A model generated the notes under the pieces. It was not told where the DNA came from. It worked only from the letters and a program-made list of their open reading frames with translations, and did no database searches. A stretch of 64,000 nt of DNA from Eubacteriales bacterium (lineage in GTDB: Bacteria; Bacillota; Clostridia; Oscillospirales; CAG-272). Numbering within the stretch: the first letter of the stretch is position 1; every line of letters begins with the position of its first letter. Positions 1 to 64,000 of this stretch are shown here, in pieces. Both the position numbers and the translations under genes were made by a program. The stretch spans positions 51,070 through 115,069 of the forward strand of contig JAZRXB010000247.1 of assembly GCA_045600005.1 (NCBI GenBank). Reading direction: 5' to 3'.

Positions 1-835
1 TATGCAGCTTCCGTTCGGTCAGCAGGCTGACCAGCGCGTTTTCCAGCGAACCGGCGTCCACGCCGTAGATGTACGCGCCGACCTCGGCCGCACGGATCTT
101 TTCGATCATTTTGTCACAGAGTTCAGCGCATTCGGCTTCATTTTTCCCGCTTGCCGTGACGCGCAGCAGGACCTCTCCGTCCTTGGCGTAGGGCGCGAGC
201 GTGGGATTCGTCGAGCCGGTCATCAGATCGCGCAGCGTATCCTCGACCTTCGATTCGCCCATGCCGAAGATGTTGACGTTTTTCGAGAACAGGATGTGAT
301 CCGAGAAGCCGCGCAGATAAGGCTCGACCTCTTCTGAGAACATCGGCTCGCATTCTCTGGGCGGACCGGGCAGCAGGATGATGATCTTGCCCTTTTCCTC
401 ATCTTCAATGGCAAGTCCCGGCGCGGTGCCGTAGTTGTTTTTGAAGACGACGGCGCCTTCGGGCATCAGCGCCTGCTTTTTGTTGTTTTCGGTGATGGGA
501 TGACCGTAGCGGTTCATCCGCGCCATCATGCGGGCAAGGCTTTCCTCGTGCATATAGAGCTTCCGCCCCATCAGCCGGGCGGCGGTCTCCTTGGTCAGAT
601 CATCGTAGGTCGGACCGAGACCGCCGGTCAGGATGACGAGATCGGAGCGTTCCAGTGAGAGGGTCAGCGCGTATTCCAGCCTTGCGGGATTGTCGCCGAC
701 GACGCCCTGATAATACTGATTGATGCCGAGCGCGGCAAGCCGGCGCGAGATGAACGCCGCGTCCGTGTTGACGATATCGCCGAGCAGAAGCTCCGTTCCG
801 ACGCAGAGGATCTCGGCGCTGTTGATTTTAATCAT
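1..835 (-). CDS. cinA: CinA-family competence/damage-inducible protein (MoCF-biosynthesis-like N-domain); the 3' end runs off the window
   Basis: Absent from the ORF track because it has no stop inside the window. My own minus-strand translation from the ATG (complement of 833-835) gives MIKINSAEILCVGTELLLGDIVNTDAAFISRRLAALGINQYYQGVVGDNPARL...LTGGLGPTYDDLTKE...ILLPGPPRECEPMF, the typical CinA N-terminal signature. Confidence 0.75.
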   Translation of the reverse strand, partial: MIKINSAEILCVGTELLLGDIVNTDAAFISRRLAALGINQYYQGVVGDNPARLEYALTLSLERSDLVILTGGLGPTYDDLTKETAARLMGRKLYMHEESLARMMARMNRYGHPITENNKKQALMPEGAVVFKNNYGTAPGLAIEDEEKGKIIILLPGPPRECEPMFSEEVEPYLRGFSDHILFSKNVNIFGMGESKVEDTLRDLMTGSTNPTLAPYAKDGEVLLRVTASGKNEAECAELCDKMIEKIRAAEVGAYIYGVDAGSLENALVSLLTERKLH

Positions 836-892
836 GACGTAACACACCCGAAAGCAGAGCTTTCATGACCGGTGACGGGGCGGAGTGTCTGT

Positions 893-2140
893 TCAGCCCT
901 CGTACAGCGGATATTTCTTGCAGATCTCGGTGACGGCTGCGCGGATCTTGTCGGCGGAGCTTTCAAAATCGGTCGCGGTGAGATAAATGAGGTGAGCGAG
1001 CGTCTTCATGTCTTCCTCAACGAGACCGCGGGAGGTGACGGCGGGCGTGCCGATGCGGACACCGGAGGTGATGAAGGGCGACTGCGGGTCGTTCGGGATG
1101 GCGTTCTTGTTGACGGTGATATAAACCTCGTCAAGCTGCTTTTCGAGCTGCTTGCCGGTGATGCCGAGATTTCTCAGATCGAGCAGCATCAGATGGTTGT
1201 CCGTACCGCCGGTCAGGAGATCGAAGCCCTCTGCCGTCAGAGAATCGGCGAGGACCTTCGCGTTCTTCACGATCTGCTGCTGGTAGGTCTTGAATTCGGG
1301 CTTCAGCGCTTCGCCGAAGCAGACCGCCTTGGCTGCGATGACGTGCATCAGAGGACCTCCCTGCGTGCCCGGGAAGACCGCCTTGTTGATCGCCTTGCCC
1401 AGCTCTTCACGGCAGAGGATCATGCCGCCGCGCGGACCGCGAAGCGTTTTGTGCGTGGTGGTGGTCACGACGTCGGCATACGGAACGGGGCTCGGATGAA
1501 GTCCTGCCGCGACCAGACCTGCGATGTGCGCCATGTCGACCATCAGATATGCGCCGACGCTCTTGGCGATTTCGGACAGGCGTGCGAAGTCGATGATGCG
1601 GGGATATGCGGATGCGCCCGCGACGATCAGCTTCGGATGATTTTCCCTTGCGAGGGCTTCGACCTTGTCGTAGTCGATCCGGCTGGTCTCATCGTCAACG
1701 CCGTAGGGGATGAAGTTGTACAGCATACCGGAGATGTTGACAGGGCTGCCATGGGTCAGATGACCGCCGTGAGCGAGGTTCATGCCCATCACGGTGTCGC
1801 CGGGCTTCAGAAGTGCGAGATAGACGGCGGTATTCGCCTGCGCGCCGGAATGGGGCTGAACGTTGACGAATTCGGCGCCGAACAGCTTTTTCGCGCGCTC
1901 GATCGCCAGATTTTCGGCGATATCGACGCACTCGCATCCGCCGTAATACCGTTTGCCGGAATAGCCCTCGGCATATTTGTTGGTAAGAACGGTACCCATT
2001 GCCGCCATGACGGCCGGGGACACGACGTTTTCCGAAGCGATCAGCTCAAGACCTCTCTGCTGACGGGCGTACTCCTTTTCGACGGCCTCGCCCAGCTCGG
2101 GATCGAAGCTCTTGATGAATTCGATATTTTCTCTGACCAT
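893..2140 (-). CDS. glyA: serine hydroxymethyltransferase
   Basis: Full-length SHMT motifs: [23 protein letters not shown], and the PLP-lysine block [21 protein letters not shown] lies 5 nt before the ATG at 2140; the ORF-track ATG at 2152 overlaps that SD. Confidence 0.95.
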
Positions 2141-2417
2141 GATAACCTCCAAATAATTTCAGATATGGATTCGGTGACCAGCGCCGCTCTGCTGTGGGAC
2201 CGCGTCGCGGCGATGTTTCCGGATTAAAAATATAATCAGAATAATTATATATGATTCTGTTTGAAAATACAATATGTATTTTGTAAATATTCTGTCCGCA
2301 TCAGACGGGTTTTTCCGTCGCAGCGGTGGTCTGAACGGAAAAAAGGACAGTCCGGGCTGTTAAATTTGTCGAAACTGTAAAATTTCATTTTAGTTGTCGA
2401 AAAGTCCTCATATGCTA

Positions 2418-2447
2418 TTGACAAAAGGCACAAATCTGTGGTAGAAT
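2418..2447 (+). promoter_or_regulatory. sigma-A-type promoter, TTGACA-18-TGgTAGAAT
   Basis: TTGACA at 2418-2423 and an extended -10 TGgTAGAAT ending at 2447. It faces the MinD-like gene and leaves a leader of about 165 nt. Confidence 0.55.
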
Positions 2448-2655
2448 ATTATTGATACGTTGGCAAAACTGTTAATCATACTAAATTTGCAGGTTATCTG
2501 ACTGAAAAAATGGGAAAATTCACATCAGTCTATATGTATGACCCTGTTTCCCGCCGGTTTTCCTGCATCCGAAGGCTCCCTTTTCTTCGCCGGAACGGAG
2601 CTGTGAGGAGGTTGTTGAAACGAAAACAATCCTGATCACTTCATGCAAGGGCGGC

Positions 2656-3414
2656 GTGGGCAAATCGACGGCGGCGGTCAATCTGGCGTACTCGCTGGCG
2701 AAAAACGGCAGCCGGGTGCTTCTTGCCGACTGCGATTTCGATATGAGATGCCTTGATCTTCTGCTCGGCGCCGAAGACCGCGTTCTGTATGATCTGCTTG
2801 ACGCGGCAAAGGGGCGCGTGAGCGTGGAAAAGGCGATGCTCCGCGACGAGCGTTCGGAGAATCTGTATTTTCTGGCGGCGCCTTCCGCCGACGGAAGGTC
2901 GCTCACAGGCGGAGAGCTTGCCCGCGTGTTTGAAGAAGCGCGGCAGGCGGAACCGTTCGATTTCATTCTGCTTGACACGCCCGGCTCGCTCGGCGCACCC
3001 GCGCTGCTGGAGGCGGGGATCGCGGATGAGGCGATGATCGTCGCCTCCCATCATCCGGCAAGCATCCGCGCCGCGTGTCAGACCGGCGAGATGCTCGAAG
3101 AGGCCGCGGTCCCCGAGCTGCGTCTCCTTATCAATCAGTTTGATCTGGAGGGCGCGGCGTCCGGCAGACGTCCCGGCGTCAACGAGATCATCGACCGCTC
3201 CTATATCCGGCTCTGCGGCATCGTGCCGTATGACAGCGCTCTCATGCTGGCGTCCGAAAACGGAAAGCTCGCCTTTGAGCTGAAGCATTCGCCCGCCGCT
3301 GCCGCATTTGACAATATCGCGCGCCGTCTGAACGGTCAGAACGTGCCGCTGTTCGACGGCTTTACCGGCTGGCGGACAAAACGCCTGATCCGGCGGCTTC
3401 TCGAAGCGGACTGA
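2656..3414 (+). CDS. MinD/ParA-family P-loop ATPase. The ORF-track start falls inside the Walker A motif, so the true start is probably TTG 2615 in another frame (see finding).
   Basis: The deviant Walker A KGGVGKST straddles 2647-2670. Also present: DCDFDMRCLDL, LLDTPG, and a basic amphipathic C-terminus (KRLIRRLLEAD) like the MinD membrane-targeting helix. Confidence 0.8.
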   Translation: MGKSTAAVNLAYSLAKNGSRVLLADCDFDMRCLDLLLGAEDRVLYDLLDAAKGRVSVEKAMLRDERSENLYFLAAPSADGRSLTGGELARVFEEARQAEPFDFILLDTPGSLGAPALLEAGIADEAMIVASHHPASIRAACQTGEMLEEAAVPELRLLINQFDLEGAASGRRPGVNEIIDRSYIRLCGIVPYDSALMLASENGKLAFELKHSPAAAAFDNIARRLNGQNVPLFDGFTGWRTKRLIRRLLEAD

Positions 3415-3468
3415 CCGCTTCGCACCGCTCCTTCACTTCTGGGAAATAAACGAAAGGATTGATTATAA

Positions 3469-3894
3469 ATGGAAATCGCTATTATCGCGGACGATAAGAA
3501 GAAAGAGCTTATGACGCAGTTCTGCATTGCGTACTGCGGCATCCTCTGCAAGCACAACCTCTGTGCGACCGGGATCACGGGAAAGTATATTTCCGAAGCG
3601 ACCGGACTGAAGATCGAACGGCTGCTTTCCGGCACGCATGGCGGCACACAGCAGATCACCTCGCGCGTGGCCTACAATGAAATCGACCTTCTCATCTATT
3701 TCCGCGACACATCGAAGGAGCCGGTGTACAGCGCGGAGGAGCATGACCTGCTGCGGATGTGCGACATCTATAATGTTCCGGTCGCTACGAACATTGCGAC
3801 GGCGGAAGTGCTGGTCTGCGCGCTTGAAAACGGCGGACTCGACTGGCGCGAGATCGTCAATCCGAAATCCGATTATAACCGCAAGAGCAAATAA
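3469..3894 (+). CDS. mgsA: methylglyoxal synthase
   Basis: IAIIADDKKKELM, ATGITGKYI, LSGTHGGTQQI and DLLIYFRD match MGS-family blocks (IAHDxKK, ATGTTG, GPxGGDQQ). Confidence 0.85.
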   Translation: MEIAIIADDKKKELMTQFCIAYCGILCKHNLCATGITGKYISEATGLKIERLLSGTHGGTQQITSRVAYNEIDLLIYFRDTSKEPVYSAEEHDLLRMCDIYNVPVATNIATAEVLVCALENGGLDWREIVNPKSDYNRKSK

Positions 3895-3900
3895 AATGAA

Positions 3901-3942
3901 AAGTGAAGTGAAGGGGATATGAACCTTCACTTCACTTTTTTG
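3901..3942 (+). terminator. rho-independent terminator of mgsA
   Basis: A 14-bp stem (AAGTGAAGTGAAGG / CCTTCACTTCACTT) followed by TTTTTT. Confidence 0.8.
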
Positions 3943-4047
3943 ATGAAGTTTATGAACCGCATTATGAAGTGAAATATGAAGCGGAGGACTGACTGCCGCT
4001 TCATACTTTCCCGCTGTCCATATTCCTGACGGAACAGGCGGGGAGAG

Positions 4048-4100
4048 AGTCCCTCAAAGACAGTTTTCGGAAATCAGACTGTCTTTGAGGGACTTTTTTA
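4048..4100. terminator. 17-bp perfect hairpin with a T-tract only on the plus strand; it abuts the stop codon of the minus-strand gene 4098-5519
   Basis: AGTCCCTCAAAGACAGT (4048-4064) pairs with ACTGTCTTTGAGGGACT (4078-4094), then TTTTTTA. On the minus strand an A-run precedes it and no U-run follows. Confidence 0.6.
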
Positions 4101-5519
4101 TTCTTTGATCAGAGAATCGCAGATCGCTTCTGCGGCGAGCTTGCCCGCGCCCATCGCGGAAATGACGGTTGCCGCGCCGGTCACGGCGTCGCCTCCGGCA
4201 TATACGCCCGCTCTGGTGGTCGCGCCGGTGGTTTCCTCCACGATGATGCCGCCGTGACGGTTGACCTCAAGTCCCGCGGTCGTCGACTTGATCAGCGGAT
4301 TCGGGGACGTGCCGATCGCCATGACCACCGTGTCGATGTCCAGCACATATTCGCTGCCCTCGACCGGAACGGGACGGCGGCGTCCGCGCTCGTCCGGCTC
4401 GCCCAGCTCCATGCGGATGCAGCGTATGCCCGTGACGCAGCCGTTTTTCGGATCGCGGCGGTCGTCGGGATTACGCCAGCCGAGGATCTCGACCGGATTG
4501 TTTAACAGAAGGAATTCGATCCCCTCTTCCATCGCGTGTTCGACCTCTTCACGGCGCGCCGGAAGCTCCTCCATCGAACGGCGGTAGATGATGAAGACCT
4601 TTTCTGCGCCCAGACGAAGCGCGGTGCGCGCCGCGTCCATGGCAACGTTGCCGCCTCCGACGACCGCGACTCTGCCGCCTTTGGAGATCGGCGTGACCGG
4701 ATCGTCCCGGTACGCCTTCATCAGATTGCTTCTGGTCAAGAACTCGTTTGCGGAATAGACGCCCTTGAGACTTTCACCCGGGATGTTCATGAAATTAGGA
4801 AGTCCTGCGCCGCTTCCGATGAAGACCGCTTCATATCCCATTTCAAACAGCTCGTCGACCGTCAGCGTTTTGCCGATGACCATGTTGGTCTCCACATCGA
4901 CGCCCATCGCTTTCAGATTGTCGACTTCCTTCTTGACGATGCTCTTGGGCAGACGGAATTCCGGGATGCCGTATACCAGCACGCCGCCCGCCGTGTGAAG
5001 CGCTTCAAAAACCGTGACCTTGAAGCCCTTCTTCGCAAGGTCGCCAGCACAGGTCAGACCGGAAGGACCGGAGCCGACGACGGCGACCCTGTGACCGTTC
5101 GGTTCGGGAACGGCGGGCGCTTCGGTCTGATGCTCGTTGTGCCAGTCGGCGACGAAGCGTTCCAGCCGGCCGATGCCGACCGGCTCGCCCTTGATGCCGC
5201 GCACGCATTTCGATTCGCACTGCGTTTCCTGCGGGCAGACCCGTCCGCAGACCGCCGGAAGCGAGGAGGTCCTGCTGATGATCTGATAAGCGCCCTCGAA
5301 ATCGCCCTCACGGATCTTTTCGATGAACGCGGGAATGTGGATATTGACCGGACAGCCCGATACGCAGGGCATATTTTTGCAGTTCAGACATCTTGCCGCT
5401 TCGTCGAGCGCGGCGGCTTCCTCATATCCCCTTGCCACTTCCTCGAAGTTGTGCGCACGGACGGCGGGGTCCTGCGTCGGCATGGGGTTCTTTTTGAGTG
5501 ACATATTCGGCTTTGCCAT
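4098..5519 (-). CDS. NADPH-dependent glutamate-synthase small-subunit-like oxidoreductase (GltD/NfnB/SudA family) with an N-terminal 2x[4Fe-4S]-type Cys region
   Basis: CLNCKNMPCVSGCP and CGRVCPQETQCESKC Cys clusters. Two Rossmann GxGxxG motifs (VAVVGSGPSGL and VAVVGGGNVAMD). C-terminal GGDAVTGAATV. No partner subunit gene is adjacent. Confidence 0.8.
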   Translation of the reverse strand: MAKPNMSLKKNPMPTQDPAVRAHNFEEVARGYEEAAALDEAARCLNCKNMPCVSGCPVNIHIPAFIEKIREGDFEGAYQIISRTSSLPAVCGRVCPQETQCESKCVRGIKGEPVGIGRLERFVADWHNEHQTEAPAVPEPNGHRVAVVGSGPSGLTCAGDLAKKGFKVTVFEALHTAGGVLVYGIPEFRLPKSIVKKEVDNLKAMGVDVETNMVIGKTLTVDELFEMGYEAVFIGSGAGLPNFMNIPGESLKGVYSANEFLTRSNLMKAYRDDPVTPISKGGRVAVVGGGNVAMDAARTALRLGAEKVFIIYRRSMEELPARREEVEHAMEEGIEFLLLNNPVEILGWRNPDDRRDPKNGCVTGIRCIRMELGEPDERGRRRPVPVEGSEYVLDIDTVVMAIGTSPNPLIKSTTAGLEVNRHGGIIVEETTGATTRAGVYAGGDAVTGAATVISAMGAGKLAAEAICDSLIKE

Positions 5520-5553
5520 GTTCTTGTCTTCTCCTTATGTTATCTCGTTTTAG

Positions 5554-5718
5554 CCGATTGTAAAACTGCGTTTTACAATCGGAACTCACGCTTATCGCCG
5601 CCGACAAAATTTGTTTTGTCGGCTCTCCTCATATCGGCGCGAGGGCTCGCCCCGGCTCGCCTTAGAGGAGTTTTTATGTCGGCAAAGCCGACATAAAAAC
5701 GGATTTTATTATAACGTT
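5554..5718 (-). repeat. composite multi-hairpin intergenic repeat, copy A (reverse complement of copy B at 40432-40620)
   Basis: By-eye alignment to rc(40432-40620) gives roughly 90 percent identity with one indel of about 23 nt. Hairpins: 5554-5582 (CGATTGTAAAAC-TGC-GTTTTACAATCG), 5600-5623 (10 bp) and 5670-5700 (14 bp perfect). Confidence 0.85.
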
Positions 5719-5778
5719 TGTCATCGCAAAGCATTAAACGATCGGCTAAGATTATATAATGAAGGAGACAATATAATA

Positions 5779-6987
5779 ATGAAGGTTCTTGTTGTAAACG
5801 CGGGAAGCTCGTCGCTGAAATATCAGCTTTTCGACCTGACGGACGGCTCCCTCATCGCAAAGGGAATCTGCGAGCGCATCGGCATCGACGGCCGGCTGAC
5901 CCACAAAATGCCGGGACGTGACGATTATAAAGCCGAGGTCCTGATGAATAACCACACTGACGCGGTAAAAGCCGTGATCGGTGCGCTGACCTCGCCCGAG
6001 ATCGGCTGCCTTTCCCGTATGGATGAGATCGAAGCGGTCGGTCATCGTGTCGTGCACGGCGGACCGTACTTCTACGAGTCGGTCCTTGTGACGGACGAGG
6101 TCGTTGAAACGCTGAAAAAATGCTACGATTTCGCGCCGCTTCACACCGGACCGCACCTGATGGGCATCGAGGGCTGCTCCGCCGCCATGCCGGGTACGCC
6201 GCAGGTGCTGGTTTTCGACACCGCGTTCCATCAGACCATGCCCGACTATGCCCGTACCTACGCGATCTCGCGTGAGCTTGCCGAAAAGTACGCCATCCGC
6301 CGCTACGGTGCGCACGGTACGTCACATCGCTTTGTCGCGGGCGAAATGTGCCGGATCTTGGGGCGCACCGAGGGAACGAAGATCGTCACCTGCCATCTCG
6401 GCAGCGGCTCGTCGATCTCTGCGGTGAAGGACGGAAAGGTACTCGATACGTCGATGGGCTTCACGCCGCTCGACGGGCTGGAAATGGGGACCCGCTGCGG
6501 TTCGATCGACCCGGCGATCGTTCCGTTCATCATGGAACGGGAGGGCTATTCACCCGCGCAGATGAGCGAATATCTGAACCGCGACTGCGGTCTTATGGGC
6601 GTGTCGGGACTGTCCTCCGACTGCCGCGACCTCGGTGAAGCCGTGCTGGCAGGCAATGAGAGGGCAAAGCTCGCCGTGAACATCCTGACCTATCAGATCA
6701 GAAAGTATATCGGCGCGTATGCCGCCGCGATGAACGGATTGGATGCGCTCGTCTTCACCGCCGGCATCGGCGAAAACCGGAACGAGATCCGCGCCGCCGC
6801 CTGTGACGGACTCGGTTTCCTCGGCATCCGCCTCGACCCGGAGATCAACGCGAAGACCCGTCTGCAATCGAATATCGTGAAGATCTCGGCAGAGGATTCC
6901 CGCGTGCCGGTCTATGTCATCCCCACTAATGAAGAGCTGGTCATCGCGCGCGACACCGAACGCATCGTGCGCGGTCTTTCCCGGTAA
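5779..6987 (+). CDS. ackA: acetate kinase
   Basis: MKVLVVNAGSSSLKYQLF at the N-terminus, then VGHRVVHGG, FDTAFHQTMP, RRYGAHGTSH and the C-terminal IPTNEELVIARD. GAAGGAG SD at 5761-5767. The ORF-track start 5611 adds repeat-derived sequence. Confidence 0.95.
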   Translation: MKVLVVNAGSSSLKYQLFDLTDGSLIAKGICERIGIDGRLTHKMPGRDDYKAEVLMNNHTDAVKAVIGALTSPEIGCLSRMDEIEAVGHRVVHGGPYFYESVLVTDEVVETLKKCYDFAPLHTGPHLMGIEGCSAAMPGTPQVLVFDTAFHQTMPDYARTYAISRELAEKYAIRRYGAHGTSHRFVAGEMCRILGRTEGTKIVTCHLGSGSSISAVKDGKVLDTSMGFTPLDGLEMGTRCGSIDPAIVPFIMEREGYSPAQMSEYLNRDCGLMGVSGLSSDCRDLGEAVLAGNERAKLAVNILTYQIRKYIGAYAAAMNGLDALVFTAGIGENRNEIRAAACDGLGFLGIRLDPEINAKTRLQSNIVKISAEDSRVPVYVIPTNEELVIARDTERIVRGLSR

Positions 6988-7034
6988 AAATGTGTCGGGC
7001 GGATATTTTCGCCCCTGAAAGGAATGGTTATATC

Positions 7035-8309
7035 ATGAAAAACTGTTTTGTTCCGGCAGATATTCTGCTTCCCGCTTTCGCTCAGGACGCCGAAAGGATG
7101 AACAAATGGGCGTGCATCGCCTGCGACCAGTACACCTCCGAACCGTCGTACTGGCAGAAAGCCGCTGCGCTGGTCGGGGACGAGCCGTCCGCGCTGAATC
7201 TCGTTCTGCCGGAGCTGTGGCTCGGCGAAGCGGATGCGCGCATCGGTGCGATCAACCGGAAGATGGACGAGTACCTCGAAACCGGCGTGTTCGTTTCGCA
7301 TCCGTCGTCGATGATCTATCTTGAACGCCGCCTGAAAAGCGGAAAGGTGCGCCGCGGACTGATCGGCGCGGTCGATCTTGACTGTTACGATTATACGAAG
7401 GGCGCGGACTCCCTCATCCGTGCGACGGAGGGAACGGTGCTGGAGCGCATTCCTCCGCGTGTGAAGATCCGCGAAGGCGCGGCGGTCGAACTGCCGCACA
7501 TCATGATCCTCATCGACGACGCGGAACGCACGGTCATCGAACCGCTGATCCCGACTGCCGGTTCGATGGAAACCGCGTATGATTTCGACCTGATGCTGAA
7601 CGGCGGCCACGTCACCGGACGTTTCGTTCCCGAAGACGGTCAGAAGAAGATCGCCGCCGCGCTCGAAAAGCTCTGCGAACTGGACGCATATAATGCACGT
7701 TACGATCTGCACGAAACGTCGCCGATGCTCTTTGCGATGGGAGACGGCAACCATTCGCTCGCTTCGGCAAAGGCGCACTGGGAAAATGTGAAAAAGACGC
7801 TTCCGGCAGAACAGCTTGCGGACCATCCCGCCCGCTATGCGCTCTGCGAGATCGTCAACATTCACGACGAAGCGCTCGAATTCGAGCCGATCTACCGTGT
7901 GCTGTTCGGCGTAAAGCCGGACGAGCTGGTGAACGAGCTGACCGCTTACGCCGCGTCTCTGCCGGAAAGCGGGAACGACGCGCAGACCGTGACCTGCGTC
8001 ACAAAGGGATTCACGAAGGACGTGACCTTTGAAAATCCGACGGCGTTCCTGCCGGTCGGGACCTTACAGACCTTCCTTGACGGTTATCTGAAACGGAATC
8101 CCGGCGTGAAGATCGACTATATCCACGGCGTCGATTCGACGAAGGCGCTGGCGGACCGTCCCGAAGCGGTCGGATTCCTGTTCCGCGGCATGGAGAAGGG
8201 CGACCTTTTCAAAACGGTGATCTGCGACGGCGCGCTTCCGCGCAAGACCTTCTCGATGGGCGAAGCGGACGACAAGCGCTTCTATCTGGAAGCGAGAAAG
8301 ATCCGCTGA
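7035..8309 (+). CDS. DUF1015-family protein
   Basis: The size and the blocks RGLIGAVDL, IRATEGTVLERIPPRVKIR and LFAMGDGNHS resemble the DUF1015 family as I remember it. SD GAAAGGA precedes the ATG at 7035. Confidence 0.55.
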   Translation: MKNCFVPADILLPAFAQDAERMNKWACIACDQYTSEPSYWQKAAALVGDEPSALNLVLPELWLGEADARIGAINRKMDEYLETGVFVSHPSSMIYLERRLKSGKVRRGLIGAVDLDCYDYTKGADSLIRATEGTVLERIPPRVKIREGAAVELPHIMILIDDAERTVIEPLIPTAGSMETAYDFDLMLNGGHVTGRFVPEDGQKKIAAALEKLCELDAYNARYDLHETSPMLFAMGDGNHSLASAKAHWENVKKTLPAEQLADHPARYALCEIVNIHDEALEFEPIYRVLFGVKPDELVNELTAYAASLPESGNDAQTVTCVTKGFTKDVTFENPTAFLPVGTLQTFLDGYLKRNPGVKIDYIHGVDSTKALADRPEAVGFLFRGMEKGDLFKTVICDGALPRKTFSMGEADDKRFYLEARKIR

Positions 8310-8357
8310 AACGTCTTGATCATGCCGTATATAATAATGTAGAAAAGAGGACAAATC

Positions 8358-9791
8358 ATGCTGTCTGCATTCACTCCTTTCCGATTTGAAACCGCATCGC
8401 CCGAATCGGTCGGCATCAGCAGAGCTTCCATCGCCGCGTTCGAGGAAGAAATCCGCTCCCAGAACATCGGGCATCAGGGCTATATGCTTTACCGTCACGG
8501 CAAGCTCGCCGCTTCCTCTCTCGCCGAGCCTTACCGTCCGACCGATAAGCGGCACGTCTACTCGGTCAGCAAGAGCTGGACCAGCACTGCCGTCGGCATC
8601 GCGGTCGATGAAGGACTTCTCTCCGTCGAAGATCATCTGGTCGACTTCTTCCCGGACCTGACGCCCGAAAACGCGCCGGAAAATCTCCGCAAAATGAAGC
8701 TCCGCCACGTGCTTTCGATGAACACCGGTCATCAGACCGACACGCTCGGCAGAGTCGCTTCGCGCGAGCCGGGCTGGGCGAAGCGTTTCCTGTCGCTCGA
8801 CGTGGAAAACGAGCCCGGCACGCATTTCGCGTACAATTCCACCGCGACCTATATGCTGTCCGCCGTCCTCACCCGCGTCACCGGGCAGAGAATGGTCGAC
8901 TACCTGAAGCCGAGACTGTTCAATCCGCTGGGCATTGAAAACGTCTGGTGGGAGGAATCGCCCGAAGGCGTCAGCGACGCCGGATGGGGCATCCATGTTT
9001 CGGCGGAGGATATGTTAAAGCTCGGCGTTCTTTATCTGCACAAGGGAATGTGGGAAGGGAAGCGCATCCTGTCCGAAAAATGGGTCGAGGACGCAAGCTC
9101 CTTTGTGTCGGACAACGGCGCGAACCACGATTCCGACTGGCAGGTCGGCTACGGCTATAAGTTCTGGCGCTGCCGCCACAACTGCTACCGCGCGGACGGC
9201 GCATATGGTCAGTTCATCGTCATTTCGCCCGAAAAGGATATGGCCGCGGTCATTCTCTCCGAAGACAACCGTTTGCAGGGCATCCTCGATGTGTTCTGGG
9301 ATACGATCTTCGCGTCCCTGTCCGACGAGGCGCTGCCCGAATCCGACGGCTCGGAGGACATCGCGGTCCGTCCGTATCAGACGCTGCCCGACGGGGACGA
9401 AGCGTTTGAAGACGTTTCCTTCACTGCGGAGGACAACCCGGAGCAGATCGCCGGGCTGACGCTCCGTCATGCCGGGGACGCGCTCGCGCTGACGCTGACC
9501 GGAAAGCTCGAACATTCCATCGAGCTGATCTGCACGCGCGGACGCTGGGAATACAATCGCTTCTCGCACTGTCCGATCACGCCGACCGCTTTCCTTGCGA
9601 ACACCGCCATCGGCGTTCCCGCCGAGATCGCGGCTTCCTACGGCGTGAAGGACGGTCATCTGACCGCGGCGCTCCAGTTCGTCACCACGCCGCACGGCAT
9701 GACGCTCGATATCGACTTCGCTGCAAAGACGCTGACCGTTTCGCGCACCATCTCGCGCGGGCAAGCGGACCCGGTGATCAGACTGAGCTGA
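8358..9791 (+). CDS. serine hydrolase, beta-lactamase/transpeptidase-like (class C / esterase type)
   Basis: SxxK motif in HVYSVSKSWTSTA near the N-terminus, and a YNS (YxN-like) motif. No signal peptide. Confidence 0.7.
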   Translation: MLSAFTPFRFETASPESVGISRASIAAFEEEIRSQNIGHQGYMLYRHGKLAASSLAEPYRPTDKRHVYSVSKSWTSTAVGIAVDEGLLSVEDHLVDFFPDLTPENAPENLRKMKLRHVLSMNTGHQTDTLGRVASREPGWAKRFLSLDVENEPGTHFAYNSTATYMLSAVLTRVTGQRMVDYLKPRLFNPLGIENVWWEESPEGVSDAGWGIHVSAEDMLKLGVLYLHKGMWEGKRILSEKWVEDASSFVSDNGANHDSDWQVGYGYKFWRCRHNCYRADGAYGQFIVISPEKDMAAVILSEDNRLQGILDVFWDTIFASLSDEALPESDGSEDIAVRPYQTLPDGDEAFEDVSFTAEDNPEQIAGLTLRHAGDALALTLTGKLEHSIELICTRGRWEYNRFSHCPITPTAFLANTAIGVPAEIAASYGVKDGHLTAALQFVTTPHGMTLDIDFAAKTLTVSRTISRGQADPVIRLS

Positions 9792-9896
9792 TCGTCTGAA
9801 ATAATCTCGTCATAATATATAAAACAATTATGCGATTATGGACGACTTGCACAATTGTACTTTAATTCGTGCGAACAGCTCCGTGAAGTGCGTCAC

Positions 9897-9925
9897 TTGA
9901 CAAAACGCTCCGGATGGTGTATCAT
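9897..9925 (+). promoter_or_regulatory. sigma-A-type promoter, TTGACA-17-TATCAT with a TG extension
   Basis: TTGACA at 9897-9902, a 17-nt spacer ending in GTG, and TATCAT at 9920-9925. Confidence 0.55.
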
Positions 9926-9985
9926 ATTATCGCAAGAACAAAAAGAAGCAAAGAAGAACATGATACCAAAGGAGTGTATTGAAGA

Positions 9986-10213
9986 ATGAAAAACGCAACA
10001 ATCAAACTGAACACCATCGAAGACGTCCGCAGCTTCGTCAACATCGTTTCCAAGTACGACATGGAGATCGACCTCGTGTCCGGACGGTATATCGTCGACG
10101 CCAAGTCCATCATGGGCATCTTTTCCCTCGACCTGTTAAAGCCGATCGAACTCACCGCGCACGCGGATGATACCGACGCGCTGTTCGCCGAGCTGAAGCC
10201 CTACATGATCTGA
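9986..10213 (+). CDS. HPr-like small protein lacking the His15 phosphorylation site
   Basis: VDAKSIMGIFSL aligns with the HPr Ser46 block (KSIMGVMSL). The position of GIHARPA is occupied by IEDVRSF, so there is no His. Confidence 0.5.
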   Translation: MKNATIKLNTIEDVRSFVNIVSKYDMEIDLVSGRYIVDAKSIMGIFSLDLLKPIELTAHADDTDALFAELKPYMI

Positions 10214-10336
10214 ACCGCATAAAATGTGCCGCCCTCCTCGCCGGAGGGCGGCTTTTTTGCGCTTGGAGGTTCTGTATGGGGCGGGACGCGCATATGCTGG
10301 GAACGAAATCTGAACGAACGGAGGGCTTGTATAATA

Positions 10337-11488
10337 ATGAAGAAAAAGCTGCTGGCGGCGGTACTTGCGGCGGCGGTGTTCGGTTCCCTGCCGGGGTTCC
10401 GGGTGAAGGCTGCCGGGTACGACGCGAGATCGGTCCTTCTGATGGAAGCGGGGACGGGACGGGTGCTTTATGAGGAGAACGCGGACGAGGCGCTTCCGCC
10501 CGCGTCGGTGACGAAGATCATGACGCTTCTGCTCGTCATGGAAGCGGTCGACGACGGACGGCTCGACTGGGACGAGACGGTCTGCACGTCGGAATATGCC
10601 GCGTCGATGGGCGGCTCGCAGGTCTTTCTGAAACCGGGCGAGGAAATGCCGGTCTCGGAGATGGTCAAATGCGTCGTCGTCGCCAGCGCGAACGACGCGG
10701 CGGTCGCGCTCGCCGAAAAGGTCGCCGGGAGCGAGGAAGCGTTCGTCGCGAAGATGAACGAGCGCGCCGCGTCGCTCGGGATGAATAACACCGTCTTCAA
10801 AAACACCAACGGTCTGGACGACGCGCCGGAGGACGCCGGTCACGTGACCTCCGCGCGGGATATCGCGCTCATGTCACGGGAACTGATCGTGAAGCATCCG
10901 AAGATCCTCGAGCTGTCGTCCATCTGGATGGACACTATCCGGGACGGCGCGTTCGGGCTGACCAATACGAACCGGCTCGTGCGCTTCTACCGCGGCGCGA
11001 ACGGACTTAAGACCGGCTCGACGGCGAAAGCGGGGTTCTGCATCAGCGCGACTGCCGAACGCGGCGGAATGCAGCTCATCGCGGTGGTCATGGGCGCGCC
11101 CTCGCGCGACTCTCGCAACGATACCGCGAAAAAGCTGCTCGACTACGGCTTCGCAAACTGGGAATGCGCGCGCCTGACGCCCGAAATCCCGCCCGCCGTC
11201 CGGGTGCTGGGCGGCGTCGCGCCGGAGGCCGCGCTCACGGCGGAGGAAACGACGGTGCTTCTGCCGCGCGGGAAGACGGGCGCGTTAAAGGCGGAAATCT
11301 CGCTTCCGGAAAAAATTTCCGCGCCCGCCGCGGCGGGTCAGACGCTCGGACGCGCGGATTATTACCTTGACGGAGAGAAGATCGCGTCGATCCCGCTGAC
11401 GCTTGCCGAAAATGTGGAAAAAGTCAGCTTTTTCGGACTTTTTTCGCGCTTTCTCGGCAGGATGACCCTTTCGGAAATGAAATATTAA
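10337..11488 (+). CDS. D-alanyl-D-alanine carboxypeptidase (S11, PBP5-like) with a signal peptide
   Basis: MKKKLLAAVLAAAVFGSLPG signal. SVTKIMT (SxxK), SANDAA (SxN) and KTGST (KTG) motifs. The ORF-track start 10226 is upstream of the signal peptide. Confidence 0.85.
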   Translation: MKKKLLAAVLAAAVFGSLPGFRVKAAGYDARSVLLMEAGTGRVLYEENADEALPPASVTKIMTLLLVMEAVDDGRLDWDETVCTSEYAASMGGSQVFLKPGEEMPVSEMVKCVVVASANDAAVALAEKVAGSEEAFVAKMNERAASLGMNNTVFKNTNGLDDAPEDAGHVTSARDIALMSRELIVKHPKILELSSIWMDTIRDGAFGLTNTNRLVRFYRGANGLKTGSTAKAGFCISATAERGGMQLIAVVMGAPSRDSRNDTAKKLLDYGFANWECARLTPEIPPAVRVLGGVAPEAALTAEETTVLLPRGKTGALKAEISLPEKISAPAAAGQTLGRADYYLDGEKIASIPLTLAENVEKVSFFGLFSRFLGRMTLSEMKY

Positions 11489-11532
11489 ATGGGGTATAAA
11501 ATTACAAATACCTTACAAAGCGTTCCAACCTC

Positions 11533-11561
11533 TTGCAAAAAATCTGGGATTGTAGTATGAT
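11533..11561 (+). promoter_or_regulatory. sigma-A-type promoter, TTGCAA-17-TATGAT, upstream of the S-layer gene
   Basis: TTGCAA at 11533-11538 and TATGAT at 11556-11561. This leaves a leader of about 130 nt before the AAGGAGA SD and the ATG at 11700. Confidence 0.5.
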
Positions 11562-11699
11562 ATGTACAGGGAAAATTCCGAAGGATTCCTGTATGACCGT
11601 AAACCGGTACATTCCCGTGAGACCGGATGAGCCGACGGACGGAAAACAGGCGGACGAGGAGGATTCCCTGAAAAAAATCTAATAAGGAGAAAACACCAC

Positions 11700-14600
11700 A
11701 TGAAGAAGTTTCTTGCTTTAGTGCTTGCTATGCTCATGGTAGTAAGCGCTGCAGCGACGGTTTCTGCATTTGACGATGTTGACGCTGGCAACATTTATTA
11801 TGAAGCGATCAACAACCTCGTCACTTACAAGATCGTCAAGGGTAAGGACGCTGACGGTAAGATTTTCGATCCCGACGGCGACGTTACCAGACTCCAGCTC
11901 GCGATCATGATGTCCCGCGCTCTGACTGCTGAGGTTGAATCCGACGCTCTCTGGCAGAACGGCATCACCATTTTCCCGGACGTTGACGAATACAAGGGCG
12001 CGATCGAATTCGCATCCACCGAAGGTATCATCACCGGTTATCCGGACGGCAATTTCCTCCCGAACGCAGGCGTGTCCTACATCGAAGCTCTGACCATGGC
12101 TACCCGTGCTCTCGGCTACGACGACGGCAAGCTCGCATACCCGATGGGTTACTACACCAAGGCTAAGGCCCTCGGTCTCACCAAGGACGTTCAGGTTTAC
12201 GACCTTGACCAGGCACTTACCAGAGCTGAAACCGCTCAGATCATCTTCAACATGATCAGAATCGTTCCGGCTGACGGCGGCATGACCATCGAAGCTGCAA
12301 ACTTCGGCGTTGCTACCACCGAAAACACCACCACCTTCGTTATCACCGCTACCCCGAAGCAGGCTTATGCTGAAGGCTACAACGCTAACGAAGCAGGTTA
12401 CGTAGGTCTCCAGCTCCTCGAGAACGGCGTTCCGACGGGCGACATCGCTTACTACAACGCAGCAGCTCTCGGCATCACCGGCAACGTTGAGAACTACCTC
12501 AGCTACACCGTTGACCTCGTAAACTACAACGCAAAGACCGGCGCATTCACCTCCGCTGAAATCGGCGAAGCTGCAGACGTCGTTTACTCCACCGCTGTTA
12601 CCGCTGCTGACACCAAGTTCACGGTTGCCGGCAAGGCATACTATCCGGTAGAGAACATCACCGGCGCAGCTCTTAAGAACGAGATCGTCGTCATCAACGG
12701 CGGCGCTACCGCTACCAAGGCTAAGATGCCCCTGTTCGACAAGGATGGCAACATCGTTGATATCGAAGGCGTAGTCAAGGCTCGTTTCGCATACACCACT
12801 GCATCCGGCGCTAAGTACTATGCTGACGTCCTGAACAAGGAAGTTATCACTGAGGCCGCTGCAATCGAACTCTTCGGCGTTTACACCACCGACGGCGCAT
12901 ACACCAAGTACGCTACCATGACCGCTGCTGACATCAAGGCTTCCCAGAACTATCAGCTGAAGCTCTTCGACGACAACGGCGACGGCAAGTACGACCGCGC
13001 GATCTACACTCCTGTTTACATGTCCGTTTACACCGCTAAGGACAGCGACGGTTACGACACCGTTATCAAGAACCTTACCGGCAACAAGGTTAAGGACGCT
13101 GACATCACCTATACTGATGCTTCCGTCAAGACCAAGGGCACCATCTTCGTATACACCTGGAACGAACAGGCTAAGATCGTCGACGTTATCGACGTTCTCG
13201 AGCTCCAGGATGGCACGATCGACAAGATCGACACCACCAAGTATGTAAAGGGCAACACCAACAACGCTGACAAGAGCACCATCAAGATCACCATTGACGG
13301 TACTGCTTACAACGTAGCAAAGATCAACGACCAGAAGGTCGGCGCGAAGATCCTCACCAACGGCGCTCCTGGCTCCATCGCCAAGATCGTTTCCGACGCT
13401 AAGCTCGACTACTTCGATCACGACGCATTCATCGCAACCGCTAAGGTTGGCGCTCTCGTTAAGTTCTACGAATTCAACGGCTACATCATCTATGCTGAAA
13501 CCTACAGCCTGGAAGACAAGTTCGATATCGTTGTTCTCGACGAGTACACCTCCTACGACTCTGCTGCAGTTTACGCTGACCTCTACAAGAAGGGCGTAGT
13601 TGCAGAAGACGTTGAAGTTTCCAAGTTCGACGGCAAGGTCCTCGCAGACCTCTCCATCTTCAAGTATGCTGATTTCCTGAACACCATCACCAGCCAGAAG
13701 CCCGGCACCATCTACAAGGCAGTTGCTCTTGGCGATGGCACCACTGAACTCGGCGCTTCCCTGAAGCGTTATGATGCCAACTCCATCAAGTCCTTCAAGC
13801 TCCTTGATTCCGGTCTCTATGATGTAGATTTCTTAGACGGCATCTCTGACAACACGAACAAGGCACTTAGAATCCGCACCAACGCTTCCACCGTATTCTA
13901 CTTCATCGACGAAACCTATGGTAAGGAAAGTGTCGTTGCATACGTTGGCGCACCTGAAAAGGGCTCCATCATCAATGCAGACCAGATCCTTGTTGATAAG
14001 CTCGGCTACGGCTCCGGCAGCAACAACGGCGTTGCTTCCATCGTTATCGTTTACAACGCAACCAAGATCACTGGCTTCGGTCTCTCCGAGATCGCTACTG
14101 TCAGCGCATTCGTTAACTCCAGCCTGAACCCGACTGACAAGATCGTTGTCAACTCCGCAAAGGCATTCGGTCTCCCGAGCAACTACACCGGCAACTACTA
14201 CTACTACTCCAACGTAGCAGTTAACCTTGAAACCGGCGCAGTTCTCAGCCTCTACTCCTGCGAAAAGCTCGAAGCTGGTCACATCTACGAAGTCGACAAG
14301 AACAATGTTGTCCTCTATGACGATGTTGCTGAAGCTCTCGTAGAAACTCCTTCGGTTGATCTCGCAGTTTTCACCACCGCTGCCGACATGATCGACTTTG
14401 ACGACCAGTACATCACCTCCTCCGCTCTGGGCATTGCCCTCGCTGACAAGGTTACTACTGTCAAGGCTACCAAGGCTGACTCCATCGCAATCAAGACCTC
14501 CAAGACTGACGTTCTCAACATCCTCAAGGATGCTGCATACGTTGGCGGCGAGCTCGTAATGCTTGCTGACGGTCTCGATGATGGCGTTCTCGTCATTGTC

Positions 14601-15035
14601 TGCGCTAAGAAGGCAACCCTGCCGCCGCCTCCTCCTCCTGCAGGTCAGGCTACGCTCTCCATCGTCAACGCTATTTACAACAATGGCTCTGACATGGCAG
14701 CTAACTTCGACGGCAAGACCATCACCATGCTGAGCGACGTTGCATACGTTGCAGAAGCTACCAACGTTACCGGCACGAAGGTTGACTTCGGCGCAGCTAA
14801 CTACGGTATCTCTTCCATCGCACAGCTCGATGCTGACGGTTACTCTTGGAACGCTTACACTGTTCCCTGCAACCTGACTGCTACGATCAATGCTAACAAC
14901 AACCTCGACGTTGTTGTTGCAAAGGATGCAGCATATCCGGGCGCTGAAACGGCTCTTGACGCTGGCGTTTACGAAGTTGTTATCGACAACGACGTTACCG
15001 CTGACCTCATCACCATCTACATTATTGTAAAATAA
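11700..15035 (+). CDS. SLH-domain cell-surface protein, probable S-layer protein
   Basis: Signal peptide MKKFLALVLAMLMVVSAAATVSA. N-terminal SLH repeats (FDDVDAGNIYYEAINNLVTYKIVKG..., FPDVDEYKGAIEFASTEGIITGYPDGNFLP). Acidic, Thr/Ala/Val-rich and Cys-poor body with a PPPPPPAG linker near 14620-14640. Codon usage is visibly different from its neighbours. Confidence 0.8.
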   Translation: MKKFLALVLAMLMVVSAAATVSAFDDVDAGNIYYEAINNLVTYKIVKGKDADGKIFDPDGDVTRLQLAIMMSRALTAEVESDALWQNGITIFPDVDEYKGAIEFASTEGIITGYPDGNFLPNAGVSYIEALTMATRALGYDDGKLAYPMGYYTKAKALGLTKDVQVYDLDQALTRAETAQIIFNMIRIVPADGGMTIEAANFGVATTENTTTFVITATPKQAYAEGYNANEAGYVGLQLLENGVPTGDIAYYNAAALGITGNVENYLSYTVDLVNYNAKTGAFTSAEIGEAADVVYSTAVTAADTKFTVAGKAYYPVENITGAALKNEIVVINGGATATKAKMPLFDKDGNIVDIEGVVKARFAYTTASGAKYYADVLNKEVITEAAAIELFGVYTTDGAYTKYATMTAADIKASQNYQLKLFDDNGDGKYDRAIYTPVYMSVYTAKDSDGYDTVIKNLTGNKVKDADITYTDASVKTKGTIFVYTWNEQAKIVDVIDVLELQDGTIDKIDTTKYVKGNTNNADKSTIKITIDGTAYNVAKINDQKVGAKILTNGAPGSIAKIVSDAKLDYFDHDAFIATAKVGALVKFYEFNGYIIYAETYSLEDKFDIVVLDEYTSYDSAAVYADLYKKGVVAEDVEVSKFDGKVLADLSIFKYADFLNTITSQKPGTIYKAVALGDGTTELGASLKRYDANSIKSFKLLDSGLYDVDFLDGISDNTNKALRIRTNASTVFYFIDETYGKESVVAYVGAPEKGSIINADQILVDKLGYGSGSNNGVASIVIVYNATKITGFGLSEIATVSAFVNSSLNPTDKIVVNSAKAFGLPSNYTGNYYYYSNVAVNLETGAVLSLYSCEKLEAGHIYEVDKNNVVLYDDVAEALVETPSVDLAVFTTAADMIDFDDQYITSSALGIALADKVTTVKATKADSIAIKTSKTDVLNILKDAAYVGGELVMLADGLDDGVLVIVCAKKATLPPPPPPAGQATLSIVNAIYNNGSDMAANFDGKTITMLSDVAYVAEATNVTGTKVDFGAANYGISSIAQLDADGYSWNAYTVPCNLTATINANNNLDVVVAKDAAYPGAETALDAGVYEVVIDNDVTADLITIYIIVK

Positions 15036-15055
15036 TCGCAGATAAGTGCCAAAAA

Positions 15056-15087
15056 GGAGGCTCCCCGAAAGGGGAGTCCCCTTTTTT
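15056..15087 (+). terminator. rho-independent terminator of the S-layer gene
   Basis: GGAGGCTCCCC-GAAA-GGGGAGTCCCC followed by TTTTTT. Confidence 0.85.
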
Positions 15088-15092
15088 CATAT

Positions 15093-15215
15093 GAAGTTCA
15101 GATAAACTGAACTTATAAAGTTCAGAATAACTGAACATTATTCGGTTCGGAAATTCTGAACTATATACAGTTCAGAATAAACCGAACTTCAAATAGTTCA
15201 GAAAAACTGAACTCA
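15093..15215. repeat. five tandem units (24-26 bp period), each carrying the palindrome GTTCAG-N5/6-CTGAAC
   Basis: GTTCAG or GTTCGG starts at 15096, 15120, 15145, 15170 and 15196. The partner CTGAAC or CCGAAC starts at 15107, 15131, 15156, 15182 and 15207. Confidence 0.9.
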
Positions 15216-15221
15216 GCGCCG

Positions 15222-15253
15222 AAAAACGATCCCGCCGGGCGGCGGGATCGTTT
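15222..15253 (-). terminator. rho-independent terminator of hom (T-rich on both sides)
   Basis: AAACGATCCCGCC-GGGC-GGCGGGATCGTTT. The minus-strand reading is followed by TTTTT. Confidence 0.8.
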
Positions 15254-15259
15254 CTGCTT

Positions 15260-16450
15260 TCAGAGGATGCGGAGCGTCTGGACCGGTTTGAGCCCCTTTT
15301 CGTCCAGCGCTTTGTTAAGCGCGTTCCGCGTCATCGGAGCCGTTGTGAAGACGCTCTTTCCGTCGAGCGTCTTTTCCGCGAAGGCGGGGATCTCCGCGCC
15401 GTCGGGCAGGCGAACGTACCAGCAGGACGGAGACTCGGAGGCGGGAAGGATCTTCTCCTTCGCCAGCCGCTTCCAGATGTGTACGCTGTGCTGAGGATGC
15501 GTCAGGAAGGACGCAATGTCGATGATATCGGAGACGACAGCGCTTGCGGTCGGGAGCTTGCCCGCGCCGCGTCCGTAGAACATCACGTCGCCGATGGCGT
15601 TGCCGTTGACCAGAATGCCGTTGTACACGCCGGAAATGTTCGACAGAGGGTTGTCATAGGGGACCAGCATCGGCGCTGCCATCGCCGAGACCGTGCCGCC
15701 GCAGCGGACCGCGCGTCCGATCAGCTTGACCGCCGCGCCGAGCTTCCCGGCGTTCTCCACGTCTTCGAGCGTGACGCCGCGGATCCCTTCGGTCTCGATG
15801 CAGTCCGGCGGGACCAGCTCGCCGAACGCGGTTGCGGACAGGATGGAGATCTTGCGGCAGGTATCGATACCGTCCACGTCGGCGGAAGGATCGCGCTCGG
15901 CGTAGCCCTTCTGCTGCGCCTCGGCAAGCGCGGTGTCGAAATCCTTGCCCGCGGAGATCATCCGGGTCAGGATATAGTTTGTCGTGCCGTTGAGGATGCC
16001 GTCGACCTCGGTGATATCGTTGGCGGTCAGGCAGCTGCCGATCGGATGAATGACCGGGATGCCGCCGCCGACGCTGGCTTCAAAGAGATAGCGGACGTTA
16101 TTTTCCGCCGCGAGGGAGAGAAGCTCCGGACCGAAGTTCGCTACGACCTCCTTGTTCGAGGTGACGACGCTTTTCCCTGCTTTCAGAGCCGCCGCGGAGA
16201 AATCAAAGGCGGGATGGGAGCCGCCCATCAGCTCCGCGCAGATCTTCACCTCCGGGTCGTTCAGGATGACGTTGATGTCGTGAACGATCCTGTCCGCGAA
16301 GGGACTGTCGGGGAATTCGCGCAGGTCAAGAATGTATTTGATGCCGATCTCCTCACCGACGCGCTGCGCGATGAGCTTGGCATTCTGTGTCAGGACCTCA
16401 GCCGTGCCGCTGCCGACGACGCCGAAGCCGAAAATTGCGATCTGAATCAT
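15260..16450 (-). CDS. hom: homoserine dehydrogenase
   Basis: N-terminal IAIFGFGVVGSG Rossmann motif, then the NKEVVA, FEASVGGGIPVI and GILNGTTNYIL blocks, and a C-terminal ACT-like part. Confidence 0.9.
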   Translation of the reverse strand: MIQIAIFGFGVVGSGTAEVLTQNAKLIAQRVGEEIGIKYILDLREFPDSPFADRIVHDINVILNDPEVKICAELMGGSHPAFDFSAAALKAGKSVVTSNKEVVANFGPELLSLAAENNVRYLFEASVGGGIPVIHPIGSCLTANDITEVDGILNGTTNYILTRMISAGKDFDTALAEAQQKGYAERDPSADVDGIDTCRKISILSATAFGELVPPDCIETEGIRGVTLEDVENAGKLGAAVKLIGRAVRCGGTVSAMAAPMLVPYDNPLSNISGVYNGILVNGNAIGDVMFYGRGAGKLPTASAVVSDIIDIASFLTHPQHSVHIWKRLAKEKILPASESPSCWYVRLPDGAEIPAFAEKTLDGKSVFTTAPMTRNALNKALDEKGLKPVQTLRIL

Positions 16451-16500
16451 GTTGGACCTTCCTTTATCTGTTGTCAGACTGATGCTGGCAGATTACATCT

Positions 16501-16529
16501 ATTGTATCACATTTAACGCGGTAATGCAA
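16501..16529 (-). promoter_or_regulatory. sigma-A-type promoter of hom, TTGCAT-17-TACAAT (minus strand)
   Basis: The reverse complement of 16501-16529 reads TTGCAT-TACCGCGTTAAATGTGA-TACAAT. Confidence 0.55.
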
Positions 16530-16570
16530 TAACATTTTTCATAAAACCCGAAATTTCGTCAGGTTGGATA

Positions 16571-16660
16571 GGGATACGCTGAACAAATCGGGATTTGGGC
16601 GAAAAAATACCGGAATGTACGGGATTTTTTCGCCGAGCTCTGCCTTATTCAGCGTTTCCC
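16571..16660. repeat. nested inverted repeat: a 16-bp outer stem (2 mismatches) enclosing an 11-bp perfect GGCGAAAAAAT / ATTTTTTCGCC stem
   Basis: Outer arms at 16571-16586 and 16645-16660; inner arms at 16598-16608 and 16624-16634. It lies 30 nt downstream of the ALDH stop on the minus strand. Confidence 0.7.
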
Positions 16661-16689
16661 TGAAAAAGCCATGAAATCAGAGACCGGCG

Positions 16690-18114
16690 TCAGATAAAAT
16701 AACGCATCAGAAGGCGCGGCAGCGAGCAGTCATCCGTGAACGGCGGGTAGCGCAGCGGATTCCAGTCGATCAGTGTGGACGAGAACAGCAGAGATTCCTC
16801 CGCGCTGAACGTATCGAACCCGGCTTTGCCGTGATAGCGTCCCATGCCGCTGTCGGCGATCCCGCCGAAGGGCAGATGAGGGTTCGCCATCTGCACGAGC
16901 GTGTCGTTGACGCATCCGCAGCCGAAGTCAAGGCTGTCGATGATGAGCTTTTTCGTGTCCCGGCTCGACGTATAAAGGTAGAGCGCGAGCGGCTTCGGAC
17001 GCTTGCGGATGGAATTGATGACGATGTTGATGTCGCTGTACTCGAAGACCGGCAGGATCGGACCGAAGATCTCTTCGCTGAGCAGCTTGCTGTCGCGGTT
17101 GATATGATCCATCAGCGTCAGCGAAATGCGCCCGGTCTCCTCGTTCACGTCGCCGCCCATCAGGATCCTGCCGTCTTTCAGATAGGCTTTCAGACGCTCG
17201 AAGTGCAGGCGGTTGATGATTTTCGGATAGTATTTGTTTTCGCAGGCGGCAAGCGTACAGAATTTGTCGTGATATTCCTTCATGTACTTCACCAGCTCGT
17301 CCTTGACGCTGCTTTCAACGTAAAGATAGTCCGGCGCCGAGTAGGTCTGCCCGGCGTTGATGAGCTTCGACGTGACGATGCGCCGCGCGGCGAGCCGCAG
17401 ATCGGCGGTCCGGTCGACGATGACGGGACTCTTTCCGCCCAGCTCCAGCACGACCGGCGTGAGCTGCGTGGCGGCGGCTTTGGCGATGAGCTTGGCGACG
17501 GCGGTGCCGCCGGTGTAGAAGACCAGCCCGAACTGCTCGCGGCGGATGGCTTTGATCGCCTCAAAGCTGTCGATATAGGCGGCGATGTACTCGCGGTCGA
17601 AATATTTGTCGATCAGGTCGCACATCAGGCGGCTGGTGTGGCGCGAATGCTCGGACAATTTGAGGATCGTGCAGTTTCCCGCCGCGATGGACGAGATCAG
17701 CGGCATCATGGACAGGTGGAAGGGATAGTTCCACGGCGAAAAGATCATGACGACGCCGAGCGGACGGCGGTATTTTTTGCTGGACGCCGGCCAGAAGAAA
17801 TAGGGCGTGGCGGTCGTGGACGGCGCGGTCCAGACCTTGAGATAGCGGAGCGTGTGATGGATCTCCTGTTCGACCAGTCCGATTTCGGTGATGTAGCTCT
17901 CGCTGTGGGATTTTCCGAGATCGGCGCGCAGCGCGTCCATGAGAAGCCCCTCGTTGTCGCGGATCATATTCCGCAGATTGACCAGAAGCTGACGTCGGAA
18001 CGCGACGCTGCGGGTCTTGCCGGTTGCAAAGAATTCCTTCTGTGCTTCGATGATGTCGTAGAGATCGGCGGAAATGCCGTTGATCTCCTGCCGTTCGTTA
18101 TTCGGTGCGTTCAT
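16690..18114 (-). CDS. aldehyde dehydrogenase family protein (ALDH3-like) with Tyr in place of the catalytic Cys
   Basis: FSPWNYPF, ELGGKSP and EEIFGPILP are present, but the nucleophile block reads NAGQTYSAPDY. GGAGG lies 6 nt before the ATG at 18114. Confidence 0.85.
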   Translation of the reverse strand: MNAPNNERQEINGISADLYDIIEAQKEFFATGKTRSVAFRRQLLVNLRNMIRDNEGLLMDALRADLGKSHSESYITEIGLVEQEIHHTLRYLKVWTAPSTTATPYFFWPASSKKYRRPLGVVMIFSPWNYPFHLSMMPLISSIAAGNCTILKLSEHSRHTSRLMCDLIDKYFDREYIAAYIDSFEAIKAIRREQFGLVFYTGGTAVAKLIAKAAATQLTPVVLELGGKSPVIVDRTADLRLAARRIVTSKLINAGQTYSAPDYLYVESSVKDELVKYMKEYHDKFCTLAACENKYYPKIINRLHFERLKAYLKDGRILMGGDVNEETGRISLTLMDHINRDSKLLSEEIFGPILPVFEYSDINIVINSIRKRPKPLALYLYTSSRDTKKLIIDSLDFGCGCVNDTLVQMANPHLPFGGIADSGMGRYHGKAGFDTFSAEESLLFSSTLIDWNPLRYPPFTDDCSLPRLLMRYFI

Positions 18115-18201
18115 GGCGGACCTCCGGAACATGGTTTAGTATTCTTACTGATATTATACACCAATTTTATGAAAAAAGCTACCCATCAGAGGATTTTTCA
18201 C

Positions 18202-18232
18202 AAAAAAATCCCCCGAAACGGGATTCGGGGGA
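18202..18232 (-). terminator. rho-independent terminator after the SDR gene
   Basis: The minus strand reads TCCCCCGAA-TCCCGT-TTCGGGGGA followed by TTTTTTT. Confidence 0.8.
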
Positions 18233-18247
18233 CAGAGTGCGGTCAGG

Positions 18248-19009
18248 TCAGAAGCCGTAGCGCTCGCGTTTGTCGCTCATCAGCGAAGCGCCGCCGTCCA
18301 TGACGATCTCCGCGCCGGTGATCGAAGCCGCGGCGGGGGAATCGAGGAACAGAACGGTCTGCCCGATCTCCTCCGGTCTGCACCAGCGGCACAGCGGGAT
18401 TTTGTAATAGGTGTCCTCCGGTCTGCCGAGACGTGCGCTGCCGGTGTCGGTCCAGCCGGGCGAGATCGTGTTGACGCGGATACGGTACTTCGCAAGCTCG
18501 ATCGCCGCGTGGGAGGCAAGGTGGATCAGCCCTGCCTTGACCGAAGCGTAAGCCGCCGCGTTCGGCGTGTTCATGTGCGCGTTGTTCGAAGCGATGACGA
18601 CGACCGACCCGCCGCCGGTCCGCGCCATCCACTTTCCGGCCCGCTGAAGGCAGAGATAGGAGCCTTTCAGGTCGATCTTGCAGAGAAGATCGAGATCCTC
18701 CTCCGGCAGATCGAGGATCGCGCCGGTTTTCGTCACGCCCGCGTTGTTGACATAGAGGTCGAGCCGTTCAAAGGCGCTTTCGGAAAAGTCAAAGAGCGAA
18801 TCGACGCCGGTCTTTTCGGAGAGATCAGCCTGAAAGAGAACGGCGCGGGCACCGCGCTTTTCGGCTTCGGCGGCGGTCTCGCGGGCGGAGGCTTCGCTGC
18901 TGTTGTAATGAAGGATCAGGTCGTAGCCGTTTGCGGCGAGTTCGAGCGCGATGCCGCGTCCGATGCCCATTCCGGCTCCGGTGACAAGGGCGGTTTTTCG
19001 ATTGTTCAT
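18248..19009 (-). CDS. SDR-family oxidoreductase (classical short-chain dehydrogenase)
   Basis: TGAGMGIGRG cofactor motif, NNAG, and a YASVKAG (YxxxK) catalytic motif. Start taken at MNNRKTALVTG. Confidence 0.85.
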   Translation of the reverse strand: MNNRKTALVTGAGMGIGRGIALELAANGYDLILHYNSSEASARETAAEAEKRGARAVLFQADLSEKTGVDSLFDFSESAFERLDLYVNNAGVTKTGAILDLPEEDLDLLCKIDLKGSYLCLQRAGKWMARTGGGSVVVIASNNAHMNTPNAAAYASVKAGLIHLASHAAIELAKYRIRVNTISPGWTDTGSARLGRPEDTYYKIPLCRWCRPEEIGQTVLFLDSPAAASITGAEIVMDGGASLMSDKRERYGF

Positions 19010-19133
19010 ATCGGTTTCATTCCTTTTTCGGAGATGTGCTGACAAGATCGGGTTTTCGACGAAAAATGCCGGAACAGGGGGCAGCACTTATTATGAATGC
19101 CGTTCGCGCACGGACACTTTCAGCGGATCCTGT

Positions 19134-20180
19134 TCACTTTTTCCTGCGTCCGTCCGGCTGCGGATATTCCGCCGCCGAATCGCGGATACAGAGCTCGGAT
19201 CTCATGACGATCTTGATGTTCTGGATGGAGGGAGAGTTCATCAGGTAATGGATCGCGTTGGCGGCCTGCACGCCCATTTCACGCGCGGGGATCCGGATGG
19301 TAGTCAGCGCCGGATTCATGCAGGAGGCAAGCTCGGTGTCGCCGAAGCCGACGATCGACAAATCGCGCGGCAGACGCCAGCCGAGGTGAAAGAGCGCTTT
19401 TGACAGTCCGAGCGCCAGCACGTCGGAGGTCGTGAAAACGGCGGTCGGACGCGCGGATGCGTCCATCCCGGCGAAGATTCCGGCGGCTTCCCGTCCGAAG
19501 TCCTCGCTGTACGCTCCCGACAGGATGAATTCCGGGCGGACGGTCAGCCGGTGCTTTTTCATCGCGCTGAGAAAGCCCTCCAGCCGGAGCTGGGAGTTGC
19601 GCATGGACGGGTCGCCGTTGACGATGCCGATCGCGGTATGACCGAGCCGAATCAGATACTCGGTCGCGCGCAGCGCGGCGCCGTAGTCGTCGATGTTGAC
19701 ATAGCTGACGCGCTTGTCGTTCAGGCGGCGGTTGACCGCCATGACCGGGACGCTGCTTTTTTCGGCAAGGAGCTTCGGAATGACGACGTCCTCCTGCTCG
19801 CGCCGCGTCCGGATGAACAGAAAGGCGTCGGCACGGGAGGCGAGCAGCGCGCGGGAACCTTCCTCGGCGTCGCCCAGCATATAGAGCGTGTTGCCGACGC
19901 CCAGCTCGGTCAGGCGGGCGGTCAGTCCGCCGAGAATGGTGTAGACAGTGGGATGCGCGAAGACGCTGCGGTCGGTCGTGTCGGACAGAACGATACAGAC
20001 GTTTCTGACCGGCTGAACGGCGGGAGCGCGTCGGCGGCGGACATAGCCCGTTTCCTTCATGACGGAAAGAACGTGCTCACGGGTGGATTCGTCTACATTG
20101 GGCGCGTCGTTGAGGACACGGGAGACCGTGCTGATCGAGACGCCCGCCAGCCGGGCGAGGTCGCGGACGGTGACGCTCAT
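19134..20180 (-). CDS. LacI-family transcriptional regulator
   Basis: N-terminal HTH VTVRDLARLAGVSISTVSRVLN followed by a periplasmic-binding-protein-like sugar domain. Its start overlaps the upstream stop (ATGA). Confidence 0.9.
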   Translation of the reverse strand: MSVTVRDLARLAGVSISTVSRVLNDAPNVDESTREHVLSVMKETGYVRRRRAPAVQPVRNVCIVLSDTTDRSVFAHPTVYTILGGLTARLTELGVGNTLYMLGDAEEGSRALLASRADAFLFIRTRREQEDVVIPKLLAEKSSVPVMAVNRRLNDKRVSYVNIDDYGAALRATEYLIRLGHTAIGIVNGDPSMRNSQLRLEGFLSAMKKHRLTVRPEFILSGAYSEDFGREAAGIFAGMDASARPTAVFTTSDVLALGLSKALFHLGWRLPRDLSIVGFGDTELASCMNPALTTIRIPAREMGVQAANAIHYLMNSPSIQNIKIVMRSELCIRDSAAEYPQPDGRRKK

Positions 20181-21088
20181 TCTGCGAAATACTGCGAGAT
20201 CATCTCGTAGTATTCATCGAACAGCGCGTCGAAATACCGGTCGGAGCTGAACGACGGCACGCGGCAGAAGCCGCTTTCGATCAGTCCGCGGCGTTTGAGG
20301 ATCTGTTTTTCAAAATAAATGATCATTTCGACGTTCTGACGGATGTGGTTGAGTATTTCGAGCAGAGCCGCGTGCAGACGCTTGGCCTCCGCACGGTCGC
20401 CCGCCATGTAGGCGTTATAGGCTTTGAGATAGACGTCGTACATCGAACAGCCGGGCATGAGACCGACCGCGCCCCGGTCGAACGCTTCGATCATCTGATA
20501 ACCGGCGTTGCCGACGAAGATCTTCAGATTTTTGTTTTCCCCTGCGAGCATGGTGCTGACGTATTTGCCGGAGGGCTTGCACTCGATTTTGTAGTAAACC
20601 GCGTTGGGCGCTTCGGCGGACAGACGCTCAAACACCGACGGAGCGATGGCGACGCCGGTCTGTTCGGGCGCGTACTGGATCATGACCGGGATATCGACCG
20701 CCCGGCAGACGCGGAGCATATGCTGATACAGCTCCTCGCCCGCCGGCTTTAAGAAGAACGGCGGGAGAAGCATCAGGCAGTCCGCGCCGATGGCTTCCAG
20801 CTTTTTGGCGTATTCGACGGCGACTTCGGTGGAATGCTTCGTGACCGACATGATGGAGGGCGTACCGAGCCGGCGGCATTCGTCTGCGGTCAGACGCGCC
20901 ATTCTGTCCTGCTCTTCATCGGTGAGCTTGTAGTATTCGCCCGCGATGCCGAACAGGGTCAGCGCGTGGCAGCCGCCTGCGGAGAGCGCGACGATGAGAT
21001 TTTTCAGACTGTCGTAATCGACCGCGCCGCCGTCCGTGAAGGGGGTGGCGATGATCGGGCAGATTCCTTTGAGATTCGGGTCTTTCAT
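20177..21088 (-). CDS. DHDPS/NAL-family lyase (2-keto-3-deoxy-sugar-acid aldolase or dehydratase type)
   Basis: CPIIATPFTDGGAVDYDSL, LFGIAGEYYKLTDEE and YYKIECKPSG (candidate Schiff-base Lys). AAGGAGA SD. Confidence 0.8.
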   Translation of the reverse strand: MKDPNLKGICPIIATPFTDGGAVDYDSLKNLIVALSAGGCHALTLFGIAGEYYKLTDEEQDRMARLTADECRRLGTPSIMSVTKHSTEVAVEYAKKLEAIGADCLMLLPPFFLKPAGEELYQHMLRVCRAVDIPVMIQYAPEQTGVAIAPSVFERLSAEAPNAVYYKIECKPSGKYVSTMLAGENKNLKIFVGNAGYQMIEAFDRGAVGLMPGCSMYDVYLKAYNAYMAGDRAEAKRLHAALLEILNHIRQNVEMIIYFEKQILKRRGLIESGFCRVPSFSSDRYFDALFDEYYEMISQYFAE

Positions 21089-21192
21089 GGTTTTTCTCCT
21101 TGAAGCGTGATTTTACAGTTTCATTATACCAGCCGGGAAACAAAAATGCAATACTTTCTTCTGTTTCATCTTGTTTCATTGCGGGCGGAGAC

Positions 21193-21221
21193 TTGACAAG
21201 CGGCGCGATCTGTGATAAGCT
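21193..21221 (+). promoter_or_regulatory. candidate promoter TTGACA-17-TAAGCT (TG-extended) for the IlvD/Edd gene
   Basis: TTGACA at 21193-21198; TGaTAAGCT ends at 21221. The -10 is weak. Confidence 0.4.
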
Positions 21222-21254
21222 GAAAACAGAACATTCGGACTGTTATGGAGAGAG

Positions 21255-21274
21255 ATTGAAAACAGGTTTTCAAT
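21255..21274. promoter_or_regulatory. LacI-type operator candidate, perfect palindrome ATTGAAAAC-AG-GTTTTCAAT
   Basis: 9-bp perfect arms. The core TGAAAACAGGTTTTCA fits the LacI/CcpA operator pattern TGnAAnCGnTTnCA. The half-site TGAAAACAG recurs at 21221-21229, directly after the -10. Confidence 0.6.
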
Positions 21275-21344
21275 CCTCGTATTGCGGCTTTCACTGCCGG
21301 AACGGCGGCGAGAACCTCAAATCCGATGAAAGGTGGTCATAAGC

Positions 21345-23048
21345 ATGAAAAACAATACTTCCCCCGAATGGAAAAAACGCGGCGACCGCACCGGTCTTCT
21401 CCGCAACGCGCTGTTGAAATCCATGGGCTATACCGATAAGGATATCGAAAAACCGATCATCGGCATCATCAACACGTGGGCGGAGACCAATCCGGGTCAC
21501 TTCCATTTCCGTCAGCTCTCCGAAGCGGTCAAGCGCGGCGTGTGGGCGGCGGGCGGTTTCCCGCTGGAGGTCAACACGATGTCGATCTGCGAGGTCTTCT
21601 TCGACCTGTCCAGCCTGATCTACCGCAATCTGCTGTCCGAAACGACGGAGGAGCTGATCGCGCGGCATCCCTTCGACGGCGTGGTGCTGATCGGCGGCTG
21701 CGACAAGAACGTTCCCGCGCAGCTGATGGCGGCGGTATCCGCGAACAAGCCGACGATCTTCCTGCCCGGCGGCGCGATGCTGCCCGGCAGCTATAAGGGA
21801 CAGCAGCTCGTCTGCGGGACCGACAGCTTCTATCTATACAACCGCTACACCTCCGGCGAGATCACGCTGGACGAAATGACGAAATACGAGGGCTGCCTGT
21901 ACGGAAGCGCGGGAGCCTGCCCGATCATGGGGACCGCGAATACCGCGCAGACCGTGGCGGAAGCGCTCGGCATCGCGCTGCCGAACTCCGCGTCCTGCCT
22001 CGGCGTGTCCGCGGAAAAGCTGCGCGTCTCGGAGGAGACCGGACGCGCTGTCGTGGAGCTGGTCGAAAAGAATATCTGCTGCCGTGATATCATCACCCGC
22101 CGTTCGATCGAAAACGCGATCACCGTTCTGATGGCGGTCGGCGGTTCGACGAATCTGATCATTCACCTGACCGCGATCGCACGGCGCGCGGGGATCGAGC
22201 TGAAGCTGTCGGATTTCGCCGAGATCAGCGACCGCACGCCGGTGCTGGTCAACGTCAAGCCGCACGGGACCGAAGCGGTCGGGACCGGGTTCCACAACGC
22301 GGGCGGCGTGTTCTCGCTGATGAAGGAGCTGGAGGGGATGCTTCACACCGACTGCCTGACGGTCAGCGGAAAAACGGTCGGCGAAAATCTCGCTGACGCG
22401 GATCTTCCCTATGATACGAACATCATCCGTCCGCTCGACCATCCGCTCGAAGAAAAAGGCGGCATCGCCGTACTGTACGGCAACCTTGCGCCCGGCGGCG
22501 CGGTCATCAAGCGGAGCGCGGCAAGTCTATCGCTTCTCAGCCACCGCGGACCCGCGAAGGTGTTCGACGATCTTGCCGCCTGCCAGCGGTATCTGCTCGA
22601 CGAGGACAGCGATATGGACGAAAACACGGTCGTCGTGCTGCGCGGCTACGGACCGGTCGGCGCGCCGGGTATGCCGGAAAGCGGCAATTCCATGCCTCTG
22701 CCGCCCAAGCTCAGACGGCGCGGCGTGAACGATTTCGTGCGCATCACCGATTCGCGGATGTCGGGCGGCTGCTTCGGCACGCAGGTGCTTCATCTGACGC
22801 CCGAAAGCGCGGTCGGCGGACCGCTCGCGGCGGTGCGGGACGGCGATATCATCCATCTGGATGTGGACAGGGGACTCATCGAGGTCGAGCTGTCCGACGA
22901 CGAGATAAAGGAACGCTTAAAGGATTTCAAGCCGCAGAACCATCCTGAGATCAGACGCGGCTTTGTGCGCAATTTCATCGACCATGTGACACAGGCGGAC
23001 GAGGGCTGCGATATGACCTATTTGCAGTATCAGGGCGGGGAAGACTGA
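21345..23048 (+). CDS. IlvD/Edd-family dehydratase (sugar-acid dehydratase type)
   Basis: KPIIGIINTW, DGVVLIGGCDKNVPAQLMA, CPIMGTANT and ITDSRMSGG blocks. SD AAAGGTGG precedes the ATG at 21345. Confidence 0.9.
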   Translation: MKNNTSPEWKKRGDRTGLLRNALLKSMGYTDKDIEKPIIGIINTWAETNPGHFHFRQLSEAVKRGVWAAGGFPLEVNTMSICEVFFDLSSLIYRNLLSETTEELIARHPFDGVVLIGGCDKNVPAQLMAAVSANKPTIFLPGGAMLPGSYKGQQLVCGTDSFYLYNRYTSGEITLDEMTKYEGCLYGSAGACPIMGTANTAQTVAEALGIALPNSASCLGVSAEKLRVSEETGRAVVELVEKNICCRDIITRRSIENAITVLMAVGGSTNLIIHLTAIARRAGIELKLSDFAEISDRTPVLVNVKPHGTEAVGTGFHNAGGVFSLMKELEGMLHTDCLTVSGKTVGENLADADLPYDTNIIRPLDHPLEEKGGIAVLYGNLAPGGAVIKRSAASLSLLSHRGPAKVFDDLAACQRYLLDEDSDMDENTVVVLRGYGPVGAPGMPESGNSMPLPPKLRRRGVNDFVRITDSRMSGGCFGTQVLHLTPESAVGGPLAAVRDGDIIHLDVDRGLIEVELSDDEIKERLKDFKPQNHPEIRRGFVRNFIDHVTQADEGCDMTYLQYQGGED

Positions 23049-23078
23049 AAACGCGGATTCAGAGAAAGGCTGTTTGAT

Positions 23079-24911
23079 ATGAAAGATTATCGTTTTAACG
23101 TAAAAGACGACGGCGGTCTCGAAATTCTGGCGGACGGAAAGCCGCTGTTCGGAACGGATCCGGCGGGCGAAATCCTTCCGTCTTCCGTGATCAGAGACGG
23201 AAACACGGCGGAGCTGACCTTTGACGCACAGGAAAACTGCCCGGCGCTTACGGTCAGGATCCGGCAGAACGGGCAGGCGCTTCACGTCCTTCTGTCCGGC
23301 GAGGGAGATTTCGCGGGCGATTTCCGCTATCCGCTCCCGTTCGCGTCAAAGCCGGGCGACACGCTGCTGTACCCGTACTACGAGGGCTTCGCTTTCAAAG
23401 CGGAGGACGGGTCGTTCTGCCTGTCGGACCGGATGAATCTGTCGGGCGCGATCCTCTGCATGGCGTTCTGGGGCATCCTGCGGGAAGGGAACTGGCTGCT
23501 CTGCGCCGTTATCACCAATCTGGACGCACAGCTCGTCACGACCAGTGAAAACGGTCTGACCACCTCCCGCGTCGTATGGATCCCCGAAAAGGGGAAGTGG
23601 GGCTACACGCGCGAGATCCGGTATCTGGTCGGAGAGGGCGGCATTACGGAGCTTTGCATGGCGTACCGCGCCATCGCCGACGAGAAAGGGCTGCGCATCC
23701 CCTTCACGGCAAAGGAAGACAAGCTCCCCGCGCTGAACCGGCTGATCGGCGCGGCGGACGTCTGGCTGTGGAACGACGACGCGATGGACAAGCTCTATTC
23801 GGAGAACGCGGTCTATCATGTGCCGTCTGCCGAACAGCTGGCGCGCCGCGTGCAGATCGCCGAGGACATGAAGAAAAACGGCATGGACAACGTGCTGTGG
23901 AGCATTTTCGATGAGAACATCGACCTTGAAACGGTCGAAAGGGTGAAATCGCTCGGCTACATCACGACCGTTTACGATGTTTACACCGACGTCATCCCGA
24001 AGCCGATCGAGCACCTGATCCCCGATACGCGGCGCGAGCGCTGCAAACAGCGCATCGACTGGTGGCCGGACGGCATTCAGGTGCAGAAAAACGGCGAGCT
24101 CATGCCGGCATGGCAGCTCAAGGGCAAGGACGGCGTGTTCCGTCATCAGAACAAGATGTGCGACGCCGCGGCGGTCGACTGCGCGTCGAAATTCGTGCCG
24201 GAGCAGACGAAGAAATATAAGCTGGACGGCCGTTTCATCGACGTGACCTACGGCGGCTTCGGGGAATGTTACAGCAAGGTGCATCCGATGACCCGGCGGG
24301 ATTCCCTGCATTACAAGCGCGAGCTGTTCCGTATGCTCGGAGAACTGGGACTGTTCCGCGGAACGGAGGTCGGCTGCGAGGACGGCGCGCCCGACTTTGA
24401 GTACAACGAGGGTCTGCTCAGCGCCGCCAGATTCCGCCAGGCGGACGCGGGACGGCGCATGACGCATCTGTACGAAGGAGACCAGATCCGCCCGGAGATC
24501 CGGGGAATGATGCTGAATCCGCGCGTGCGCGTGCCGTTATGGGAGCTGGTCTACCACGGCTGCGTGCAGTCCTACTGGTATTGGGGCGATTCGGCGAACT
24601 GTATGCCGGAGCTGACGGCGCTGCGCGACCTGTTCTGCCGGCTGTGGGGACTGCCGGAGCTGTATTCCTTCCGCGCGGCGGACTGGGAAAAGCTGAAACC
24701 GCTGATCCTCGATTCCTATCGGCGCACGACGCCGCTCGCGGTCCGCGTGGGACGCGCGTCGCTCGACCGGTTTGAAATTCTGGATGAGGAAGGGCTTGTT
24801 CAGCGCACGACCTTCTCAGACGGCACGGTCGTGACGGCGAACTTTTCTGAAGACGATTTTAATTCTGACGGCAGGGTGATCCCCGCCGGAGAAGCGGTCG
24901 TTTTTGACTGA
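23079..24911 (+). CDS. uncharacterised 610-aa cytoplasmic protein, glycoside-hydrolase-like (name uncertain)
   Basis: A long ORF following ilvD/edd by 30 nt. No signal peptide. Trp/Asp-rich blocks (AADVWLWNDD, RFIDVTYGG, GTEVGCEDGAPDFEYNEG) reminiscent of TIM-barrel GH active-site strands. Assigned by resemblance only. Confidence 0.35.
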   Translation: MKDYRFNVKDDGGLEILADGKPLFGTDPAGEILPSSVIRDGNTAELTFDAQENCPALTVRIRQNGQALHVLLSGEGDFAGDFRYPLPFASKPGDTLLYPYYEGFAFKAEDGSFCLSDRMNLSGAILCMAFWGILREGNWLLCAVITNLDAQLVTTSENGLTTSRVVWIPEKGKWGYTREIRYLVGEGGITELCMAYRAIADEKGLRIPFTAKEDKLPALNRLIGAADVWLWNDDAMDKLYSENAVYHVPSAEQLARRVQIAEDMKKNGMDNVLWSIFDENIDLETVERVKSLGYITTVYDVYTDVIPKPIEHLIPDTRRERCKQRIDWWPDGIQVQKNGELMPAWQLKGKDGVFRHQNKMCDAAAVDCASKFVPEQTKKYKLDGRFIDVTYGGFGECYSKVHPMTRRDSLHYKRELFRMLGELGLFRGTEVGCEDGAPDFEYNEGLLSAARFRQADAGRRMTHLYEGDQIRPEIRGMMLNPRVRVPLWELVYHGCVQSYWYWGDSANCMPELTALRDLFCRLWGLPELYSFRAADWEKLKPLILDSYRRTTPLAVRVGRASLDRFEILDEEGLVQRTTFSDGTVVTANFSEDDFNSDGRVIPAGEAVVFD

Positions 24912-24931
24912 CGGCAGGGCGGAATCCGCCG

Positions 24932-24976
24932 ACAGGCGCGTTTTTTCGAGCGAAAAACGCGCCTGTTCCGCTTTTG
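24932..24976 (+). terminator. rho-independent terminator
   Basis: A 14-bp stem ACAGGCGCGTTTTT / AAAAACGCGCCTGT followed by TCCGCTTTT. Confidence 0.75.
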
Positions 24977-25093
24977 ACCGGGACACGCCGGAAAAGACCG
25001 AAAATCTGTCCGATCATGACGGAATTGGGCGTAAAATGCTGGCAAGACCATAATTCAACAAAAATCCGAAGGAATAATCGGTGAAAATTACTA

Positions 25094-25122
25094 TTGACTT
25101 TCGGTACGGCTTGCTATATAAT
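25094..25122 (+). promoter_or_regulatory. sigma-A-type promoter of nrdD, TTGACT-17-TATAAT
   Basis: TTGACT at 25094-25099 and TATAAT at 25117-25122. Confidence 0.65.
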
Positions 25123-25143
25123 ATTTACTGCGCTGGTCGATAG

Positions 25144-25191
25144 ATACTGTATATAGTGGCACATGCTCAGACTCACCACAATATATTGTGG
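25144..25191. promoter_or_regulatory. two NrdR boxes
   Basis: ATACTGTATATAGTGG (25144-25159) and CCACAATATATTGTGG (25176-25191). Both fit the 16-bp NrdR palindrome (acaCwAtATaTwGtgt). Their centres are 32 bp apart, just downstream of the -10. Confidence 0.75.
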
Positions 25192-25285
25192 ATTCGGACC
25201 TGCCGCGATTTTTTATGCCCTTCATAATGATATTGACAGATCAAAGACAGAACCGACGAAAGAGGAGACGGAGGACCGACGGTAT

Positions 25286-27628
25286 ATGATTACCAAGATA
25301 GTCAAAAGAGACGGACGGGAAGTCCCGTTTAATATAGAGAAGATCGCCAACGCCATTTTCAAGGCGGCTCAGGCTGTCGGCGGGCGCGATTACAGCATCG
25401 CGCTTGATCTGGCGTGCCAGGTCGCCAATGAGCTGGAAAAGGAGATCGGCGAAAACGGAAAGCCTACCGTGGAGCAGATCCAGGATATGGTCGAAAAGGT
25501 GCTTGTCACCAACGGTCATGCCCGCACCGCAAAGGAATACATCCTGTACCGTGCCGAACGCACCCGCGTCCGCGACATGAACTCGCGTTTAATGAAAACC
25601 TACGAGGACCTGACCTTCAAGTCCGCGAAGGATTCCAACATCAAGCGTGAAAACGCCAACATCAACGGCGACACCGCGATGGGTACGATGCTCAAGTACG
25701 GCTCCGAAGGCGCGAAGCAGTTCTATGAGATGTACGTCCTCGACCCGATGCACGCCAAGGCGCACCATGACGGCGACATCCACATTCACGACCTTGACTT
25801 CCTGACGCTGACCACCACCTGCTGCCAGATCGACATTCTCAGGCTGTTTGAAGGCGGCTTCTCCACCGGACACGGCTTCCTTCGCACGCCGAACGACATC
25901 GCAAGCTATTCGGCGCTCGCCTGCATCGCCATCCAGTCGAACCAGAACGATCAGCACGGCGGACAGAGCATCCCGAACTTCGAGTACGGCATGGCGCCCG
26001 GCGTCAAGAAGACCTATAAAAAGAACTACCGTAAGAATCTCGCCAAGGCGATCGACCTTCTGTGCGGCGACGCCGACGCGGAAAAGACCGTGACCGGACT
26101 GCTCGAAGCGGTCGAAAAAGAAACCGGCATGATCCCGACCCTCGCCGAGAACATTACGTTTGACGAAGCCGTCATCGAAAAGCTCACCGCAGCCTACGGC
26201 GCGGAAAAAGCCGCAAAATTCAGCGCATTCGCCCGCAGATACGCAGTCTCCGAGACCGAGCGCGCCACCTATCAGGCGATGGAAGCGCTGGTCCACAACC
26301 TGAACACCATGCACTCCCGCGCGGGTGCGCAGATCCCGTTCAGCTCGCTGAACTACGGCATGGACACCTCTCCCGAAGGACGTCTGGTCATGAAGAGCAT
26401 TCTGCTTGCGACCGACGCCGGACTCGGCAACGGCGAAACGCCGATCTTCCCGATCCAGATCTTCAAGGTCAAGGAAGGCGTCAACTACAATCCCGGCGAC
26501 CCGAACTACGACCTGTTCAAGCTGGCGTGCCGCGTTTCCGCCAAGCGTCTGTTCCCGAACTTCTCGTTCATCGACGCGCCGTACAACCTCCGTTATTACA
26601 AGGAAGGTCATCCCGAGACCGAAGTCGCGTACATGGGCTGCCGTACCCGCGTGATCGCCAACAACTACGACCCCGCCCGCGAGACGGTTTACGGACGCGG
26701 AAACCTCAGCTTCACGTCGATCAACCTGCCGCGCCTCGGCATCAACGCGAAGGGCAGCGTCGACGTCTTCTTCGAGAGCCTTGACCGCGAGATCGCTCTC
26801 GTCATCGATCAGCTGCTCGACCGCTTCAAGATCCAGAGCGAAAAGACCGTGCGCAACTACCCGTTCCTGATGGGTCAGGGCGTATGGCTCGATTCCGAAA
26901 AGCTCGGCATCGACGACAAGGTGGGCGAGGTGCTCAAGCATGGTACGCTGACCGTCGGCTTTATCGGTCTGGCTGAGTGCCTGAAAGCGCTCATCGGCAA
27001 GCATCACGGCGAATCCGAAGAAGCACAGCAGCTCGGTCTTGAGATCGTCGGCTTCATACGCAGACGCACCGACGAGGCAAGCAAGAAGTACGGTCTGAAC
27101 TTCTCGGTCATCGGCACCCCTGCCGAGGGTCTGTCCGGACGTTTCGTCCGCATCGACAAGAAAAAGTTCGGCGAGCTTCCGGGCATCACCGACCGCGAAT
27201 ATTACACGAACTCCTTCCATATCCCGGTTTACTATGAGATCTCCGCAGCAGACAAGATCCGTCTGGAAGCGCCTTACCACGAGCTGACCAACGGCGGTCA
27301 CATCACCTACGTCGAGCTGGACGGCGATCCGCTTGAAAATCTGGACGCATTTGAATCGGTCATCCGCTGCATGAAGGAAGCGGGCGTCGGCTACGGTTCG
27401 ATCAACCATCCGGTCGACCGCGACCCGGTCTGCGGCTTCACCGGCATCATCGGAAACGAATGCCCCTGCTGCCACCGCACCGAAGCGGACGGAAAGGGCA
27501 AGTTTGAGCGCATCCGCCGCATCACCGGTTATCTGGTCGGCACGCTCGACAGCTTCAACGACGCAAAGCGCGCCGAGGTCGAAGACCGCGTGAAGCATTC
27601 GGTCAGAACGCAGCTTGATGAGCTTTAA
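25286..27628 (+). CDS. nrdD: anaerobic ribonucleoside-triphosphate reductase (class III)
   Basis: N-terminal ATP-cone (ITKIVKRDGREVPFNIEKI), a C-terminal Zn ribbon (CGFTGIIGNECPCC) and the glycyl-radical motif RRITGYLVG. Confidence 0.95.
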   Translation: MITKIVKRDGREVPFNIEKIANAIFKAAQAVGGRDYSIALDLACQVANELEKEIGENGKPTVEQIQDMVEKVLVTNGHARTAKEYILYRAERTRVRDMNSRLMKTYEDLTFKSAKDSNIKRENANINGDTAMGTMLKYGSEGAKQFYEMYVLDPMHAKAHHDGDIHIHDLDFLTLTTTCCQIDILRLFEGGFSTGHGFLRTPNDIASYSALACIAIQSNQNDQHGGQSIPNFEYGMAPGVKKTYKKNYRKNLAKAIDLLCGDADAEKTVTGLLEAVEKETGMIPTLAENITFDEAVIEKLTAAYGAEKAAKFSAFARRYAVSETERATYQAMEALVHNLNTMHSRAGAQIPFSSLNYGMDTSPEGRLVMKSILLATDAGLGNGETPIFPIQIFKVKEGVNYNPGDPNYDLFKLACRVSAKRLFPNFSFIDAPYNLRYYKEGHPETEVAYMGCRTRVIANNYDPARETVYGRGNLSFTSINLPRLGINAKGSVDVFFESLDREIALVIDQLLDRFKIQSEKTVRNYPFLMGQGVWLDSEKLGIDDKVGEVLKHGTLTVGFIGLAECLKALIGKHHGESEEAQQLGLEIVGFIRRRTDEASKKYGLNFSVIGTPAEGLSGRFVRIDKKKFGELPGITDREYYTNSFHIPVYYEISAADKIRLEAPYHELTNGGHITYVELDGDPLENLDAFESVIRCMKEAGVGYGSINHPVDRDPVCGFTGIIGNECPCCHRTEADGKGKFERIRRITGYLVGTLDSFNDAKRAEVEDRVKHSVRTQLDEL

Positions 27629-27641
27629 TGAAAAGCACCGC

Positions 27642-27673
27642 GGCGCGGGACGAAAGTCCCGCGCCGTTTTCTT
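27642..27673 (+). terminator. rho-independent terminator of nrdD
   Basis: GGCGCGGGAC-GAAA-GTCCCGCGCC followed by GTTTTCTT. Confidence 0.8.
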
Positions 27674-27706
27674 CTGTCCGGAAAAGTCGGAGGACTCGCA
27701 TATGAC

Positions 27707-27756
27707 GCATCTCGCAGGATGAATCCACAGAGCTGTGGATTCATCCTGCGAGATGC
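27707..27756. repeat. 23-bp perfect inverted repeat (hairpin or cruciform)
   Basis: GCATCTCGCAGGATGAATCCACA-GAGC-TGTGGATTCATCCTGCGAGATGC. No T-tract follows. It lies between the nrdD terminator and the fucosidase promoter. Confidence 0.9.
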
Positions 27757-27835
27757 CGGAAAGTCGTCTGTGAAGCCTGACGACGGTGAAAAACAGGAAA
27801 AACTCGGTAAAAAAGCGGAAAAGCGCCGAACGCTC

Positions 27836-27864
27836 TTGCAAAACAGCGGAAAATATGATATACT
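27836..27864 (+). promoter_or_regulatory. sigma-A-type promoter, TTGCAA-17-TATACT
   Basis: TTGCAA at 27836-27841 and TATACT at 27859-27864, upstream of the GH29 gene. Confidence 0.55.
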
Positions 27865-27929
27865 GACGGCAGGATCCGGCAATGCAGGACTGTGCCGGCA
27901 GACTGATACGGAAAGGCAGACGCTTGATC

Positions 27930-29228
27930 ATGTTTTACGAAAACAACTGGGAATCGCTGAACAGCCGCCCCGTTCCGGCGTGGTTCGGAGAGGCGAAATT
28001 CGGCATCTTCATCCATTGGGGAATCTATTCGGTCCCGGCTTTTACGAAGCGGGGACGCTATGCGGAATGGTACGGCAGACATCTGGAGGATCCGGCGTCG
28101 GAGGACCGCGCGTTCCATGACCGTGTGTACGGTCCGAAAACGGCGTATGCGGATCTGGTGCGGGATTTCAGAGCCGAGCTGTTCGACGCGGACGAGTGGG
28201 CGGAGCTGTTCCGTGACAGCGGCGCGAAGTATATGAACCTCGTGTCGAAGCATCACGACGGGTTCTGTATGTATCAGACGGATCTCATGCCCTACTGGAA
28301 TTCGGTGGACGTCGGACCGCACCGCGATTTTGCCGCGGAGCTGAAAGCCGCCTGCGAAAAGACCGATGTGCGCTTCGGCGTGTATCATTCGGTCTATGAG
28401 TGGTGGAATCCGATCTACCGCCGCGACCCGGAGGAGTACGCATTGAAGCACCTGATCCCGATGCTGAAAGAGCTGGTCGAGCGGTATCAGCCGAACACGC
28501 TGTTCACCGACGGCGAATGGGATCAGCCAAGCTCCGTGTGGCATTCGACCGAATTCCTGCAATGGCTTTACAACGAATCGTCCGTGCGCGATTTCATCGT
28601 TCCGAACGACCGCTGGGGCAAGGAGACACGCGGCGCGCTGGGCGGAAACTTCACGACCGAATACGGAAACATCGGCAATGGGCGGACGCTGGCGGACGTT
28701 CCCGATCACCGTCCGTTTGAGGAATGCCGCGGCATCGGACGTTCCTTCGGCTTCAACCGCGCGGAAAAGGCTGAGGATTATGAGAGCGTCGGCAGTCTTC
28801 TGAAACTGCTCTGCTCGCTGGTGTCAAAGGGCGGCAATCTGCTGTTGAACATCGGACCTGCGGCAGACGGCACGATCCCCGTGGTCATGCAGGAGCGGCT
28901 GCTCGGCATGGGACAGTGGCTGAAAGTGAACGGCGAAGCGATCTACGGCTCGGAGGTTTACACCCGTGAGGATACCGGAGACGTTTACTATACCCGTCAG
29001 CGCGGCTCGGACGGGAAGGATACGATCTATGCCATCACGTCGGAATATCCGGCGGGACGGCACAGCTTCCCCGCCATCCCGTACAGCGAGGGGAAAAAGG
29101 TATCCCTGCTCGGCTGCGGCGCGCCGGTGAAGGTCTGGAACGACAACGGAGCGCTCGGCGTGGAGGCGCCGTTCGTGATCCCATCGGAGCTTGGCTGCAC
29201 CGACCTTTACACGTTCCGAGTGGAATGA
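27930..29228 (+). CDS. alpha-L-fucosidase, GH29
   Basis: AKFGIFIHWGIYSVPA and KYMNLVSKHHDGFCMY are the GH29 N-terminal signatures. No signal peptide. Confidence 0.9.
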   Translation: MFYENNWESLNSRPVPAWFGEAKFGIFIHWGIYSVPAFTKRGRYAEWYGRHLEDPASEDRAFHDRVYGPKTAYADLVRDFRAELFDADEWAELFRDSGAKYMNLVSKHHDGFCMYQTDLMPYWNSVDVGPHRDFAAELKAACEKTDVRFGVYHSVYEWWNPIYRRDPEEYALKHLIPMLKELVERYQPNTLFTDGEWDQPSSVWHSTEFLQWLYNESSVRDFIVPNDRWGKETRGALGGNFTTEYGNIGNGRTLADVPDHRPFEECRGIGRSFGFNRAEKAEDYESVGSLLKLLCSLVSKGGNLLLNIGPAADGTIPVVMQERLLGMGQWLKVNGEAIYGSEVYTREDTGDVYYTRQRGSDGKDTIYAITSEYPAGRHSFPAIPYSEGKKVSLLGCGAPVKVWNDNGALGVEAPFVIPSELGCTDLYTFRVE

Positions 29229-29298
29229 ACTTCGCATTGCATGAAGAAAACAGGACCCGCTTTGCTGAAAGCGGGAAGCATATTGGGGAGGAACACCG

Positions 29299-30795
29299 AT
29301 GAATATTCGCATTGACGCAGAAAAAGCGGTCAGACCGCTTCATAATTTCTGGAACCACATCCATTTTCATCCGACCGACGCGATCGAGGACGACTGGGGA
29401 CGCCGGATCCTCGATCAGGTCGCAGCCGATCACGCCGCGATCACCGTTCGGATGTACACCATGATGGAGGATATCGTCTCGATGGACGCGGACGGTCGGC
29501 TCCATTATGATTTCACGCTCAACGACACCCGCATCGACTATATGCTCGAAAAGGGCTTCCGTCTGCTGCTGTCCTACAACTTCATTCCGCCCTGCATCGC
29601 AGCGAAGGACGATGAGGTCAGCGTCGTCGCCAAGAACGGGACCCGCTATAAGGGCAAGTTCATCGTCACCGCGCCGCCGAAGGACTATAAGCTGTGGGAA
29701 GAGATCTGCTATCAGTATACGAAGCACATCGTGGAGCGCTACGGGCTTGACGAGGTGAAGAACTGGTTCCTCGGCTGCTTCAACGAGCCGGACTGCACGA
29801 GCTTCTGGATGAAGGACGAGAAAAATCTCGAAGTCCGCGCCGCCGAATACTGTAAGCTGTACGACGCCTTTGAAGCGGGTCTTCGCCGCGTGGACACGGG
29901 GCTGTGCATCGGCGGACCGGTCGTTTCGGGCAATATGCCGTTCCTTGAACTGTTCTTGAAGCATACCAGCGAGACCGGAAAACAGCTCTCGTTCCTGTCG
30001 TTCCACACCTACGGCACGAATCCGTTCAGGATCAACAGCGGCGAGAAGCCGATCTGCGTGCAGAACACCGTCCCGATCGTCGAGGAAACGCGCAGACTGG
30101 CGGTGAAGTACGGCTATGAGGACACGCCGCTGGTCATCGACGAGTGGGGCGCTTCGTCGCACGGCTTCTACAACATCGAGGAATGCCCGGTCTTCCTGTT
30201 CCGCGAGAACGAGATCTACTCGGCTTATTACGCAAAGCTCATCGCAAAGTATGTCGAGATGGATCTGCCGATCGACCGCATGATGATCTGTCTGTCCGGT
30301 CAGCACGAGATGAAGGTGGACTTCTCCGGCTTCCGCAACTTCTTCACGCTGAATTTCTACCGCAAGCCGATCTACAATGCGTACTGTCTCGGCGCGAAGC
30401 TCGGCGATACGCTTCTGCCGGCGGAGGGAAAGACCGGCGAGGAGCTTTCGATCCTGCCGACCCGTTCGGCGGACGGACGGATCAGCGTGATGCTCGCCTA
30501 TGCGTCGGAGCATTTCGACGAAGCGCTCGCGGACCTCGACGTTTCGCTGGAGATCGCCGGTCTGAACGGGACCTATCGGAAGGTCGTTTCGGTCATTGAC
30601 AGGACCCGTTCCAACGCGATCGACCGTTATTACGAGCTTGGTTCTCCCGACACGCCGAACGAAGAACAGATCGCGCAGATCCGCCGCGCCGGCGAGATCG
30701 TCAGCGAGGAGAGCGTCTGTCGCGCAGGCGAGAAGCTGAACGTCACGATGACGAACAACGGGACGGTTCTGGTCGAGCTGATCCCGGTCGCGTAA
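29299..30795 (+). CDS. clan GH-A glycoside hydrolase, GH39-like
   Basis: LGCFNEPD (acid/base Glu of the NEP motif) and LVIDEWGAS (nucleophile Glu). The size and layout look like GH39. No signal peptide. Confidence 0.55.
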   Translation: MNIRIDAEKAVRPLHNFWNHIHFHPTDAIEDDWGRRILDQVAADHAAITVRMYTMMEDIVSMDADGRLHYDFTLNDTRIDYMLEKGFRLLLSYNFIPPCIAAKDDEVSVVAKNGTRYKGKFIVTAPPKDYKLWEEICYQYTKHIVERYGLDEVKNWFLGCFNEPDCTSFWMKDEKNLEVRAAEYCKLYDAFEAGLRRVDTGLCIGGPVVSGNMPFLELFLKHTSETGKQLSFLSFHTYGTNPFRINSGEKPICVQNTVPIVEETRRLAVKYGYEDTPLVIDEWGASSHGFYNIEECPVFLFRENEIYSAYYAKLIAKYVEMDLPIDRMMICLSGQHEMKVDFSGFRNFFTLNFYRKPIYNAYCLGAKLGDTLLPAEGKTGEELSILPTRSADGRISVMLAYASEHFDEALADLDVSLEIAGLNGTYRKVVSVIDRTRSNAIDRYYELGSPDTPNEEQIAQIRRAGEIVSEESVCRAGEKLNVTMTNNGTVLVELIPVA

Positions 30796-30811
30796 GGCTT
30801 TTCAAACGAAG

Positions 30812-30897
30812 TCCCCTGCCGCGCAGGATATCCCCGTCGGGCAGAGTTCCCGGCGGGGATATCCTGCGCTGCGTGGGATTTCCCGCGCGGCAGGGGA
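30812..30897 (+). other. GC-rich three-way structured element: a 9-bp outer stem enclosing a 21-bp hairpin and a 7-bp hairpin
   Basis: The large hairpin at 30821-30869 has 16 perfect bp plus 5 more (one is T.G). The second hairpin is at 30871-30888. The outer stem pairs 30812-30820 with 30889-30897. The T.G positions pair only in the plus-strand RNA. Confidence 0.7.
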
Positions 30898-30945
30898 AAT
30901 GCACGGAAAACAGAACGGTTTTTTCAGGATTTTTCCGAAAAGCTC

Positions 30946-30974
30946 TTGCATTTTTTTCGCGGATATGCTATACT
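30946..30974 (+). promoter_or_regulatory. sigma-A-type promoter, TTGCAT-17-TATACT, driving the pheS T-box leader
   Basis: TTGCAT at 30946-30951 and TATACT at 30969-30974. Confidence 0.6.
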
Positions 30975-31285
30975 GAATAAAGAATGTGATGATGGAGTCT
31001 GCCTGCCGACAGAACGGAAACCAGAGAGAGCCGACGCACCCCGTGTGCGGCTGAGAGCGGCTTTTCCGCGGCTCGGAGAGGGCGTTTCGCTCCGGAACAG
31101 CGACGGTGAACAGGAACGACCGGTTCGGTAGCCGCCGACGCCCGACCTGCGTTAAAGGGTCGCCGAGTGTATTGCTCAGGCGAATGCAGCTTGTGCGATA
31201 AATTAAGGTGGTACCGCGCAGCGGGTCATGAAAATGACGTCGTTTCGTCCTTAATCCGAGGGATGGAACGGCTTTTTATTTTGCG
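30975..31285 (+). promoter_or_regulatory. T-box leader (tRNA-sensing riboswitch), presumably Phe-specific
   Basis: AGAGAG at about 31023. The T-box sequence AATTAAGGTGGTACCGCG is at 31201-31218. The terminator stem CGTTTCGTCC / GGATGGAACG (2 G.U pairs) is followed by GCTTTTTATTTT at 31271-31282. A UUC at 31124-31126 is the candidate specifier (tentative). Confidence 0.8.
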
Positions 31286-31326
31286 GTCAAACACGATGCG
31301 ATCAAACACGAAAGGACAGAATAGAC

Positions 31327-32340
31327 ATGAAAGAAAAACTCGAACAGATCCGTGTCTCGGCGTGTGCCGAGCTTGAAAAGACGGATGCCGATCTTGAAGC
31401 GATCCGGATCCGCTTTCTCGGCAAAAAAGGAGAGCTGACCGCCGTCCTGCGCGGCATGGGACAGCTTTCCGCCGAGGAGCGTCCGGTGATCGGTCAGCTC
31501 GCCAACGAGGTCCGCGCCTTCATCGAAAACGCCATCGCCGAAAAAGCGGAGGAAGCGAAGAAGAACGCGCTCGCCAATAAGCTGAGGGAAGAACGTCTCG
31601 ACGTCACCATGCCCGGCAAGGCTCCCGCACTGGGCAAGCGTCATCCGCTCGCACAGGTCCAGAAGGAGATGGAGGACATCTTCGTCGGCATGGGCTTCGG
31701 CATCGTCGACGGTCCCGAAGTGGAGTATGATTACTACAACTTCCAGGCGCTGAACATCCCCGAAAACCATCCGGCGCGCGACACGCAGGACACCTTCTAT
31801 ATCACCGAAAACATTCTGCTCCGCTCGCAGACCTCGCCGGTGCAGGTCCGCACGATGGAAAAGCAGAAGCCTCCGATCCGCATCATCTCGCCCGGCCGTG
31901 TCTACCGTTCCGACGCGGTGGACGCTTCCCATTCGCCGCTGTTCCATCAGCACGAAGGTCTGGTCGTGGACAAGGGCATCACGATGGGCGACCTGAAAGG
32001 CACGCTTGAGACCTTTGCCAAGACGATGTTCGGCGAAGCGACCCGGATCCGGTTCCGTCCGCACCACTTCCCGTTCACCGAGCCGTCCGCCGAAGTTGAC
32101 GTTTCCTGCTTCGTCTGCGGCGGCAAGGGCTGCAGACTCTGCAAGGGAGAGGGCTGGATCGAGATCCTCGGCGCGGGCATGGTCCATCCGAACGTGCTTC
32201 GCGGCTGCGGCATCGACCCGGACGTTTACAGCGGCTTCGCTTTCGGCATGGGCATCGAGCGCGTCACGATGATCAGGTACGGCATCGACGATATGCGCTA
32301 TCTGTACGAAAACGACGTCCGTTTCCTCGATCAGTTCTGA
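31327..32340 (+). CDS. pheS: phenylalanine--tRNA ligase alpha subunit
   Basis: [30 protein letters not shown] and [16 protein letters not shown] are class II motifs characteristic of PheS. Confidence 0.97.
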
Positions 32341-32366
32341 TTCCCGTTCCGAAAGGAGAAAACGCC

Positions 32367-33608
32367 ATGCAGGATTGGTTCACGAAGGAGCATTTCGGAC
32401 TTTTCATCCACTGGGGCATTTATTCGCAGCTCGGACACGGCGAATGGGCGCGGTTCGGCGACGACCGGTACATTGACCCGGGCGAGTTCGATCCGAAGCG
32501 CTTTGACCCGGATGAATGGGCGGCGCTCGCGTGGGACGCGGGAATGCGCTACGTCGTTTTCACGACCAAGCATCACGACGGCTTCTGCATGTTCGACAGT
32601 CACTACACCGATTACAAGGTGACGAACACTCCGTTCGGGAAGGACGCGGCCCGCATGGTCGTCGAAGCGTTCCGAAAACGCGGCTTCCGCATCGGTCTGT
32701 ATCACAGCATCATCGACTGGCATCATCCGCATTACCGTCCCGACCGCAATCATCCCGCCGGAAGAAACGGCGAGACCGATTTCCCCGGCGTGAAGGACGA
32801 GCTTTACCGCGAATACCTGTACAACTCGGTCGAACAGCTCATGACCGAATACGGGAAGATCGACATTCTGTTCTGGGACTACTGCACGCAGTGGAAAACG
32901 CCGGAATATTTCGACCCCGAACGGCTTTTTGCCATGATCCGCCGTCATCAGCCTGACATTCTCATCAACGACCGCATGACCTTCGACCGCAACACGGATT
33001 TCCGCTGGACGGGCGATTACCGAACGCCCGAATGCGCCGTTCCGAACAGCCCGCCGTCCCGATACTGGGAAACCTGCGTCAGCGCGACGGCAAGCTGGGG
33101 TTATACCGTCAGCGATACGACGCGCAAGGACGTGCTCGGTTTCACCGCCGGACTGATGGCGTGCATCGCCAAAGGCGGCAATCTGCTGGTCAACTGCGCG
33201 CCTGACGGAGACGGCGTGCTGATCCCGAACAGCGCCGCGCTGCTTAAAGACCTCGCCGCATGGCACCGCGTCAACGGCGAAGCGATCCACGGCACGCACA
33301 AAGCCGAGGTCGAAGCGCCGTTCATGCACTGCATGACCCAGCGCGGAAAGTATCTGTATCTCTATATCCCCTTCGAGCCGATGGGACACATCCTGCTGCC
33401 CGGACTGCGCGGACGCTGCGAAAAAGCGATCCTGCTGCGGACGGGCGAGGAATGCCGGATGCGTCACTGGGGTCTGGAGGATTCACCGCCGGACGAATAC
33501 CGTCTGACGCCGGGAGCCGGGCAGTTAAAGCCGGGCGACGTCGTGCGCATCGAGCTGTGCGACGCTCCCGCCGTCGACGATGAGCTTTCGACCGGAGAAA
33601 TGAAATAA
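32367..33608 (+). CDS. alpha-L-fucosidase, GH29 (second, divergent copy)
   Basis: EHFGLFIHWGIYSQLG and RYVVFTTKHHDGFCMFDS. It starts 26 nt after the pheS stop. Confidence 0.88.
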   Translation: MQDWFTKEHFGLFIHWGIYSQLGHGEWARFGDDRYIDPGEFDPKRFDPDEWAALAWDAGMRYVVFTTKHHDGFCMFDSHYTDYKVTNTPFGKDAARMVVEAFRKRGFRIGLYHSIIDWHHPHYRPDRNHPAGRNGETDFPGVKDELYREYLYNSVEQLMTEYGKIDILFWDYCTQWKTPEYFDPERLFAMIRRHQPDILINDRMTFDRNTDFRWTGDYRTPECAVPNSPPSRYWETCVSATASWGYTVSDTTRKDVLGFTAGLMACIAKGGNLLVNCAPDGDGVLIPNSAALLKDLAAWHRVNGEAIHGTHKAEVEAPFMHCMTQRGKYLYLYIPFEPMGHILLPGLRGRCEKAILLRTGEECRMRHWGLEDSPPDEYRLTPGAGQLKPGDVVRIELCDAPAVDDELSTGEMK

Positions 33609-33697
33609 AAAACCGGCGAGGACCGGACGTCTCATGCCGAAAGGCATAGAAAGGATGCAGCCGCCGCAGGATTCTGCGGGACTGCGGGGATTCAGCC

Positions 33698-34258
33698 ATG
33701 TTTGTTATCGGAATTGCGGGCGGTACCTGCTCCGGCAAGACCACCCTTACGAACAGCCTTGAGGAAGCCTTCACTGCCGACGGTCTGAAAGTGACCGCCA
33801 TCCATATGGACAAATTCTTCAAGAAGCCGACGCCCAACACCATCGCGCCGATCACCGGGATCGAGTATCCCGAACACAATCATCCGGATTCCTTTAAGCT
33901 GGATGAGTTCTACGCCGCCATCGATGAGGCGAAGGCTTCGGACGCGGACGTGGTGATCGTGGAAGGTCTGCTCGTTCTGTACCTCGAACGGGTGCGCAGC
34001 GCGCTCGACTTAAAGCTGTTTGTCGACCTTCTGAGCGACGAGCGCATCGTGCGCCGGATCAAGCGCTTCATGCGCGACCGCGGGCAGACGCTCGACGAGG
34101 TTGCCGTCCGCTACCTCGACACCGTTCGCTACCGCCACAACGAATTCGTCGAGCCGTCCCGCTGGCACGCCGATCTGGTCATCAACGGTTCGGCTGACCT
34201 TGCGCGTTCGACGAAGCTGATCGGACGCATCGTCAAAGCGGAGCTGGCCGGAAAATGA
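33698..34258 (+). CDS. uridine-kinase/PRK-family P-loop kinase
   Basis: VIGIAGGTCSGKTT Walker A, VIVEGLL, and the DERIVRRIKRFMRDRG block, like Udk. Confidence 0.65.
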   Translation: MFVIGIAGGTCSGKTTLTNSLEEAFTADGLKVTAIHMDKFFKKPTPNTIAPITGIEYPEHNHPDSFKLDEFYAAIDEAKASDADVVIVEGLLVLYLERVRSALDLKLFVDLLSDERIVRRIKRFMRDRGQTLDEVAVRYLDTVRYRHNEFVEPSRWHADLVINGSADLARSTKLIGRIVKAELAGK

Positions 34259-35034
34259 GCTTGAAAATCCACATCTTCGGCAGCGATTCCGGCACCGAGC
34301 CGATGCCGGGACGCCACCACACCTCGTGGGCGCTCGAATACAGCGACCGGCTGTATTGGTTCGACGCAGGCGAGACCTGCTCCTATACCGCGCATCTGAT
34401 GGGGCTTGACCTGTTAAAGATCCGCACGGTCTGCATTTCCCATCCCCATATCGATCATGTCGGCGGGCTTGCCAACCTGTTCTCGGTCATACGCAAGCTG
34501 ACGTGGGTGAAGAAATGTCTTCCCGAAAACGAGATCGGGGTGTTTGTCCCGGAGCTTTCGCTCTGGAACGCCGTTCTGACCATTCTGTGCGGTTCGGACG
34601 GCAGTCTTGACCGCAGCTTTGCCACCCGTGCGAGCGAGATCGAACGCGACGGCGTGATCTTTGACGGGGACGGCGTGACCATCGAGACGCTGCATAACCT
34701 GCATCTCGGCGTGACCGACCCGTGGCGTTCGTACAGCTTCCGCATCCGCGCGGACGGGAAGACCATCGTCTTTACCGGCGACATCAAAAGCTCCGAGGAC
34801 GTCGACCGCTTCCTGCGGGAAGGCTGCGACCTGCTTCTGACCGAGACCGGTCATCACGCGCCCGACGCCATGCCGCGTTATATCAGAGAACACGGTTATC
34901 TGGTCGGTCAGATCGCCTATGTGCATCACGGACGGAAGATCTTAAATGAGCCGGCGGAATCCGAAAGACTGATCCGGGAAGCGTGGGACAGACCGTTTGA
35001 AATCTGCCATGACGCGCAGACGATCGAATTATAA
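34255..35034 (+). CDS. MBL-fold metallo-hydrolase
   Basis: ISHPHIDHVGG (HxHxDH), plus later His and Asp ligands (TETGHH). Its start overlaps the upstream stop (ATGA). Confidence 0.8.
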   Translation: MSLKIHIFGSDSGTEPMPGRHHTSWALEYSDRLYWFDAGETCSYTAHLMGLDLLKIRTVCISHPHIDHVGGLANLFSVIRKLTWVKKCLPENEIGVFVPELSLWNAVLTILCGSDGSLDRSFATRASEIERDGVIFDGDGVTIETLHNLHLGVTDPWRSYSFRIRADGKTIVFTGDIKSSEDVDRFLREGCDLLLTETGHHAPDAMPRYIREHGYLVGQIAYVHHGRKILNEPAESERLIREAWDRPFEICHDAQTIEL

Positions 35035-35067
35035 CGATACCAAAGCAAATGGAAAGGAAGTAACTCC

Positions 35068-37464
35068 ATGAATTTATCGCTTGAATGGGCTAACGATTTC
35101 GTCGATCTCGGCGGAATCACGGCAAAAGAATACTGCGACCGTATGACCGCGACCGGTTCCAAGGTCGAAGGCTTTGAAATCCTCGGCGAGGACATTGAAA
35201 ACGTCATCGTCGGCAGGGTCCTGTCTCTGGAACGTCACCCCGATTCCGACCATCTCTGGGTCTGTCAGATCGACTTCGGCGAGGAAACCCCGACGCAGAT
35301 CGTGACCGGCGCACAGAATCTGTTCGTCGGCGCGCTCGTCCCGGCAGCAAAGGCTCCGGCGAAGCTTCCCGGCGGCGTGACCATCAAGGCGGGCAAGCTG
35401 CGCGGCGTTCCGTCCAACGGCATGATGTGCTCCATCGGCGAGCTGAATCTGACCACGCACGATATGCCGGGCGCGTGCGAGGACGGCATCTTCATTCTGA
35501 ACGATTTCAACTGCAAGCCGGGCGACGACATCCGCGACGTGCTGAAGCTCTCCGACACCGTCGTTGAGTTCGAGATCACCTCCAACCGTCCGGACTGCCT
35601 GTCGGTCATCGGTCTGGCGCGCGAGTCCGCCGTTTCGTTCGAGAAGAAGTTCACGCTTCCGAAGCCGGTCGTCACCTTTGCGAAGGACGGCGATAAGATC
35701 GAAAACTATCTTTCGGTCGACGTGGCTGCCGACGCGAAGCTCTGCCCGCGCTATACCGCCCGCGTGGTCAAGAACGTGAAGATCGGTCCGTCTCCGCTCT
35801 GGATGAGGATGCGTCTGCGCGCGTCCGGCGTCCGTCCGATCAACAACATCGTCGATATCACGAACTATGTCATGCTCGAATACGGTCAGCCGATGCACGC
35901 CTTTGACTACGCCTGCCTCGACGGAAGCAAAATCATCGTCCGCCTTGCCGAAAACGGCGAGACCTTCAAGTCGCTGGACGACACCGATCACGTCCTGAAG
36001 GACACCAACCTTGTTATTGCCGACGAAAAGAAGGCGGTCGCTCTGGCAGGCGTCATGGGCGGCGCGAACAGCGAGATCAAGGACGGCACGACGACGGTCG
36101 TCTTCGAGAGCGCCAACTTCCTCGGCAGCTCGGTCCGCGTTACCGCCAAGAGCCAGGGTATGCGCACCGAAAGCTCGGGACGCTTCGAGAAGGGGCTTGA
36201 CCCCGAAAACACGATGCCGGCAGTCGACCGCGCGTGCGAGCTGGTCACGCTGCTCAGCGCGGGCGAAGTGGTCGAAGGCACGATCGACGTCTACAAGGGC
36301 AGAGAAGAGCCCTATAAGATGAAGCTCGAAGCCGACCGCATCAACGCCTTCCTCGGTCTGAACGTCAGCGCGGACTACATGAAGGAAGTCCTGAAAAAGC
36401 TCGAATTCGAGATCGACGGCGACACGCTGACCGTTCCGTCCTTCCGCGCGGACTGCCGCTGCATGAACGATATCGCGGAGGAGATCCTGCGCATTTACGG
36501 CTACAACACCATCGAAGCGACGAAATTCGTCACGCCGATCACCTCCGGCAGCCGCACGCCGGTCCAGAAGTTTGAGCTTCTCTGCGCCGAAACGCTCTGC
36601 GCGATGGGACTTTACGAGTGCGAGACCTTCTCGTTCATCAGCCCGAAATACTACGACCGGATCGGTCTTGCCGAAGACGACCCGCGCCGCAAATCCATCG
36701 TCATCTCCAACCCGCTCGGCGAGGATACCAGCGTCATGCGCACGACCGCCATTCCGTCGATGCTCGAGGTCCTGGCGCGCAACAACAACTATCACGCCGA
36801 AAAGACCGCTCTGTTCGAGCTGGCGAAGGTCTATCTGCCCGACAGCGACCCGGACAAGCTCCCGGACGAGCGCCGTCAGATCGTCATCGGCTTCTTCCGC
36901 GGCGGCGATTTCTATACGCTCAAGGGAATTTGCGATCAGCTGCTCGGCAAAGCGGGCGTGACGGTGAATTATGTCGCCGAATCGAACGACCCGACCTTCC
37001 ATCCCGGACGCTGTGCAAAGCTCGTCTGCGAAGACGGCACGGTCATCGGAACGATCGGTCAGATCCATCCGAACGTAGCGGCGAACTATGCCATCGAGGA
37101 AGCGGTCTATGTCGCCAACCTCGATTTCGAGGATCTGTTCGCAAAGGCTGACCTTACCAAGCACTTCACGGCTCTGCCGAAGTTCCCGGCGATCACGCGC
37201 GATTTCGCATTCGTCTGCGACGACGCGCTGGAGGTCGGCGCGATCGAAGCCGTCATGAAGAAAGCGGGCGGCAAGACGGTCGAAGCAGTCAAGCTGTTCG
37301 ACGTGTACCGCGGCAAGCAGCTCGGCGAGGGCAAGAAGAGCGTCGCGTTCAACGTCATGCTCCGCGCCGCCGATCACACGCTGACCGACGAGGAAGCGGA
37401 CAAGGCAACGAAGAAGATCCTCACCCTGCTCGACCGCGAGCTGGGCATCACGCTGCGCGCGTAA
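35068..37464 (+). CDS. pheT: phenylalanine--tRNA ligase beta subunit
   Basis: N-terminal tRNA-binding domain (VVGRVLSLERHPDSDHLWVCQIDFG), B3/4 and B5 regions, and a C-terminal FDX-ACB domain (FDVYRGKQLGEGKKSVAF). Confidence 0.97.
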   Translation: MNLSLEWANDFVDLGGITAKEYCDRMTATGSKVEGFEILGEDIENVIVGRVLSLERHPDSDHLWVCQIDFGEETPTQIVTGAQNLFVGALVPAAKAPAKLPGGVTIKAGKLRGVPSNGMMCSIGELNLTTHDMPGACEDGIFILNDFNCKPGDDIRDVLKLSDTVVEFEITSNRPDCLSVIGLARESAVSFEKKFTLPKPVVTFAKDGDKIENYLSVDVAADAKLCPRYTARVVKNVKIGPSPLWMRMRLRASGVRPINNIVDITNYVMLEYGQPMHAFDYACLDGSKIIVRLAENGETFKSLDDTDHVLKDTNLVIADEKKAVALAGVMGGANSEIKDGTTTVVFESANFLGSSVRVTAKSQGMRTESSGRFEKGLDPENTMPAVDRACELVTLLSAGEVVEGTIDVYKGREEPYKMKLEADRINAFLGLNVSADYMKEVLKKLEFEIDGDTLTVPSFRADCRCMNDIAEEILRIYGYNTIEATKFVTPITSGSRTPVQKFELLCAETLCAMGLYECETFSFISPKYYDRIGLAEDDPRRKSIVISNPLGEDTSVMRTTAIPSMLEVLARNNNYHAEKTALFELAKVYLPDSDPDKLPDERRQIVIGFFRGGDFYTLKGICDQLLGKAGVTVNYVAESNDPTFHPGRCAKLVCEDGTVIGTIGQIHPNVAANYAIEEAVYVANLDFEDLFAKADLTKHFTALPKFPAITRDFAFVCDDALEVGAIEAVMKKAGGKTVEAVKLFDVYRGKQLGEGKKSVAFNVMLRAADHTLTDEEADKATKKILTLLDRELGITLRA

Positions 37465-37471
37465 AACAATA

Positions 37472-37511
37472 CAGAAATCTGCCGTCCGGTCTGTCCGGCG
37501 GCAGATTTCTG
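37472..37511 (+). terminator. 13-bp hairpin after pheT (no clear U-tract)
   Basis: CAGAAATCTGCCG ... CGGCAGATTTCTG. Confidence 0.45.
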
Positions 37512-37530
37512 CACCTGAGTATCAATTTCA

Positions 37531-37567
37531 ATAGTCGATTGTAAAACTTCGTTTTACAATCGACTAT
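37531..37567. repeat. solo copy of the CGATTGTAAAAC-N3-GTTTTACAATCG palindrome (arms extended to 17 bp)
   Basis: ATAGTCGATTGTAAAAC-TTC-GTTTTACAATCGACTAT. The core ends 31 nt before the ATG at 37594. Confidence 0.9.
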
Positions 37568-37593
37568 GTTACAGGATATAAGGAGGATCGGCT

Positions 37594-38490
37594 ATGTACT
37601 ATACCAATCCCGATCTTGGCTGCTTTGCCAAGGACCCCGCCGTCGTGGAGTTCGGCGGAGCGTGGTATCTGTATCATTCTGTCGTGGTCGAAAAAAAGCT
37701 GGGCGTCGGCATCAGCCGCTCGGCGGACGGAGATCGCTTCGAGCGCATCGCGGTACTGCCGTTTGAGCAGGACTGCGAGCAGACCGGCGTCGGCGCACCC
37801 GGCGCGATCGTTCTGAACGGAAGGGTCCACCTGTTCTATCAGACTTACGGGACCGGAAAGCTCGACGCGATCTGCCACGCGGTGTCGGATGACGGCGTGC
37901 ATTTTGTCAAGGATGCCTCGAACCCGATCTTTGCGCCGCGTGAGCCGTGGGCGGAAATGCCGGAATGGTCGTGCGGACGCGCGATCGATGCGGACGTCTG
38001 TGTGTTCGGCGACCGGCTCATCCTGTATTTTGCGACCCGTGACAAGGCGTTCGAGCGTCAGATCGTCGGCGCGGCATGGGCGCCGGTCGACAGCGACTTT
38101 TCGCGCGGGAGCTGGACGCTTTACCCGAAGCTCGTGCTGGAACCGATGCTCGACTGGGAGATCACCTGCATCGAAGCGCCTGCCGCACTGGTCCGCGACG
38201 GGAAAGTCTGGCTGTTCTATGCCGGAGCGTACAACTGCGCGCCGCAGCAGATCGGCTGCGCGGTGTCGGAGGACGGCTTCGCCTTCTGCCGCCTGTTCGT
38301 TGAAAAGCCGCTGCTCGCAAACGGCGCGCCCGGCACATGGAACGAGAGCGAGTCGGGGCATCCGTACATTTATCAGGCGGACGACGGCAGGATCTGGCTC
38401 TATCATCAGGGCTCGAACGACAAAGGCAGGACGTGGTATCTGTCCCGCCGCGAGATCGTATTTGAAAACGGTCTTCCAACCATTCGGTGA
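37594..38490 (+). CDS. five-bladed beta-propeller glycoside hydrolase, GH43-like
   Basis: CFAKDPAVVEFGGAWYLY (base Asp), RAIDADVCVF (middle Asp) and ITCIEAPAALVRDGKVWLFY (acid Glu), in the order typical of GH43-superfamily enzymes. Confidence 0.5.
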   Translation: MYYTNPDLGCFAKDPAVVEFGGAWYLYHSVVVEKKLGVGISRSADGDRFERIAVLPFEQDCEQTGVGAPGAIVLNGRVHLFYQTYGTGKLDAICHAVSDDGVHFVKDASNPIFAPREPWAEMPEWSCGRAIDADVCVFGDRLILYFATRDKAFERQIVGAAWAPVDSDFSRGSWTLYPKLVLEPMLDWEITCIEAPAALVRDGKVWLFYAGAYNCAPQQIGCAVSEDGFAFCRLFVEKPLLANGAPGTWNESESGHPYIYQADDGRIWLYHQGSNDKGRTWYLSRREIVFENGLPTIR

Positions 38491-38531
38491 AATCTGATTG
38501 CACGTTCGATAAAATTAGTTTCACGGCGAAT

Positions 38532-38574
38532 AAAAAACATGCCGGAAGCAGCTGCTGCTTCCGGCATGTTTTAT
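38532..38574. terminator. bidirectional terminator between convergent genes
   Basis: A stem of about 18 bp, AAAACATGCCGGAAGCAG / CTGCTTCCGGCATGTTTT, with an A-run before it and a T-run after it. Confidence 0.8.
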
Positions 38575-38588
38575 CGCGGAGCTCCGCG

Positions 38589-39218
38589 TTATCTGACCAG
38601 TCTGAATTCGCCGAACATTTCGGGACGGTGGAAATCGGGTGCGGGCGTGTCGATGGGCGCCCACGAGCTGTACGGTTCGACCGCATGGTCGCCGCCGCAC
38701 TTATAGATGTTTCCCTTGAAAACGGTTTCGGGCGTGATCCTGTCCAGTCCAAACAGGCGGAGCAGTACGGCTTCCGGAACGAACTCGAACAGCTCCCATG
38801 TTTCGGCGGTTTTTTTCACCGTGACCGGGAACGGCTCGACGCCGAGATCGACGATCGAAACGCGCCCGTTCCGCTCAACGCCGAAGCCGATGAGCGTGGT
38901 CGGGTCGGAGTTGCATTCGATGTTGACGTAGCCGTTGTCCGGCTTGCCGGGCGCGTGCATGGTGAAGAAAAATTCCATACAGCTGTCAAGATAGACCGGC
39001 TCGTTGTGCTTGTGGTAACGGGAGACGGGGTCTGCTTCGGCGCAGAACAGGTGGATGTACAGTCCGGCTTTTTTGTTTTTTGTGTCGGCATAGACGATCT
39101 GCGCATAGGTTTCCGGTTTGTAGTCGGTCCCCCAGAGATGGTTTTCGAGACGCGCTTTTCCGACGGCGCTCCAGTCGCCCGGAACGTCGGCGGCGATCAT
39201 GACCTGATAGCTTTTCAT
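38589..39218 (-). CDS. carbohydrate-binding family 9-like (DOMON-like) protein, name uncertain
   Basis: About 209 aa. The C-terminal WAPIDTPAPDFHRPEMFGEF resembles the CBM9-like family motif as I recall it. Start taken at MKSYQVMI. Confidence 0.35.
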   Translation of the reverse strand: MKSYQVMIAADVPGDWSAVGKARLENHLWGTDYKPETYAQIVYADTKNKKAGLYIHLFCAEADPVSRYHKHNEPVYLDSCMEFFFTMHAPGKPDNGYVNIECNSDPTTLIGFGVERNGRVSIVDLGVEPFPVTVKKTAETWELFEFVPEAVLLRLFGLDRITPETVFKGNIYKCGGDHAVEPYSSWAPIDTPAPDFHRPEMFGEFRLVR

Positions 39219-39348
39219 GACGTGATTCCTCCGTGTTTTTCGACAGCCGGTCGGATTGACAGCCGACCGTTTTTTTCTATTATACAACATTTCCGTGCCG
39301 GATGCAACCGGACGGAGAAAATTCGTCAGATTTTTTTCCGAAAAGGTG

Positions 39349-39377
39349 TTTACAAATCGGGCGGGATGTAATATAAT
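39349..39377 (+). promoter_or_regulatory. sigma-A-type promoter, TTTACA-17-TATAAT, driving the cysE T-box leader
   Basis: TTTACA at 39349-39354 and TATAAT at 39372-39377. Confidence 0.6.
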
Positions 39378-39379
39378 AG

Positions 39380-39672
39380 TAGAGGATAGCAGAAAGGCTG
39401 TGAGCGGAAGGATACCGCGCAGACCGGTTACAGAGAATCGCGCCCCGGAAACGGGTGGTGAAAGCGCGCCGAGAGGTACGGTAAGAAGTGCGTCCGTGAG
39501 CCGTTCCGGTGAAGGTCAGTAGCCGGTTCCGTGCGCTTCACGTTACAGGAGCGGGAGATATCCGTCCTGCCGTTTTACGGCGGCGAAGGTCTCCGATGAG
39601 AACCAAAATAAAGTGGAACCGCGTCTCTGCCGCCTTTATGGATCCTTGCGATCGGGGGCGTTTTTTGTTTTA
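39380..39672 (+). promoter_or_regulatory. T-box leader, Cys-specific
   Basis: AGAGA at about 39432, distal GGTGGTGAAAG, and the specifier context GAAG-UGC-G with UGC at 39489-39491. The T-box sequence AAATAAAGTGGAACCGCG is at about 39606-39623. The element ends in GGGGGCGTTTTTTGTTTT. Confidence 0.8.
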
Positions 39673-39684
39673 CAGGAGGTTTTG

Positions 39685-40413
39685 ATGGGACGAAACGTCA
39701 TGGACGATCTCGAAAAACTGAAAAAGGGCGCCGTGCGCGCGAAAAACGAGATCGTCAACGATATTAAGGTCATCCGGGAACGCGACCCGGCAGCGACCAG
39801 CGACATTGAGGTGGCGCTGCTCTATTCGGGCTTTCACGCCCTGCTCGCCTATCGTGTGTCGCACAAATTCTACGAAAAGCAGCATTATTTCACCGCCCGC
39901 ATGATCAGTCAGGGCGCGCGCTTTCTGACCGGCATCGAGATCCATCCCGGCGCGAAGATCGGAAAAGGGCTGTTCATCGACCACGGCAGCGGCGTCGTCA
40001 TCGGCGAAACGGCGGAGATCGGCGACAACTGTACCCTGTATCAGGGCGTGACCCTCGGCGGTACGGGAAAGCACGTCGGCAAGCGTCACCCCACGCTGGG
40101 CGACAACGTGATGGTCGGTTCGGGCGCGAAGGTTCTCGGACCCTTCCGCGTCGGCGACAACACGAAGATCGCGGCGGGCGCGGTCGTTCTCGCCGAGATC
40201 CCGGACAACTGCACGGCGGTCGGCATCCCGGCCAGAGTCGTGAAGCGCAACAATCAGAAGATCGAAAACGACCTCGATCAGGTCCACATTCCCGACCCGG
40301 TCGCGCAGGAGCTCTGCCGCATGAGCGCCCGCATCGACGAGCTGGAAGCCCGGCTGAAAATCGCCGAGGAAGCAAAAGATCGATCGGATACGAATCAAAA
40401 CAGCCGTTTGTAA
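39685..40413 (+). CDS. cysE: serine O-acetyltransferase
   Basis: ERDPAATSDIEVALLYSGFHALLAYRVSH N-domain and hexapeptide repeats (IHPGAKIGKGLFIDHGSGVVIGETAEIGDNCTLYQGVTLGG). AGGAGG SD at 39674-39679. Confidence 0.9.
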   Translation: MGRNVMDDLEKLKKGAVRAKNEIVNDIKVIRERDPAATSDIEVALLYSGFHALLAYRVSHKFYEKQHYFTARMISQGARFLTGIEIHPGAKIGKGLFIDHGSGVVIGETAEIGDNCTLYQGVTLGGTGKHVGKRHPTLGDNVMVGSGAKVLGPFRVGDNTKIAAGAVVLAEIPDNCTAVGIPARVVKRNNQKIENDLDQVHIPDPVAQELCRMSARIDELEARLKIAEEAKDRSDTNQNSRL

Positions 40414-40431
40414 AAATGGTTTAAGATGATG

Positions 40432-40620
40432 AACGTTATAATAAAATCCGTTTTTATGTCGGCTTTGCCGACATAAAAACCCCTCTAAGGCGAGCAAAGC
40501 GAGCCCTCGCGCCGATATGGGGAGAGCCGACAAAACAAAGTTTTGTCGGCGGGCAAAAACGTAGTTTTTGTCTGCGGCGATAAGCGCGAGTACCGATTGT
40601 AAAACGAAGTTTTACAATCG
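40432..40620 (+). repeat. composite multi-hairpin intergenic repeat, copy B (between cysE and cysS)
   Basis: Hairpins at 40450-40480 (14 bp perfect), 40526-40550 (10 bp), 40549-40575 (12 bp with 2 G.U; this module is absent from copy A) and 40594-40620 (CGATTGTAAAAC-GAA-GTTTTACAATCG). Confidence 0.85.
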
Positions 40621-40653
40621 ATTAATACGAATCAAACGGAAGGAGAATGATCC

Positions 40654-42048
40654 ATGAGACTTTACAACACACTGACAAGACAGAAGGACGAATTCATCCC
40701 GCTCGACGGGAAGAACGTCAAAATGTACGCCTGCGGTCCGACCGTGTACAATTTCTTCCACATCGGAAACGCGCGCTGCTTCACGGTGTTCGATATGCTC
40801 AGACGCTATCTCGAATACCGCGGCTACAACGTCACCTTCGTCCAGAACTTCACCGACGTGGACGATAAGATGATCAAGCGCGCCAACGAAGAGGGAACGA
40901 CGGTCAGGGAAGTCGCCGAGCGGTATATCGGCGAATACTTCACCGACGCGAAGGGACTCGGCATCCGTCCCGCGACCGTTCATCCCCGTGCGACCGAAAA
41001 CATTGACGAGATCATCCGCATCGTTTCGACGCTGATCGAAAAGGGTCACGCCTACGAAGCGAACGGCGACGTCTATTTCCGCACGCTTTCGTTCAAGGAA
41101 TACGGCAAGCTGTCGCATATGCCCATCGACGAGCTGGAAAAGGGCGCGCGCATCGACGTCACCGAGCAGAAGGAGGACGCGCTTGACTTCGCTCTCTGGA
41201 AAGCCGCCAAGCCGGGCGAGCCGTCGTGGGACAGCCCGTGGGGCAAGGGACGTCCGGGCTGGCACATCGAATGCTCCGCGATGGTGCTGCGCTATCTCGG
41301 CGAATCCATCGACATCCACTGCGGTGGTCAGGACCTGACCTTCCCGCATCATGAAAACGAAGTCGCGCAGTCCGAGTGCTGCACCGGCAAGCCCTTCGCA
41401 CGCTTCTGGCTGCACAACGGCTACATCAACGTCAACAACACGAAGATGTCCAAATCGCTCGGCAACTTCTTCACGGTCCGCGACGTGGCCGCCAAGTACG
41501 GTTATCCGGCGATCCGCTTCTTCATCCTCAGCGCGCATTACAGAAGCCCGATCAACTTCTCCGCAGAGATCATCGAGCAGTCGAAGAACGCGCTCGAACG
41601 CATCGCCAACTGCATGAACAATCTGAAGTTCTACCTGAAGACCGCGCCCGAAGGCGGTCTGACCGACGAGGTGAAGGCTGCCGTCGACGGACGGAAGAAC
41701 GCCTTTATCGAAGCGATGGACGACGATTTCAACACCGCCGACGGCATCGCGGCGATCTTCGATCTGGTGCGCGACGCGAACGAGCTGATGGCGAAGGGCG
41801 CGAACCGTGCCGACGCCGCTTACGCCGAAGCGCTTCTCACCGAGCTCTGCACGCTGATGGGCTTTGCGAAGGAGGAAAGCAGCGACGACGCTTTCATCGC
41901 CGAGATCGAAGCCGCCATTGCCGAGCGCATGGCTGCGAAGAAGGCAAAGGATTACAAAAAAGCCGACCAGATCCGCGCAGATCTGCTTGCCAAGGGCGTC
42001 ATTCTCGAAGATACGCCGAAAGGCACAAAATACCGCATCGAAAAATAA
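40654..42048 (+). CDS. cysS: cysteine--tRNA ligase
   Basis: MYACGPTVYNFFHIGNARCF (HIGH) and KMSKSLGN (KMSKS). Confidence 0.97.
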   Translation: MRLYNTLTRQKDEFIPLDGKNVKMYACGPTVYNFFHIGNARCFTVFDMLRRYLEYRGYNVTFVQNFTDVDDKMIKRANEEGTTVREVAERYIGEYFTDAKGLGIRPATVHPRATENIDEIIRIVSTLIEKGHAYEANGDVYFRTLSFKEYGKLSHMPIDELEKGARIDVTEQKEDALDFALWKAAKPGEPSWDSPWGKGRPGWHIECSAMVLRYLGESIDIHCGGQDLTFPHHENEVAQSECCTGKPFARFWLHNGYINVNNTKMSKSLGNFFTVRDVAAKYGYPAIRFFILSAHYRSPINFSAEIIEQSKNALERIANCMNNLKFYLKTAPEGGLTDEVKAAVDGRKNAFIEAMDDDFNTADGIAAIFDLVRDANELMAKGANRADAAYAEALLTELCTLMGFAKEESSDDAFIAEIEAAIAERMAAKKAKDYKKADQIRADLLAKGVILEDTPKGTKYRIEK

Positions 42049-42167
42049 AAAAATCCGTACAGTTTGACTATTGAATTTTTATTCATTCTGGTATAATATA
42101 TATACAGGGCAAATTGTCGGACATTACAATCAGATTACCGCCAATACACAAAAAAAGGAGAACTGTC

Positions 42168-43001
42168 ATGAAGAAAATTCTTTCGCTTATCTTAGCGGTT
42201 TCCATGCTCGCTCTCGCGCTCGCATCCTGCGGCGGCAGCGGCAAGGTCAAAGTCATCGAGGTCGAGCTGACCCAGGAACAGTACGCATTCGGCGTTGACA
42301 AGGCACAGCCTGAGCTGCTTGACAAGGTCAACAGCATCATCAAGGAGATCAAGAGCAACGGCAAGTTTGACGAGATCTGCAACAAGTACTTCGGCGACGG
42401 CACGCCCACGCCGGTCCCGTCCGCAAAGCTCGACACCTCCAAGGATCAGTTCATCGTTGCGACCAACGCAGCATTCGAGCCGTTTGAATATATGGACGGC
42501 GAAAACTACCTCGGCATCGATATGGAGATCGCAAAGCTCATCGCCGACGAGCTCGGTCAGGAGCTGGTCATCAGCAACATGGATTTCGACGCCGTCTGCC
42601 TCTCCGTCGGTCAGCATAAGTGCGACATCGCCATGGCCGGTCTGACCATCAAGCCCGACCGCGAAGAATATGTCGCTTTCTCCGATTCCTATTACAACGC
42701 AGCACAGAAGATCATCGTCAAGGCTGACGACACCGCTTTTGACGCCTGCAAGACCGCTGAAGACGTAGAAGCAGTTCTCGCTTCCTTCGATGCGACTACC
42801 ACCATTGGCGTACAGAACGGCACGACCGGACAGTTCTATGTTGAGGGCGACGAGAGCTGGGGCTTCGCCGGCTTTGCAACCTCGATGAAGGGCTACAAGA
42901 ACGGTTCGCTGGCTGTTCAGGACCTTCTCAACGGCAACATTCAGTATGTCATCATCGACTCCGCTCCGGCAGCCTGCATCGCAAAGGCGTACAACGGCTG
43001 A
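42168..43001 (+). CDS. amino-acid ABC transporter substrate-binding lipoprotein
   Basis: Lipobox LALASCGG, and type-3 SBP blocks (FEPFEYMDGENYLGIDMEIAKLIADELG and DIAMAGLTIKPDR). Confidence 0.85.
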   Translation: MKKILSLILAVSMLALALASCGGSGKVKVIEVELTQEQYAFGVDKAQPELLDKVNSIIKEIKSNGKFDEICNKYFGDGTPTPVPSAKLDTSKDQFIVATNAAFEPFEYMDGENYLGIDMEIAKLIADELGQELVISNMDFDAVCLSVGQHKCDIAMAGLTIKPDREEYVAFSDSYYNAAQKIIVKADDTAFDACKTAEDVEAVLASFDATTTIGVQNGTTGQFYVEGDESWGFAGFATSMKGYKNGSLAVQDLLNGNIQYVIIDSAPAACIAKAYNG

Positions 43002-43103
43002 GTCGGGTTCCCTTGTCCTGAATCGATAAACACAAAAGCTGCTCTTCCGTCTCAAAGACGGGAGAGCGGCGCATTTTAATCAAAACGGGGAGTACGCAAA
43101 CTC

Positions 43104-43835
43104 ATGATGAACGCAGTTCCTGCCCTTCTGTTCGGAGGACGGAAGGTTGAAAAATTCCTTGACGTTCTGCTCAACAAGGGCGGCTATGTCAAGGTGCTGG
43201 AAGGTCTGCGCAATACGCTGATCATTGCGATATCAGGTCTTCTGATCGGCATCGTGATCGGTACGCTGATCGCAACGATCCGTGTTGTACCGAAATATCA
43301 GGTCCTTCCGCGCATTCTGAACGGGATCTGCACCGTTTATGTCGGCTTCTTCCGAGGAACGCCGATGGTGGTGCAGCTGCTGGTGTTTTATTATGTCCTG
43401 TTTCCGCTGATCGGAGTGAACATTACCGCCGTCAACGTCTCGATCCTCGTCTTCGGTCTGAACAGCGGCGCTTACATATCGGAAATGATGCGCGCCGGCA
43501 TCGAATCGGTCGACAGCGGACAGATGGAAGCGGGACGCGCGGTCGGTCTGTCGTTCCCTACGACCATGATGAAAATCGTGATCCCGCAGGCGATCAAGAA
43601 CATTCTGCCCACGCTCGGCAACGAATTTATCGCGCTGATCAAGGAGACCTCTGTCGTGTCTTTCGTCGGAGCGGCTGACCTTTATGTCGCTTTCAATATG
43701 ATCGGTACGAATTCCTATGAGTTCATGGTGCCGTATCTGGTCATGGCGATCATTTACATTATCATGATCGTCATCATCGCCGCAGGCATCAAGCTGATGG
43801 AGAGGGGGCTGAAGCGCAGTGACAGACGCCACTAA
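43104..43835 (+). CDS. amino-acid ABC transporter permease (His/Glu/Gln/Arg type)
   Basis: [15 protein letters not shown] and the EAA-loop region [28 protein letters not shown]. Confidence 0.85.
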
Positions 43836-44694
43836 TATGAAAAAAGACGGCGAGCGGGAGGTCCTGATCGACGTCATTGATCTTCAAAAGAATTTCGGCG
43901 AGCTGAAGGTCCTGCGCGGCATCACCACGACCATCCGCAAGGGAGATATCGTCTGCGTCATCGGTCCGTCCGGCAGCGGCAAGAGTACGTTCCTCCGCTG
44001 TCTCAACTGCATGGAAGACCCGTCCGGCGGAAAGATCATGTTCCACGACGTCAATATCGCCGATATGAAGGTCGATATCAACGTCCATCGCCGCAAGATG
44101 GGCATGGTGTTCCAGCAGTTCAATCTTTTCAACAACAAAACGGTCGTTCAGAATATCATGCTTGCGCCGGTACACGTCGGCGTGTCCGATCTGAACCGGG
44201 CGAAGCGGCATAATTTCTTCCTTCCGCTGACGAATCTGTTCTGCGGAAAGGATAACAAGAAAGAAAAGCTGCCCATCACGACGACCAAACAGGAGATCAA
44301 GGCGCAGGCAATGGAAAACGCGCTCCGTCTGCTCCGCCGCATCGGGCTGGAGGACAAGGCGAACGTGTATCCGTCCACGCTGTCCGGCGGTCAGAAGCAG
44401 CGTGTGGCGATCGTCCGCGCGCTGGCGATGAATCCCGAAGTGATCCTGTTCGACGAGCCGACGAGCGCGCTGGGCCCCGAAATGGTCGGCGAGGTGCTCG
44501 GTCTGATGAAAGAGCTGGCAAGGGAAGGCATGACGATGGTCGTCGTCACACATGAAATGGGCTTCGCACGCGAGGTCGGTACCCGCGTTCTGTTCATCGA
44601 CCGGGGTGTGATCCTCGAAGAAAATACGCCGAAGGAATTCTTTGCGAATCCGCAGAACGAGCGGACGATCGAATTCCTGTCCAAGGTGCTGTAA
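43819..44694 (+). CDS. amino-acid ABC transporter ATP-binding protein, with an insertion of about 30 aa and an atypical D-loop
   Basis: GPSGSGKST Walker A, LSGGQKQR signature and [11 protein letters not shown] Walker B/D-loop. GTG 43819 sits 9 nt after a GAGGGGG SD. Confidence 0.88.
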
Positions 44695-44699
44695 AGCGC

Positions 44700-44742
44700 A
44701 GACCGGCGCGCCGTCAGGCGGCGCGCCGGTCTTTTCTGCTTT
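44700..44742 (+). terminator. rho-independent terminator of the ABC operon
   Basis: A 13-bp GC-rich stem AGACCGGCGCGCC / GGCGCGCCGGTCT followed by TTTCTGCTTT. Confidence 0.8.
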
Positions 44743-44792
44743 GACAGACCGTATAAATATTCATAAACTCTGCATGAGAAAGGATGATGGGA

Positions 44793-45935
44793 ATGCGTGA
44801 ACTTGACGCGGAAGGACTGGCGCAGAGACTTGAGACCCGCATGGCGGACGATCTGGCGGGCGGAAGAGTCGGCGGCGCGGTCCTTTGTGTGATGCAGCAC
44901 GGGAAGACCGTCTATCGGAACTGCTTCGGCGTGTCGTCGCCGGGCGGAGAACCGCTTCGGGAGGATGCGATGTTCCGCATGGCTTCCATGACCAAGCCGA
45001 TCACTGCGGCGGCGGCGTTGATCCAGATGGAACGCGGGAAATTTTCGCTCGACGACAAGGTGAGCGATTATCTGCCCGCGTTTGCCGAAATGGAGATCGG
45101 GAAACGGGTGGACGGAAAGCTCGTTCGGACCGGAAAAGCGGAGGATCCGATGCGGATCCTTCATCTGCTGACCCACACGAGCGGACTGGGCAGCGGCGAT
45201 ACCGCCGGACTGGCGGGCAGTTTCTCTCCTGAACAGCGCCGGACGCTCGCCGGAACGGTGGACGGCTGGTCGGGAACGCCGCTTGCGTTCGAGCCGTTTT
45301 CGACGAAAGCATACAGCGGGACGGCGGCGTTCGACGTGCTGGCGCGCATCATCGAGCTGACTTCGGACAGACCGTTTGACGAATTCCTGAAAACCGAGCT
45401 GTTCGACCCGCTTGGCATGGAGAATACGACCTTCGCGCCGGATGAGGCACAATGGAAGCGCATGATCGTCATGCACGATCTGAAAGACGGAAAGCCGGTC
45501 GCGGCGGATTCGCCGAAGCCGGGCTTCGTCTTCGCCGATTTCCCGGTGACGGAGACCTGCGGCGGCGCGGGTCTGGCGTCCGATCTGCATGATTATTCAT
45601 TATTTGCGGAAATGCTGCGCCGCGGCGGGCAGGTCGGGAACCGTTCGCTGATCGGCGCGGAATGGATCCGGACGATGCGGACGAATCGGCTGCCCGCGCA
45701 TATTCCGTCGTCTCCCGAAGCGTGGGGGCTCGGCGTGCGGGTCATCACGTCGGAGCGGTACGGACGGCTGCCGGTCGGCTCGTTCGGCTGGAGCGGAGCG
45801 TATGGGACGCATTTCTTCGTCGACCCTGCCGACGACGTGACGGCGGTCTATCTGAAAAATTCGCTGTTTGACGGCGGCTCGGGCGCGAAAACGTCGGCGC
45901 GCTTCGAGGAGGATCTCGAAGCGTCCTATCGCTGA
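44793..45935 (+). CDS. serine hydrolase, beta-lactamase-family
   Basis: FRMASMTKPITAAAAL (SxxK), and YSG... and WSGAYGT blocks. The ORF opens at 44784; the ATG at 44793 has the best spacing to the GAGAAAGGA SD. Confidence 0.7.
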   Translation: MRELDAEGLAQRLETRMADDLAGGRVGGAVLCVMQHGKTVYRNCFGVSSPGGEPLREDAMFRMASMTKPITAAAALIQMERGKFSLDDKVSDYLPAFAEMEIGKRVDGKLVRTGKAEDPMRILHLLTHTSGLGSGDTAGLAGSFSPEQRRTLAGTVDGWSGTPLAFEPFSTKAYSGTAAFDVLARIIELTSDRPFDEFLKTELFDPLGMENTTFAPDEAQWKRMIVMHDLKDGKPVAADSPKPGFVFADFPVTETCGGAGLASDLHDYSLFAEMLRRGGQVGNRSLIGAEWIRTMRTNRLPAHIPSSPEAWGLGVRVITSERYGRLPVGSFGWSGAYGTHFFVDPADDVTAVYLKNSLFDGGSGAKTSARFEEDLEASYR

Positions 45936-45988
45936 GCAGACGAAAAGCCCCGTCCGCGCAGAGCGCAGACGGGGTATACGCACGGGAT

Positions 45989-47668
45989 CTATTTGATTTC
46001 AAAGGTTTCCTTTTTGTAGTCGACCGTGACGGAGGTGCCGTTGGAATAGGTGGTGCGGAATACGCCGGGCGCGATCTCCTCGTGGTCGTCCATGAACGAG
46101 AAGCGGACGTCGGACAGCGACTCATAGTCGTCGCTCATCACTCTGATCTTTTCGGCGCTGTCGCGGAGCTGTTCGTCCGTGTCGCAGAGGAAGTCCTCTC
46201 GGCCCATCCAGTTGTTGTTCGATGCGAAGTTTGCGTAGTAACAGATCAGCGGACGGCCGCCGTACTCGAAATATTTCAGGCGGTTTTTCACACTCTTTGC
46301 CGTGTAGTTGAGCGTGAAGGTCGAGCTGTTGTACAGGATAATGCCGTGGTAGATCAGTTCCCAGAACGGCACGACCGCGTCGCAGAGCGGGATGGTGTCT
46401 TCGCTGCCGATCTTGAACGAGATGTACATACAGTAATCGAGGTCGGACGCGGCGAAGTCGAAGCCGGACTCGGACGAGAAGCCGCCGAAGGTCTTTCTGG
46501 CGAGCTTCATGGTCTTGCGGTACCATTCGCCCGATTCGGCGCGGTTCAGCGGATGCTTCGGGTCGTAGCATTTCAGAAGCGGCAGGATCGTGATGACGTC
46601 AATGTAGTGAATGCCCTCGAACCCGAGCGCGGCGAGCTTCGGCTGATTGACCGTCTCAAAGCGTTCGTACTGTCTCTGCGGACAGATCTTGTGCGGACGT
46701 CCGCCCGACCAGCAGTAGGGACGAAGATGCAGTCCGCCGTCCTTGTTTTTGAGCAGGTATTCCTCGTCGAAGCAGTCGGCGATGGTGTAAGCGCCGGTCG
46801 CGTCGTCGTGGCAGACGATGCCGTAGCCGTCTTCCTTGACATGGGAGATCAGCGCGCGCAGACGTTCCTCACCGCCCAGTCTCGGATCCGGCGGGAAGAT
46901 CTGCGGGAAGCGTCCGTCGTGTCCGCCGTAGTTCCAGCCGACCAGACAGAATTCCGCGCCGGGAATGCCCTGACGTCTGAATTCATCGGCGATATCGCCC
47001 ACGCGGTCAAAGGTGCAGGCGACGTGCATGGGCGGTTCGGTTTCGGGCGTCTGGTACTCAACCGGGCTCGGCGCGGGTTTCCAGCCCTGACGGACGCGGA
47101 CAGCGATCGAATCGGCGCTCTTTTTCAGGCGCGGGTCGGCGGCTGTGCGCTCGGCGAGCGGGACGCATCCGCCGCGCGTCAGCTGGAAAGCGCGGTAGCA
47201 GCGCGCCATGGCGGGATAGCCGCCGTCCTCAAGCCCGTGCAGCTCGACGCGGATGTCCTCATACGCGGCGTCGCCGTCGAGCATGAAGCGCGGGAAGCAG
47301 GAGTAAACGCCATCCTTTACAGAGATGATGGTGACGTGATCGGGACGCATCCCGGTGACGATGGCAAGCGTTCCGGCTTTGCCGGTGTTCATGCCGTAGC
47401 AGCCGATGAACGGCGTACCGCGGTCGACCACGGCGTCCTCACGCTGGGTGAAACGGGTCAGCACCGTGCCGGTCGTGCCGCCGCCGGTTAAGAACCAGCC
47501 CTCGTCTCCTGCCTTCGCAGTGAAACAGTCGTACAGGAAATCGACATAACGGATGCCCTCGCCCAGCTCTTCCTTTTTCAGATAAGCGGTGAGAACGCCG
47601 TTCTCCGCCGCAGTACAGACGTCGAGCGTTTTGGTCTGTCCGTTTTCAAATATCAGTGTTGCTTTCAA
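45989..47668 (-). CDS. uncharacterised 559-aa cytoplasmic protein, glycoside-hydrolase-like (name uncertain)
   Basis: TTG start 7 nt after GGAGGA. Blocks VGWNYGGHDGRFPQIFPPD, GFEGIHYIDVIT and FSSESGFDFAASDLDY suggest a TIM-barrel sugar enzyme. No signal peptide. Confidence 0.35.
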   Translation of the reverse strand: MKATLIFENGQTKTLDVCTAAENGVLTAYLKKEELGEGIRYVDFLYDCFTAKAGDEGWFLTGGGTTGTVLTRFTQREDAVVDRGTPFIGCYGMNTGKAGTLAIVTGMRPDHVTIISVKDGVYSCFPRFMLDGDAAYEDIRVELHGLEDGGYPAMARCYRAFQLTRGGCVPLAERTAADPRLKKSADSIAVRVRQGWKPAPSPVEYQTPETEPPMHVACTFDRVGDIADEFRRQGIPGAEFCLVGWNYGGHDGRFPQIFPPDPRLGGEERLRALISHVKEDGYGIVCHDDATGAYTIADCFDEEYLLKNKDGGLHLRPYCWSGGRPHKICPQRQYERFETVNQPKLAALGFEGIHYIDVITILPLLKCYDPKHPLNRAESGEWYRKTMKLARKTFGGFSSESGFDFAASDLDYCMYISFKIGSEDTIPLCDAVVPFWELIYHGIILYNSSTFTLNYTAKSVKNRLKYFEYGGRPLICYYANFASNNNWMGREDFLCDTDEQLRDSAEKIRVMSDDYESLSDVRFSFMDDHEEIAPGVFRTTYSNGTSVTVDYKKETFEIK

Positions 47669-47813
47669 GGTGATGTCCTCCCAGAACAGAAATCAATCAA
47701 TATAACATATATATCTATATCATAACAGGTTCGGCGCAAAAAATCAATAGCAAATCTGAACGAAGATTTGTCAAAAACAAAGAAATTGTCCCATAAAGGG
47801 GGAAGGAGAAAAT

Positions 47814-48026
47814 ATGCTGCATATCGGTGGAAAGTACCGCCATTTCAAGGGCGGTCTGTATGAGGTGGTCGGCGTGGCGAAGGACAGCGAGACGCTCGAG
47901 GAAATGGTGGTCTACCGCGCGCTGTACGGCGAGGGAGGTCTGTGGGTCAGACCGCTCGCCATGTTCTGCGAAACGGTCGAGCGGGACGGAAAGGTCATGC
48001 CGCGCTTTGCGTATATCGATGAATGA
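47814..48026 (+). CDS. DUF1653-family small protein
   Basis: GKYRHFKGGLYEVVGVAKDSETLEEMVVYRALYGEGGLWVRPLAMF matches my memory of the DUF1653 core. Strong GGAAGGAG SD. Confidence 0.55.
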   Translation: MLHIGGKYRHFKGGLYEVVGVAKDSETLEEMVVYRALYGEGGLWVRPLAMFCETVERDGKVMPRFAYIDE

Positions 48027-48029
48027 GAG

Positions 48030-48066
48030 ATCGGGAGCTTCCGTGCGGAAGCTCCCGATTTCTATT
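48030..48066. terminator. bidirectional terminator between convergent genes
   Basis: A 13-bp stem ATCGGGAGCTTCC-GTGC-GGAAGCTCCCGAT followed by TTCTATT. Confidence 0.75.
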
Positions 48067-48070
48067 GCCC

Positions 48071-48106
48071 GCAATATCATATTATGATATCATTTAACGA
48101 TATATT
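48071..48106 (+). repeat. left copy of a direct repeat of about 35 bp bracketing the CocE/NonD gene
   Basis: The core ATGATATCATTTAACGATATA (48084-48104) matches ATGATATCGTATAACGATATA (49736-49756) at 19 of 21 positions, with further similarity about 13 nt upstream. It contains three (G/A)ATAT(C/A) cores spaced 13 nt apart. Confidence 0.85.
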
Positions 48107-49706
48107 CGGATGCTTCGCACGGAACGCGGAGCGAGGAGGCGTCGAGAAGGATCGTGTTGCGCGCGGTCTTCGCGGTCGTCTGCTCGGAGAACAGCCCGCG
48201 GTTGTTCGTGTGGGGAACGTACAGACCATATGCCGAGGACGACACGTCGATGCGCAACCGTTCGCCCTTTTTCACCAGAAAAGCGTGTTCGTCGAAACGG
48301 AAGGTCAGCTCGACCTCGCTGCCGGGAACATAGGCTTTGTCGAAGTTCGAGATCTGCTGAATGTCGTCGCGCAGACCGAGCGCGCCTTCCTCCTTCACAA
48401 GGCTGACGCGCAGGTAGAAGCAGGTGTCCTCGCAGTCCGAGCGGACGCGGAGAGAGGCGGTCATACGCCCTTTGACAAAGACGTCCTTTTCAAACGGCTC
48501 GCTGAAAAACGAGCGGATATCGTACCGGGAATCCGGTCTGTCCTGCCATGCCGTACCGCCGAAGTTGCAGGAAAGACCGCCCTTGAACGATGCGGGCGCG
48601 TAGGGATTGTAGGTGTATGTGACCTCTCCCGTTCCGAACGGTACGACGCGCGTTTCCTCTCCGTCGGCAAAATCCTCCGTCCGCCAGCCGGGCGCGGGCT
48701 GACCGTCCGTGCGGTCGAACAGGCGGTAATACGTGACCCTGCCGGGCGCGAAGGGGAAATCCCCGTTTCTGCCGGCGGCTTTTTCACGGATCGCGTCGAA
48801 CCAGCGTCTCGCGTAGTTCGGGAACGCTTCGCTCATCACGCCGTTTTCAAAGACGACCGGCTGACCGTCCGGTCTGCCCGAATGCTGATAGGGATGGACC
48901 GCCAGCGCACAGTGTGCGCGGGTCTTGGGGTCCATGCTGTTCCACATATCGAAAACGCCGCCGGTATAAATGTCGTAAAAGCCGGTGGTCAGCAGGATCG
49001 GGCATTTCGCGCTTTTCACCGCGTTGTGCGCTTCCGCGCCGCCGAAATGGGTCGTCCAGAAGGGATCGTCCCGGTCAGGATGGCGGAAGGTTTCGTCAAG
49101 ATCGGGCGAAGGCTCGCCGAAGACCGTCTCCGAAAAGCCGGAGAGCGGCAGCATCCGGAACGTATCGGCCGCACAGGCTTTCTGCGGCATGGTCTTTTTC
49201 TTGTACATCCCGACGTACCAGTTCCCGTGCAGAGCCGATTTGAAGAAACCGTTTCGATAAACGACATTGTACCGCTCGCAGTCCTGAACGTCGAACACCG
49301 CGCCCTTGATATCGTCCGCGAACGGCGCGGCGACGTAGAAGACGGATGACGTATAGCTTCCGCCGTTCAGGTACAGCTCACCGCCGTAAAAGGGCTGGCG
49401 GCGGATCCAGTCGAACAGGGCGAGCGTATCCTCGCGCTCATTGATGTAGGGAATGCAGTCGCCCGTGCTGTGCCCGCGTCCGCGGCAGTGCTGACTGACG
49501 ACGGCATAGCCGTGATCGTTCCATCCTCTCGCGCCGTTCAGCGCGTCTGAGAGAAGCTCCCGGTCGGTCTTGGCTTCGGCGGCGTCCACATAAGGGCTTC
49601 GGAAGACGACGACCGGAAAGGAACCGTTTCCTTCCGGAAGGGAGACGGTCGTGAACAGCTCCGCGCCGTCCACGCTGACATATGCGGTAAAACCGGTCTG
49701 GCTCAT
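48090..49706 (-). CDS. CocE/NonD-family (S15 X-Pro dipeptidyl-peptidase-like) alpha/beta hydrolase
   Basis: FPVVVFRSPY, GYAVVSQHCRGRGHSTG and LNGGSYTS (nucleophile elbow), plus a large C-terminal beta-sandwich part. Confidence 0.7.
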   Translation of the reverse strand: MSQTGFTAYVSVDGAELFTTVSLPEGNGSFPVVVFRSPYVDAAEAKTDRELLSDALNGARGWNDHGYAVVSQHCRGRGHSTGDCIPYINEREDTLALFDWIRRQPFYGGELYLNGGSYTSSVFYVAAPFADDIKGAVFDVQDCERYNVVYRNGFFKSALHGNWYVGMYKKKTMPQKACAADTFRMLPLSGFSETVFGEPSPDLDETFRHPDRDDPFWTTHFGGAEAHNAVKSAKCPILLTTGFYDIYTGGVFDMWNSMDPKTRAHCALAVHPYQHSGRPDGQPVVFENGVMSEAFPNYARRWFDAIREKAAGRNGDFPFAPGRVTYYRLFDRTDGQPAPGWRTEDFADGEETRVVPFGTGEVTYTYNPYAPASFKGGLSCNFGGTAWQDRPDSRYDIRSFFSEPFEKDVFVKGRMTASLRVRSDCEDTCFYLRVSLVKEEGALGLRDDIQQISNFDKAYVPGSEVELTFRFDEHAFLVKKGERLRIDVSSSAYGLYVPHTNNRGLFSEQTTAKTARNTILLDASSLRVPCEASEYIVK

Positions 49707-49722
49707 GACAATACCTCACCTT

Positions 49723-49758
49723 TCGATATCGAATCATGATATCGTATAACGATATACT
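49723..49758 (+). repeat. right copy of the direct repeat bracketing the CocE/NonD gene
   Basis: See 48071-48106. It lies 17-50 nt upstream of the CocE start on the minus strand. Confidence 0.85.
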
Positions 49759-49802
49759 GATCATAAAGCGCCGTCCCGCATCGCGGAACGGCGCTGCCGT
49801 AT

Positions 49803-52064
49803 TCAGAAGCTCTTTCTGACGACAAGCTCATCGCCCGCTTCGATCGCGAGGATGGGAAGCTCCTCGCTCACGCCGAGCGCGGGAAGCGTCAGATATTCGA
49901 TCCCGCCGAACTTGCGTCTCGCGCCGACCGCGTCCGAGCCGCCCTGAAGCACCATCCGGACCTTGCCGCTCTGACGAAGCACGCGGCGGACGTCGACGGC
50001 GTTGGAGATCTCGTTGTTGTCCAGCCGTCTGTGGCAGAGGATGACCGCCGATTCGGCGACCGAAAGCTGCGCTTCGAGCCATTCCAGCTCCTGCGGCGGG
50101 AAATAGGCGTCGTTCGGGTCGGGGTCGACGCTCGAATAAGGCGTGCCGTCGCTGTAAAAGTTGGCGTCGAGCGTGATCAGGACGTGTTTGCCGACCTCGA
50201 TGCAGCGGCAGACGCCTCCCAGTGCGAACGCATCGCGCGGCAGAGCGAAGGCGTCCTCCTCGCCGATAACGTGATAGACGCGCTGACCGACGTAAACACG
50301 TCCGGCGTCGATGATTTCCTGCGCCGCCTTGAGCGTAGCGCGGTCGGTCTTTTCGTCGCCTGCGCGCTCGATCAGATTGCCGAGCGAAACGACGATATCG
50401 CAGTCCTGCATTTTTTCAAACAGCGCGCGCAGCTTTTCCGCCGTGCAGACGCCGGTATCCGGCGAATCGGCATCCGCCGAACCGGTGTCCGCGCGGAAGC
50501 GCGCGTCGGTGAACACGCCGATGACGAAGGGACGGTCTTCCTCCAGACGGCGCATCGCCATATAAACGCCCGCGTTGGTCACGGCGTCGGAGAGGGCGCG
50601 GTGCGCGTCGAGATGCGGGATGCCGAGCTTGTCGGCGATGAAGCCGAGCCCGAGACGCTGCCAGTCGTAGCGCTTGCCGACCCTGACGGCATAGCGGTAG
50701 GTGTCAAAGCAGGTCAAGACCAGCGGCTCGCCGACCCGTCCGGCGGCGCGGTAGAGATAACGCAGGTCGGAGTCGAAAATGCCGTGTCCGACCAGCGGCA
50801 TATTGCCCATGTACTTCATGAAGCGCGCCATGACGTCCTTCACCGGCGGCTTGGCAGCGACCATCGCGTCGGTGATGCCGTTGAGCTTCACGACGCGCGG
50901 GTCGATCCGGCGGCCGGGATTGCACAGCTCGGAGAAGGTGCTGACGATTTTTCCGTGCTCAACACGGACGGCGGACAGCTCGGTGATCTCGGAGGGCTTG
51001 TCGCCGCTCGCTTCGCCGAAGGAGCCGGTCATTTCGGCGTCCATCGCAAGGAAGGAATCGAAGGTCGGCGCGGTCAGCTCGTCGGGCTCGGGCGGCATTC
51101 CGTCTTCGAGGATATCGGTCGGGATGCGCGCGAGACGGAGATATTCTTTCAGTCTTGCCATTTCATGGCGTGTGCCGACGACACGGAAGACCTTGTATCC
51201 GGCGAGCATTCCCCGGTCGGTGCGGATGAAATCGTTTTTCGGCAGAGCCGACAGCTTTTCGGTCAGGTGCTTGTGCGCGATCACGGCGTCAAGGTCGAGC
51301 GTTTTCAGATAGATGGCCTTGAGCGACGCGACCTGCGAGCCGCCGGTCCGGTTGATGATCTGGAAATCCTCCGCCGTTTTGCGGAGCTTCTTCAACAGCT
51401 CGGCGCGCCACTTTGCGGTGGGACAGCTGTCGTCAAGCCATTCTTTTTCAATAAAGCCGGGAGTATTCAGCAGAAGCTCCGAGACGGCTTCGACCGTTCC
51501 GCCGATGGTCCCGACCTTGACCCGGAAATAATCGCAGACCGCGAGATAGCGGCGGCTCTCCCGGTCGATGGGGTCGGGCGCTTCGGGGACGGGGAGGATC
51601 GGCGTGTTGTCGTCGCCGTCGTCCTCCTCTTCGTCCGGGTCGGGGGACGGAGCTCTGCCGCGCCGGTTCTGCGGCTTGGCTTCGACCGGCTCGGCGGGCT
51701 TTTTCCGTCTGCCTCCGGCGGAAGCGTTCGCGGCGGTCAGCGGCTCCTCGATGAGAGCCAGCAGTCCGGCGAACTGGGATTCGGCGGGTTCTTTTCCCCT
51801 GCCGAGATTCTTGCGCATTTCGGCGCGCTTTTTCAGAATATAATCGTTGATGCTGTTGATCTTCTGACAGTTCCGCTTCGACAGTCCGCTTTCCGCGCCC
51901 TGAAAGGGTGCGAGCAGCGCGGACAGCTCCGCCGTTCTGCCGTCATAGTCCTCGATCACGGCGCCGTCCGGCGTATCCGAGACGGTCAGTGTGAATTCAT
52001 CTAACATGAGTGCGGCTTCTCCTACAACATAATTGCCGGCGTTTTCCGGCAGAAAACAATACAT
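49803..52064 (-). CDS. multidomain protein: unknown N-region, acidic/basic low-complexity linker, DEDDh 3'-5' exonuclease domain, and a degenerate calcineurin-like phosphoesterase-like C-domain
   Basis: Exo I FLAMDAEMTG, Exo II VGHGIFDSDLRYL and Exo III HRALSDAVTNA. The C-terminal VIGVFTDARF...GNLIE...LDANF follows the order of metallophosphatase motifs, but the metal-binding His residues are substituted. An alternative SD-supported start is the ATG at 52007. Confidence 0.6.
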   Translation of the reverse strand: MYCFLPENAGNYVVGEAALMLDEFTLTVSDTPDGAVIEDYDGRTAELSALLAPFQGAESGLSKRNCQKINSINDYILKKRAEMRKNLGRGKEPAESQFAGLLALIEEPLTAANASAGGRRKKPAEPVEAKPQNRRGRAPSPDPDEEEDDGDDNTPILPVPEAPDPIDRESRRYLAVCDYFRVKVGTIGGTVEAVSELLLNTPGFIEKEWLDDSCPTAKWRAELLKKLRKTAEDFQIINRTGGSQVASLKAIYLKTLDLDAVIAHKHLTEKLSALPKNDFIRTDRGMLAGYKVFRVVGTRHEMARLKEYLRLARIPTDILEDGMPPEPDELTAPTFDSFLAMDAEMTGSFGEASGDKPSEITELSAVRVEHGKIVSTFSELCNPGRRIDPRVVKLNGITDAMVAAKPPVKDVMARFMKYMGNMPLVGHGIFDSDLRYLYRAAGRVGEPLVLTCFDTYRYAVRVGKRYDWQRLGLGFIADKLGIPHLDAHRALSDAVTNAGVYMAMRRLEEDRPFVIGVFTDARFRADTGSADADSPDTGVCTAEKLRALFEKMQDCDIVVSLGNLIERAGDEKTDRATLKAAQEIIDAGRVYVGQRVYHVIGEEDAFALPRDAFALGGVCRCIEVGKHVLITLDANFYSDGTPYSSVDPDPNDAYFPPQELEWLEAQLSVAESAVILCHRRLDNNEISNAVDVRRVLRQSGKVRMVLQGGSDAVGARRKFGGIEYLTLPALGVSEELPILAIEAGDELVVRKSF

Positions 52065-52180
52065 AATACTATTCTATCATTATTTCATCAATAAGTCAAT
52101 CCGAAACTTGTAAAATAAGCGCCGAAAATGACGGAATTTGTCGGACAGTCCGCACAGAAGGGAACAAAGAACGCTGAAAG

Positions 52181-52222
52181 AATAAAACAAAGCCGGATGG
52201 GCGGCATCCGACTTTGCTTTTT
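52181..52222 (-). terminator. terminator after the GH39-like gene 52254-53594
   Basis: The minus strand reads CAAAGTCGGATG-CCGCC-CATCCGGCTTTG (1 mismatch) followed by TTTTATT. Confidence 0.65.
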
Positions 52223-52253
52223 CAGAATGATTCCGGCTTTTCTACGGTAAGGA

Positions 52254-53594
52254 TCAGAACCGCAGCTCGGCGAACGAACCGGCGGGAAGCGTCAGCTTTC
52301 CGTCACGGACATTCAGACCGGTCGGCGAGAAGGTATAAATGCTGTCAAGAAGGATGACCTCCGCGCGGTCCGCGTCCGCACCGGTCACGTCAAGCGTCAG
52401 CTCGGCGGGCGAACCGGACGGATTCGAGACGAGCAGCAGCTTTCTGCCGTCTCCGACCGCGCCGCCGACGTAAACGCCTTCGCCGCCGCAGTCCGTTTCG
52501 ATCTCGTTTTCCAGCCGGTAAAGGTGGTCGAACGCGAGGAACGCGAAATAGGTCGGCAGCGGTCTCAGCCCTTCGCCGTCGAACATTCCGGCGTAGTCGC
52601 TCGGAACGACGCGCGCGTCGTAGAAGGTCATGAGCGACGTGCGGGTCTTCTGCATCGTCAGCATCATGGCGAGATTCTTCGCGGCGGCAAGCGGCGTGCG
52701 GCGCTTTTCAAAGCCGATGGCGCAGTTCCATTCGTCCAGAATGTCCTCGACCTCGCCGAAGCCGTACTTTTCCAGTACGCGGCGGCAGTAGGCGGCGCGC
52801 TCAGCCGTTTCGTCGGGCTGACCGTAGCTGTGCCACGAGAAGAAATCGAGCGGACCCTTATGCTCGTCGGACGAGATGTAGGCGAGAAAATCGTGGAAAA
52901 AGTCGATCCAGTGCTGAGCGTGCGTCTCGTAGGGAAGCGTGCGGATGCCGGTGAGGTCCTTGTCCTGCTCCCATGCGTAGAAGCCGCAGGCGGCATAGCC
53001 TCCGACCTTGATCGTGTCGCCGAAGCAGTTCTTCAAATGGTTCGCCGTGACCTCGTACAGACGGAAATATTCCTCCTGTGTGCCGAGGAAGCACGCGCCG
53101 CCGTGAAGCGTTTTCTCGCCCTCCGGCTCGTTCCAGATCTCCCAGTACCGGATGCCCATATGATAACCGTCCGCCCAGCCCTCGTTGTAGTGCCGGACGA
53201 TATGCTCGCAGATCCGCGCCCATTTCCCGGGATCGGCGGGCGGGTAAATGCGGTAGGCCTTCATGCGGTAATTGTTCTCGATCGTCTCGCCAAACCGGAA
53301 AAACGGCTCGACGCCCTGCGCCGTCAGCGAGGTCAGAAGCCAGTCGGTGAAGGTGAAATCGTAAGACGCGGGATCGTTTTCGTCTGCGTCAAAGTCGCGG
53401 AAGATGTTGTGGATATCGGCGAACCGTGCGCCGCCGTAGGCGCCGCCCACATCGTGCGTGCGGGAATAGGGAATGCCCGCTTCGCCGAGGTAATGGAACA
53501 TACCGTTGTCATTTCCGCGTAAGGGCGCCTGACCGACGCCGTGGAGCGGTCTGATCTTTCCCGTGATATGCGTGAAATCCGCGCGGATGAGCAT
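52254..53594 (-). CDS. clan GH-A glycoside hydrolase, GH39-like (second)
   Basis: YWEIWNEPE (acid/base) and EDILDEWNCA (nucleophile). GGGAGG SD. No signal peptide. Confidence 0.5.
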   Translation of the reverse strand: MLIRADFTHITGKIRPLHGVGQAPLRGNDNGMFHYLGEAGIPYSRTHDVGGAYGGARFADIHNIFRDFDADENDPASYDFTFTDWLLTSLTAQGVEPFFRFGETIENNYRMKAYRIYPPADPGKWARICEHIVRHYNEGWADGYHMGIRYWEIWNEPEGEKTLHGGACFLGTQEEYFRLYEVTANHLKNCFGDTIKVGGYAACGFYAWEQDKDLTGIRTLPYETHAQHWIDFFHDFLAYISSDEHKGPLDFFSWHSYGQPDETAERAAYCRRVLEKYGFGEVEDILDEWNCAIGFEKRRTPLAAAKNLAMMLTMQKTRTSLMTFYDARVVPSDYAGMFDGEGLRPLPTYFAFLAFDHLYRLENEIETDCGGEGVYVGGAVGDGRKLLLVSNPSGSPAELTLDVTGADADRAEVILLDSIYTFSPTGLNVRDGKLTLPAGSFAELRF

Positions 53595-53663
53595 GGATCA
53601 TCCTCCCTTTGATAAAAGCGCAGACGGGGGACGTATCCCCCGCCTGCGGTCTGAATGAATCGA

Positions 53664-55430
53664 TCAGTCGTAAAGCGGACCGTAAGCTGCGCAGGCGCGG
53701 TAATCGGCGTCCTCGAGATTGGCAGTGCCGAAAGCGGACCATGCGTGCGGACGGTAGACCTTGCACGGGCAGACGTTGTGCATCGAGATCGGGATGCGGA
53801 GCATCGAAGCCAGCGTGATGATGTCGGCACCGACGTGACCGTAGGTGAACGCGCCGTGGTTTGCGCCCCAGTTTGCCATGACGCTGTACACATCCTTGAA
53901 CGCGCCTTCGCCGGTGAGCGTGGGTGCGAACCAGATGGACGGCCAGGTCGGGTCGGTGCGGTCAAGCAGCGTGTGCGTGACTTCATCGGGAAGCTCGACG
54001 GTGTAGCCCTCGGCGATCTGGATGACCGGACCGAGCTTGTCGACGAGATTGACGCGGACCATCGTGACCGGCATTTCGCCCTTGCTGATATACTGGCTGG
54101 AGAATCCGCCGCCGCGGAAGTAGAGCTTGTTTGCGGGAGCCCACTTCGTTTCGGCGAGCATCGCGTTCATGTCCTCGTCGGTGACGTCCCACCACTTCTT
54201 CATGATCGACCTGCCGTCGGCGTCCTTCGACGCACCGTTGCCGTCGAGCGCGGAAGCGCCGGAGTTCAGCAGATGGATGAACCCGCCGGCAGCCTTGCCG
54301 GAGACTTCATAGCCGGCGACGCGTTTCACGGCGTCGGGACTCCAGTAGGTGCGCACGTCGGAGAAGACCGACGCCTGATTCGTGACGAGGTTCAGAAGCA
54401 GCATGGCGAGACCGTTCAGCGTGTCGTTTTCGGTAGCGAGGATGAACGGAGCGCGCTTGCCGTTCCAGTCGAAGCTCGTGTTGAGGATGGCTTCGGTGAA
54501 GTCGGCGTTCGGCTTGTAGTCGGTCCACTGACGCTGACCCTGAAAGCCGCCGAAGATCGCGTTGCGTCCGCAGGATTCCTCGACCCAGCCCATTTCGGCG
54601 AGCTTTTCGTTGCCGAGCATGATATCGCGGACGATCAGGGTCATCTTGGCGACGAACTCCCATTCCTTTTCATCCTGTTCGGGCGTGTTGACCAGCTCGC
54701 CCGCGTTGCACTCGCGTCCCTTTTCGCAGTTCTTCTTGATCCACGCGAGTTCCTTCTCGTATTCGTCGTGATCGTAGATGCCGAGGTCGATGCGGCGGAG
54801 GATCTCCACCATGTCGACCCACTCAGCGCGCACGCCGAGGTACTTCTGCATGAAATTACCGTCAAGGAACGAGCCGCCGATACCCATGGCGACCGAACCG
54901 AGCGCACAGTATGCCTTGTCGCGCATCATGCCGACCGCGATGGCGCAGCGTGCGAAGCGGAGGAGCTTTTCGGAAACGTCGTCCGGGATGGAGTGGTCGT
55001 CCATGTCCTGTACGTCGTGACCGTAGATGGCGAACGCCGGGAGACCTCTCTGCGCGTGAGCCGCCATGGCTGCCGCGAGATAGACCGCGCCGGGACGCTC
55101 GGTGCCGTTGAAGCCCCAGACCGCCTTGACGGTCAGAGGATCGAGGTCCATCGTTTCGCTGCCGTAGCACCAGCAGGGCGTGACGGACAGCGTGCCGACA
55201 ACATTGAAATTTTTGAATTTTTCGGCGCACATACCGGCTTCCCTGCCGCCGCCGATGGTGGTGTCCGCGATGACGCATTCGACCGGAGTGCCGTCCGGAT
55301 AGAAGCAGTTCTTTTCGATCAGTTCCTTAGCGGCGAGCGCCATGCCCATGGTCTGGTCTTCGAGACCTTCGCGGATGCCCTTGCGTCTGCCGTCGATGAT
55401 GGGACGGATGCCGATTACAGGTTTGCTCAT
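53664..55430 (-). CDS. fucI: L-fucose isomerase
   Basis: About 588 aa. MSKPVIGIRPIIDGRRKGIREGLEDQTM, SVTPCWCYGSETMD and the C-terminal GANHGAFTYGHVGADIITLASMLRIP are typical FucI blocks. GGAGA SD 7 nt before the ATG at 55430. Confidence 0.9.
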   Translation of the reverse strand: MSKPVIGIRPIIDGRRKGIREGLEDQTMGMALAAKELIEKNCFYPDGTPVECVIADTTIGGGREAGMCAEKFKNFNVVGTLSVTPCWCYGSETMDLDPLTVKAVWGFNGTERPGAVYLAAAMAAHAQRGLPAFAIYGHDVQDMDDHSIPDDVSEKLLRFARCAIAVGMMRDKAYCALGSVAMGIGGSFLDGNFMQKYLGVRAEWVDMVEILRRIDLGIYDHDEYEKELAWIKKNCEKGRECNAGELVNTPEQDEKEWEFVAKMTLIVRDIMLGNEKLAEMGWVEESCGRNAIFGGFQGQRQWTDYKPNADFTEAILNTSFDWNGKRAPFILATENDTLNGLAMLLLNLVTNQASVFSDVRTYWSPDAVKRVAGYEVSGKAAGGFIHLLNSGASALDGNGASKDADGRSIMKKWWDVTDEDMNAMLAETKWAPANKLYFRGGGFSSQYISKGEMPVTMVRVNLVDKLGPVIQIAEGYTVELPDEVTHTLLDRTDPTWPSIWFAPTLTGEGAFKDVYSVMANWGANHGAFTYGHVGADIITLASMLRIPISMHNVCPCKVYRPHAWSAFGTANLEDADYRACAAYGPLYD

Positions 55431-55519
55431 GATCATTTCTCCAATCTGATTTTTCAAAATGAGGAATTTCGTTTTCCGAACCGCCGTCCGGAAAAAATGA
55501 TAACGCCTTATACGGTTAT

Positions 55520-55548
55520 AGTATAGCATGAGGTTTGCATATGGTCAA
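55520..55548 (-). promoter_or_regulatory. sigma-A-type promoter of fucI, TTGACC-17-TATACT (minus strand)
   Basis: The reverse complement of 55520-55548 reads TTGACC-ATATGCAAACCTCATGC-TATACT. Confidence 0.55.
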
Positions 55549-55581
55549 TGAAATTTTCCGGTAAATATATGAATTTTCCGG
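55549..55581. promoter_or_regulatory. two direct repeats TGAA(A)TTTTCCGG, 21 nt apart, in the fucI/SBP divergent control region
   Basis: Copies at 55549-55561 and 55570-55581. The first abuts the fucI -35; the second lies 23 nt upstream of the SBP1 -35. Confidence 0.5.
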
Positions 55582-55604
55582 CAGAATGAATATAAAAATT
55601 CAGC

Positions 55605-55633
55605 TTGACAAACGAAAAAAAGAATGTTATACT
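55605..55633 (+). promoter_or_regulatory. sigma-A-type promoter, TTGACA-17-TATACT (SBP1)
   Basis: TTGACA at 55605-55610 and TATACT at 55628-55633, followed by AATGTACAG at 55637-55645. Confidence 0.65.
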
Positions 55634-55779
55634 GTGAATGTACAGGAAAAACCTCTCCGGGATATGCTGATCAGACCGGGCTTCCGGCGGAAAAAATCCT
55701 GTCATTGATTGGATTTTTTCAAAGCGGTCTTATTTGGCGTTCCCTGACCGGCTGAATATTCACAAAAGGAGAACTGATC

Positions 55780-57234
55780 ATGGCAAACAGCAAAATGCGC
55801 GTTTCCACCCTGCTTCTGGCTGCTCTGACGGCTGCGCAGACGCTCGCATCCTGCGGCGGCTCCGGCGGCACGACCGACACCCAGACGCCCGTTACCGGCG
55901 CGCCCGAAGAAAACAAACCCGTTTACTTCACCGACGCTCTCGGCGATATCAGCTTTGAGGGCGAGACCTTCACGCTCTATCGCGGCTGCCCGGTCGGCTA
56001 CTATATCATGGAGGAGGAGACCGGCGATATTCTGGACGACTCCATCTTCCTTCGCAACCGTCTCGTGGAGGAACGTCTCGGCATCACCCTCGACTACGTT
56101 GAATGCGCATTCAAGAGCGACGGCGGCAGTCAGGCGGAAGCGACCTCGACGATTCAGAGCTTCATCATGGCGGGCGACGACACCAACGATATTTATATCC
56201 ACGTTCAGCATACCGGTATGCCGGGTCTGATCGCGCAGGGCTGCTTCGTCAACTGGCGCACGGTCCCGAACCTCGATCTGACGCAGGACTACTGGTACCA
56301 GAGATGCCTTGACGATATCAACTATTACGACAAGGTGTTCGCCATGACCGGCGCGTACAACCTGACCTCTCTGAACGGCGCGAACTGCCTGTACTTCAAT
56401 AAGAACATCTGCGACGATCTCAAGATGGACTATCCTTACCAGATGGTTCTGGACGGCAAGTGGGTGTACGATAAATTCTACGACATGAGCAAGGCTGCCA
56501 CCATCGACGTCAACGGCGACGGCAAGATCGACGTGGACAACGACCAGATCGGCTACTACGGCTGGGGCTACGAACAGTATCCCGGCTTCTTCATGGGCAT
56601 GGGCGGCGACGTCGTTCTCAAGAAGGCGGACGGTTCTCCCGAGCTGAACATCAACAACGACCGCACGGTCGAGCTGATCGAGAAAATGAACAGGTTCTTC
56701 GCGCTGGAAGGCTCGAAGGTCGAATGGACCACCTACGGCATCATTCAGCCGAAGTTTGAAGCGGGCGAGGTCCTGTTCTATCACACCGGTCTGAATGCCG
56801 CTACCGGTCTGCGCGACATGGAAGACGACTTCGGCTTCATCCCGTATCCGAAGCTAAACGAGGCGCAGGACGGCTACCGCTGCCGCGTTCAGAACACGAC
56901 CTGCTTAACCTATATCCCTGTCACCAACAATCACCTTGACTTCACGGGCGCAGTCCTTGAAGTCCTCGCATCCTGCTCGTTCAATACTGTCGTTCCGGCA
57001 TTCTTCGATACGGTTCTTACCGTCAAGTCTTCCCGTGACACCGAGTCCGAGCAGATGATCCCGGTCATCCGCGACGCCTGCGCGTTCAACGACGAAGCCG
57101 CTACCGGCTTCTCGGTCAGAAACGCAGTCGACTCCGGCGGACTTGCCTCCTACTGGGCAGGCGTCGAAGCGACCGTTAAGGACGCCGTTCAGAAGAACAT
57201 CATCGACGTTTACGGTCCGGATTCCAAATTCTGA
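55780..57234 (+). CDS. extracellular solute-binding lipoprotein (large sugar-type ABC SBP), paralog 1
   Basis: Lipobox TLASCGGSG and the typical IMAGDDTNDIY block. An EF-hand/dockerin-like loop DVNGDGKIDVDND. No permease or ATPase gene nearby. Confidence 0.7.
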   Translation: MANSKMRVSTLLLAALTAAQTLASCGGSGGTTDTQTPVTGAPEENKPVYFTDALGDISFEGETFTLYRGCPVGYYIMEEETGDILDDSIFLRNRLVEERLGITLDYVECAFKSDGGSQAEATSTIQSFIMAGDDTNDIYIHVQHTGMPGLIAQGCFVNWRTVPNLDLTQDYWYQRCLDDINYYDKVFAMTGAYNLTSLNGANCLYFNKNICDDLKMDYPYQMVLDGKWVYDKFYDMSKAATIDVNGDGKIDVDNDQIGYYGWGYEQYPGFFMGMGGDVVLKKADGSPELNINNDRTVELIEKMNRFFALEGSKVEWTTYGIIQPKFEAGEVLFYHTGLNAATGLRDMEDDFGFIPYPKLNEAQDGYRCRVQNTTCLTYIPVTNNHLDFTGAVLEVLASCSFNTVVPAFFDTVLTVKSSRDTESEQMIPVIRDACAFNDEAATGFSVRNAVDSGGLASYWAGVEATVKDAVQKNIIDVYGPDSKF

Positions 57235-57263
57235 TTTTCACAATTCAAAGGTCCGATCGGACG

Positions 57264-57297
57264 AACCGGCTGCCGCAGGTATGGCAGCCGGTTTTCC
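57264..57297 (+). terminator. rho-independent terminator after SBP1
   Basis: AACCGGCTGCC-GCAGGTAT-GGCAGCCGGTT followed by TTCC. Confidence 0.7.
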
Positions 57298-57448
57298 GTC
57301 ATATGATATATTATGTTATGAAGAAAAACATCCGTGAGGACCTGCCGTTTCGGTTCCGGATGCGGCGCGGTCTGCGGTCTGAAACCTGTTTTATCGGAAT
57401 TTTGGGATTTTTCGGCGGAAAATCTATCAAAAAATGCAAAAACTGTGC

Positions 57449-57477
57449 TTGACAAATGCCTGAAAGGATGATATACT
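57449..57477 (+). promoter_or_regulatory. sigma-A-type promoter, TTGACA-17-TATACT (SBP2)
   Basis: TTGACA at 57449-57454 and TATACT at 57472-57477. Confidence 0.65.
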
Positions 57478-57559
57478 ATCCTTGTGTAAAGAGATTTGTG
57501 CTTCACACAGATTTCCGGTTTTCGCAAATACGAAAATAATTCAGAAAGGAAAGTTAATC

Positions 57560-59014
57560 ATGGCAAACAGCAAAATGCGCGTTTCCACGCTGCTTCTGGC
57601 TGCTCTGATGGCAGCGCAGACGCTCGCATCCTGCGGCGGCTCCGGCAGCACGACTGACACTCAGGCTCCTGTGACCAATGCACCCGAAGAAGACAAGCCT
57701 GTCTACTTCACCGACAGTCTCGGCGACATCCGTTTTGACGGCGAGACCTTCACACTCTACCGCGGCTATCCGACCGGCTCCTATATCATGGAAGAAGAAA
57801 CCGGCGATATCCTCGACGACTCCATCTTCCTGCGCAACCGTCTCGTTGAAGAGCGTCTTGGCATCACCCTCGACTACGTTGAGTGCAACTTCAAGACCGA
57901 CGGTTCCAGCCAGTCTGAAGCAACCTCCACGATCTCGAGCTTCATCATGGCAGGCGACGACACCAACGACGTTTATGTCCACGTTCAGCACACCGGTATG
58001 CCGGGTCTGATCGCACAGGGCTGCTTCGTCAACTGGCGCACGGTTCCGAACCTCGACCTGTCTCAGGATTACTGGTATCAGAGATGCCTTGACGACATCA
58101 ACTACTACGACAAGGTATTCGCCATGACCGGCGCTTACAACCTGTCCTCCCTGACCGGCGCAAACTGCCTGTACTTCAACAAGAACATCTGCGACGACCT
58201 CAAGATGGACTATCCTTATCAGGATGTTCTGGACGGCAAGTGGATCTATGACAAGTTCTATGACATGACCAAGGCTGCTACCATCGACGTCAACGGCGAC
58301 GGCAAGATCGACGTTGACAACGACCAGCTCGGTTACTTCGGCTGGGGCTACGAACAGTATCCCGGCTTCTTCATGGGCATGGGCGGCGACTCCGTTCTGA
58401 AGAAGGCTGACGGTTCTCCCGAACTGAACATCAACAACGACCGCACCATCGAGCTTGTCGAAAAGATGAACAAGTTCTTCCAGCTGGAAGGCTCGAAGGT
58501 CGAATGGACCACCTACGGCATCATTCAGCCGAAGTTCTCGGCAGGTGAGTGCCTGTTCTACCACACCGGTCTGTCCGCTGCTACCAGTCTGCGCGACATG
58601 GAAGACGACTTCGGCTTCATTCCGTATCCGAAGCTCAACGAGGCTCAGGAAGGCTATCGCTGCCGTGTTCAGAACACGACCTGCTTAACCTATATCCCGG
58701 TCACCAACAATCACCTTGACTTCACGGGCGCTGTCCTTGAAGTCCTCGCATCCTGCTCGTACAACACTGTCGTTCCGGCATTCTTCGATACCGTTCTTAC
58801 CGTCAAGTCTTCCCGTGATACCGAGTCCGAGCTGATGGTTCCGGTCATCCGCGAAGCCTGCGCATTCAATGACGAAGCGATCAGCGGCTTTGCCATCAGA
58901 AACGCTGTCGACTCCGGCGGACTTGCTTCCTACTGGGCAGGTGTTGAAAACACCGTTAAGGATTCCCTCCAGAAGAACATCATCGACGTTTACGGTCCGG
59001 ATTCCAAGCTCTGA
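57560..59014 (+). CDS. extracellular solute-binding lipoprotein, paralog 2 (tandem duplicate of 55780-57234)
   Basis: Same length class and collinear sequence: identical MANSKMRVSTLLLAAL...TLASCGGSG, with most blocks conserved to the C-terminal IIDVYGPDSK. Confidence 0.7.
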   Translation: MANSKMRVSTLLLAALMAAQTLASCGGSGSTTDTQAPVTNAPEEDKPVYFTDSLGDIRFDGETFTLYRGYPTGSYIMEEETGDILDDSIFLRNRLVEERLGITLDYVECNFKTDGSSQSEATSTISSFIMAGDDTNDVYVHVQHTGMPGLIAQGCFVNWRTVPNLDLSQDYWYQRCLDDINYYDKVFAMTGAYNLSSLTGANCLYFNKNICDDLKMDYPYQDVLDGKWIYDKFYDMTKAATIDVNGDGKIDVDNDQLGYFGWGYEQYPGFFMGMGGDSVLKKADGSPELNINNDRTIELVEKMNKFFQLEGSKVEWTTYGIIQPKFSAGECLFYHTGLSAATSLRDMEDDFGFIPYPKLNEAQEGYRCRVQNTTCLTYIPVTNNHLDFTGAVLEVLASCSYNTVVPAFFDTVLTVKSSRDTESELMVPVIREACAFNDEAISGFAIRNAVDSGGLASYWAGVENTVKDSLQKNIIDVYGPDSKL

Positions 59015-59043
59015 TTTCCTTCGGTTCTGAACAAATCCGAATA

Positions 59044-59081
59044 AAAAACGGGCTGACGCAGCTGCGGCAGTCGGTTTTTTT
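59044..59081 (+). terminator. terminator after SBP2
   Basis: An A-run, an imperfect 11-bp stem (2 mismatches), then TTTTTTT at 59075-59081. Confidence 0.55.
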
Positions 59082-59144
59082 GCGCGATGGACGCACTTAC
59101 AGCCTGCATACATGAGAATAGGACGACAATTTACGAAAAAAACA

Positions 59145-59172
59145 TTGACATTATCAAAATAACTGCTATAAT
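59145..59172 (+). promoter_or_regulatory. sigma-A-type promoter, TTGACA-16-TATAAT (GRE operon)
   Basis: TTGACA at 59145-59150 and TATAAT at 59167-59172, followed by AATGTACAT at 59175-59183. Confidence 0.6.
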
Positions 59173-59226
59173 ATAATGTACATAGTCCTGCCGTCCGAGA
59201 CGGCGGAAGCAGAAAGGAAAACTGCC

Positions 59227-61197
59227 ATGTCAGAAATTCTTCTCAATTACATTCTGGAAAAGAAGCATCACGCTTTCCGTACCGACTATACCGAAAATCT
59301 TTCCGCCCTGTACAGCGCACAGGGACTCTCTCCCGAAGAGCGCATGGCGGACCGCTTCGAGCGCCTGACGAAGGCGCAGGTCCCGCACATCCTGCCCGAC
59401 GAACAGATCGTCTTCGTCCGCACGACGAAGCAGACCCCCGACTGCTTTACCGAGGATGAGTGGAAAAAGATCAAGTCCGAGCATTTTATCCACGAGCTTG
59501 GCTACAACTCCAACCTTTCCCCCGACTTCGAGCGTGTGATCGCGTCGGGTCTTCTCGCCTGCCGCGAGACTGCCGACGAGTACGGCAGGCGCGCCATCGA
59601 CAACCTGATCGCGCTGGCCGACCGCTACAAGGCGGAGGCTGAGCGTGTCGGACGCACCGACGTCGCGGACGTTCTGACCCGTGTGCCGCGCTATGCGCCG
59701 ACCTCCTTCCGCGAAGCGCTCCAGTTCTTCCGCATCCTCCACTTCGCGCTCTGGCTCGAAGGCAACTACCACAACACCTGCGGCCGGTTCGACAAGTATA
59801 TGTACCCCTACTTCAAGGCCGACATGGACAAGGGCGTGCTGAACGAGGAATCCGCGCTCGCGCTCATCGAGGACTTCTTCCTCTCCTTCAACAAGGACAG
59901 CGACCTGTACGTCGGCGTTCAGCAGGGCGACAACGGTCAGTCGATGGTCCTCGGCGGCATCGACGAAAACGGGAACGACTGCTTCACCGAGCTGTCGAAG
60001 CTCTGCCTCGTAGCCAGCCGCAACCTCAAGATGATCGACCCGAAGATCAACCTCCGCGTCTCGAAGAAAACTCCGATCGAACAGTATCTGCTCGGCACCG
60101 AGCTGACCCGCGCCGGTCTGGGCTTCCCGCAGTATTCCAACGACGACGTGGTCATCCCCGCGCTGATCGCAAAGGGCTACGCGCCGGAGGACGCGCCGAA
60201 CTACGTGCTCGCGGCGTGCTGGGAGTTCATCATTCCGAAGTGCGGCGGCGACGTCGCCAACATCGGTGCCATGTCCTATCCGAAGGCGGTCGACACCGTG
60301 CTGCACGGAAAGTTCGTCGACTGCAGGACCTTCGATGAGGTGATGGAAGCGGTCAACGCCGAGATCGTCTCGATGTGCGATAAGATCACGGCGAACGTCC
60401 GGAATCTCTGGTTCGTTCCCTCGCCCTTCATGAACGTTATGATGGACGACATCAAATACCGCAACTTCGGCGTACACGGCACGGGCATCTCCACCGCCGC
60501 CGACTCGCTCGCCGCGATCAAGAAATACGTCTTTGACGAAAAGCTCGTCAGCGCGAAGGAAATGCTCGACGCGGTGAACGACAATTTCGAGCATACGCCC
60601 GATCTGCTCAACCGTCTGAGAAACGAAGCGCCCAAGATGGGCAACAACGACGATTACGTCGACGGGATCTCGGTCGCTCTGCTCGATATGTTCGGCAAGG
60701 CGCTCGAAGGCAGAAAGAACTGCTGCGGCGGCATCTGGCGCGCCGGCACCGGCTCCGCAATGTACTATCTGTGGCACGCAAATGAGCTGGGCGCATCTCC
60801 CGACGGCAGACGCTGCGGCGAAGCCTTCGGCACGAACTTCTCGGTCAGCCTGTTCGCAAAGATCGCCGGACCGGTCTCGGTCATCAAGTCCTTCACCAAG
60901 CAGCATTTTGCGAACGCCATCAACGGCGGTCCTCTGACGCTCGAATTCCACAACAGCGTCTTCAAGGGCGAGGATTCGATCGCGAAGGTCGCAGGGCTCG
61001 TCAAATACTATATCGACAACGGCGGACATCAGCTCCAGCTCAACGCCGTCAACCTTGAGACCATGAAGGACGCGCAGCTGCATCCCGAAAACCACACCCG
61101 CCTTGTCGTGAGGATCTGGGGCTGGTCGGCTTACTTTGTCGAGCTTGACAAGGAATTCCAGGATCACGTCATCGCGCGTCAGGAATATTCCATCTGA
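59227..61197 (+). CDS. glycyl radical enzyme, PFL2/eliminase-like, unusually short (656 aa)
   Basis: C-terminal glycyl motif LVVRIWGWSAYFVELDKEFQDHVIARQEY. The Cys loop LAACWEF aligns with GCVEP. DGRRCGEAFG and FDKYMYPYF family blocks are present. SD GAAAGGA precedes the ATG at 59227. Confidence 0.88.
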   Translation: MSEILLNYILEKKHHAFRTDYTENLSALYSAQGLSPEERMADRFERLTKAQVPHILPDEQIVFVRTTKQTPDCFTEDEWKKIKSEHFIHELGYNSNLSPDFERVIASGLLACRETADEYGRRAIDNLIALADRYKAEAERVGRTDVADVLTRVPRYAPTSFREALQFFRILHFALWLEGNYHNTCGRFDKYMYPYFKADMDKGVLNEESALALIEDFFLSFNKDSDLYVGVQQGDNGQSMVLGGIDENGNDCFTELSKLCLVASRNLKMIDPKINLRVSKKTPIEQYLLGTELTRAGLGFPQYSNDDVVIPALIAKGYAPEDAPNYVLAACWEFIIPKCGGDVANIGAMSYPKAVDTVLHGKFVDCRTFDEVMEAVNAEIVSMCDKITANVRNLWFVPSPFMNVMMDDIKYRNFGVHGTGISTAADSLAAIKKYVFDEKLVSAKEMLDAVNDNFEHTPDLLNRLRNEAPKMGNNDDYVDGISVALLDMFGKALEGRKNCCGGIWRAGTGSAMYYLWHANELGASPDGRRCGEAFGTNFSVSLFAKIAGPVSVIKSFTKQHFANAINGGPLTLEFHNSVFKGEDSIAKVAGLVKYYIDNGGHQLQLNAVNLETMKDAQLHPENHTRLVVRIWGWSAYFVELDKEFQDHVIARQEYSI

Positions 61198-61202
61198 CCG
61201 CC

Positions 61203-62018
61203 ATGACCGGAACGGTATTCGACATCAAGGAGTTTTCGGTGCATGACGGGCCCGGCGCACGGACGACCGTGTTCGTCAAGGGCTGCCCGCTTTCCTGCAA
61301 ATGGTGTCACAATCCGGAAGGGCTTTCCCCGAAGCCCGAGCTGATGGTCAAAACCGCCCGCTGCCGTCACTGCGGGCGGTGCATGAAGCCCTGTGATCAT
61401 CCCGAATGCCAGTCGTTCGGACGCTGCCTGCACGCCTGCCCGGACGGGCTGATCTCGGTGGCGGGGAAGCTCTGGGAGACCGGAGACCTCGCGGCGTATT
61501 TATTGAAAAACGCCGATTTCATGAACGCCTGCGGCGGCGGCGTGACGATCTCCGGCGGCGAGCCGACCATGCAGGCGGAATTCGTCGCGGAGCTTCTCGA
61601 TAAGCTGTCCTCCGTCCACCGCGCGGTACAGACCTGCGGCTATACGACCGGCGAACGCTTCATGAGCATCGTCGACCGGGTGGAGCTGGTCATGATGGAC
61701 ATCAAGCTCGCCGACCCGGCGGAGCATAAAAGGTGGTGCGGCGTGGACAACGCTCCCATCCTTGAAAATTTCAGACGTCTGAAAGCAAGCGGCAGAGAGC
61801 ATATCATCCGCGTCCCGCTGATCCCCGATATCACCGACACGCGCGAAAATCTCGCCGCCGTCTCGAAGATCGTCGGAAACAGCCGGGTCGAGCTGCTGCC
61901 CTACAACAATCTCGCGGGCGCGAAATACGCGAGCGTCGGCAGAGTCTATACGCTGCCCGACGCGAAGAACCGCGAGATCGACCTCTCGCTGTTTGAAAAC
62001 GCCGCGCTGCGCGCGTGA
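61203..62018 (+). CDS. glycyl-radical enzyme activating protein (radical SAM)
   Basis: FSVHDGPGARTTVFVKGCPLSCKWCHNPE (CX3CX2C), a ferredoxin-like Cys-rich insert (CRHCGRCMKPC...CLHACP) and GGVTISGGEP. It starts 5 nt after the GRE stop. Confidence 0.9.
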   Translation: MTGTVFDIKEFSVHDGPGARTTVFVKGCPLSCKWCHNPEGLSPKPELMVKTARCRHCGRCMKPCDHPECQSFGRCLHACPDGLISVAGKLWETGDLAAYLLKNADFMNACGGGVTISGGEPTMQAEFVAELLDKLSSVHRAVQTCGYTTGERFMSIVDRVELVMMDIKLADPAEHKRWCGVDNAPILENFRRLKASGREHIIRVPLIPDITDTRENLAAVSKIVGNSRVELLPYNNLAGAKYASVGRVYTLPDAKNREIDLSLFENAALRA

Positions 62019-62076
62019 ACGTTATTGTGTGCTGTCACAAATGATAAACCGTTTCTGTGAAGGAAAGGAACACGAC

Positions 62077-64000
62077 ATGGATTTCATGAAAAAGATCAGA
62101 CCGTGGTTTATGCTGGCGGACGACGCGGCCAAGCACCGCTTCGAGTCCTCGTTCGGCGGGAACCGGTTTGAAAGCCACCTTGCAAACGCTTCCCTGACGG
62201 TCGACACGACCGAATACGACGGTCTGTACGCCGTCAGCGTCTCCGCTTCGGTGAAGGGAAGATTCGCAATCGACACGGCGATCGGGATCGAGCTTCCGCT
62301 CGAAGACGTGACCGGCTGCATGGCGGACTATCAGAGCTGTATGCACTGGTGCAAGCCCGCGTTCTCTGCCGATCCGGCGAAGATCCCGGCGCGCACACAG
62401 GCGCTTCTGTATCAGAAGAAGGACGGACGCTACGGCTTTATCCTGCCCGTGGTCGGCGAGCTTTACAAGGCTCTGCTTCGCGGCGGCGACTATGCGCCCG
62501 AGCTTATCCTGTTCTCGAACGTTTCGACGCTTTCCGAATGTAAGACGCTCGCCTTCGTCTGCGGCGAAAGCGGCGAGCCGTATCGTTTAATGAACGACTG
62601 CGCGCGCCTTGCCATGAAGCTCCTTGACAACGGCGCATCCGTCCGCGAAGAACGCCGCTATCCCGAAATTCTCGAATATCTCGGCTGGTGCTCGTGGGAC
62701 GCGCTCGAGATCCGCGTCAGTACGGCGGGACTTCTCGAAAAGTGCGAGGAGATCAAGGCGAAAAACATTCCCTTCAAGTGGGCGATCATCGACGATATGT
62801 GGGCGGAATGCGACAGGCTGCGCGAGATCCCGGACGACCTCAACCGCGCGACCGGTATGTTCGGCGTCATGCACTCGTCGAAGATCCGCAGCTTTGAAGC
62901 CGACCCGAAGCGCTTCCCCGGCGGTCTGAAGGACTGCCTTGACAAGATGAAGGCATACGGTCTGAAGATCGGAATGTGGCATCCGACCACCGGATACTGG
63001 GCAGGCGTCGACCCCGAATCCGAGCTTGCCGAAAAGTACCGCGATCTGCTGATCGAAACGCCGAACGGCAGACTCATGCCCTCACCCGAAAAGGACAAGG
63101 CGTTCCTCTTTTACAGCGCGTTCCACGATTTCTTAAAATCCTGCGGGACCGACTTCGTGAAGATCGACAATCAGGGCTATCTGCTCGAAAACTACAAGGA
63201 CGTCGTTCCGCTCGGTAAGGCAGCGCGGAACATCCAACGCGCGATCTGCTCGTCCGTGGGCGCTCATTTTGACAACGATATCATCAACTGCATGGGCATG
63301 GCGAGCGAGAATATGTTCAACCGCACGTCCGGCGCGGTCTCCCGCTGCTCCGGCGACTTCCAGCCCGAAAACCGCGAGTGGTTCATCCGCCACATCCTCG
63401 CCTGTTCGTATAACTCCCTGATTCAGGGAATGTTCTACTGGAGCGACTGGGATATGTGGTGGTCGGACGACGAGCAGGCGAAGAAGAACAGCGTTCTGCG
63501 CGCCATTTCCGGCGGACCGATCTACGTCAGCGACAAGATCGGCAGAAGCCGTCCCGAGATCTTCGCGCCGCTCTGCTGGTCCGACGGACGCATCCTGCGC
63601 TGCAAGGACCCGGCTGTCCCGACGAAGGACTGCCTCGTCGAAGACCCCGAGACCTCGAAGAAGGTCTTCAAGGTCTTCAACACCTACGAAAACGGCGGCG
63701 TGATCGCGGCGTTCAACCTCGACAAGGCGGAGAACACGCCGGTCAGCGGCACGATCGGCGCGTCCGACCTCGGCGCGGAGTATGACGAATACGTCGTTTA
63801 CGAGCATTTCTCCGGCAAAGCGGTCGTTCTGAAGAAGGGCGAAGTCCTGTCGCTGACGCTCGAAAACCACGACGATTTCCGTCTCTACACCATCGTTCCG
63901 GTGACGGACGGCATTGCGATGCTCGGCATGATCGACAAATTCAACTCCCCGATGGGCGTCACGGCGCAGTTCGACAACGTGTGGTCGCTTTACGAGGGCG
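62077..64000 (+). CDS. GH36 raffinose-synthase/Sip1-family alpha-galactosidase-like protein; the 3' end runs off the window
   Basis: Absent from the ORF track (no stop in the window). My own translation from the ATG at 62077 gives MDFMKKIRPWFML...YLGWCSWDALE...TDFVKIDNQG...RCSGDFQP...YWSDWDMWWS, which are the family hallmark blocks. Confidence 0.8.
   Translation, partial: MDFMKKIRPWFMLADDAAKHRFESSFGGNRFESHLANASLTVDTTEYDGLYAVSVSASVKGRFAIDTAIGIELPLEDVTGCMADYQSCMHWCKPAFSADPAKIPARTQALLYQKKDGRYGFILPVVGELYKALLRGGDYAPELILFSNVSTLSECKTLAFVCGESGEPYRLMNDCARLAMKLLDNGASVREERRYPEILEYLGWCSWDALEIRVSTAGLLEKCEEIKAKNIPFKWAIIDDMWAECDRLREIPDDLNRATGMFGVMHSSKIRSFEADPKRFPGGLKDCLDKMKAYGLKIGMWHPTTGYWAGVDPESELAEKYRDLLIETPNGRLMPSPEKDKAFLFYSAFHDFLKSCGTDFVKIDNQGYLLENYKDVVPLGKAARNIQRAICSSVGAHFDNDIINCMGMASENMFNRTSGAVSRCSGDFQPENREWFIRHILACSYNSLIQGMFYWSDWDMWWSDDEQAKKNSVLRAISGGPIYVSDKIGRSRPEIFAPLCWSDGRILRCKDPAVPTKDCLVEDPETSKKVFKVFNTYENGGVIAAFNLDKAENTPVSGTIGASDLGAEYDEYVVYEHFSGKAVVLKKGEVLSLTLENHDDFRLYTIVPVTDGIAMLGMIDKFNSPMGVTAQFDNVWSLYEG

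Follow-up and report, generated by a model that had tools for sequence, protein, structure and literature searches.

A probable family of non-autonomous mobile elements inserted just upstream of ribosome-binding sites in uncultured Clostridia

Bacterial MITEs are small, A/T-rich elements that end in terminal inverted repeats (TIRs), duplicate their target, and are highly base-paired (PMC3049150). The repeat family described here shares much with them: a length of about 200 bp, the lack of an open reading frame, TIRs, target duplications, many copies, strong predicted structure, the existence of deletion derivatives, and insertion beside genes. However, many bacterial MITEs generate TA or 2–9 bp duplications, whereas those of the present family are approximately 12 bp. 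The present family also differs in its asymmetric ends, with an extra inner arm on the right, in a 5-bp phase relative to AAGGAG, and in that a parent IS was not found.

Closest in architecture are the BOX elements of Streptococcus pneumoniae, which consist of boxA, a variable number of boxB units, and boxC (PMC3049150). BOX elements occur in the 5ʹ and 3ʹ regions of operons; formerly suspected to be regulatory, they are now considered parasitic (PMC3049150). Their likeness to the present family lies in a modular build with an internal hairpin of variable tandem number (two H3 hairpins in one of the copies below, copy B), in being folded when transcribed, and in residing in both the 5ʹ and 3ʹ regions of operons. 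There is no sequence similarity between the two, and the present family has duplications of 10–15 bp and a defined target phase. Closest in genomic behavior are the Correia elements (CREE/NEMIS) of Neisseria (PMC3049150). Like the present family, Correia elements are short, bounded by TIRs, located near gene starts, and equipped with promoter-like hexamers at their ends (here TACAAT); they are transcribed into hairpin RNA. Correia elements, however, have 26-bp TIRs and a TA duplication, as opposed to TIRs of 16–17 nt and a duplication of about 12 bp here, and experiments have demonstrated promoter and RNase III effects for them. It differs from both BOX and Correia elements in sequence, in the 12-bp duplication, in the asymmetric right end, and in its phasing to the ribosome-binding site (RBS).

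Two further groups of elements bear comparison. IS4-family elements and cassettes (IS4, IS231/MIC231) produce target duplications of 10–13 bp and have a sequence-dependent target preference. Both traits are alike in the present family, but the terminal repeats are not demonstrably related and no IS4-type transposase was found here. The REP/BIME and REPIN–RAYT systems likewise consist of extragenic palindromic units that form composites, occur in many copies, and often lie at the 3ʹ ends of genes. REP and REPIN hairpins have a conserved 5ʹ GTAG-type tetranucleotide and, to our knowledge, REPs and IS200/IS605 elements neither duplicate their target on insertion nor carry terminal inverted repeats.

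The window, that is, the whole 64-kb stretch of DNA that was analyzed, contains two long copies of the family, mutually inverted, and one solo palindrome. The pattern CGATTGTAAAAC-N3-GTTTTACAATCG (27 nt), counted in the window and in 100 shuffles, has exactly three matches, at 5555, 37536, and 40594, with 0 expected from the shuffles. The original prediction placed the long copies at 5554–5718 and 40432–40620. Both are real, but these spans are too short, and the true extents are 5551–5748 (copy A) and 40401–40624 (copy B). The parts of the three elements are as follows.

40401..40624, plus strand: copy B, full element of 224 nt from left terminal repeat to right terminus, with boundaries given by the TIR and the flanking duplication
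40388..40399, plus strand: left target-site duplication of copy B, ATACGAATCAAA, the same 12-mer at both ends, within the 3ʹ end of cysE
40401..40417, plus strand: left terminal inverted repeat of copy B, CAGCCGTTTGTAAAAAT
40450..40480, plus strand: hairpin H1 of copy B, a 14-bp stem closed by a 3-nt loop
40526..40575, plus strand: hairpin H3 of copy B (40526–40550) and its tandem duplicate (40551–40575)
40594..40624, plus strand: right end of copy B, comprising inner arm, GAA loop, and outer arm (right TIR with terminus ATTA)
40625..40636, plus strand: right target-site duplication of copy B, ATACGAATCAAA, the same 12-mer as on the left
5551..5748, minus strand: copy A, full element of 198 nt (nhmmer family profile, E = 3.5e-38)
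5732..5748, minus strand: degenerate left repeat of copy A, TAGCCGATCGTTTAATG
5670..5700, minus strand: hairpin H1 of copy A, 14 bp
5601..5624, minus strand: hairpin H3 of copy A, GCCGACAAAA/TTTTGTCGGC
5555..5581, minus strand: right-end palindrome of copy A, loop GCA on the minus strand
37532..37566, strand not assigned: solo element, a back-to-back pair of terminal repeats, TAGTCGATTGTAAAAC-TTC-GTTTTACAATCGACTA

Copy B is matched by the nhmmer family profile at 40402–40623 (E = 2e-39). Mean column identity between copies A and B is 87% in an alignment that includes the flanks and 89–96% inside the repeat blocks, which agrees with an early estimate of roughly 90%; copies elsewhere are 70–80% identical to these two. 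An extra module is indeed confined to copy B, although it measures 26 nt (40540–40565) rather than about 23. This insertion repeats hairpin H3 in tandem, giving copy B two H3 units where the remaining family members have a single one. The individual hairpins of the original prediction were all located: the 14-bp hairpin at 5670–5700 and 40450–40480, the GCCGACAAAA/TTTTGTCGGC hairpin at 5601–5624 and 40526–40550, and the extra hairpin of copy B, with two G.T pairs, at 40551–40575. The solo palindrome has the expected 17-nt arms, at 37531–37567. Folding of the two long copies against shuffled sequences gave z = -6.5 and -6.2.

Copy A separates two divergent genes, a gltD-like gene (start codon at 5519, minus strand) and ackA (start codon at 5779); its absence would leave the two start codons only some 60 nt apart. 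Pfam identifies these neighbors as a gltD-like Fer4_20/Pyr_redox_2 protein and an acetate kinase. Copy B is flanked by a hexapeptide acetyltransferase (cysE-like) and CysS, and the solo palindrome by PheT upstream and a GH43 protein. Specifically, the solo element is found between the pheT terminator hairpin and the GH43 gene (ATG at 37594), with GGAG 15 nt past its right end. The gaps of 35, 33, and 31 nt claimed between palindrome and ATG agree with the coordinates. Also as foreseen, the repeats create open reading frames at 5611–6987 and 39670–40533. The former is a false upstream extension of ackA, whose actual start is 5779, as a recorded 402-aa product with 100% identity shows, and the latter is antisense to cysE. 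A search for tRNA and tmRNA found none.

The full copies are bounded by terminal inverted repeats of 16–17 nt (TAGCCRATTGTAAAA). Across 52 oriented copies, TAGCCGATTGTAAAAGT at the left end is the inverse of ...TTTTACAATTGGCTA at the right end; the left-end motif, which amounts to the inverse of the outer palindrome arm plus a GGCTA tail, lies 170–225 nt from the palindrome, and aligned similarity stops there. The "terminal palindrome" is the right repeat preceded by its own inner inverted copy (a 12-bp palindrome). Flanking direct repeats scoring at least 9 accompany 24 of 40 full copies, compared with 3.4% of shuffled flank pairs. These target duplications are 10–15 bp long (mode 12), are 80% A+T, and differ at every site. 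In the flanks of copy A, a target duplication was looked for and none was seen, and none is visible at the solo element (37532–37566). The ends and footprints are those of a transposon; it is from the footprints only that mobility would follow.

Some solo copies have a flanking duplication of their own (for example, TATCGGTATAT at locus L086), and at two orthologous sites the solo state in one species corresponds to the composite state in its sister (L042 and L088 versus L059; L033 versus L029). The left repeat and the inner arm are mutual direct repeats. Deletion between them would be the simplest route from the full element to the solo form and is most likely how solo palindromes arise. In diverged palindromes (L072, position 1782; L074, position 6417), changes are symmetric in both arms, and complementarity is retained.

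The clearest view of an insertion comes from the cysE–cysS junction. In L094 and L096, which are the closest CysS relatives on usable contigs (CysS 85–86% identical), cysE ends 5 nt (L094) or 19 nt (L096) before cysS and there is no element; the corresponding gap in the window is 240 nt. The left TIR of copy B encodes the last four cysE codons and the TAA stop (40411–40413), such that the translation ends in ...DTNQNSRL* with the last four residues of the CysE C-terminus (...DTNQ|NSRL*) encoded by the element. On the other side, the right duplication is followed by cggaa, then GGAG (40642–40645), and then the cysS ATG at 40654. In-silico removal of the element and one duplication yields gat acg aat caa acg gaa gga gaa TGA tcc ATG. 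Such an overlapping junction is normal for an operon and resembles the junctions of the relatives. Because removal restores the junction and the site is empty in relatives, copy B is an insertion into the end of cysE.

For copy A, an empty site was sought in 80 metagenome loci (gltD-like protein query, 68–86% identity), none of which had the element or a nearby ackA; the long-contig sequence nearest to AckA is flanked by other genes, and the gltD-like/ackA adjacency is preserved in no relative examined. Copy A may stem from recombination between two copies at different loci, in which case both the missing duplication and the unique adjacency would follow.

Many gut Clostridia carry the family. 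A scan of 185,579 species-representative genomes with the pattern ATTGTAAAAC-N3-GTTTTACAAT found the palindrome in at least 93 stretches from at least 29 species-level MAG assemblies. Among the matches listed, almost all carriers are MAGs of uncultured Clostridia, Eubacteriales, or Oscillospiraceae whose source is a ruminant or other gut, and single MAGs hold from at least 8 to at least 11 loci, the 64-kb window alone having three copies. In 78 of 97 palindrome matches, the same conserved flank (...GGCGGCGATAAGCGCGCG, sometimes followed by a CCCCGCCGCGCGGG hairpin) is present on one side only; the unit is therefore polar. Elements are 153–226 nt in size and non-coding, and the only open reading frames in them are false extensions of the genes alongside. 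The interior of a second subfamily (JAGAVJ01) is unrelated, but its ends, flanking duplications, and phasing are the same.

The Rfam 15 gathering scan of the whole window returned 0 matches, and an E-value scan of copy B returned noise only. Copy B had no BLAST match in the plasmid and phage collections, and the palindrome is absent from the viral contigs scanned. Four exact matches to the left repeat in viral contigs were dismissed as chance, as their contexts are unrelated and they have no partner repeat. Literature searches yielded nothing specific on such a MITE in Clostridia or Oscillospiraceae, nor on Shine-Dalgarno-targeted insertion.

The placement of the elements relative to genes was determined with a simple self-trained codon-usage ORF scorer, not a validated gene finder, with starts refined by Shine-Dalgarno motifs. 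Where the right end faces a start codon, the distance is 16–33 nt in 23 of 30 cases; where it faces a stop codon, the distance is -13 to +8 nt in 28 of 33; and where the left end faces a start codon, the distance is 13–33 nt in 13 of 21. The stop codon at the right end is supplied by the terminal repeat, as TAG in one frame and TAA in a second. An element end lies no more than 35 nt from a start codon in 45 of 60 elements, compared with 12% of intergenic positions and 17% of A/T-rich ones under the null. The claim of a composite multi-hairpin repeat family with an end at a near-constant distance from start codons is right.

Orientation, in contrast, follows no rule. Gene contexts are tandem-antisense (29), tandem-sense (15), divergent (12), and convergent (4). 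Of 40 full copies, 15 have a Shine-Dalgarno-like motif 11–22 nt past the right end, 16 have one past the left end, 1 has one past each end, and 8 have none at these distances, against a background of 11% per side. As the RBS adjoins the right end about as often (15) as the left (16), orientation to the adjacent gene is random. The original prediction held that a plain MITE-like repeat would be randomly placed as well as randomly oriented; the census shows the random orientation (15 right, 16 left) but a strongly non-random placement. The neighboring genes are functionally unrelated (cysS, gltD-like, ackA, GH43, and many others).

The non-random placement takes the form of a fixed phase. Phasing was determined at 22 reconstructed sites with clear duplications, and in 20 of these, the duplicated target lies 5 bp upstream of an AAGGAG motif. 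Downstream of the duplication, the sequence reads NNaAA-GGAG in fixed phase, and positions +6 to +9 are G, G, A, and G in 19, 18, 19, and 17 of 21 oriented flanks, respectively. All three copies in the window fit this phase, with GGAG beginning 15–17 nt past the relevant ends. For copy A, GGAG lies 16 nt beyond the right end (5534–5531, gltD-like) and also 15 nt beyond the left end (5764–5767, ackA). The near-constant distance to the ATG exists because insertion is phased just upstream of the RBS: the 31–35 nt are made up of the 4-nt terminus, the 12-nt duplication, 5 nt, the Shine-Dalgarno motif, and the spacer to the ATG.

Judged from these flanks, the phase 5 bp upstream of AAGGAG is best taken to mean that the transposition machinery chooses its target site in this way. 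Selection alone would hardly yield a fixed 5-bp phase, as every position in a 5ʹ UTR ought to be tolerable, and target recognition is favored on this ground. The target preference is possibly symmetric, with AAGGAG as one half-site. Selection rather than target recognition could in principle contribute to the phasing.

We consider it highly probable, from the ends, duplications, and phase just described, that the family is a non-coding, non-autonomous mobile element (MITE) that inserts just upstream of an RBS in either orientation. The structural features of MITEs (PMC3049150) are all present save an identified parent IS. The family is apparently an undescribed one, with the 5-bp Shine-Dalgarno phase and the covarying interior as its unusual features. 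In the proposed mechanism, a putative transposase supplied in trans would cut an A/T-rich target with a stagger of about 12 bp, producing the 10–15 bp duplication. The edge of the target would be chosen 5 bp upstream of AAGGAG, the Shine-Dalgarno motif of the local gene, with the element inserting either way around. Because of this target phasing, element ends would come to lie 13–33 nt before start codons and, at operon junctions, within the last codons of the upstream gene. In the latter case, the terminal repeat would provide the stop codon of the upstream gene, TAG in one frame and TAA in a second. The interior is built of interchangeable hairpin modules, namely H1, the long-range GC helix around H3, and an optional GC hairpin. 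We infer a DDE-type cut-and-paste or copy mechanism, and the insertions may affect expression of cysS, the gltD-like gene, ackA, or the GH43 gene. The duplication size, taken by itself, suggests an IS4-like relation.

Searches for the enzyme itself were negative. No transposase gene bounded by the element's repeats was present in 0.73 Mb of loci or in the plasmid, phage, and viral collections. Only two inverted-repeat pairs 0.4–6 kb apart occur in all loci (0.73 Mb), and neither is an autonomous element: the pair at L087 involves an orphan half-arm beside an ordinary gene, and the pair in the window is merely the solo element and copy B. An all-against-all megablast of the loci returned orthologous regions only, with no multi-copy segment besides the element.

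A more specific version of the MITE reading is tentative and, on balance, doubtful: that the machinery reads the Shine-Dalgarno motif in DNA and positions its staggered 12-bp cut precisely 5 bp before AAGGAG, whichever way round the element lands. If true, this would be an RBS-aimed transposon that splits operon junctions and 5ʹ UTRs and leaves genes intact, whose terminal repeats bring two-frame stop codons and an outward TACAAT at each end, and whose folded interior is kept by constant transcription or by a single-stranded intermediate. The enzyme would then be an undescribed or unrecognised transposase.

The interior of the element is folded, and the fold is conserved. RNAalifold, applied to an alignment of 26 copies from different species, predicts H1, a small hairpin, a long-range GC helix around H3, and the terminal hairpin. 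Paired cells amount to 96.6%, and compensatory changes occur in 18 of 48 pairs; shuffled alignments give 7.2 +/- 1.6 such pairs (0 of 500 reach 18), and alignments with the partners slid give 3–6. As the compensatory changes exceed these controls, the single-strand fold is conserved. Moreover, where orthologous copies have flanks 84–94% identical between species, the element is at least as conserved as adjacent coding DNA. Strand asymmetry was dropped as proof of an RNA role. On the palindrome-3ʹ strand, G.U pairs outnumber A.C mismatches by 22 to 3 in one alignment, with 16 from one column, and by about 37 to 15 in a second, where two columns contribute 18. The excess, most of it from two alignment columns, is suggestive only.

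The covarying interior suggests some selection on the folded single strand, beyond the need of a purely selfish DNA transposon. Several causes are possible. The fold may be kept since transcription almost always covers the element and copies are harmless only when they fold compactly, through a host-beneficial role in RNA stability, processing, or termination, or through a single-stranded transposition intermediate.

H1 followed by GGATTTTATT, read right to left, was flagged as terminator-like in a consensus scan, on the minus strand in copy B and on the plus strand towards ackA in copy A. Its U-tract is interrupted and set off from the GC core by an A/U-rich lower stem, and the terminal palindrome is without a U-tract. 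As a terminator, H1 is probably weak and not efficient because 29 copies sit in the right-to-left direction between closely spaced tandem genes. An outward-facing TACAAT is located 7–12 nt from each terminus with no good -35 hexamer alongside; by its sequence it could serve as a -10 element. A promoter consensus scan of copy B found none. Around copy A, promoter-like hexamer pairs are present only over the two start-codon regions and would read through the whole element. An internal TATAAT-like box was rejected as a clear promoter, since it has no -35 at sigma-70 spacing and is the T-rich tail of H1 on the opposite strand.

In the cis-acting RNA leader first proposed, the hairpins, chiefly the terminal one 5ʹ of the Shine-Dalgarno motif, would control mRNA stability, processing, or translation. 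Such a role is very unlikely, although it would account for the strong fold (z -6.2 to -6.5), for the 18 of 48 pairs with compensatory changes (7.2 in shuffles, 3–6 in slid controls), for the excess of G.U over A.C on the sense strand, and for the retention of orthologous copies across species. Transcription of copy B and of copies at many loci is likewise required, since these lie within former operon junctions. The RBS, however, is found beside the hairpin-less left end (16) as often as beside the palindrome end (15), the neighboring genes are functionally unrelated, and the second subfamily keeps the same placement with a wholly different interior; target duplications, the empty site, and the want of an Rfam match speak against a leader as well. 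Of the RNA-level structure originally proposed, the single-strand fold is backed by covariation, while the argument from G.U pairs is weak, the excess being mostly from two alignment columns. An operator at the DNA level, with the perfect 12-bp palindrome as the site of a dimeric regulator for the genes just downstream, is exceedingly unlikely. Many copies per genome lie beside unrelated genes and abut stop codons as often as start codons, and the palindrome is the end of an element with target duplications. An operator would fit the perfect arms with variable loops, as well as the position of the palindrome between a possible promoter region and the start codon at the three window loci, but the symmetric two-arm changes (L072, L074) fit a hairpin or arm-to-arm copying, not half-site conservation. 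The likeness to a LacI-type operator at 21255, also cited in favor, is partial: the palindrome at 21254–21275 has one different base in each arm, another arm length, and another spacer, and it is not matched by the family profile. Both proposed roles, leader RNA and operator, give way to the TIRs, the site-specific duplications, and the empty site in relatives, and the family does not qualify for either because its orientation is random and its neighbors are unrelated.

A third reading keeps mobility and changes the machinery: a repeat of REP/BIME or REPIN type, mobilized by a RAYT or by an IS200/IS605-type single-strand (Y1) transposase that recognizes hairpins in DNA. We regard this as very unlikely. 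The family is hairpin-rich, modular, extragenic, and present in many copies, a TAG is conserved beside the hairpin foot, and its structure covaries as expected for a single-stranded DNA hairpin substrate. Nevertheless, 10–15 bp duplications accompany 60% of full copies, the termini are mutually inverted, and the terminal motif is TAGCC, not GTAG; with target duplications and TIRs present, the family falls outside both REP/REPIN and IS200/IS605 elements.

The MITE reading bears chiefly on annotation and on the interpretation of repeats near genes; the finding opens no long-standing question. The family accounts for spurious ORF extensions (5611–6987), for the element-coded C-terminus of CysE, and for overlong intra-operon gaps in many rumen and gut Clostridia MAGs. 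It also serves as a warning that a constant distance to start codons is not proof of regulation. As a natural case of motif-phased target choice, it may be usable as a tool if the transposase is found. For the bacteria that carry the family, insertion 5 bp upstream of a Shine-Dalgarno motif would repeatedly place a highly structured 200-nt RNA between genes and their promoters or operon partners, and would thereby offer ready regulatory variation.

Not every palindrome in the window belongs to the repeat family, a ~200-base non-coding MITE. The features considered here are as follows.

Window 21254-21275: perfect palindrome, GATTGAAAAC-AG-GTTTTCAATC, separate from the repeat family
Window 27707-27756: perfect inverted repeat, GCATCTCGCAGGATGAATCCACAG / CTGTGGATTCATCCTGCGAGATGC, whose 24-nt arms are 2 nt apart
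Window 30808-30882: GC-rich 34-nt inverted repeat, 85% complementary, with a 7-nt spacer
Window 35074-37377, minus strand: 767-aa open reading frame (ORF), antisense to pheT (35068-37464)
Window 55765-56064 and 57545-57844: 300-nt direct repeat, 86% identity

Membership of the family was ruled out for the palindrome at 21254-21275 because the family profile, an nhmmer profile of the element, fails to match it. The palindrome is located ~45 nt downstream of a promoter-like TTGACA...TAAGCT pair and upstream of an ORF starting at 21333, and looks like a LacI-family-type operator. The perfect inverted repeat at 27707-27756 is intergenic, between a gene end at 27628 and a gene start at 27882; for a terminator stem, it is unusually long. 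The GC-rich repeat at 30808-30882 directly follows a gene ending at 30795 and may be a terminator or a different type of repeat. The direct repeat covers the 5ʹ ends of tandem paralogous genes (55780-57234 and 57482-59014), and both contain a segment, CGCTCGCATCCTGCGGCGGC, that occurs again at 42217.

The 767-aa ORF, which lies opposite the 798-aa pheT, was rejected as a real gene by the self-trained codon scorer and is therefore a shadow ORF, typical at such GC content. The ORF at 39670-40533, antisense to cysE, is likewise a shadow ORF.

The gene that opens the window (1-847, minus strand) has homologues adjoining an element in two other MAGs (L029 568-1352 and L033 5497-6281; ~64% nucleotide identity to window 30-820); at the window's own copy of this gene, the element is absent. 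In one relative (L097 2501-4618), a CysS-like product of 705 aa contains two each of the tRNA-synt_1e, DALR_2 and CysS_C domains; part of the gene may have been duplicated in tandem, or the assembly may be at fault.

A second subfamily of the element is found in the MAG JAGAVJ01 (loci L006, L032, L045 and L063). It shares with the main family the terminal repeats, the palindrome at the right end and the duplications on either side; its interior is wholly unlike, with different hairpins and a 30-nt module, GACTTAATACGTCGGACGTATTAAGTC, that is optional. A decayed copy is probably represented by a leftover at another locus.

L087 6040-6065: orphan half-arm, CGACTGTTTTACAATCGAATA

This half-arm directly follows a terminator hairpin and precedes a start codon 25 nt downstream.

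The exact family palindrome is also present in an archaeal (Methanosarcinales) MAG (L055 3312-3334); there, the absence of the family flanks points to chance or contamination. Complete family flanks accompany the exact palindrome in a MAG of Selenomonadaceae (L008/L066), suggesting horizontal spread or mis-binning.

Follow-up and report, generated by a model that had tools for sequence, protein, structure and literature searches.

The 64-kb stretch of DNA analysed here (the window) contains five tandem palindromes in the gap between two convergent genes, coding for an S-layer protein and for homoserine dehydrogenase (hom), and this array is real and non-random. Our preferred explanation, held tentatively, is that it is a lineage-specific cluster of extragenic palindromic repeats without a cis-regulatory target, the arms of which are putatively recognised by a protein or as a structure, or else have been kept alike by homogenisation. 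In order of decreasing probability, we place after it a dedicated DNA element of the host, an element acting at the RNA level and a neutral minisatellite, and then, on a level with each other, an origin, centromere or remnant of plasmid or phage type and a chimeric assembly.

The array and its surroundings

The sequence-only reading had described five tandem units with a period of 24–26 bp and an inverted repeat in each, and the sequence reads exactly as claimed (Table 1). The units have the general form (A)GTTC[A/G]G-W5/6-C[C/T]GAAC(T) and are separated by A/T-rich linkers of 5–6 nt. Tandem Repeats Finder gives the array as 15090–15213, with a period of 25, 5.0 copies, 74% matches and a score of 121, the highest for any tandem repeat in the window. 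The pattern GTTCRG-N4-7-CYGAAC occurs six times in the window as compared to 0.12 expected, and five of the six are the array units; the exact palindrome form occurs four times, with 0.00 expected. It had also been claimed that the window holds no other copy of the motif, and this stands as well. The sole other exact match, GTTCAGCTCGCTGAAC at 26338, has a G+C-rich N4 spacer, lies within the nrdD ORF and is consistent with chance, and searches of the 64-kb window at 2–3 mismatches gave nothing above expectation outside the array.

Table 1. The array, its units and the flanking genes and terminators (positions in the window).
Feature	Position	Strand	Sequence	Remarks
Tandem array	15089..15213	.	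consensus TATAnAGTTCAGAAAAACTGAACT	five head-to-tail units, 24–26 bp
Unit 1	15095–15113		AGTTCAGATAAACTGAACT (AGTTCAG-ATAAA-CTGAACT)	palindrome; + strand RNA hairpin −7.6 kcal/mol
Unit 2	15119–15137		AGTTCAGAATAACTGAACA (AGTTCAG-AATAA-CTGAACA)	palindrome; hairpin −6.6 kcal/mol
Unit 3	15144–15162		GGTTCGGAAATTCTGAACT (GGTTCGG-AAATT-CTGAACT)	left arm variant GTTCGG; G.U on +, A.C on −
Unit 4	15169–15188		AGTTCAGAATAAACCGAACT (AGTTCAG-AATAAA-CCGAACT)	right arm is GTTCGG on the other strand; 6-nt spacer
Unit 5	15195–15213		AGTTCAGAAAAACTGAACT (AGTTCAG-AAAAA-CTGAACT)	palindrome
SLH-domain S-layer protein gene	11700..15035	+		1111 aa; Pfam SLH E=8e-15; upstream flank of the array
S-layer gene intrinsic terminator	15051..15086	+		A-run before the stem, T6 run after; bidirectional
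hom intrinsic terminator	15224..15253	−		perfect 14-bp arms 15224–15237 and 15240–15253; T-rich tails on both strands
hom, homoserine dehydrogenase gene	15260..16450	−		396 aa; Pfam E=1e-61, NCBIfam; convergent flank

The base composition of the array differs from that of its surroundings, 33% G+C as compared to 58% for the window. Outside the arms it is only 8% G+C, and every loop base is an A or a T. On the + strand every loop is rich in A, which means that the units are direct, head-to-tail copies and not alternating ones, and the linkers also align head-to-tail in the unit alignment. This polarity points to local amplification, and we infer that the array arose in that way.

Homologues of the upstream flanking protein carry the name S-layer homology domain proteins. 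The folding energies on the + and − strands are −24.5 and −22.9 kcal/mol for the S-layer gene terminator and −25.9 and −27.3 kcal/mol for the hom terminator. Each of them is bidirectional, because A- and T-runs border the hairpin on both sides. The earlier proposal that strong terminators insulate the array on both sides is therefore borne out, both being real and strong on both strands. The gap between them is roughly 135 bp and holds the array. No sigma-70-like promoter was found in 15088–15220 and no credible ORF in the gap; the only small ORF, of 38 aa on the − strand, runs across the terminator into the 3' part of the S-layer gene and was judged spurious. The array is thus extragenic, at the 3' ends of the convergent S-layer gene and hom, and since it is downstream of both and has no promoter it regulates neither of them. 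A MITE was also considered and rejected, as the array is flanked by no target-site duplication or distinct terminal repeats.

Variation in the arms and folding of the units

The five units were aligned, and departures from the column majority were counted in the twelve arm columns and in the remaining columns. There are 2 mismatches in 60 arm positions and 17 in 70 other positions (Fisher p=0.0008), and all 30 G/C positions in the arms are without decay. The arms have just two changes, both of them A/T-to-G/C transitions that yield the half-site variant GTTCGG, in the left arm of unit 3 and, on the opposite strand, in the right arm of unit 4. Within a dyad the centres of the half-sites lie 11 bp from each other (12 bp in unit 4), and between dyads the distance is 13–14 bp. 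A distance of one helical turn is classical for symmetric dimers contacting successive major grooves.

Taken together, the conservation of the arms only, the degeneracy at the same position, the one-turn spacing and the A/T-only centre single out the arms as the constrained part of the unit. As judged from this alignment, the 6–7-bp arms appear to be under constraint, each as a half-site in its own right. We infer that the constraint comes from predicted recognition by a protein on the DNA, or from recognition of a DNA hairpin or cruciform. It is also conceivable that the arms are conserved without any selection, since template switching among the mutually complementary arms could homogenise them.

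The same features would be expected if the array were a dedicated DNA element of the host, in which a dimeric helix-turn-helix protein would occupy five operator-like dyads, build up a nucleoprotein block and provide a titration reservoir, a nucleoid anchor or, between the very highly expressed S-layer gene and hom, a roadblock or insulator. In general form, this is the idea put forward in the sequence-only reading. Half-sites 11 bp apart from centre to centre, strongly conserved arms, a shared degenerate position, a centre of W only and the insulation from transcription all agree with this possibility. What makes us regard it as unlikely is that the array has no promoter to control and no adjoining candidate for a cognate gene, that no further site is present in the 64 kb and that no relative has kept the array. 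The closest gene for a regulator, of the LacI family, lies at a distance of 4 kb, and the operators of this family look different from the array dyads. Furthermore, a period of 25 bp corresponds to about 2.4 helical turns, which would turn adjacent dimers to different sides of the helix. A more specific version is that the array is a promoter-less loading site where five dyads build a nucleoprotein block between the cell's most transcribed gene, the S-layer gene, and the convergent hom, acting as an insulator, a roadblock or a topological barrier. We know of no cis element of this sort described in Clostridia, and we give this version a low probability.

The sequence-only reading held that the two arm substitutions are uncompensated. 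This is so, with the correction that each of them is G.U-compatible on one strand and gives an A.C mismatch on the other, and that the strand favoured is not the same for the two. It had further been argued that a protein-recognition motif is to be preferred over RNA pairing, and this preference is upheld by the conservation of the arms only, by the shared GTTCGG variant and by the fact that each substitution breaks the pairing on one strand. The pattern of variation, as read from the five units, thus favours half-site recognition over selection for one RNA hairpin.

An RNA-level role would require read-through of the terminators: the stacked hairpins would then shield the 3' end of the S-layer mRNA, and on the − strand, where U-rich tracts come after the stems, they would be a series of weak back-up terminators for transcription from hom. 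As + strand RNA, four of the five units do fold at −6.6 to −7.9 kcal/mol. A loose terminator scan flagged two sites on the − strand within the array, 15125–15107 and 15201–15182, both with T-rich tails, and the loops, being uniformly A-rich on the + strand, are U-rich on the − strand. The fold of the whole array has a z of about −9 to −10; such a value is automatic for repeated palindromes and carries no weight. Against an RNA element, the + strand hairpin of unit 4 is broken, with a mere −2.9 kcal/mol, and by symmetry the − strand loses that of unit 3. The two substitutions favour opposite strands, so that no single strand keeps all five hairpins. The stems are weak, being 6–7 bp long with 3 G-C pairs, and on the + strand no T-run follows them; the inter-unit hairpins flagged on the − strand are weak as well, at about −7 kcal/mol. 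Moreover, strong terminators precede the array from both directions. Rfam 15 gave no match at gathering score in the whole window, and over the array at E<=10 the best E-value was 0.3, to miRNA models, and nothing was credible. We find an RNA-level element improbable.

A neutral minisatellite would have been amplified by slipped-strand replication and have no function, with arms homogenised by template switching while loops and linkers drift towards A/T. It would agree with the head-to-tail units, with an array that is specific to the lineage, with a gap where extra DNA interrupts nothing and with non-arm positions that are 92% A/T, as for unconstrained sites. In PMC8604942, template switching between inverted-repeat arms is documented as a mechanism of homogenisation. 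The non-arm divergence of 24%, on the other hand, indicates an old array, yet the G/C positions of the arms are all intact. In addition, the sole arm changes went from A/T to G/C and fell at the same half-site position; the chance of a shared position and base is 1/18 if they were independent and random. We therefore hold a minisatellite to be improbable too, and rank it after the RNA-level element.

In the preferred reading, a repeat cluster, one unit of ~25 bp, with a 17–19-bp palindrome (A)GTTCAG-W5/6-CTGAAC(T) as its core, would have been amplified head-to-tail five times in the ~135-bp gap between the convergent terminators, where added DNA would disrupt no gene or promoter. The part maintained afterwards would be the pair of 6–7-bp arms one helical turn apart, while the A/T-only centre and the linkers would be free to vary. 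Arms with this geometry could be bound on duplex DNA by a symmetric dimeric protein, or be recognised as a hairpin or cruciform.

Genomic context, relatives and pattern scans

The window is ordinary chromosome. Its genes include glyA, ackA, DUF1015, beta-lactamase-fold proteins, PBP5, Aldedh and a short-chain dehydrogenase, a LacI-family regulator, a DHDPS-family protein, ilvD, hom, nrdD, pheST and cysS, and also an ABC transporter, glycoside hydrolases, a fucose isomerase and pfl with its activase. In 2-kb bins the GC skew is negative only at 12–16 kb, over the S-layer gene and the array, and it is positive again from 16 kb. Nothing in it marks an ori or a ter, and 64 kb is too short to place them.

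A different, hairpin-rich dispersed repeat of ~170 bp is also found in the window, with copies at 5548–5715 and 40430–40620 (inverted) and a partial copy at 37535–37565. The two longer copies are 92–94% identical over two aligned segments. This repeat too is lineage-specific, being absent from all the relatives' loci that were fetched, and its presence implies that the genome does accumulate extragenic palindromic repeats.

The comparison with relatives comprised ~230 kb of partly redundant sequence, with loci L014–L021 and L067–L069 for hom and L022–L029, L070 and L071 for the S-layer gene. The nearest hom relatives are ~80% identical and the S-layer relatives 40–48%, and in a collection of 15 billion proteins the hom and the S-layer protein each form a one-member cluster, seen once, on one NCBI contig of 140 kb. 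The dyad array is absent from all the related hom and S-layer loci fetched. These loci carry terminators, yet no array. One near-match was found just past the S-layer terminator of the relative in L025/L026, at position 8390, where a terminator hairpin reads GGTTCGG-ATGC-CTGAACC. It is intriguing but compatible with chance. As far as these sequences tell, the array is specific to this lineage among the relatives fetched.

The synteny from PBP5 to the S-layer gene and from Aldedh to hom is kept in the relatives, and what comes after each gene varies. The gene after the S-layer gene is a different one in almost every lineage (GH2, CmpB, SbcCD, HicB/PemK or RbfA). The ~230 kb of relatives' loci do not contain the order seen here, and the array is thus located at a gene-order junction unseen in the relatives fetched. 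A chimeric assembly, in which two MAG contigs were joined through a shared repeat, would place an array exactly at such a junction, and the source is a single MAG contig with proteins seen once. We nevertheless consider a chimera very improbable. The genes on either flank are complete and have proper terminators, the coarse neighbourhood is conserved (ackA/DUF1015 within 10 kb of Aldedh-hom in one relative) and the five units have diverged and are not collapsed copies. Since the gene after the S-layer gene differs among the relatives too, the rearrangement here appears genuine.

The pattern was also searched for beyond the relatives. A strict two-unit pattern gave 13 loci among 185,579 species genomes and none in Clostridia. 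Eight of the 13 come from one Prevotella MAG, Prevotella sp. RUI320 (L001, L004, L005 and L008–L012), where two to three tandem GTTCAG-N5-CTGAAC hairpins are intergenic and dispersed on at least 8 contigs of the one genome, in 3 of the 8 cases between convergent reading frames. In its behaviour this dispersed family is like REPs and BIMEs. When A/T loops were required in a looser pattern, 32 metagenome and 5 viral loci were obtained, in heterogeneous contexts. The arms were selected by the search pattern, and therefore these matches show architectures recurring in several roles and not one family.

Some of the matches have a bearing on the alternatives. For instance, a phage head module has three AGTTCAG-CTAAT-CTGAACT units with a period of 24–26 bp; the terminase and portal genes precede them, and a 374-aa ORF and the major head gene follow. 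A role at the RNA level is plausible there, which speaks for such a role of the present array. In a Sutterella MAG two dyads are found directly upstream of nosL, a promoter-proximal position typical of operators, and this agrees with the dedicated host element. One metagenome contig has two dyads just past the end of a piggyBac-like transposase gene, as might be expected for a remnant of a mobile element. Four GTTCGG...CCGAAC dyads lie between a TetR gene and an AAA/HTH gene. Long hairpins, coding sequence, a phage-associated duplication and a likely operator beside an HTH gene, this last judged by eye only, were also among the contexts. When the array was compared by BLAST with plasmid and phage collections, the matches were at chance level only, with a best E of 0.1–0.3, and a literature search for GTTCAG/CTGAAC inverted repeats gave nothing relevant.

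If a specific protein holds the arms, the array would be a DNA-binding array without regulatory function, compact and experimentally tractable, in an uncultured lineage of Clostridia from the gut or rumen. It would also imply that BIME-like clusters, best known from Proteobacteria, have counterparts with different units, in this case perfect 19-bp dyads with A/T centres. If the array is instead a local minisatellite, its main use would be as a marker for strain typing (VNTR), and it would illustrate that conservation confined to the arms can look like a binding site. In both cases the array has no bearing on the regulation of the S-layer gene or hom. Further copies may be present elsewhere in the unsampled genome.

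Comparison with known systems

The Gram-positive LexA Cheo box is GAAC-N4-GTTC and the ArsR/SmtB-type dyads are TGAAC..GTTCA, and both have the GAAC/GTTC half-site core in common with the array. Cheo boxes and ArsR-type dyads were rejected, because the spacing is wrong, GAAC-N7/8-GTTC or GTTC-N9/10-GAAC in the array, and because the array is outside a promoter; ARG boxes were also rejected for wrong spacing. The CodY box, with its consensus compared by eye, agreed at about 9 of 15 positions in one unit and was dropped, and so was the PurBox, with the core CCGAAC, which is found in one unit only. The LytTR 9-mer [TA][AC][CA]GTTN[AG][TG] fits several half-sites, but GTTCAG already fixes most of its information; LytTR sites are direct repeats with a period of 21–22 bp, located in promoters. 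In general, an array of transcription-factor operators was rejected because the array adjoins no promoter and lies downstream of both genes.

Iteron-type anatomy, with tandem repeats, five dyads and a period of 24–26 bp, would fit the array. The sopC centromere of F consists of tandem 43-bp units in helical phase, each with a short inverted repeat, beside sopAB. The array resembles it in having tandem units, each with a short inverted repeat, and in lacking promoter function, and differs in its period of 25 bp, which is out of phase, and in having no adjacent parA/parB. The lambda origin has four 19-bp iterons that are imperfect inverted repeats (PMC7466680). Iterons of this type are arranged as four to six tandem 19-bp inverted repeats, built as arm, A-rich centre and arm, for a dimeric initiator, and in this they are like the array (PMC7466680). 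Those of lambda are inside the initiator gene and beside an A+T-rich unwinding tract, with O and P encoded on the replicon, whereas the array has neither initiator nor unwinding tract and is found among chromosomal housekeeping genes. The array shares the anatomy of lambda iterons and sopC and has none of the contextual features that define them.

An origin or partition centromere of plasmid or phage type, or what is left of the operator or end of a mobile element since lost, could account for this architecture, for the position at a synteny junction, and for the fact that the corresponding spot downstream of the S-layer gene in relatives holds toxin-antitoxin genes (HicB, PemK). We find it very improbable, to the same degree as the chimeric assembly. 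No genes for Rep, ParB, integrase or transposase were found with Pfam in the 64-kb window, and no replication-associated gene among the ORFs scanned in it. The sole ParA-superfamily ORF, 2656–3414, is best described as MinD (TIGR01968, E=3e-43, below the curated cut-off), adjoins mgsA and is 12 kb from the array. The canonical Firmicute parS, TGTTNCACGTGAAACA, has no match in the window at up to 2 mismatches, and the array sequence is unrelated to it. No A+T-rich unwinding region was found beyond the array, both ends of which abut G+C-rich terminators, so that an unwinding element is absent. As mentioned above, matches in the plasmid and phage collections were at chance level only. An array missing from every related locus is, furthermore, unlike what is expected for a conserved chromosome-maintenance site. 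On these grounds, the iteron-, parS- or centromere-like role that the sequence-only reading had suggested is not supported. More broadly, a position between terminators, without promoter or partner genes, absent in relatives, at a rearrangement junction and in a repeat-prone genome argues against an operator, an origin and a centromere alike.

The Prevotella sp. RUI320 family is similar to the array in having tandem GTTCAG-N5-CTGAAC units with 5-nt A/T linkers in intergenic positions, with conserved arms and variable loops. It differs in its G+C-rich loops (GGCCG or CGGCC), in its period of 22 bp, in an extra flanking GTTTCAAG..CTGAAAC hairpin, in being dispersed on at least 8 contigs and in belonging to an unrelated phylum. 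As the arms are shared through the search pattern, the family tells us that such families exist and is not evidence of homology.

REPs and BIMEs are extragenic, clustered and protein-binding (PMC2817692, PMC3733652). The REP families usually have more than 100 copies per genome (PMC2817692), the REP palindrome carries a GTAG or CGTC tag at one end (PMC3733652), and in BIMEs regularly spaced REPs alternate in orientation (PMC2817692). The array is one locus in 64 kb, whereas more than 100 copies per genome predict about 2–3 per window; if a genome has a few Mb, zero extra copies in 64 kb is still compatible with roughly 100 or fewer. A REP-like repeat situated downstream of many genes is the main alternative to the role proposed in the sequence-only reading. 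Neither GTAG nor CGTC borders any of the units, the left flanks being TGAA, TAAA, TTCG, TACA and AATA and the right ones T or A followed by A/T, and the units are head-to-tail and not alternating. Perfect 19-bp palindromes with A/T-only loops are atypical for REPs. Among the window ORFs scanned there is no RAYT gene, and the ORFs longer than 100 aa gave no Pfam match to Y1 (RAYT) or any other transposase family. Finally, the host is a Clostridia MAG, and the survey in PMC3733652 makes no mention of Firmicutes or Clostridia. Thus, the array falls outside the REP family in its usual definition: it has no GTAG/CGTC tag and no alternation, and a high copy number was not seen in the 64 kb.

The likeness to REP/BIME clusters is found instead in the organisation and the location. 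In both cases short palindromic units are arranged in tandem clusters with short linkers, at extragenic 3' ends, between convergent genes and near terminators. The palindrome is conserved and the linkers vary, and by analogy the array would be protein-binding or structural DNA rather than a set of operators. Its context, extragenic, at a junction and in a repeat-prone genome, also matches the niche of REP/BIME-type elements (PMC2817692, PMC3733652), and it is these clusters that the putative behaviour of the array most resembles.

Region downstream of the S-layer gene

Among the relatives, the site directly 3' of the S-layer orthologues is a hotspot at which gene order changes. The genes found there, across the ten relatives' loci compared, include GH2, CmpB, SbcCD, HicB/PemK toxin-antitoxin genes and RbfA-TruB, and the PBP5 gene 5' of the orthologues is kept in every case. 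In one relative, whose S-layer protein is 40% identical, the hairpin AACGGTTCGG-ATGC-CTGAACCGTT follows immediately after the S-layer terminator (loci L025/L026, positions 8385-8410). This hairpin is the terminator of the convergent gene, and its arms, GGTTCGG and CTGAACC, are the same as those of unit 3 in the palindrome array of the window. It could be the ancestral seed of an array unit, or the likeness could be a coincidence.

Other features of the window

The window also holds a second dispersed repeat, of about 170 bp and unrelated to the palindrome array. It consists of four hairpins in succession, for instance CGATTGTAAAACTGCGTTTTACAATCG and GCCGACAAAA..TTTTGTCGGC. Identity between its full copies, of which there are two, is 92-94% over the two aligned segments, and a 26-bp indel distinguishes them, the longer form having one extra hairpin. 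One copy is situated 5' of ackA, another between cysS and a gene for a hexapeptide transferase, and the third 5' of a GH43 gene. No copy was present in any fetched locus of the relatives, and a comparison with Rfam gave no match.

Location of the dispersed repeat and the MinD-like gene in the window
Feature	Position	Strand	Remark
~170-bp repeat, full copy	5548-5715	+	
~170-bp repeat, full copy	40430-40620	-	
~170-bp repeat, partial copy	37535-37565		
MinD-like ATPase, ParA superfamily	2656-3414	+	adjoins mgsA

Relative to the MinD profile, the MinD-like reading frame as called is short of the first ~13 positions. In the in-frame sequence 5' of it (...KTILITSCKGGVGKST) the P-loop precedes the listed GTG start, and judged by this sequence the true start of the gene is farther 5'.

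Similar dyads in other genomes and metagenomes

A phage contig with a G+C content of 63% (L065, IMGVR_UViG_3300045885_000002) carries three AGTTCAG-CTAAT-CTGAACT units with a period of 24-26 bp at 4262-4342. The first unit immediately follows the stop codon that ends an ORF of 129 aa. The terminase and portal genes lie 5' of the units, and an ORF of 374 aa and the major head gene lie 3' of them.

Another repeat, GTTCGGAAATCCCGAAC-AACTGAACA-GTTCGGAAATCCCGAAC, recurs in eight phage and prophage contigs with a G+C content of about 40%. In one of these (L053) the first GTTCGGAAATCCCGAAC copy seems to belong to a reading frame (...SVVRKFRTT..., RhuM-like by eye), which suggests that the repeat is a duplicated gene end, perhaps located at an attachment site.

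In eight loci from soil and peat metagenomes, a GTTCGG-ATATA-CTGAAC dyad overlaps TATACTGAACCATGTGGTTCAGTATA, a conserved and perfect palindrome of 26 bp. The palindrome is probably an operator, since it lies closely 5' of a putative divergent winged-helix (ArsR-like) gene, read by eye.

The arrays on eight contigs of Prevotella sp. RUI320 are built of GTTCAG-GGCCG-CTGAAC hairpins, two to three in tandem with a period of 22 bp and linkers of TAATA type, and most of them are adjoined by a GTTTCAAG..CTGAAAC hairpin. All are intergenic, three of the eight between convergent reading frames, and together they form a dispersed, REP/BIME-like family.

Follow-up and report, generated by a model that had tools for sequence, protein, structure and literature searches.

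Organization of the locus

In the 64-kb stretch of DNA analyzed here (the window), the genes for the two PheRS subunits lie on the forward strand and are separated by a GH29 fucosidase gene, a Udk-like kinase gene and an MBL hydrolase gene, in that order. The features of the locus are as follows.

30946-30974, + strand: putative SigA-type promoter, TTGCAT (30946-30951), 17-nt spacer, TATACT (30969-30974)
30980-31255, + strand: Phe-specific T-box leader (RF00230, 53.5 bits)
31239-31282, + strand: leader terminator, a 14-bp stem (hairpin 31239-31272) followed by TTTTTATTTT (terminator scan; fold -22.4 kcal/mol)
31327-32340, + strand: pheS, PheRS alpha subunit, 337 aa (Pfam tRNA-synt_2d, 356 bits, and Phe_tRNA-synt_N)
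32341-32366, + strand: pheS-fucosidase spacer, 26 nt, with SD AAAGGAG (from the sequence)
32367-33608, + strand: GH29 alpha-L-fucosidase-family gene, 413 aa (Pfam Alpha_L_fucos, 245 bits)
33609-33697, + strand: fucosidase-kinase spacer, 89 nt, structured (-33.5 kcal/mol), with a weak SD, GGGGA, for the kinase
33698-34258, + strand: Udk-like P-loop kinase, 186 aa, pheST-embedded clade A (Pfam PRK)
34255-35034, + strand: MBL-fold phosphodiesterase-type hydrolase of the RNase Z/ElaC branch, 259 aa (Pfam Lactamase_B)
35035-35067, + strand: MBL-pheT spacer, 33 nt, with SD GGAAAGGAAG for pheT (from the sequence)
35068-37464, + strand: pheT, PheRS beta subunit, 798 aa (Pfam tRNA_bind, B3_4, B5, tRNA_synthFbeta and FDX-ACB)
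37472-37511, + strand: strong 17-bp hairpin lacking a U-tract, just 3' of pheT (fold; not flagged by the terminator scan)

PheS and PheT have their full domain architecture, with each Pfam domain above its cut-off and all five domains present in PheT. The gaps between the five cistrons are 26, 89, -4 and 33 nt, the negative value reflecting an ATGA overlap of the kinase stop with the MBL start, and each cistron has either its own SD or this 4-nt overlap. Gene calls and Pfam assignments therefore agree with the first-pass annotation, which had reported pheS and pheT to be split by three same-strand genes with these gaps. A second pheST pair, which that annotation had considered, was searched for throughout the 64 kb, and no further pheS or pheT was found; the window also contains no tRNA gene.

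A T-box leader precedes pheS

The leader matches the T-box family with E-values of 7.9e-11 in a local scan and 7.2e-09 in a window-wide scan; the default scan misses it, and its 53.5 bits fall below the Rfam gathering score of 93. The pheS leaders of relatives likewise score below the Rfam threshold (55-72 bits); with E-values of 1e-9 to 1e-13 among these leaders, we treat the window T-box as a divergent but true member of RF00230. At the base of Stem I, GGAG (30994-30997) pairs with CTCC (31090-31093). After the specifier TTC (UUC in the RNA; 31086-31088) come a G and this CTCC, giving the expected codon-plus-purine arrangement, and TTC is kept at the same position in the leaders of four relatives (L081, L084, L001 and L088) and probably in that of L097. 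The T-box core, GGTGGTACCGCG, lies at 31207-31218 within the extended element AATTAAGGTGGTACCGCG (31201-31218) and carries the UGGN bulge; specifier and core are conserved in the aligned leaders of five relatives, and 82 of the 90 loci examined have the core ahead of pheS. In the Rfam alignment, the 5' arm of the terminator and the 3' strand of the antiterminator share sequence, as expected of mutually exclusive structures. The T-box and attenuator originally proposed ahead of pheS are thus borne out, albeit at a sub-threshold Rfam score: the specifier reads UUC, the core is invariant and the terminator ends in a U-run.

The promoter assignment is more qualified. The putative site has a TG-extended -10 element (TG at 30966-30967) and is the top candidate between 30.8 and 37.5 kb in a lenient scan, but it matches the consensus at only 3 of 6 positions (-35) and 5 of 6 positions (-10) and is not flagged by the stock scanner, which qualifies the "clear promoter" first described.

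Internal signals and co-transcription

No canonical terminator was found in any intergenic gap from pheS to pheT, and the window-wide RF00230 scan detected two T-boxes in all, neither of them internal to the block and none within 32341-35067. A lenient scan of 32341-35067 gave no promoter-like site on the + strand, against about 4.6 expected at the window background of 1.7 per kb, a comparison to be read with caution because consensus scans are weak and the promoters of this host may depart from the sigma-70 pattern. The scanned interval includes 34255-35067, where a promoter dedicated to pheT had been envisaged as evidence against a single transcript, and the scans agree with the earlier reading of the gaps as free of terminators and promoters. 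The 89-nt spacer folds strongly and has no U-tract; attenuation or processing of the transcript at this site, or occlusion of the kinase SD, is conceivable. The operon probably ends at the hairpin immediately downstream of pheT: the terminator-like structure described there is indeed a strong 17-bp stem, but it has no U-tract.

Same-strand genes, short gaps and lack of internal signals are what is expected of an operon at the level of consensus motifs, and the single T-box and the SD or overlap at every cistron also support the single transcript suggested at first. Judging by the absence of recognizable signals between the genes, co-transcription from pheS to pheT is most likely. Were internal promoters present, pheT and perhaps the passengers would be freed from the T-box, which would gate pheS only or supplement a constitutive transcript, and the essential beta subunit would regain independent control. 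Non-canonical or weak sites inside coding sequence do escape consensus scans, the 89-nt spacer is the sole gap long enough for a signal, and the 2.7 kb between pheS and pheT might favor a supplementary promoter. We nevertheless regard this arrangement as unlikely, given the shortfall of promoter-like sites relative to expectation, the need for equimolar PheRS subunits, which co-transcription supplies, and the organization of the nearest relatives. These, L081 and L084, have the order pheS-kinase-MBL-pheT with gaps of 18/-4/16 and 3/-4/26 nt, respectively; the junction is thus even more compact there than in the window, and gaps of only 3-26 nt together with the kinase-MBL overlap leave intergenic signals no space.

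The kinase and the MBL hydrolase

The predicted structure of the kinase (AF2 model, pLDDT 92.3) has a UCK-type fold, its top 33 Foldseek matches all being Udk/UCK proteins with TM up to 0.82. It resembles Udk (Thermus 3ASY/3ASZ, human UCK2) in its P-loop, GGTCSGKTT, its fold (TM 0.82), an identity of 32% and a conserved C-terminal half. On the other hand, it scores below the cut-off of both NCBIfam Udk equivalogs (127.8 versus 180 for NF004018 and 119.4 versus 220.3 for TIGR00235), and residues 73-105 of Thermus Udk are shrunk to ~10, leaving the nucleoside-binding segment incomplete. Because this segment, which we take to hold the nucleoside-specificity residues (e.g. Tyr93 of the Thermus enzyme), is reduced, the substrate of the kinase may differ from that of Udk, and "uridine kinase" should not be the default annotation for such proteins.

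The MBL hydrolase has a complete HxHxDH/H/D/H metal site, with D37, H63xH65xD67H68, H147, D176 and H224 invariant in 46 homologs. Its AF2 model (pLDDT 95) best matches 8GYG, RNase Z and YhfI (TM 0.75-0.83), and it shares the MBL fold and the full metal site with structures of the RNase Z/ElaC branch (1Y44, YhfI 6KNS, ZipD 2CBN, Apyc1 7U2R), from which it differs in sequence (just 13-19% identity) and, in the case of RNase Z, in length (259 aa compared with about 307-320 aa). By profile it does not qualify as RNase Z, scoring 62.9 bits against the NCBIfam threshold of 292.95 and matching only positions 1-138 of 302. Assignment to the anti-Pycsar family Apyc1 (PF23023), which is listed for MBL homologs in precomputed tables, does not hold up by profile either: the Pfam score is 17.6 bits against a gathering cut-off of 50, and the fold match to Apyc1 (TM 0.61-0.68) is weaker than that to RNase Z or YhfI. 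PADLOC gave no match. Together, the kinase and the MBL hydrolase probably act on a nucleoside- or nucleotide-type substrate, through phosphodiester cleavage and a phosphorylation step.

Distribution of the passengers among relatives

Adjacency of pheS and pheT, described as the normal state in the first-pass annotation, was seen in 59 of the 78 related species; in the remaining 19 (24%) the two genes are interrupted, always by genes on the same strand. Apart from the kinase and MBL of the window, the inserts include Udk-like kinases of a second clade (clade B), a FlaR-like P-loop protein, YitT membrane proteins, a GDSL lipase with DUF4358 and a transglutaminase-like protein. About 25 loci have a counterpart of the window kinase between pheS and pheT, and the window kinase belongs to an embedded clade A with 96% bootstrap. 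The kinase-MBL pair occupies the junction in L081-L086, and the ATGA overlap is common to L081, L084 and the window. The kinase is found there without the MBL in the more distant L089 and about 20 other loci; loci of this pheS-kinase-pheT kind include L027, L029, L031, L037, L043 and 16 metagenome loci. The gut-Clostridia loci (L081-L092, L027-L043 and others) share with the window a kinase of 65-77% identity on the same strand and an upstream Phe T-box, and differ from it in having no fucosidase and in pheS-kinase gaps of 3-180 nt. No annotation or description of pheS-kinase(-MBL)-pheT loci was found in the literature.

In the host tree, L089 (kinase only) branches outside a group in which the window is sister to L001 (neither kinase nor MBL between pheS and pheT) together with L081 and L084 (kinase and MBL), L001 being in turn sister to the L081-L084 pair. 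This is a neighbor-joining tree built from PheS and PheT themselves, and its deep branching order is not resolved; on these sequences, the kinase may have entered the junction by a single or a double capture. Purifying selection is evident from dN/dS values, approximate because dS is saturated, of 0.08-0.11 for the kinase and about 0.26 (0.25-0.27) for the MBL, compared with 0.04-0.09 for pheS and pheT. Kinase and MBL are thus old, conserved residents of the pheS-pheT spot in related gut bacteria. The view of three unrelated inserted genes consequently holds for the fucosidase, which is lineage-specific, but not for the kinase, a long-standing, selected resident, nor for the kinase-MBL pair, which is shared with the nearest relatives. 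The three did not arrive as one block either, as relatives carry the kinase-MBL pair or the kinase without the fucosidase.

Such persistence could point to more than a passenger: the kinase, alone or along with the MBL, might serve PheRS or the metabolism of tRNA-Phe as a functional partner that has gone unrecognised, small P-loop kinases having been repeatedly captured and strongly constrained as co-expression with PheRS was selected. In the clade of the window, the kinase would have been joined by a phosphodiesterase of the RNase Z branch, for example to form an enzyme pair with RNA ends or a nucleotide by-product as its substrate. Small P-loop kinases have indeed reached the junction at least 3 times (Udk-like clade A, clade B and FlaR-like), the constraint on the kinase is on par with that on pheS and pheT, and its homologs of at least about 60% identity are almost always embedded in pheST, unlike more distant ones; the MBL, moreover, belongs by fold to the branch of the tRNA 3'-processing enzyme RNase Z. 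However, the YitT, lipase, transglutaminase-like and fucosidase genes found in the same slot fit a permissive site better, most related species have no insert, and L001 has lost both kinase and MBL with nothing taking their place. Kinase homologs outside pheST lack tRNA-related neighbors, distant MBL relatives occur in unrelated contexts, and a literature link of kinase or MBL to PheRS was not found. A dedicated partnership with PheRS is therefore rather improbable in our estimation, and we favor a permissive slot.

The fucosidase

The fucosidase matches Alpha_L_fucos with 245 bits against a cut-off of 25.2 and covers profile positions 27-345 of 345; no signal peptide is evident. In a sequence alignment, an Asp in its ILFWDY motif lines up with the corresponding motif in a homolog. 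Its closest homologs (74, 69 and 63% identity) are located elsewhere, in glycan-degradation clusters or beside cysS, and no fucosidase is present at the pheS-pheT junction in any of the 80 genome loci or in L081-L122. It is the sole recent, lineage-specific arrival among the three passengers. A misassembly or binning artefact joining a fucosidase-bearing fragment to the pheST locus is hardly credible: the contig is apparently metagenome-derived, one 140-kb NCBI contig is the only recorded source of the 100%-identical MBL and fucosidase matches and the exact kinase and MBL proteins were not found in the contig index, but an independent assembly from another sample (ENA contig L172) runs from the fucosidase 3' end through the spacer (conserved, 83 nt) and the kinase into the 5' end of the MBL, with 92.7% nucleotide identity, GC content is uniform across the junctions with no discontinuity at the fucosidase, and all reading frames across the locus are intact.

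Discussion

Our analyses suggest that the locus is probably one Phe-T-box-gated operon that tolerates promoterless passengers and was built stepwise in a permissive slot between pheS and pheT. Transcription would start near 30975 and, when tRNA-Phe is charged, stop at the leader terminator; uncharged tRNA-Phe would pair with the UUC specifier and stabilize the antiterminator, and all downstream genes, including the essential pheT, would be made from one read-through transcript. As for its history, an ancestor of the clade may first have acquired the Udk-like kinase between its pheS and pheT genes, followed by the RNase Z-branch MBL, added after the kinase and translationally coupled to it through the ATGA overlap. 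Only in the lineage of the window would a promoterless GH29 open reading frame with its 89-nt structured tail have landed between pheS and the kinase, the fucosidase now standing behind an SD that resembles the former SD of the kinase. The window and L081 pheS genes are 92% identical, and the 26-nt pheS-fucosidase spacer is similar to the L081 pheS-kinase spacer, a weak pointer as SD motifs are generic. The slot would offer a promoterless gene housekeeping-level, Phe-responsive expression in these uncultured gut Clostridia, and a passenger would be hard to lose because imprecise deletion or polar mutation would cut off pheT.

If the block is indeed one transcript, uncharged tRNA-Phe would induce a glycoside hydrolase along with a nucleoside-type kinase and a metallo-phosphodiesterase, and transcription would have to pass through these passengers for an essential synthetase subunit to be made. 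From an evolutionary point of view, the junction of the PheRS subunit genes appears as a recurrent slot for promoterless genes in this uncultured clade (24% of species) and provides a natural system for how essential operons gain and keep passengers. It also draws attention to a kinase subfamily that is conserved but uncharacterised and has its genomic home inside pheST.

Known T-box cargo consists of aaRS genes, the commonest class (PMC3766115), amino-acid biosynthesis genes and transporters (PMC3766115, PMC2494555), and pheST T-boxes have been reported in streptococci (PMC4829319). The window leader resembles that of Firmicutes T-box pheST operons (e.g. Bacillus subtilis, RF00230) in its UUC specifier, its T-box core with UGGU and, ahead of pheS, an antiterminator and a terminator that exclude each other, whereas the three genes between the subunit genes, which are neither aaRS nor amino-acid genes, set the window apart. 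A passenger in a pheST unit is also found in the E. coli pheM-pheS-pheT-ihfA operon, where the unrelated ihfA rides under a Phe-responsive leader. There, on the other hand, the passenger follows pheT, the pheS-pheT gap is 14 nt and control is by leader-peptide attenuation instead of a T-box, pheM being named "pheST-ihfA operon leader peptide" in RefSeq.

Gene order and T-box leader of the pheST locus

In the window, pheS and pheT are separated by three genes, and all five lie on the + strand in the order and at the positions reported by the first-pass annotation.

Genes of the pheST locus
31327-32340, + strand, pheS
32367-33608, + strand, GH29 alpha-L-fucosidase-family gene
33698-34258, + strand, PRK/Udk-family P-loop kinase gene
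34255-35034, + strand, MBL-fold hydrolase gene
35068-37464, + strand, pheT

The successive gaps are 26, 89, -4, and 33 nt, the -4 being an ATGA overlap of the kinase and MBL genes. GC content is uniform across the pheS-pheT block, and carbohydrate-active enzymes are abundant around it (GH29 and GH39 on the upstream side, GH43 and CBM9 on the downstream side). Neither pheS nor pheT has a second copy within the 64-kb window; a second complete pheST pair elsewhere in the genome had been named beforehand as evidence against the proposed dependence of pheT on this transcript.

An Rfam scan of the window at default settings returned no match; at an E-value threshold, the T-box family RF00230 was matched at 30980-31255 with 53.5 bits (E 7.9e-11), short of the curated cut-off of 93. 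At the base of Stem I, GGAG (30994-30997) pairs with CTCC (31090-31093), directly 5' of which TTC-G (31086-31089) supplies a UUC specifier and an adjoining 3' purine. The T-box core AATTAAGGTGGTACCGCG (31201-31218) includes the UGGU bulge, and the leader terminator at 31239-31282 comprises a 14-bp stem, then TTTTTATTTT, its 5' arm overlapping the 3' strand of the antiterminator. The TTC specifier and the core align in the leaders of five relatives (L081, L084, L001, L088, and L097, the specifier of L097 being probable), each of which has one T-box upstream of pheS (55-72 bits in Rfam), and 82 of 90 loci have a T-box core no further than 400 nt ahead of pheS. Judged by these motifs, the specifier, core, and terminator and their conservation in relatives show the match to be a genuine Phe T-box despite its score, in line with the leader and attenuator originally proposed. 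The "clear promoter" described ahead of pheS is, on the other hand, only a moderate consensus match: the putative TTGCAT-17-TATACT with a TG extended -10 (30946-30974) is the best candidate of a lenient scan within 30.8-37.5 kb but was not flagged by a stock promoter scan. Between the GH39 stop codon and this promoter, a long near-perfect inverted repeat (30821-30869; GCGCAGGATATCCCCG...CGGGGATATCCTGCGC), which lacks a U-run and yields spurious miRNA-family matches, is probably a terminator or insulator of the upstream gene.

Transcription signals within the pheS-pheT block

The lenient scan, in which a site needed a -10 hexamer matching at 5/6 or better and, in addition, a TG or a -35 matching at 3/6 or better, found no promoter-like site on the + strand of 32341-35067, where about 4.6 would be expected from the window background of 1.7 per kb; the stock scan of the same region was likewise empty, and the gaps thus appear promoterless, as the first-pass annotation had stated. 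Its companion claim that they lack terminators holds in that none of canonical type was seen on the + strand, but the 89-nt fucosidase-kinase spacer is strongly structured (-33.5 kcal/mol, without a U-tract), its terminator-like motif being on the opposite strand. The terminator-like hairpin reported after pheT is present as a 17-bp hairpin at 37472-37511 but has no U-tract. Only two T-boxes occur in the whole window, ahead of pheS and at 39391-39640 ahead of cysE/cysS. Because no internal promoter, T-box, or U-tract terminator was recognized, the sequence is consistent with a single transcript from pheS to pheT, on evidence that is negative and consensus-level. The alternative on which these scans bear, that internal promoters supply pheT, appears unlikely to us. 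We consider it probable that the locus is one Phe-T-box-gated operon, in which the three passengers and pheT would all be read-through cargo.

Other signals were noted in the vicinity. The best sigma-70-like match of the region, TTTCCA-16-TATAAT (10/12), lies on the minus strand at 35055-35028 in the MBL-pheT spacer, from which antisense transcription would enter the MBL gene; such matches occur at the number expected by chance. Between the pheT hairpin and the start of the GH43 gene, a perfect 17-bp palindrome (37531-37567; ATAGTCGATTGTAAAAC...GTTTTACAATCGACTAT) may serve as an operator or as a further terminator. The other T-box leader (54 bits, E 5.5e-09, likewise short of the Rfam cut-off) precedes a serine-acetyltransferase (cysE-like) gene, after which a cysS-like gene begins at about 40654; because the mechanical ORF start, at 39613, falls within this leader, the true cysE start is probably further downstream.

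The pheS-pheT junction in relatives

Synteny was compared in 80 species-representative genome loci with pheS 66-89% identical, nearly all from uncultured Clostridia of the gut or rumen, recorded as Eubacteriales or Oscillospiraceae; both genes were readable in 78. The earlier description of pheS and pheT as normally adjacent is borne out by 59 of these 78 (12-99 nt apart) but not by the other 19 (24%), of which 5 carry a kinase homologous to that of the window (60-73% identity) and 14 another insert or a long gap. The non-kinase inserts were as follows.

Non-kinase inserts between pheS and pheT in relatives, on the same strand without exception
YitT/DUF2179 membrane proteins: six loci (L009, L013, L016, L033, L054, and L066) in three separate host clades
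FlaR-like ("DNA topology modulation protein") P-loop protein, 173 aa: three loci of one clade (L056, 1257-1778; L068, 10999-11520; L069, an 86-aa ORF that looks fragmentary)
GDSL lipase with DUF4358
Transglutaminase-like protein: isolate genome of Candidatus Soleaferrea massiliensis
195-aa membrane protein

The YitT/DUF2179 gene is a second recurrent passenger besides the kinase. In a metagenome scan anchored on the kinase, the gene adjoins pheS and/or pheT in 16 of 80 loci and lies between them wherever both flanks are readable; essentially all metagenome homologs of at least about 60% identity are next to pheS/pheT. Homolog searches also found kinase and MBL on common contigs. The two nearest relatives both have the order pheS-kinase-MBL-pheT with the same ATGA overlap, L081 with gaps of 18/-4/16 nt (pheS 92% and pheT 85% identical to the window) and L084 with gaps of 3/-4/26 nt (89 and 82%). 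As to whether the three genes form one block, the kinase-MBL pair is kept in these relatives but the fucosidase is not: none was found at the junction in the 80 genome loci, L081, L084, or the metagenome kinase-anchored loci. Both relatives also have a YbaK-type tRNA_edit (trans-editing) gene upstream of pheS, directly ahead of the leader in L081 (5483-5977) and about 5.5 kb away with four genes between in L084 (430-909), with a 401-aa GH29 on the opposite strand nearby; the window has GH29 and GH39 genes directly upstream of pheS instead.

T-box control of pheST is standard, and the arrangement in the window is not a new mechanism. E. coli also carries a further gene, ihfA, on its pheST unit, but after pheT, with a pheS-pheT gap of 14 nt, whereas the window's passengers lie between the two genes. 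Streptococci may carry a GNAT acetyltransferase gene between pheS and pheT, a point given no weight here. Our literature search turned up no account of genes lying between pheS and pheT. The known classes of T-box cargo (PMC3766115, PMC2494555) comprise aaRS genes, amino-acid biosynthesis genes, and transporters. The interest of the locus lies in operon evolution and in an uncharacterised kinase subfamily. On the operon model held probable above, the junction would be a permissive slot for promoterless genes, and a "sticky" one because imprecise loss of a passenger would be polar on an essential gene.

Predicted identity of the kinase and MBL hydrolase

The kinase has the P-loop GGTCSGKTT (model pLDDT 92), and in fold it most resembles Thermus Udk and human UCK1/2 (TM about 0.8, 25-33% identity). 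It falls below the NCBIfam Udk cut-offs, and Udk residues 73-105 are reduced to ~10 residues; by its modelled fold it is Udk-like, and the name Udk is unwarranted. More distant, non-embedded homologs had no recurrent neighbours that might hint at function. The MBL metal site is complete and invariant (model pLDDT 95), and the predicted fold places the protein in the RNase Z/ElaC branch, with matches to 8GYG (the top match, named an arylsulfatase), RNase Z 1Y44, YhfI, ZipD, and PNGM-1 (TM 0.75-0.83) and a lower one to Apyc1, all at 13-19% identity; it is below the family cut-offs for RNase Z and Apyc1. Assignment to a defence system was rejected, with no PADLOC match and Pfam Apyc1 under its cut-off. 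Distant MBL relatives (47-49% identity) occur in unrelated contexts. Because the phosphodiesterase is translationally coupled to a nucleoside-type kinase, the pair suggests a possible two-step nucleotide or nucleoside pathway.

History of the insertions

A neighbour-joining host tree on PheS+PheT, annotated with the inserts, reads (L089[kinase],(window[fucosidase+kinase+MBL],(L001[528-nt non-coding spacer],(L081,L084[kinase+MBL])))). Most economically, the kinase would be ancestral to the window's clade, the MBL gene would have been gained before the window/L081/L084 split, both would have been lost in L001, and the fucosidase would have been acquired in the window's lineage only. Neither tblastx nor blastn detected kinase or MBL remnants in the L001 spacer (3488-4015; pheS 89% identical to the window), which has a strong hairpin, GGGGAAACCTTTTTCTCGAAAAAGGTTTCCCC, just before pheT. 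The embedded kinases fall into clade A (96% bootstrap), to which the window's kinase belongs, and clade B (67%), with non-embedded homologs between them and deep nodes weakly supported; the hosts of clade A kinases belong to two separate clades. Spread of the kinase by homologous recombination via pheS/pheT arms found no support: junction-proximal 50-residue windows were no more alike between these two host clades than in insert-free genomes, a test in which old tracts would have decayed. Approximate dN/dS values, dS being saturated, are 0.08-0.11 for the kinase, 0.25-0.27 for MBL, and 0.04-0.09 for pheS/pheT, by which measure the kinase and MBL are functional genes. Such strong constraint and the recurrent capture of P-loop kinases would suit a kinase that is a real functional partner of PheRS, but the other inserts are heterogeneous and L001 has lost the kinase, and we hold this partnership to be quite improbable.

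Origin of the fucosidase and its junction

The fucosidase is a full-length GH29. It is not a local copy, because it shares only 28% identity with the upstream GH29 of the window and 37% with the GH29 upstream of L081 pheS; duplication or relocation of a neighbouring gene was rejected accordingly. A foreign-DNA signature was also sought, and no GC discontinuity was seen. The nearest homologs are 74% (L167), 69% (L168), and 63% (L169-171) identical, those of L168 and L169-171 being within glycan-degradation clusters with beta-helix proteins, GH28, and GH2. The L167 homolog (701-2124), from another metagenome, precedes cysS by 62 nt on the same strand, and this GH29 lineage therefore adjoins an aaRS gene in two genomes. 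The pheS-fucosidase spacer of the window (TGA TTCCCGTTCCGAAAGGAGAAAACGCC ATG) resembles the L081 pheS-kinase spacer (TGA TTCTGAAAGGATAACGAT ATG), which would fit insertion of an ORF plus its tail immediately before the kinase start codon, although SD motifs are generic.

An independent ENA contig from another sample, L172, covers window 33445-34482 at 92.7% identity, running from the 3' end of the fucosidase gene (98% aa) through the spacer and the kinase gene (98% aa) into the 5' end of the MBL gene. Because it spans the same junction, the fucosidase-kinase junction is real and common to at least two strains, and an assembly artefact is scarcely credible. Over 34345-34482, in the MBL 5' region, identity to L172 falls from ~95% to ~75%, MBL residues 1-88 being 74% identical versus 98% for the kinase, a drop suggestive of a recombination breakpoint or of rapid evolution in this segment.
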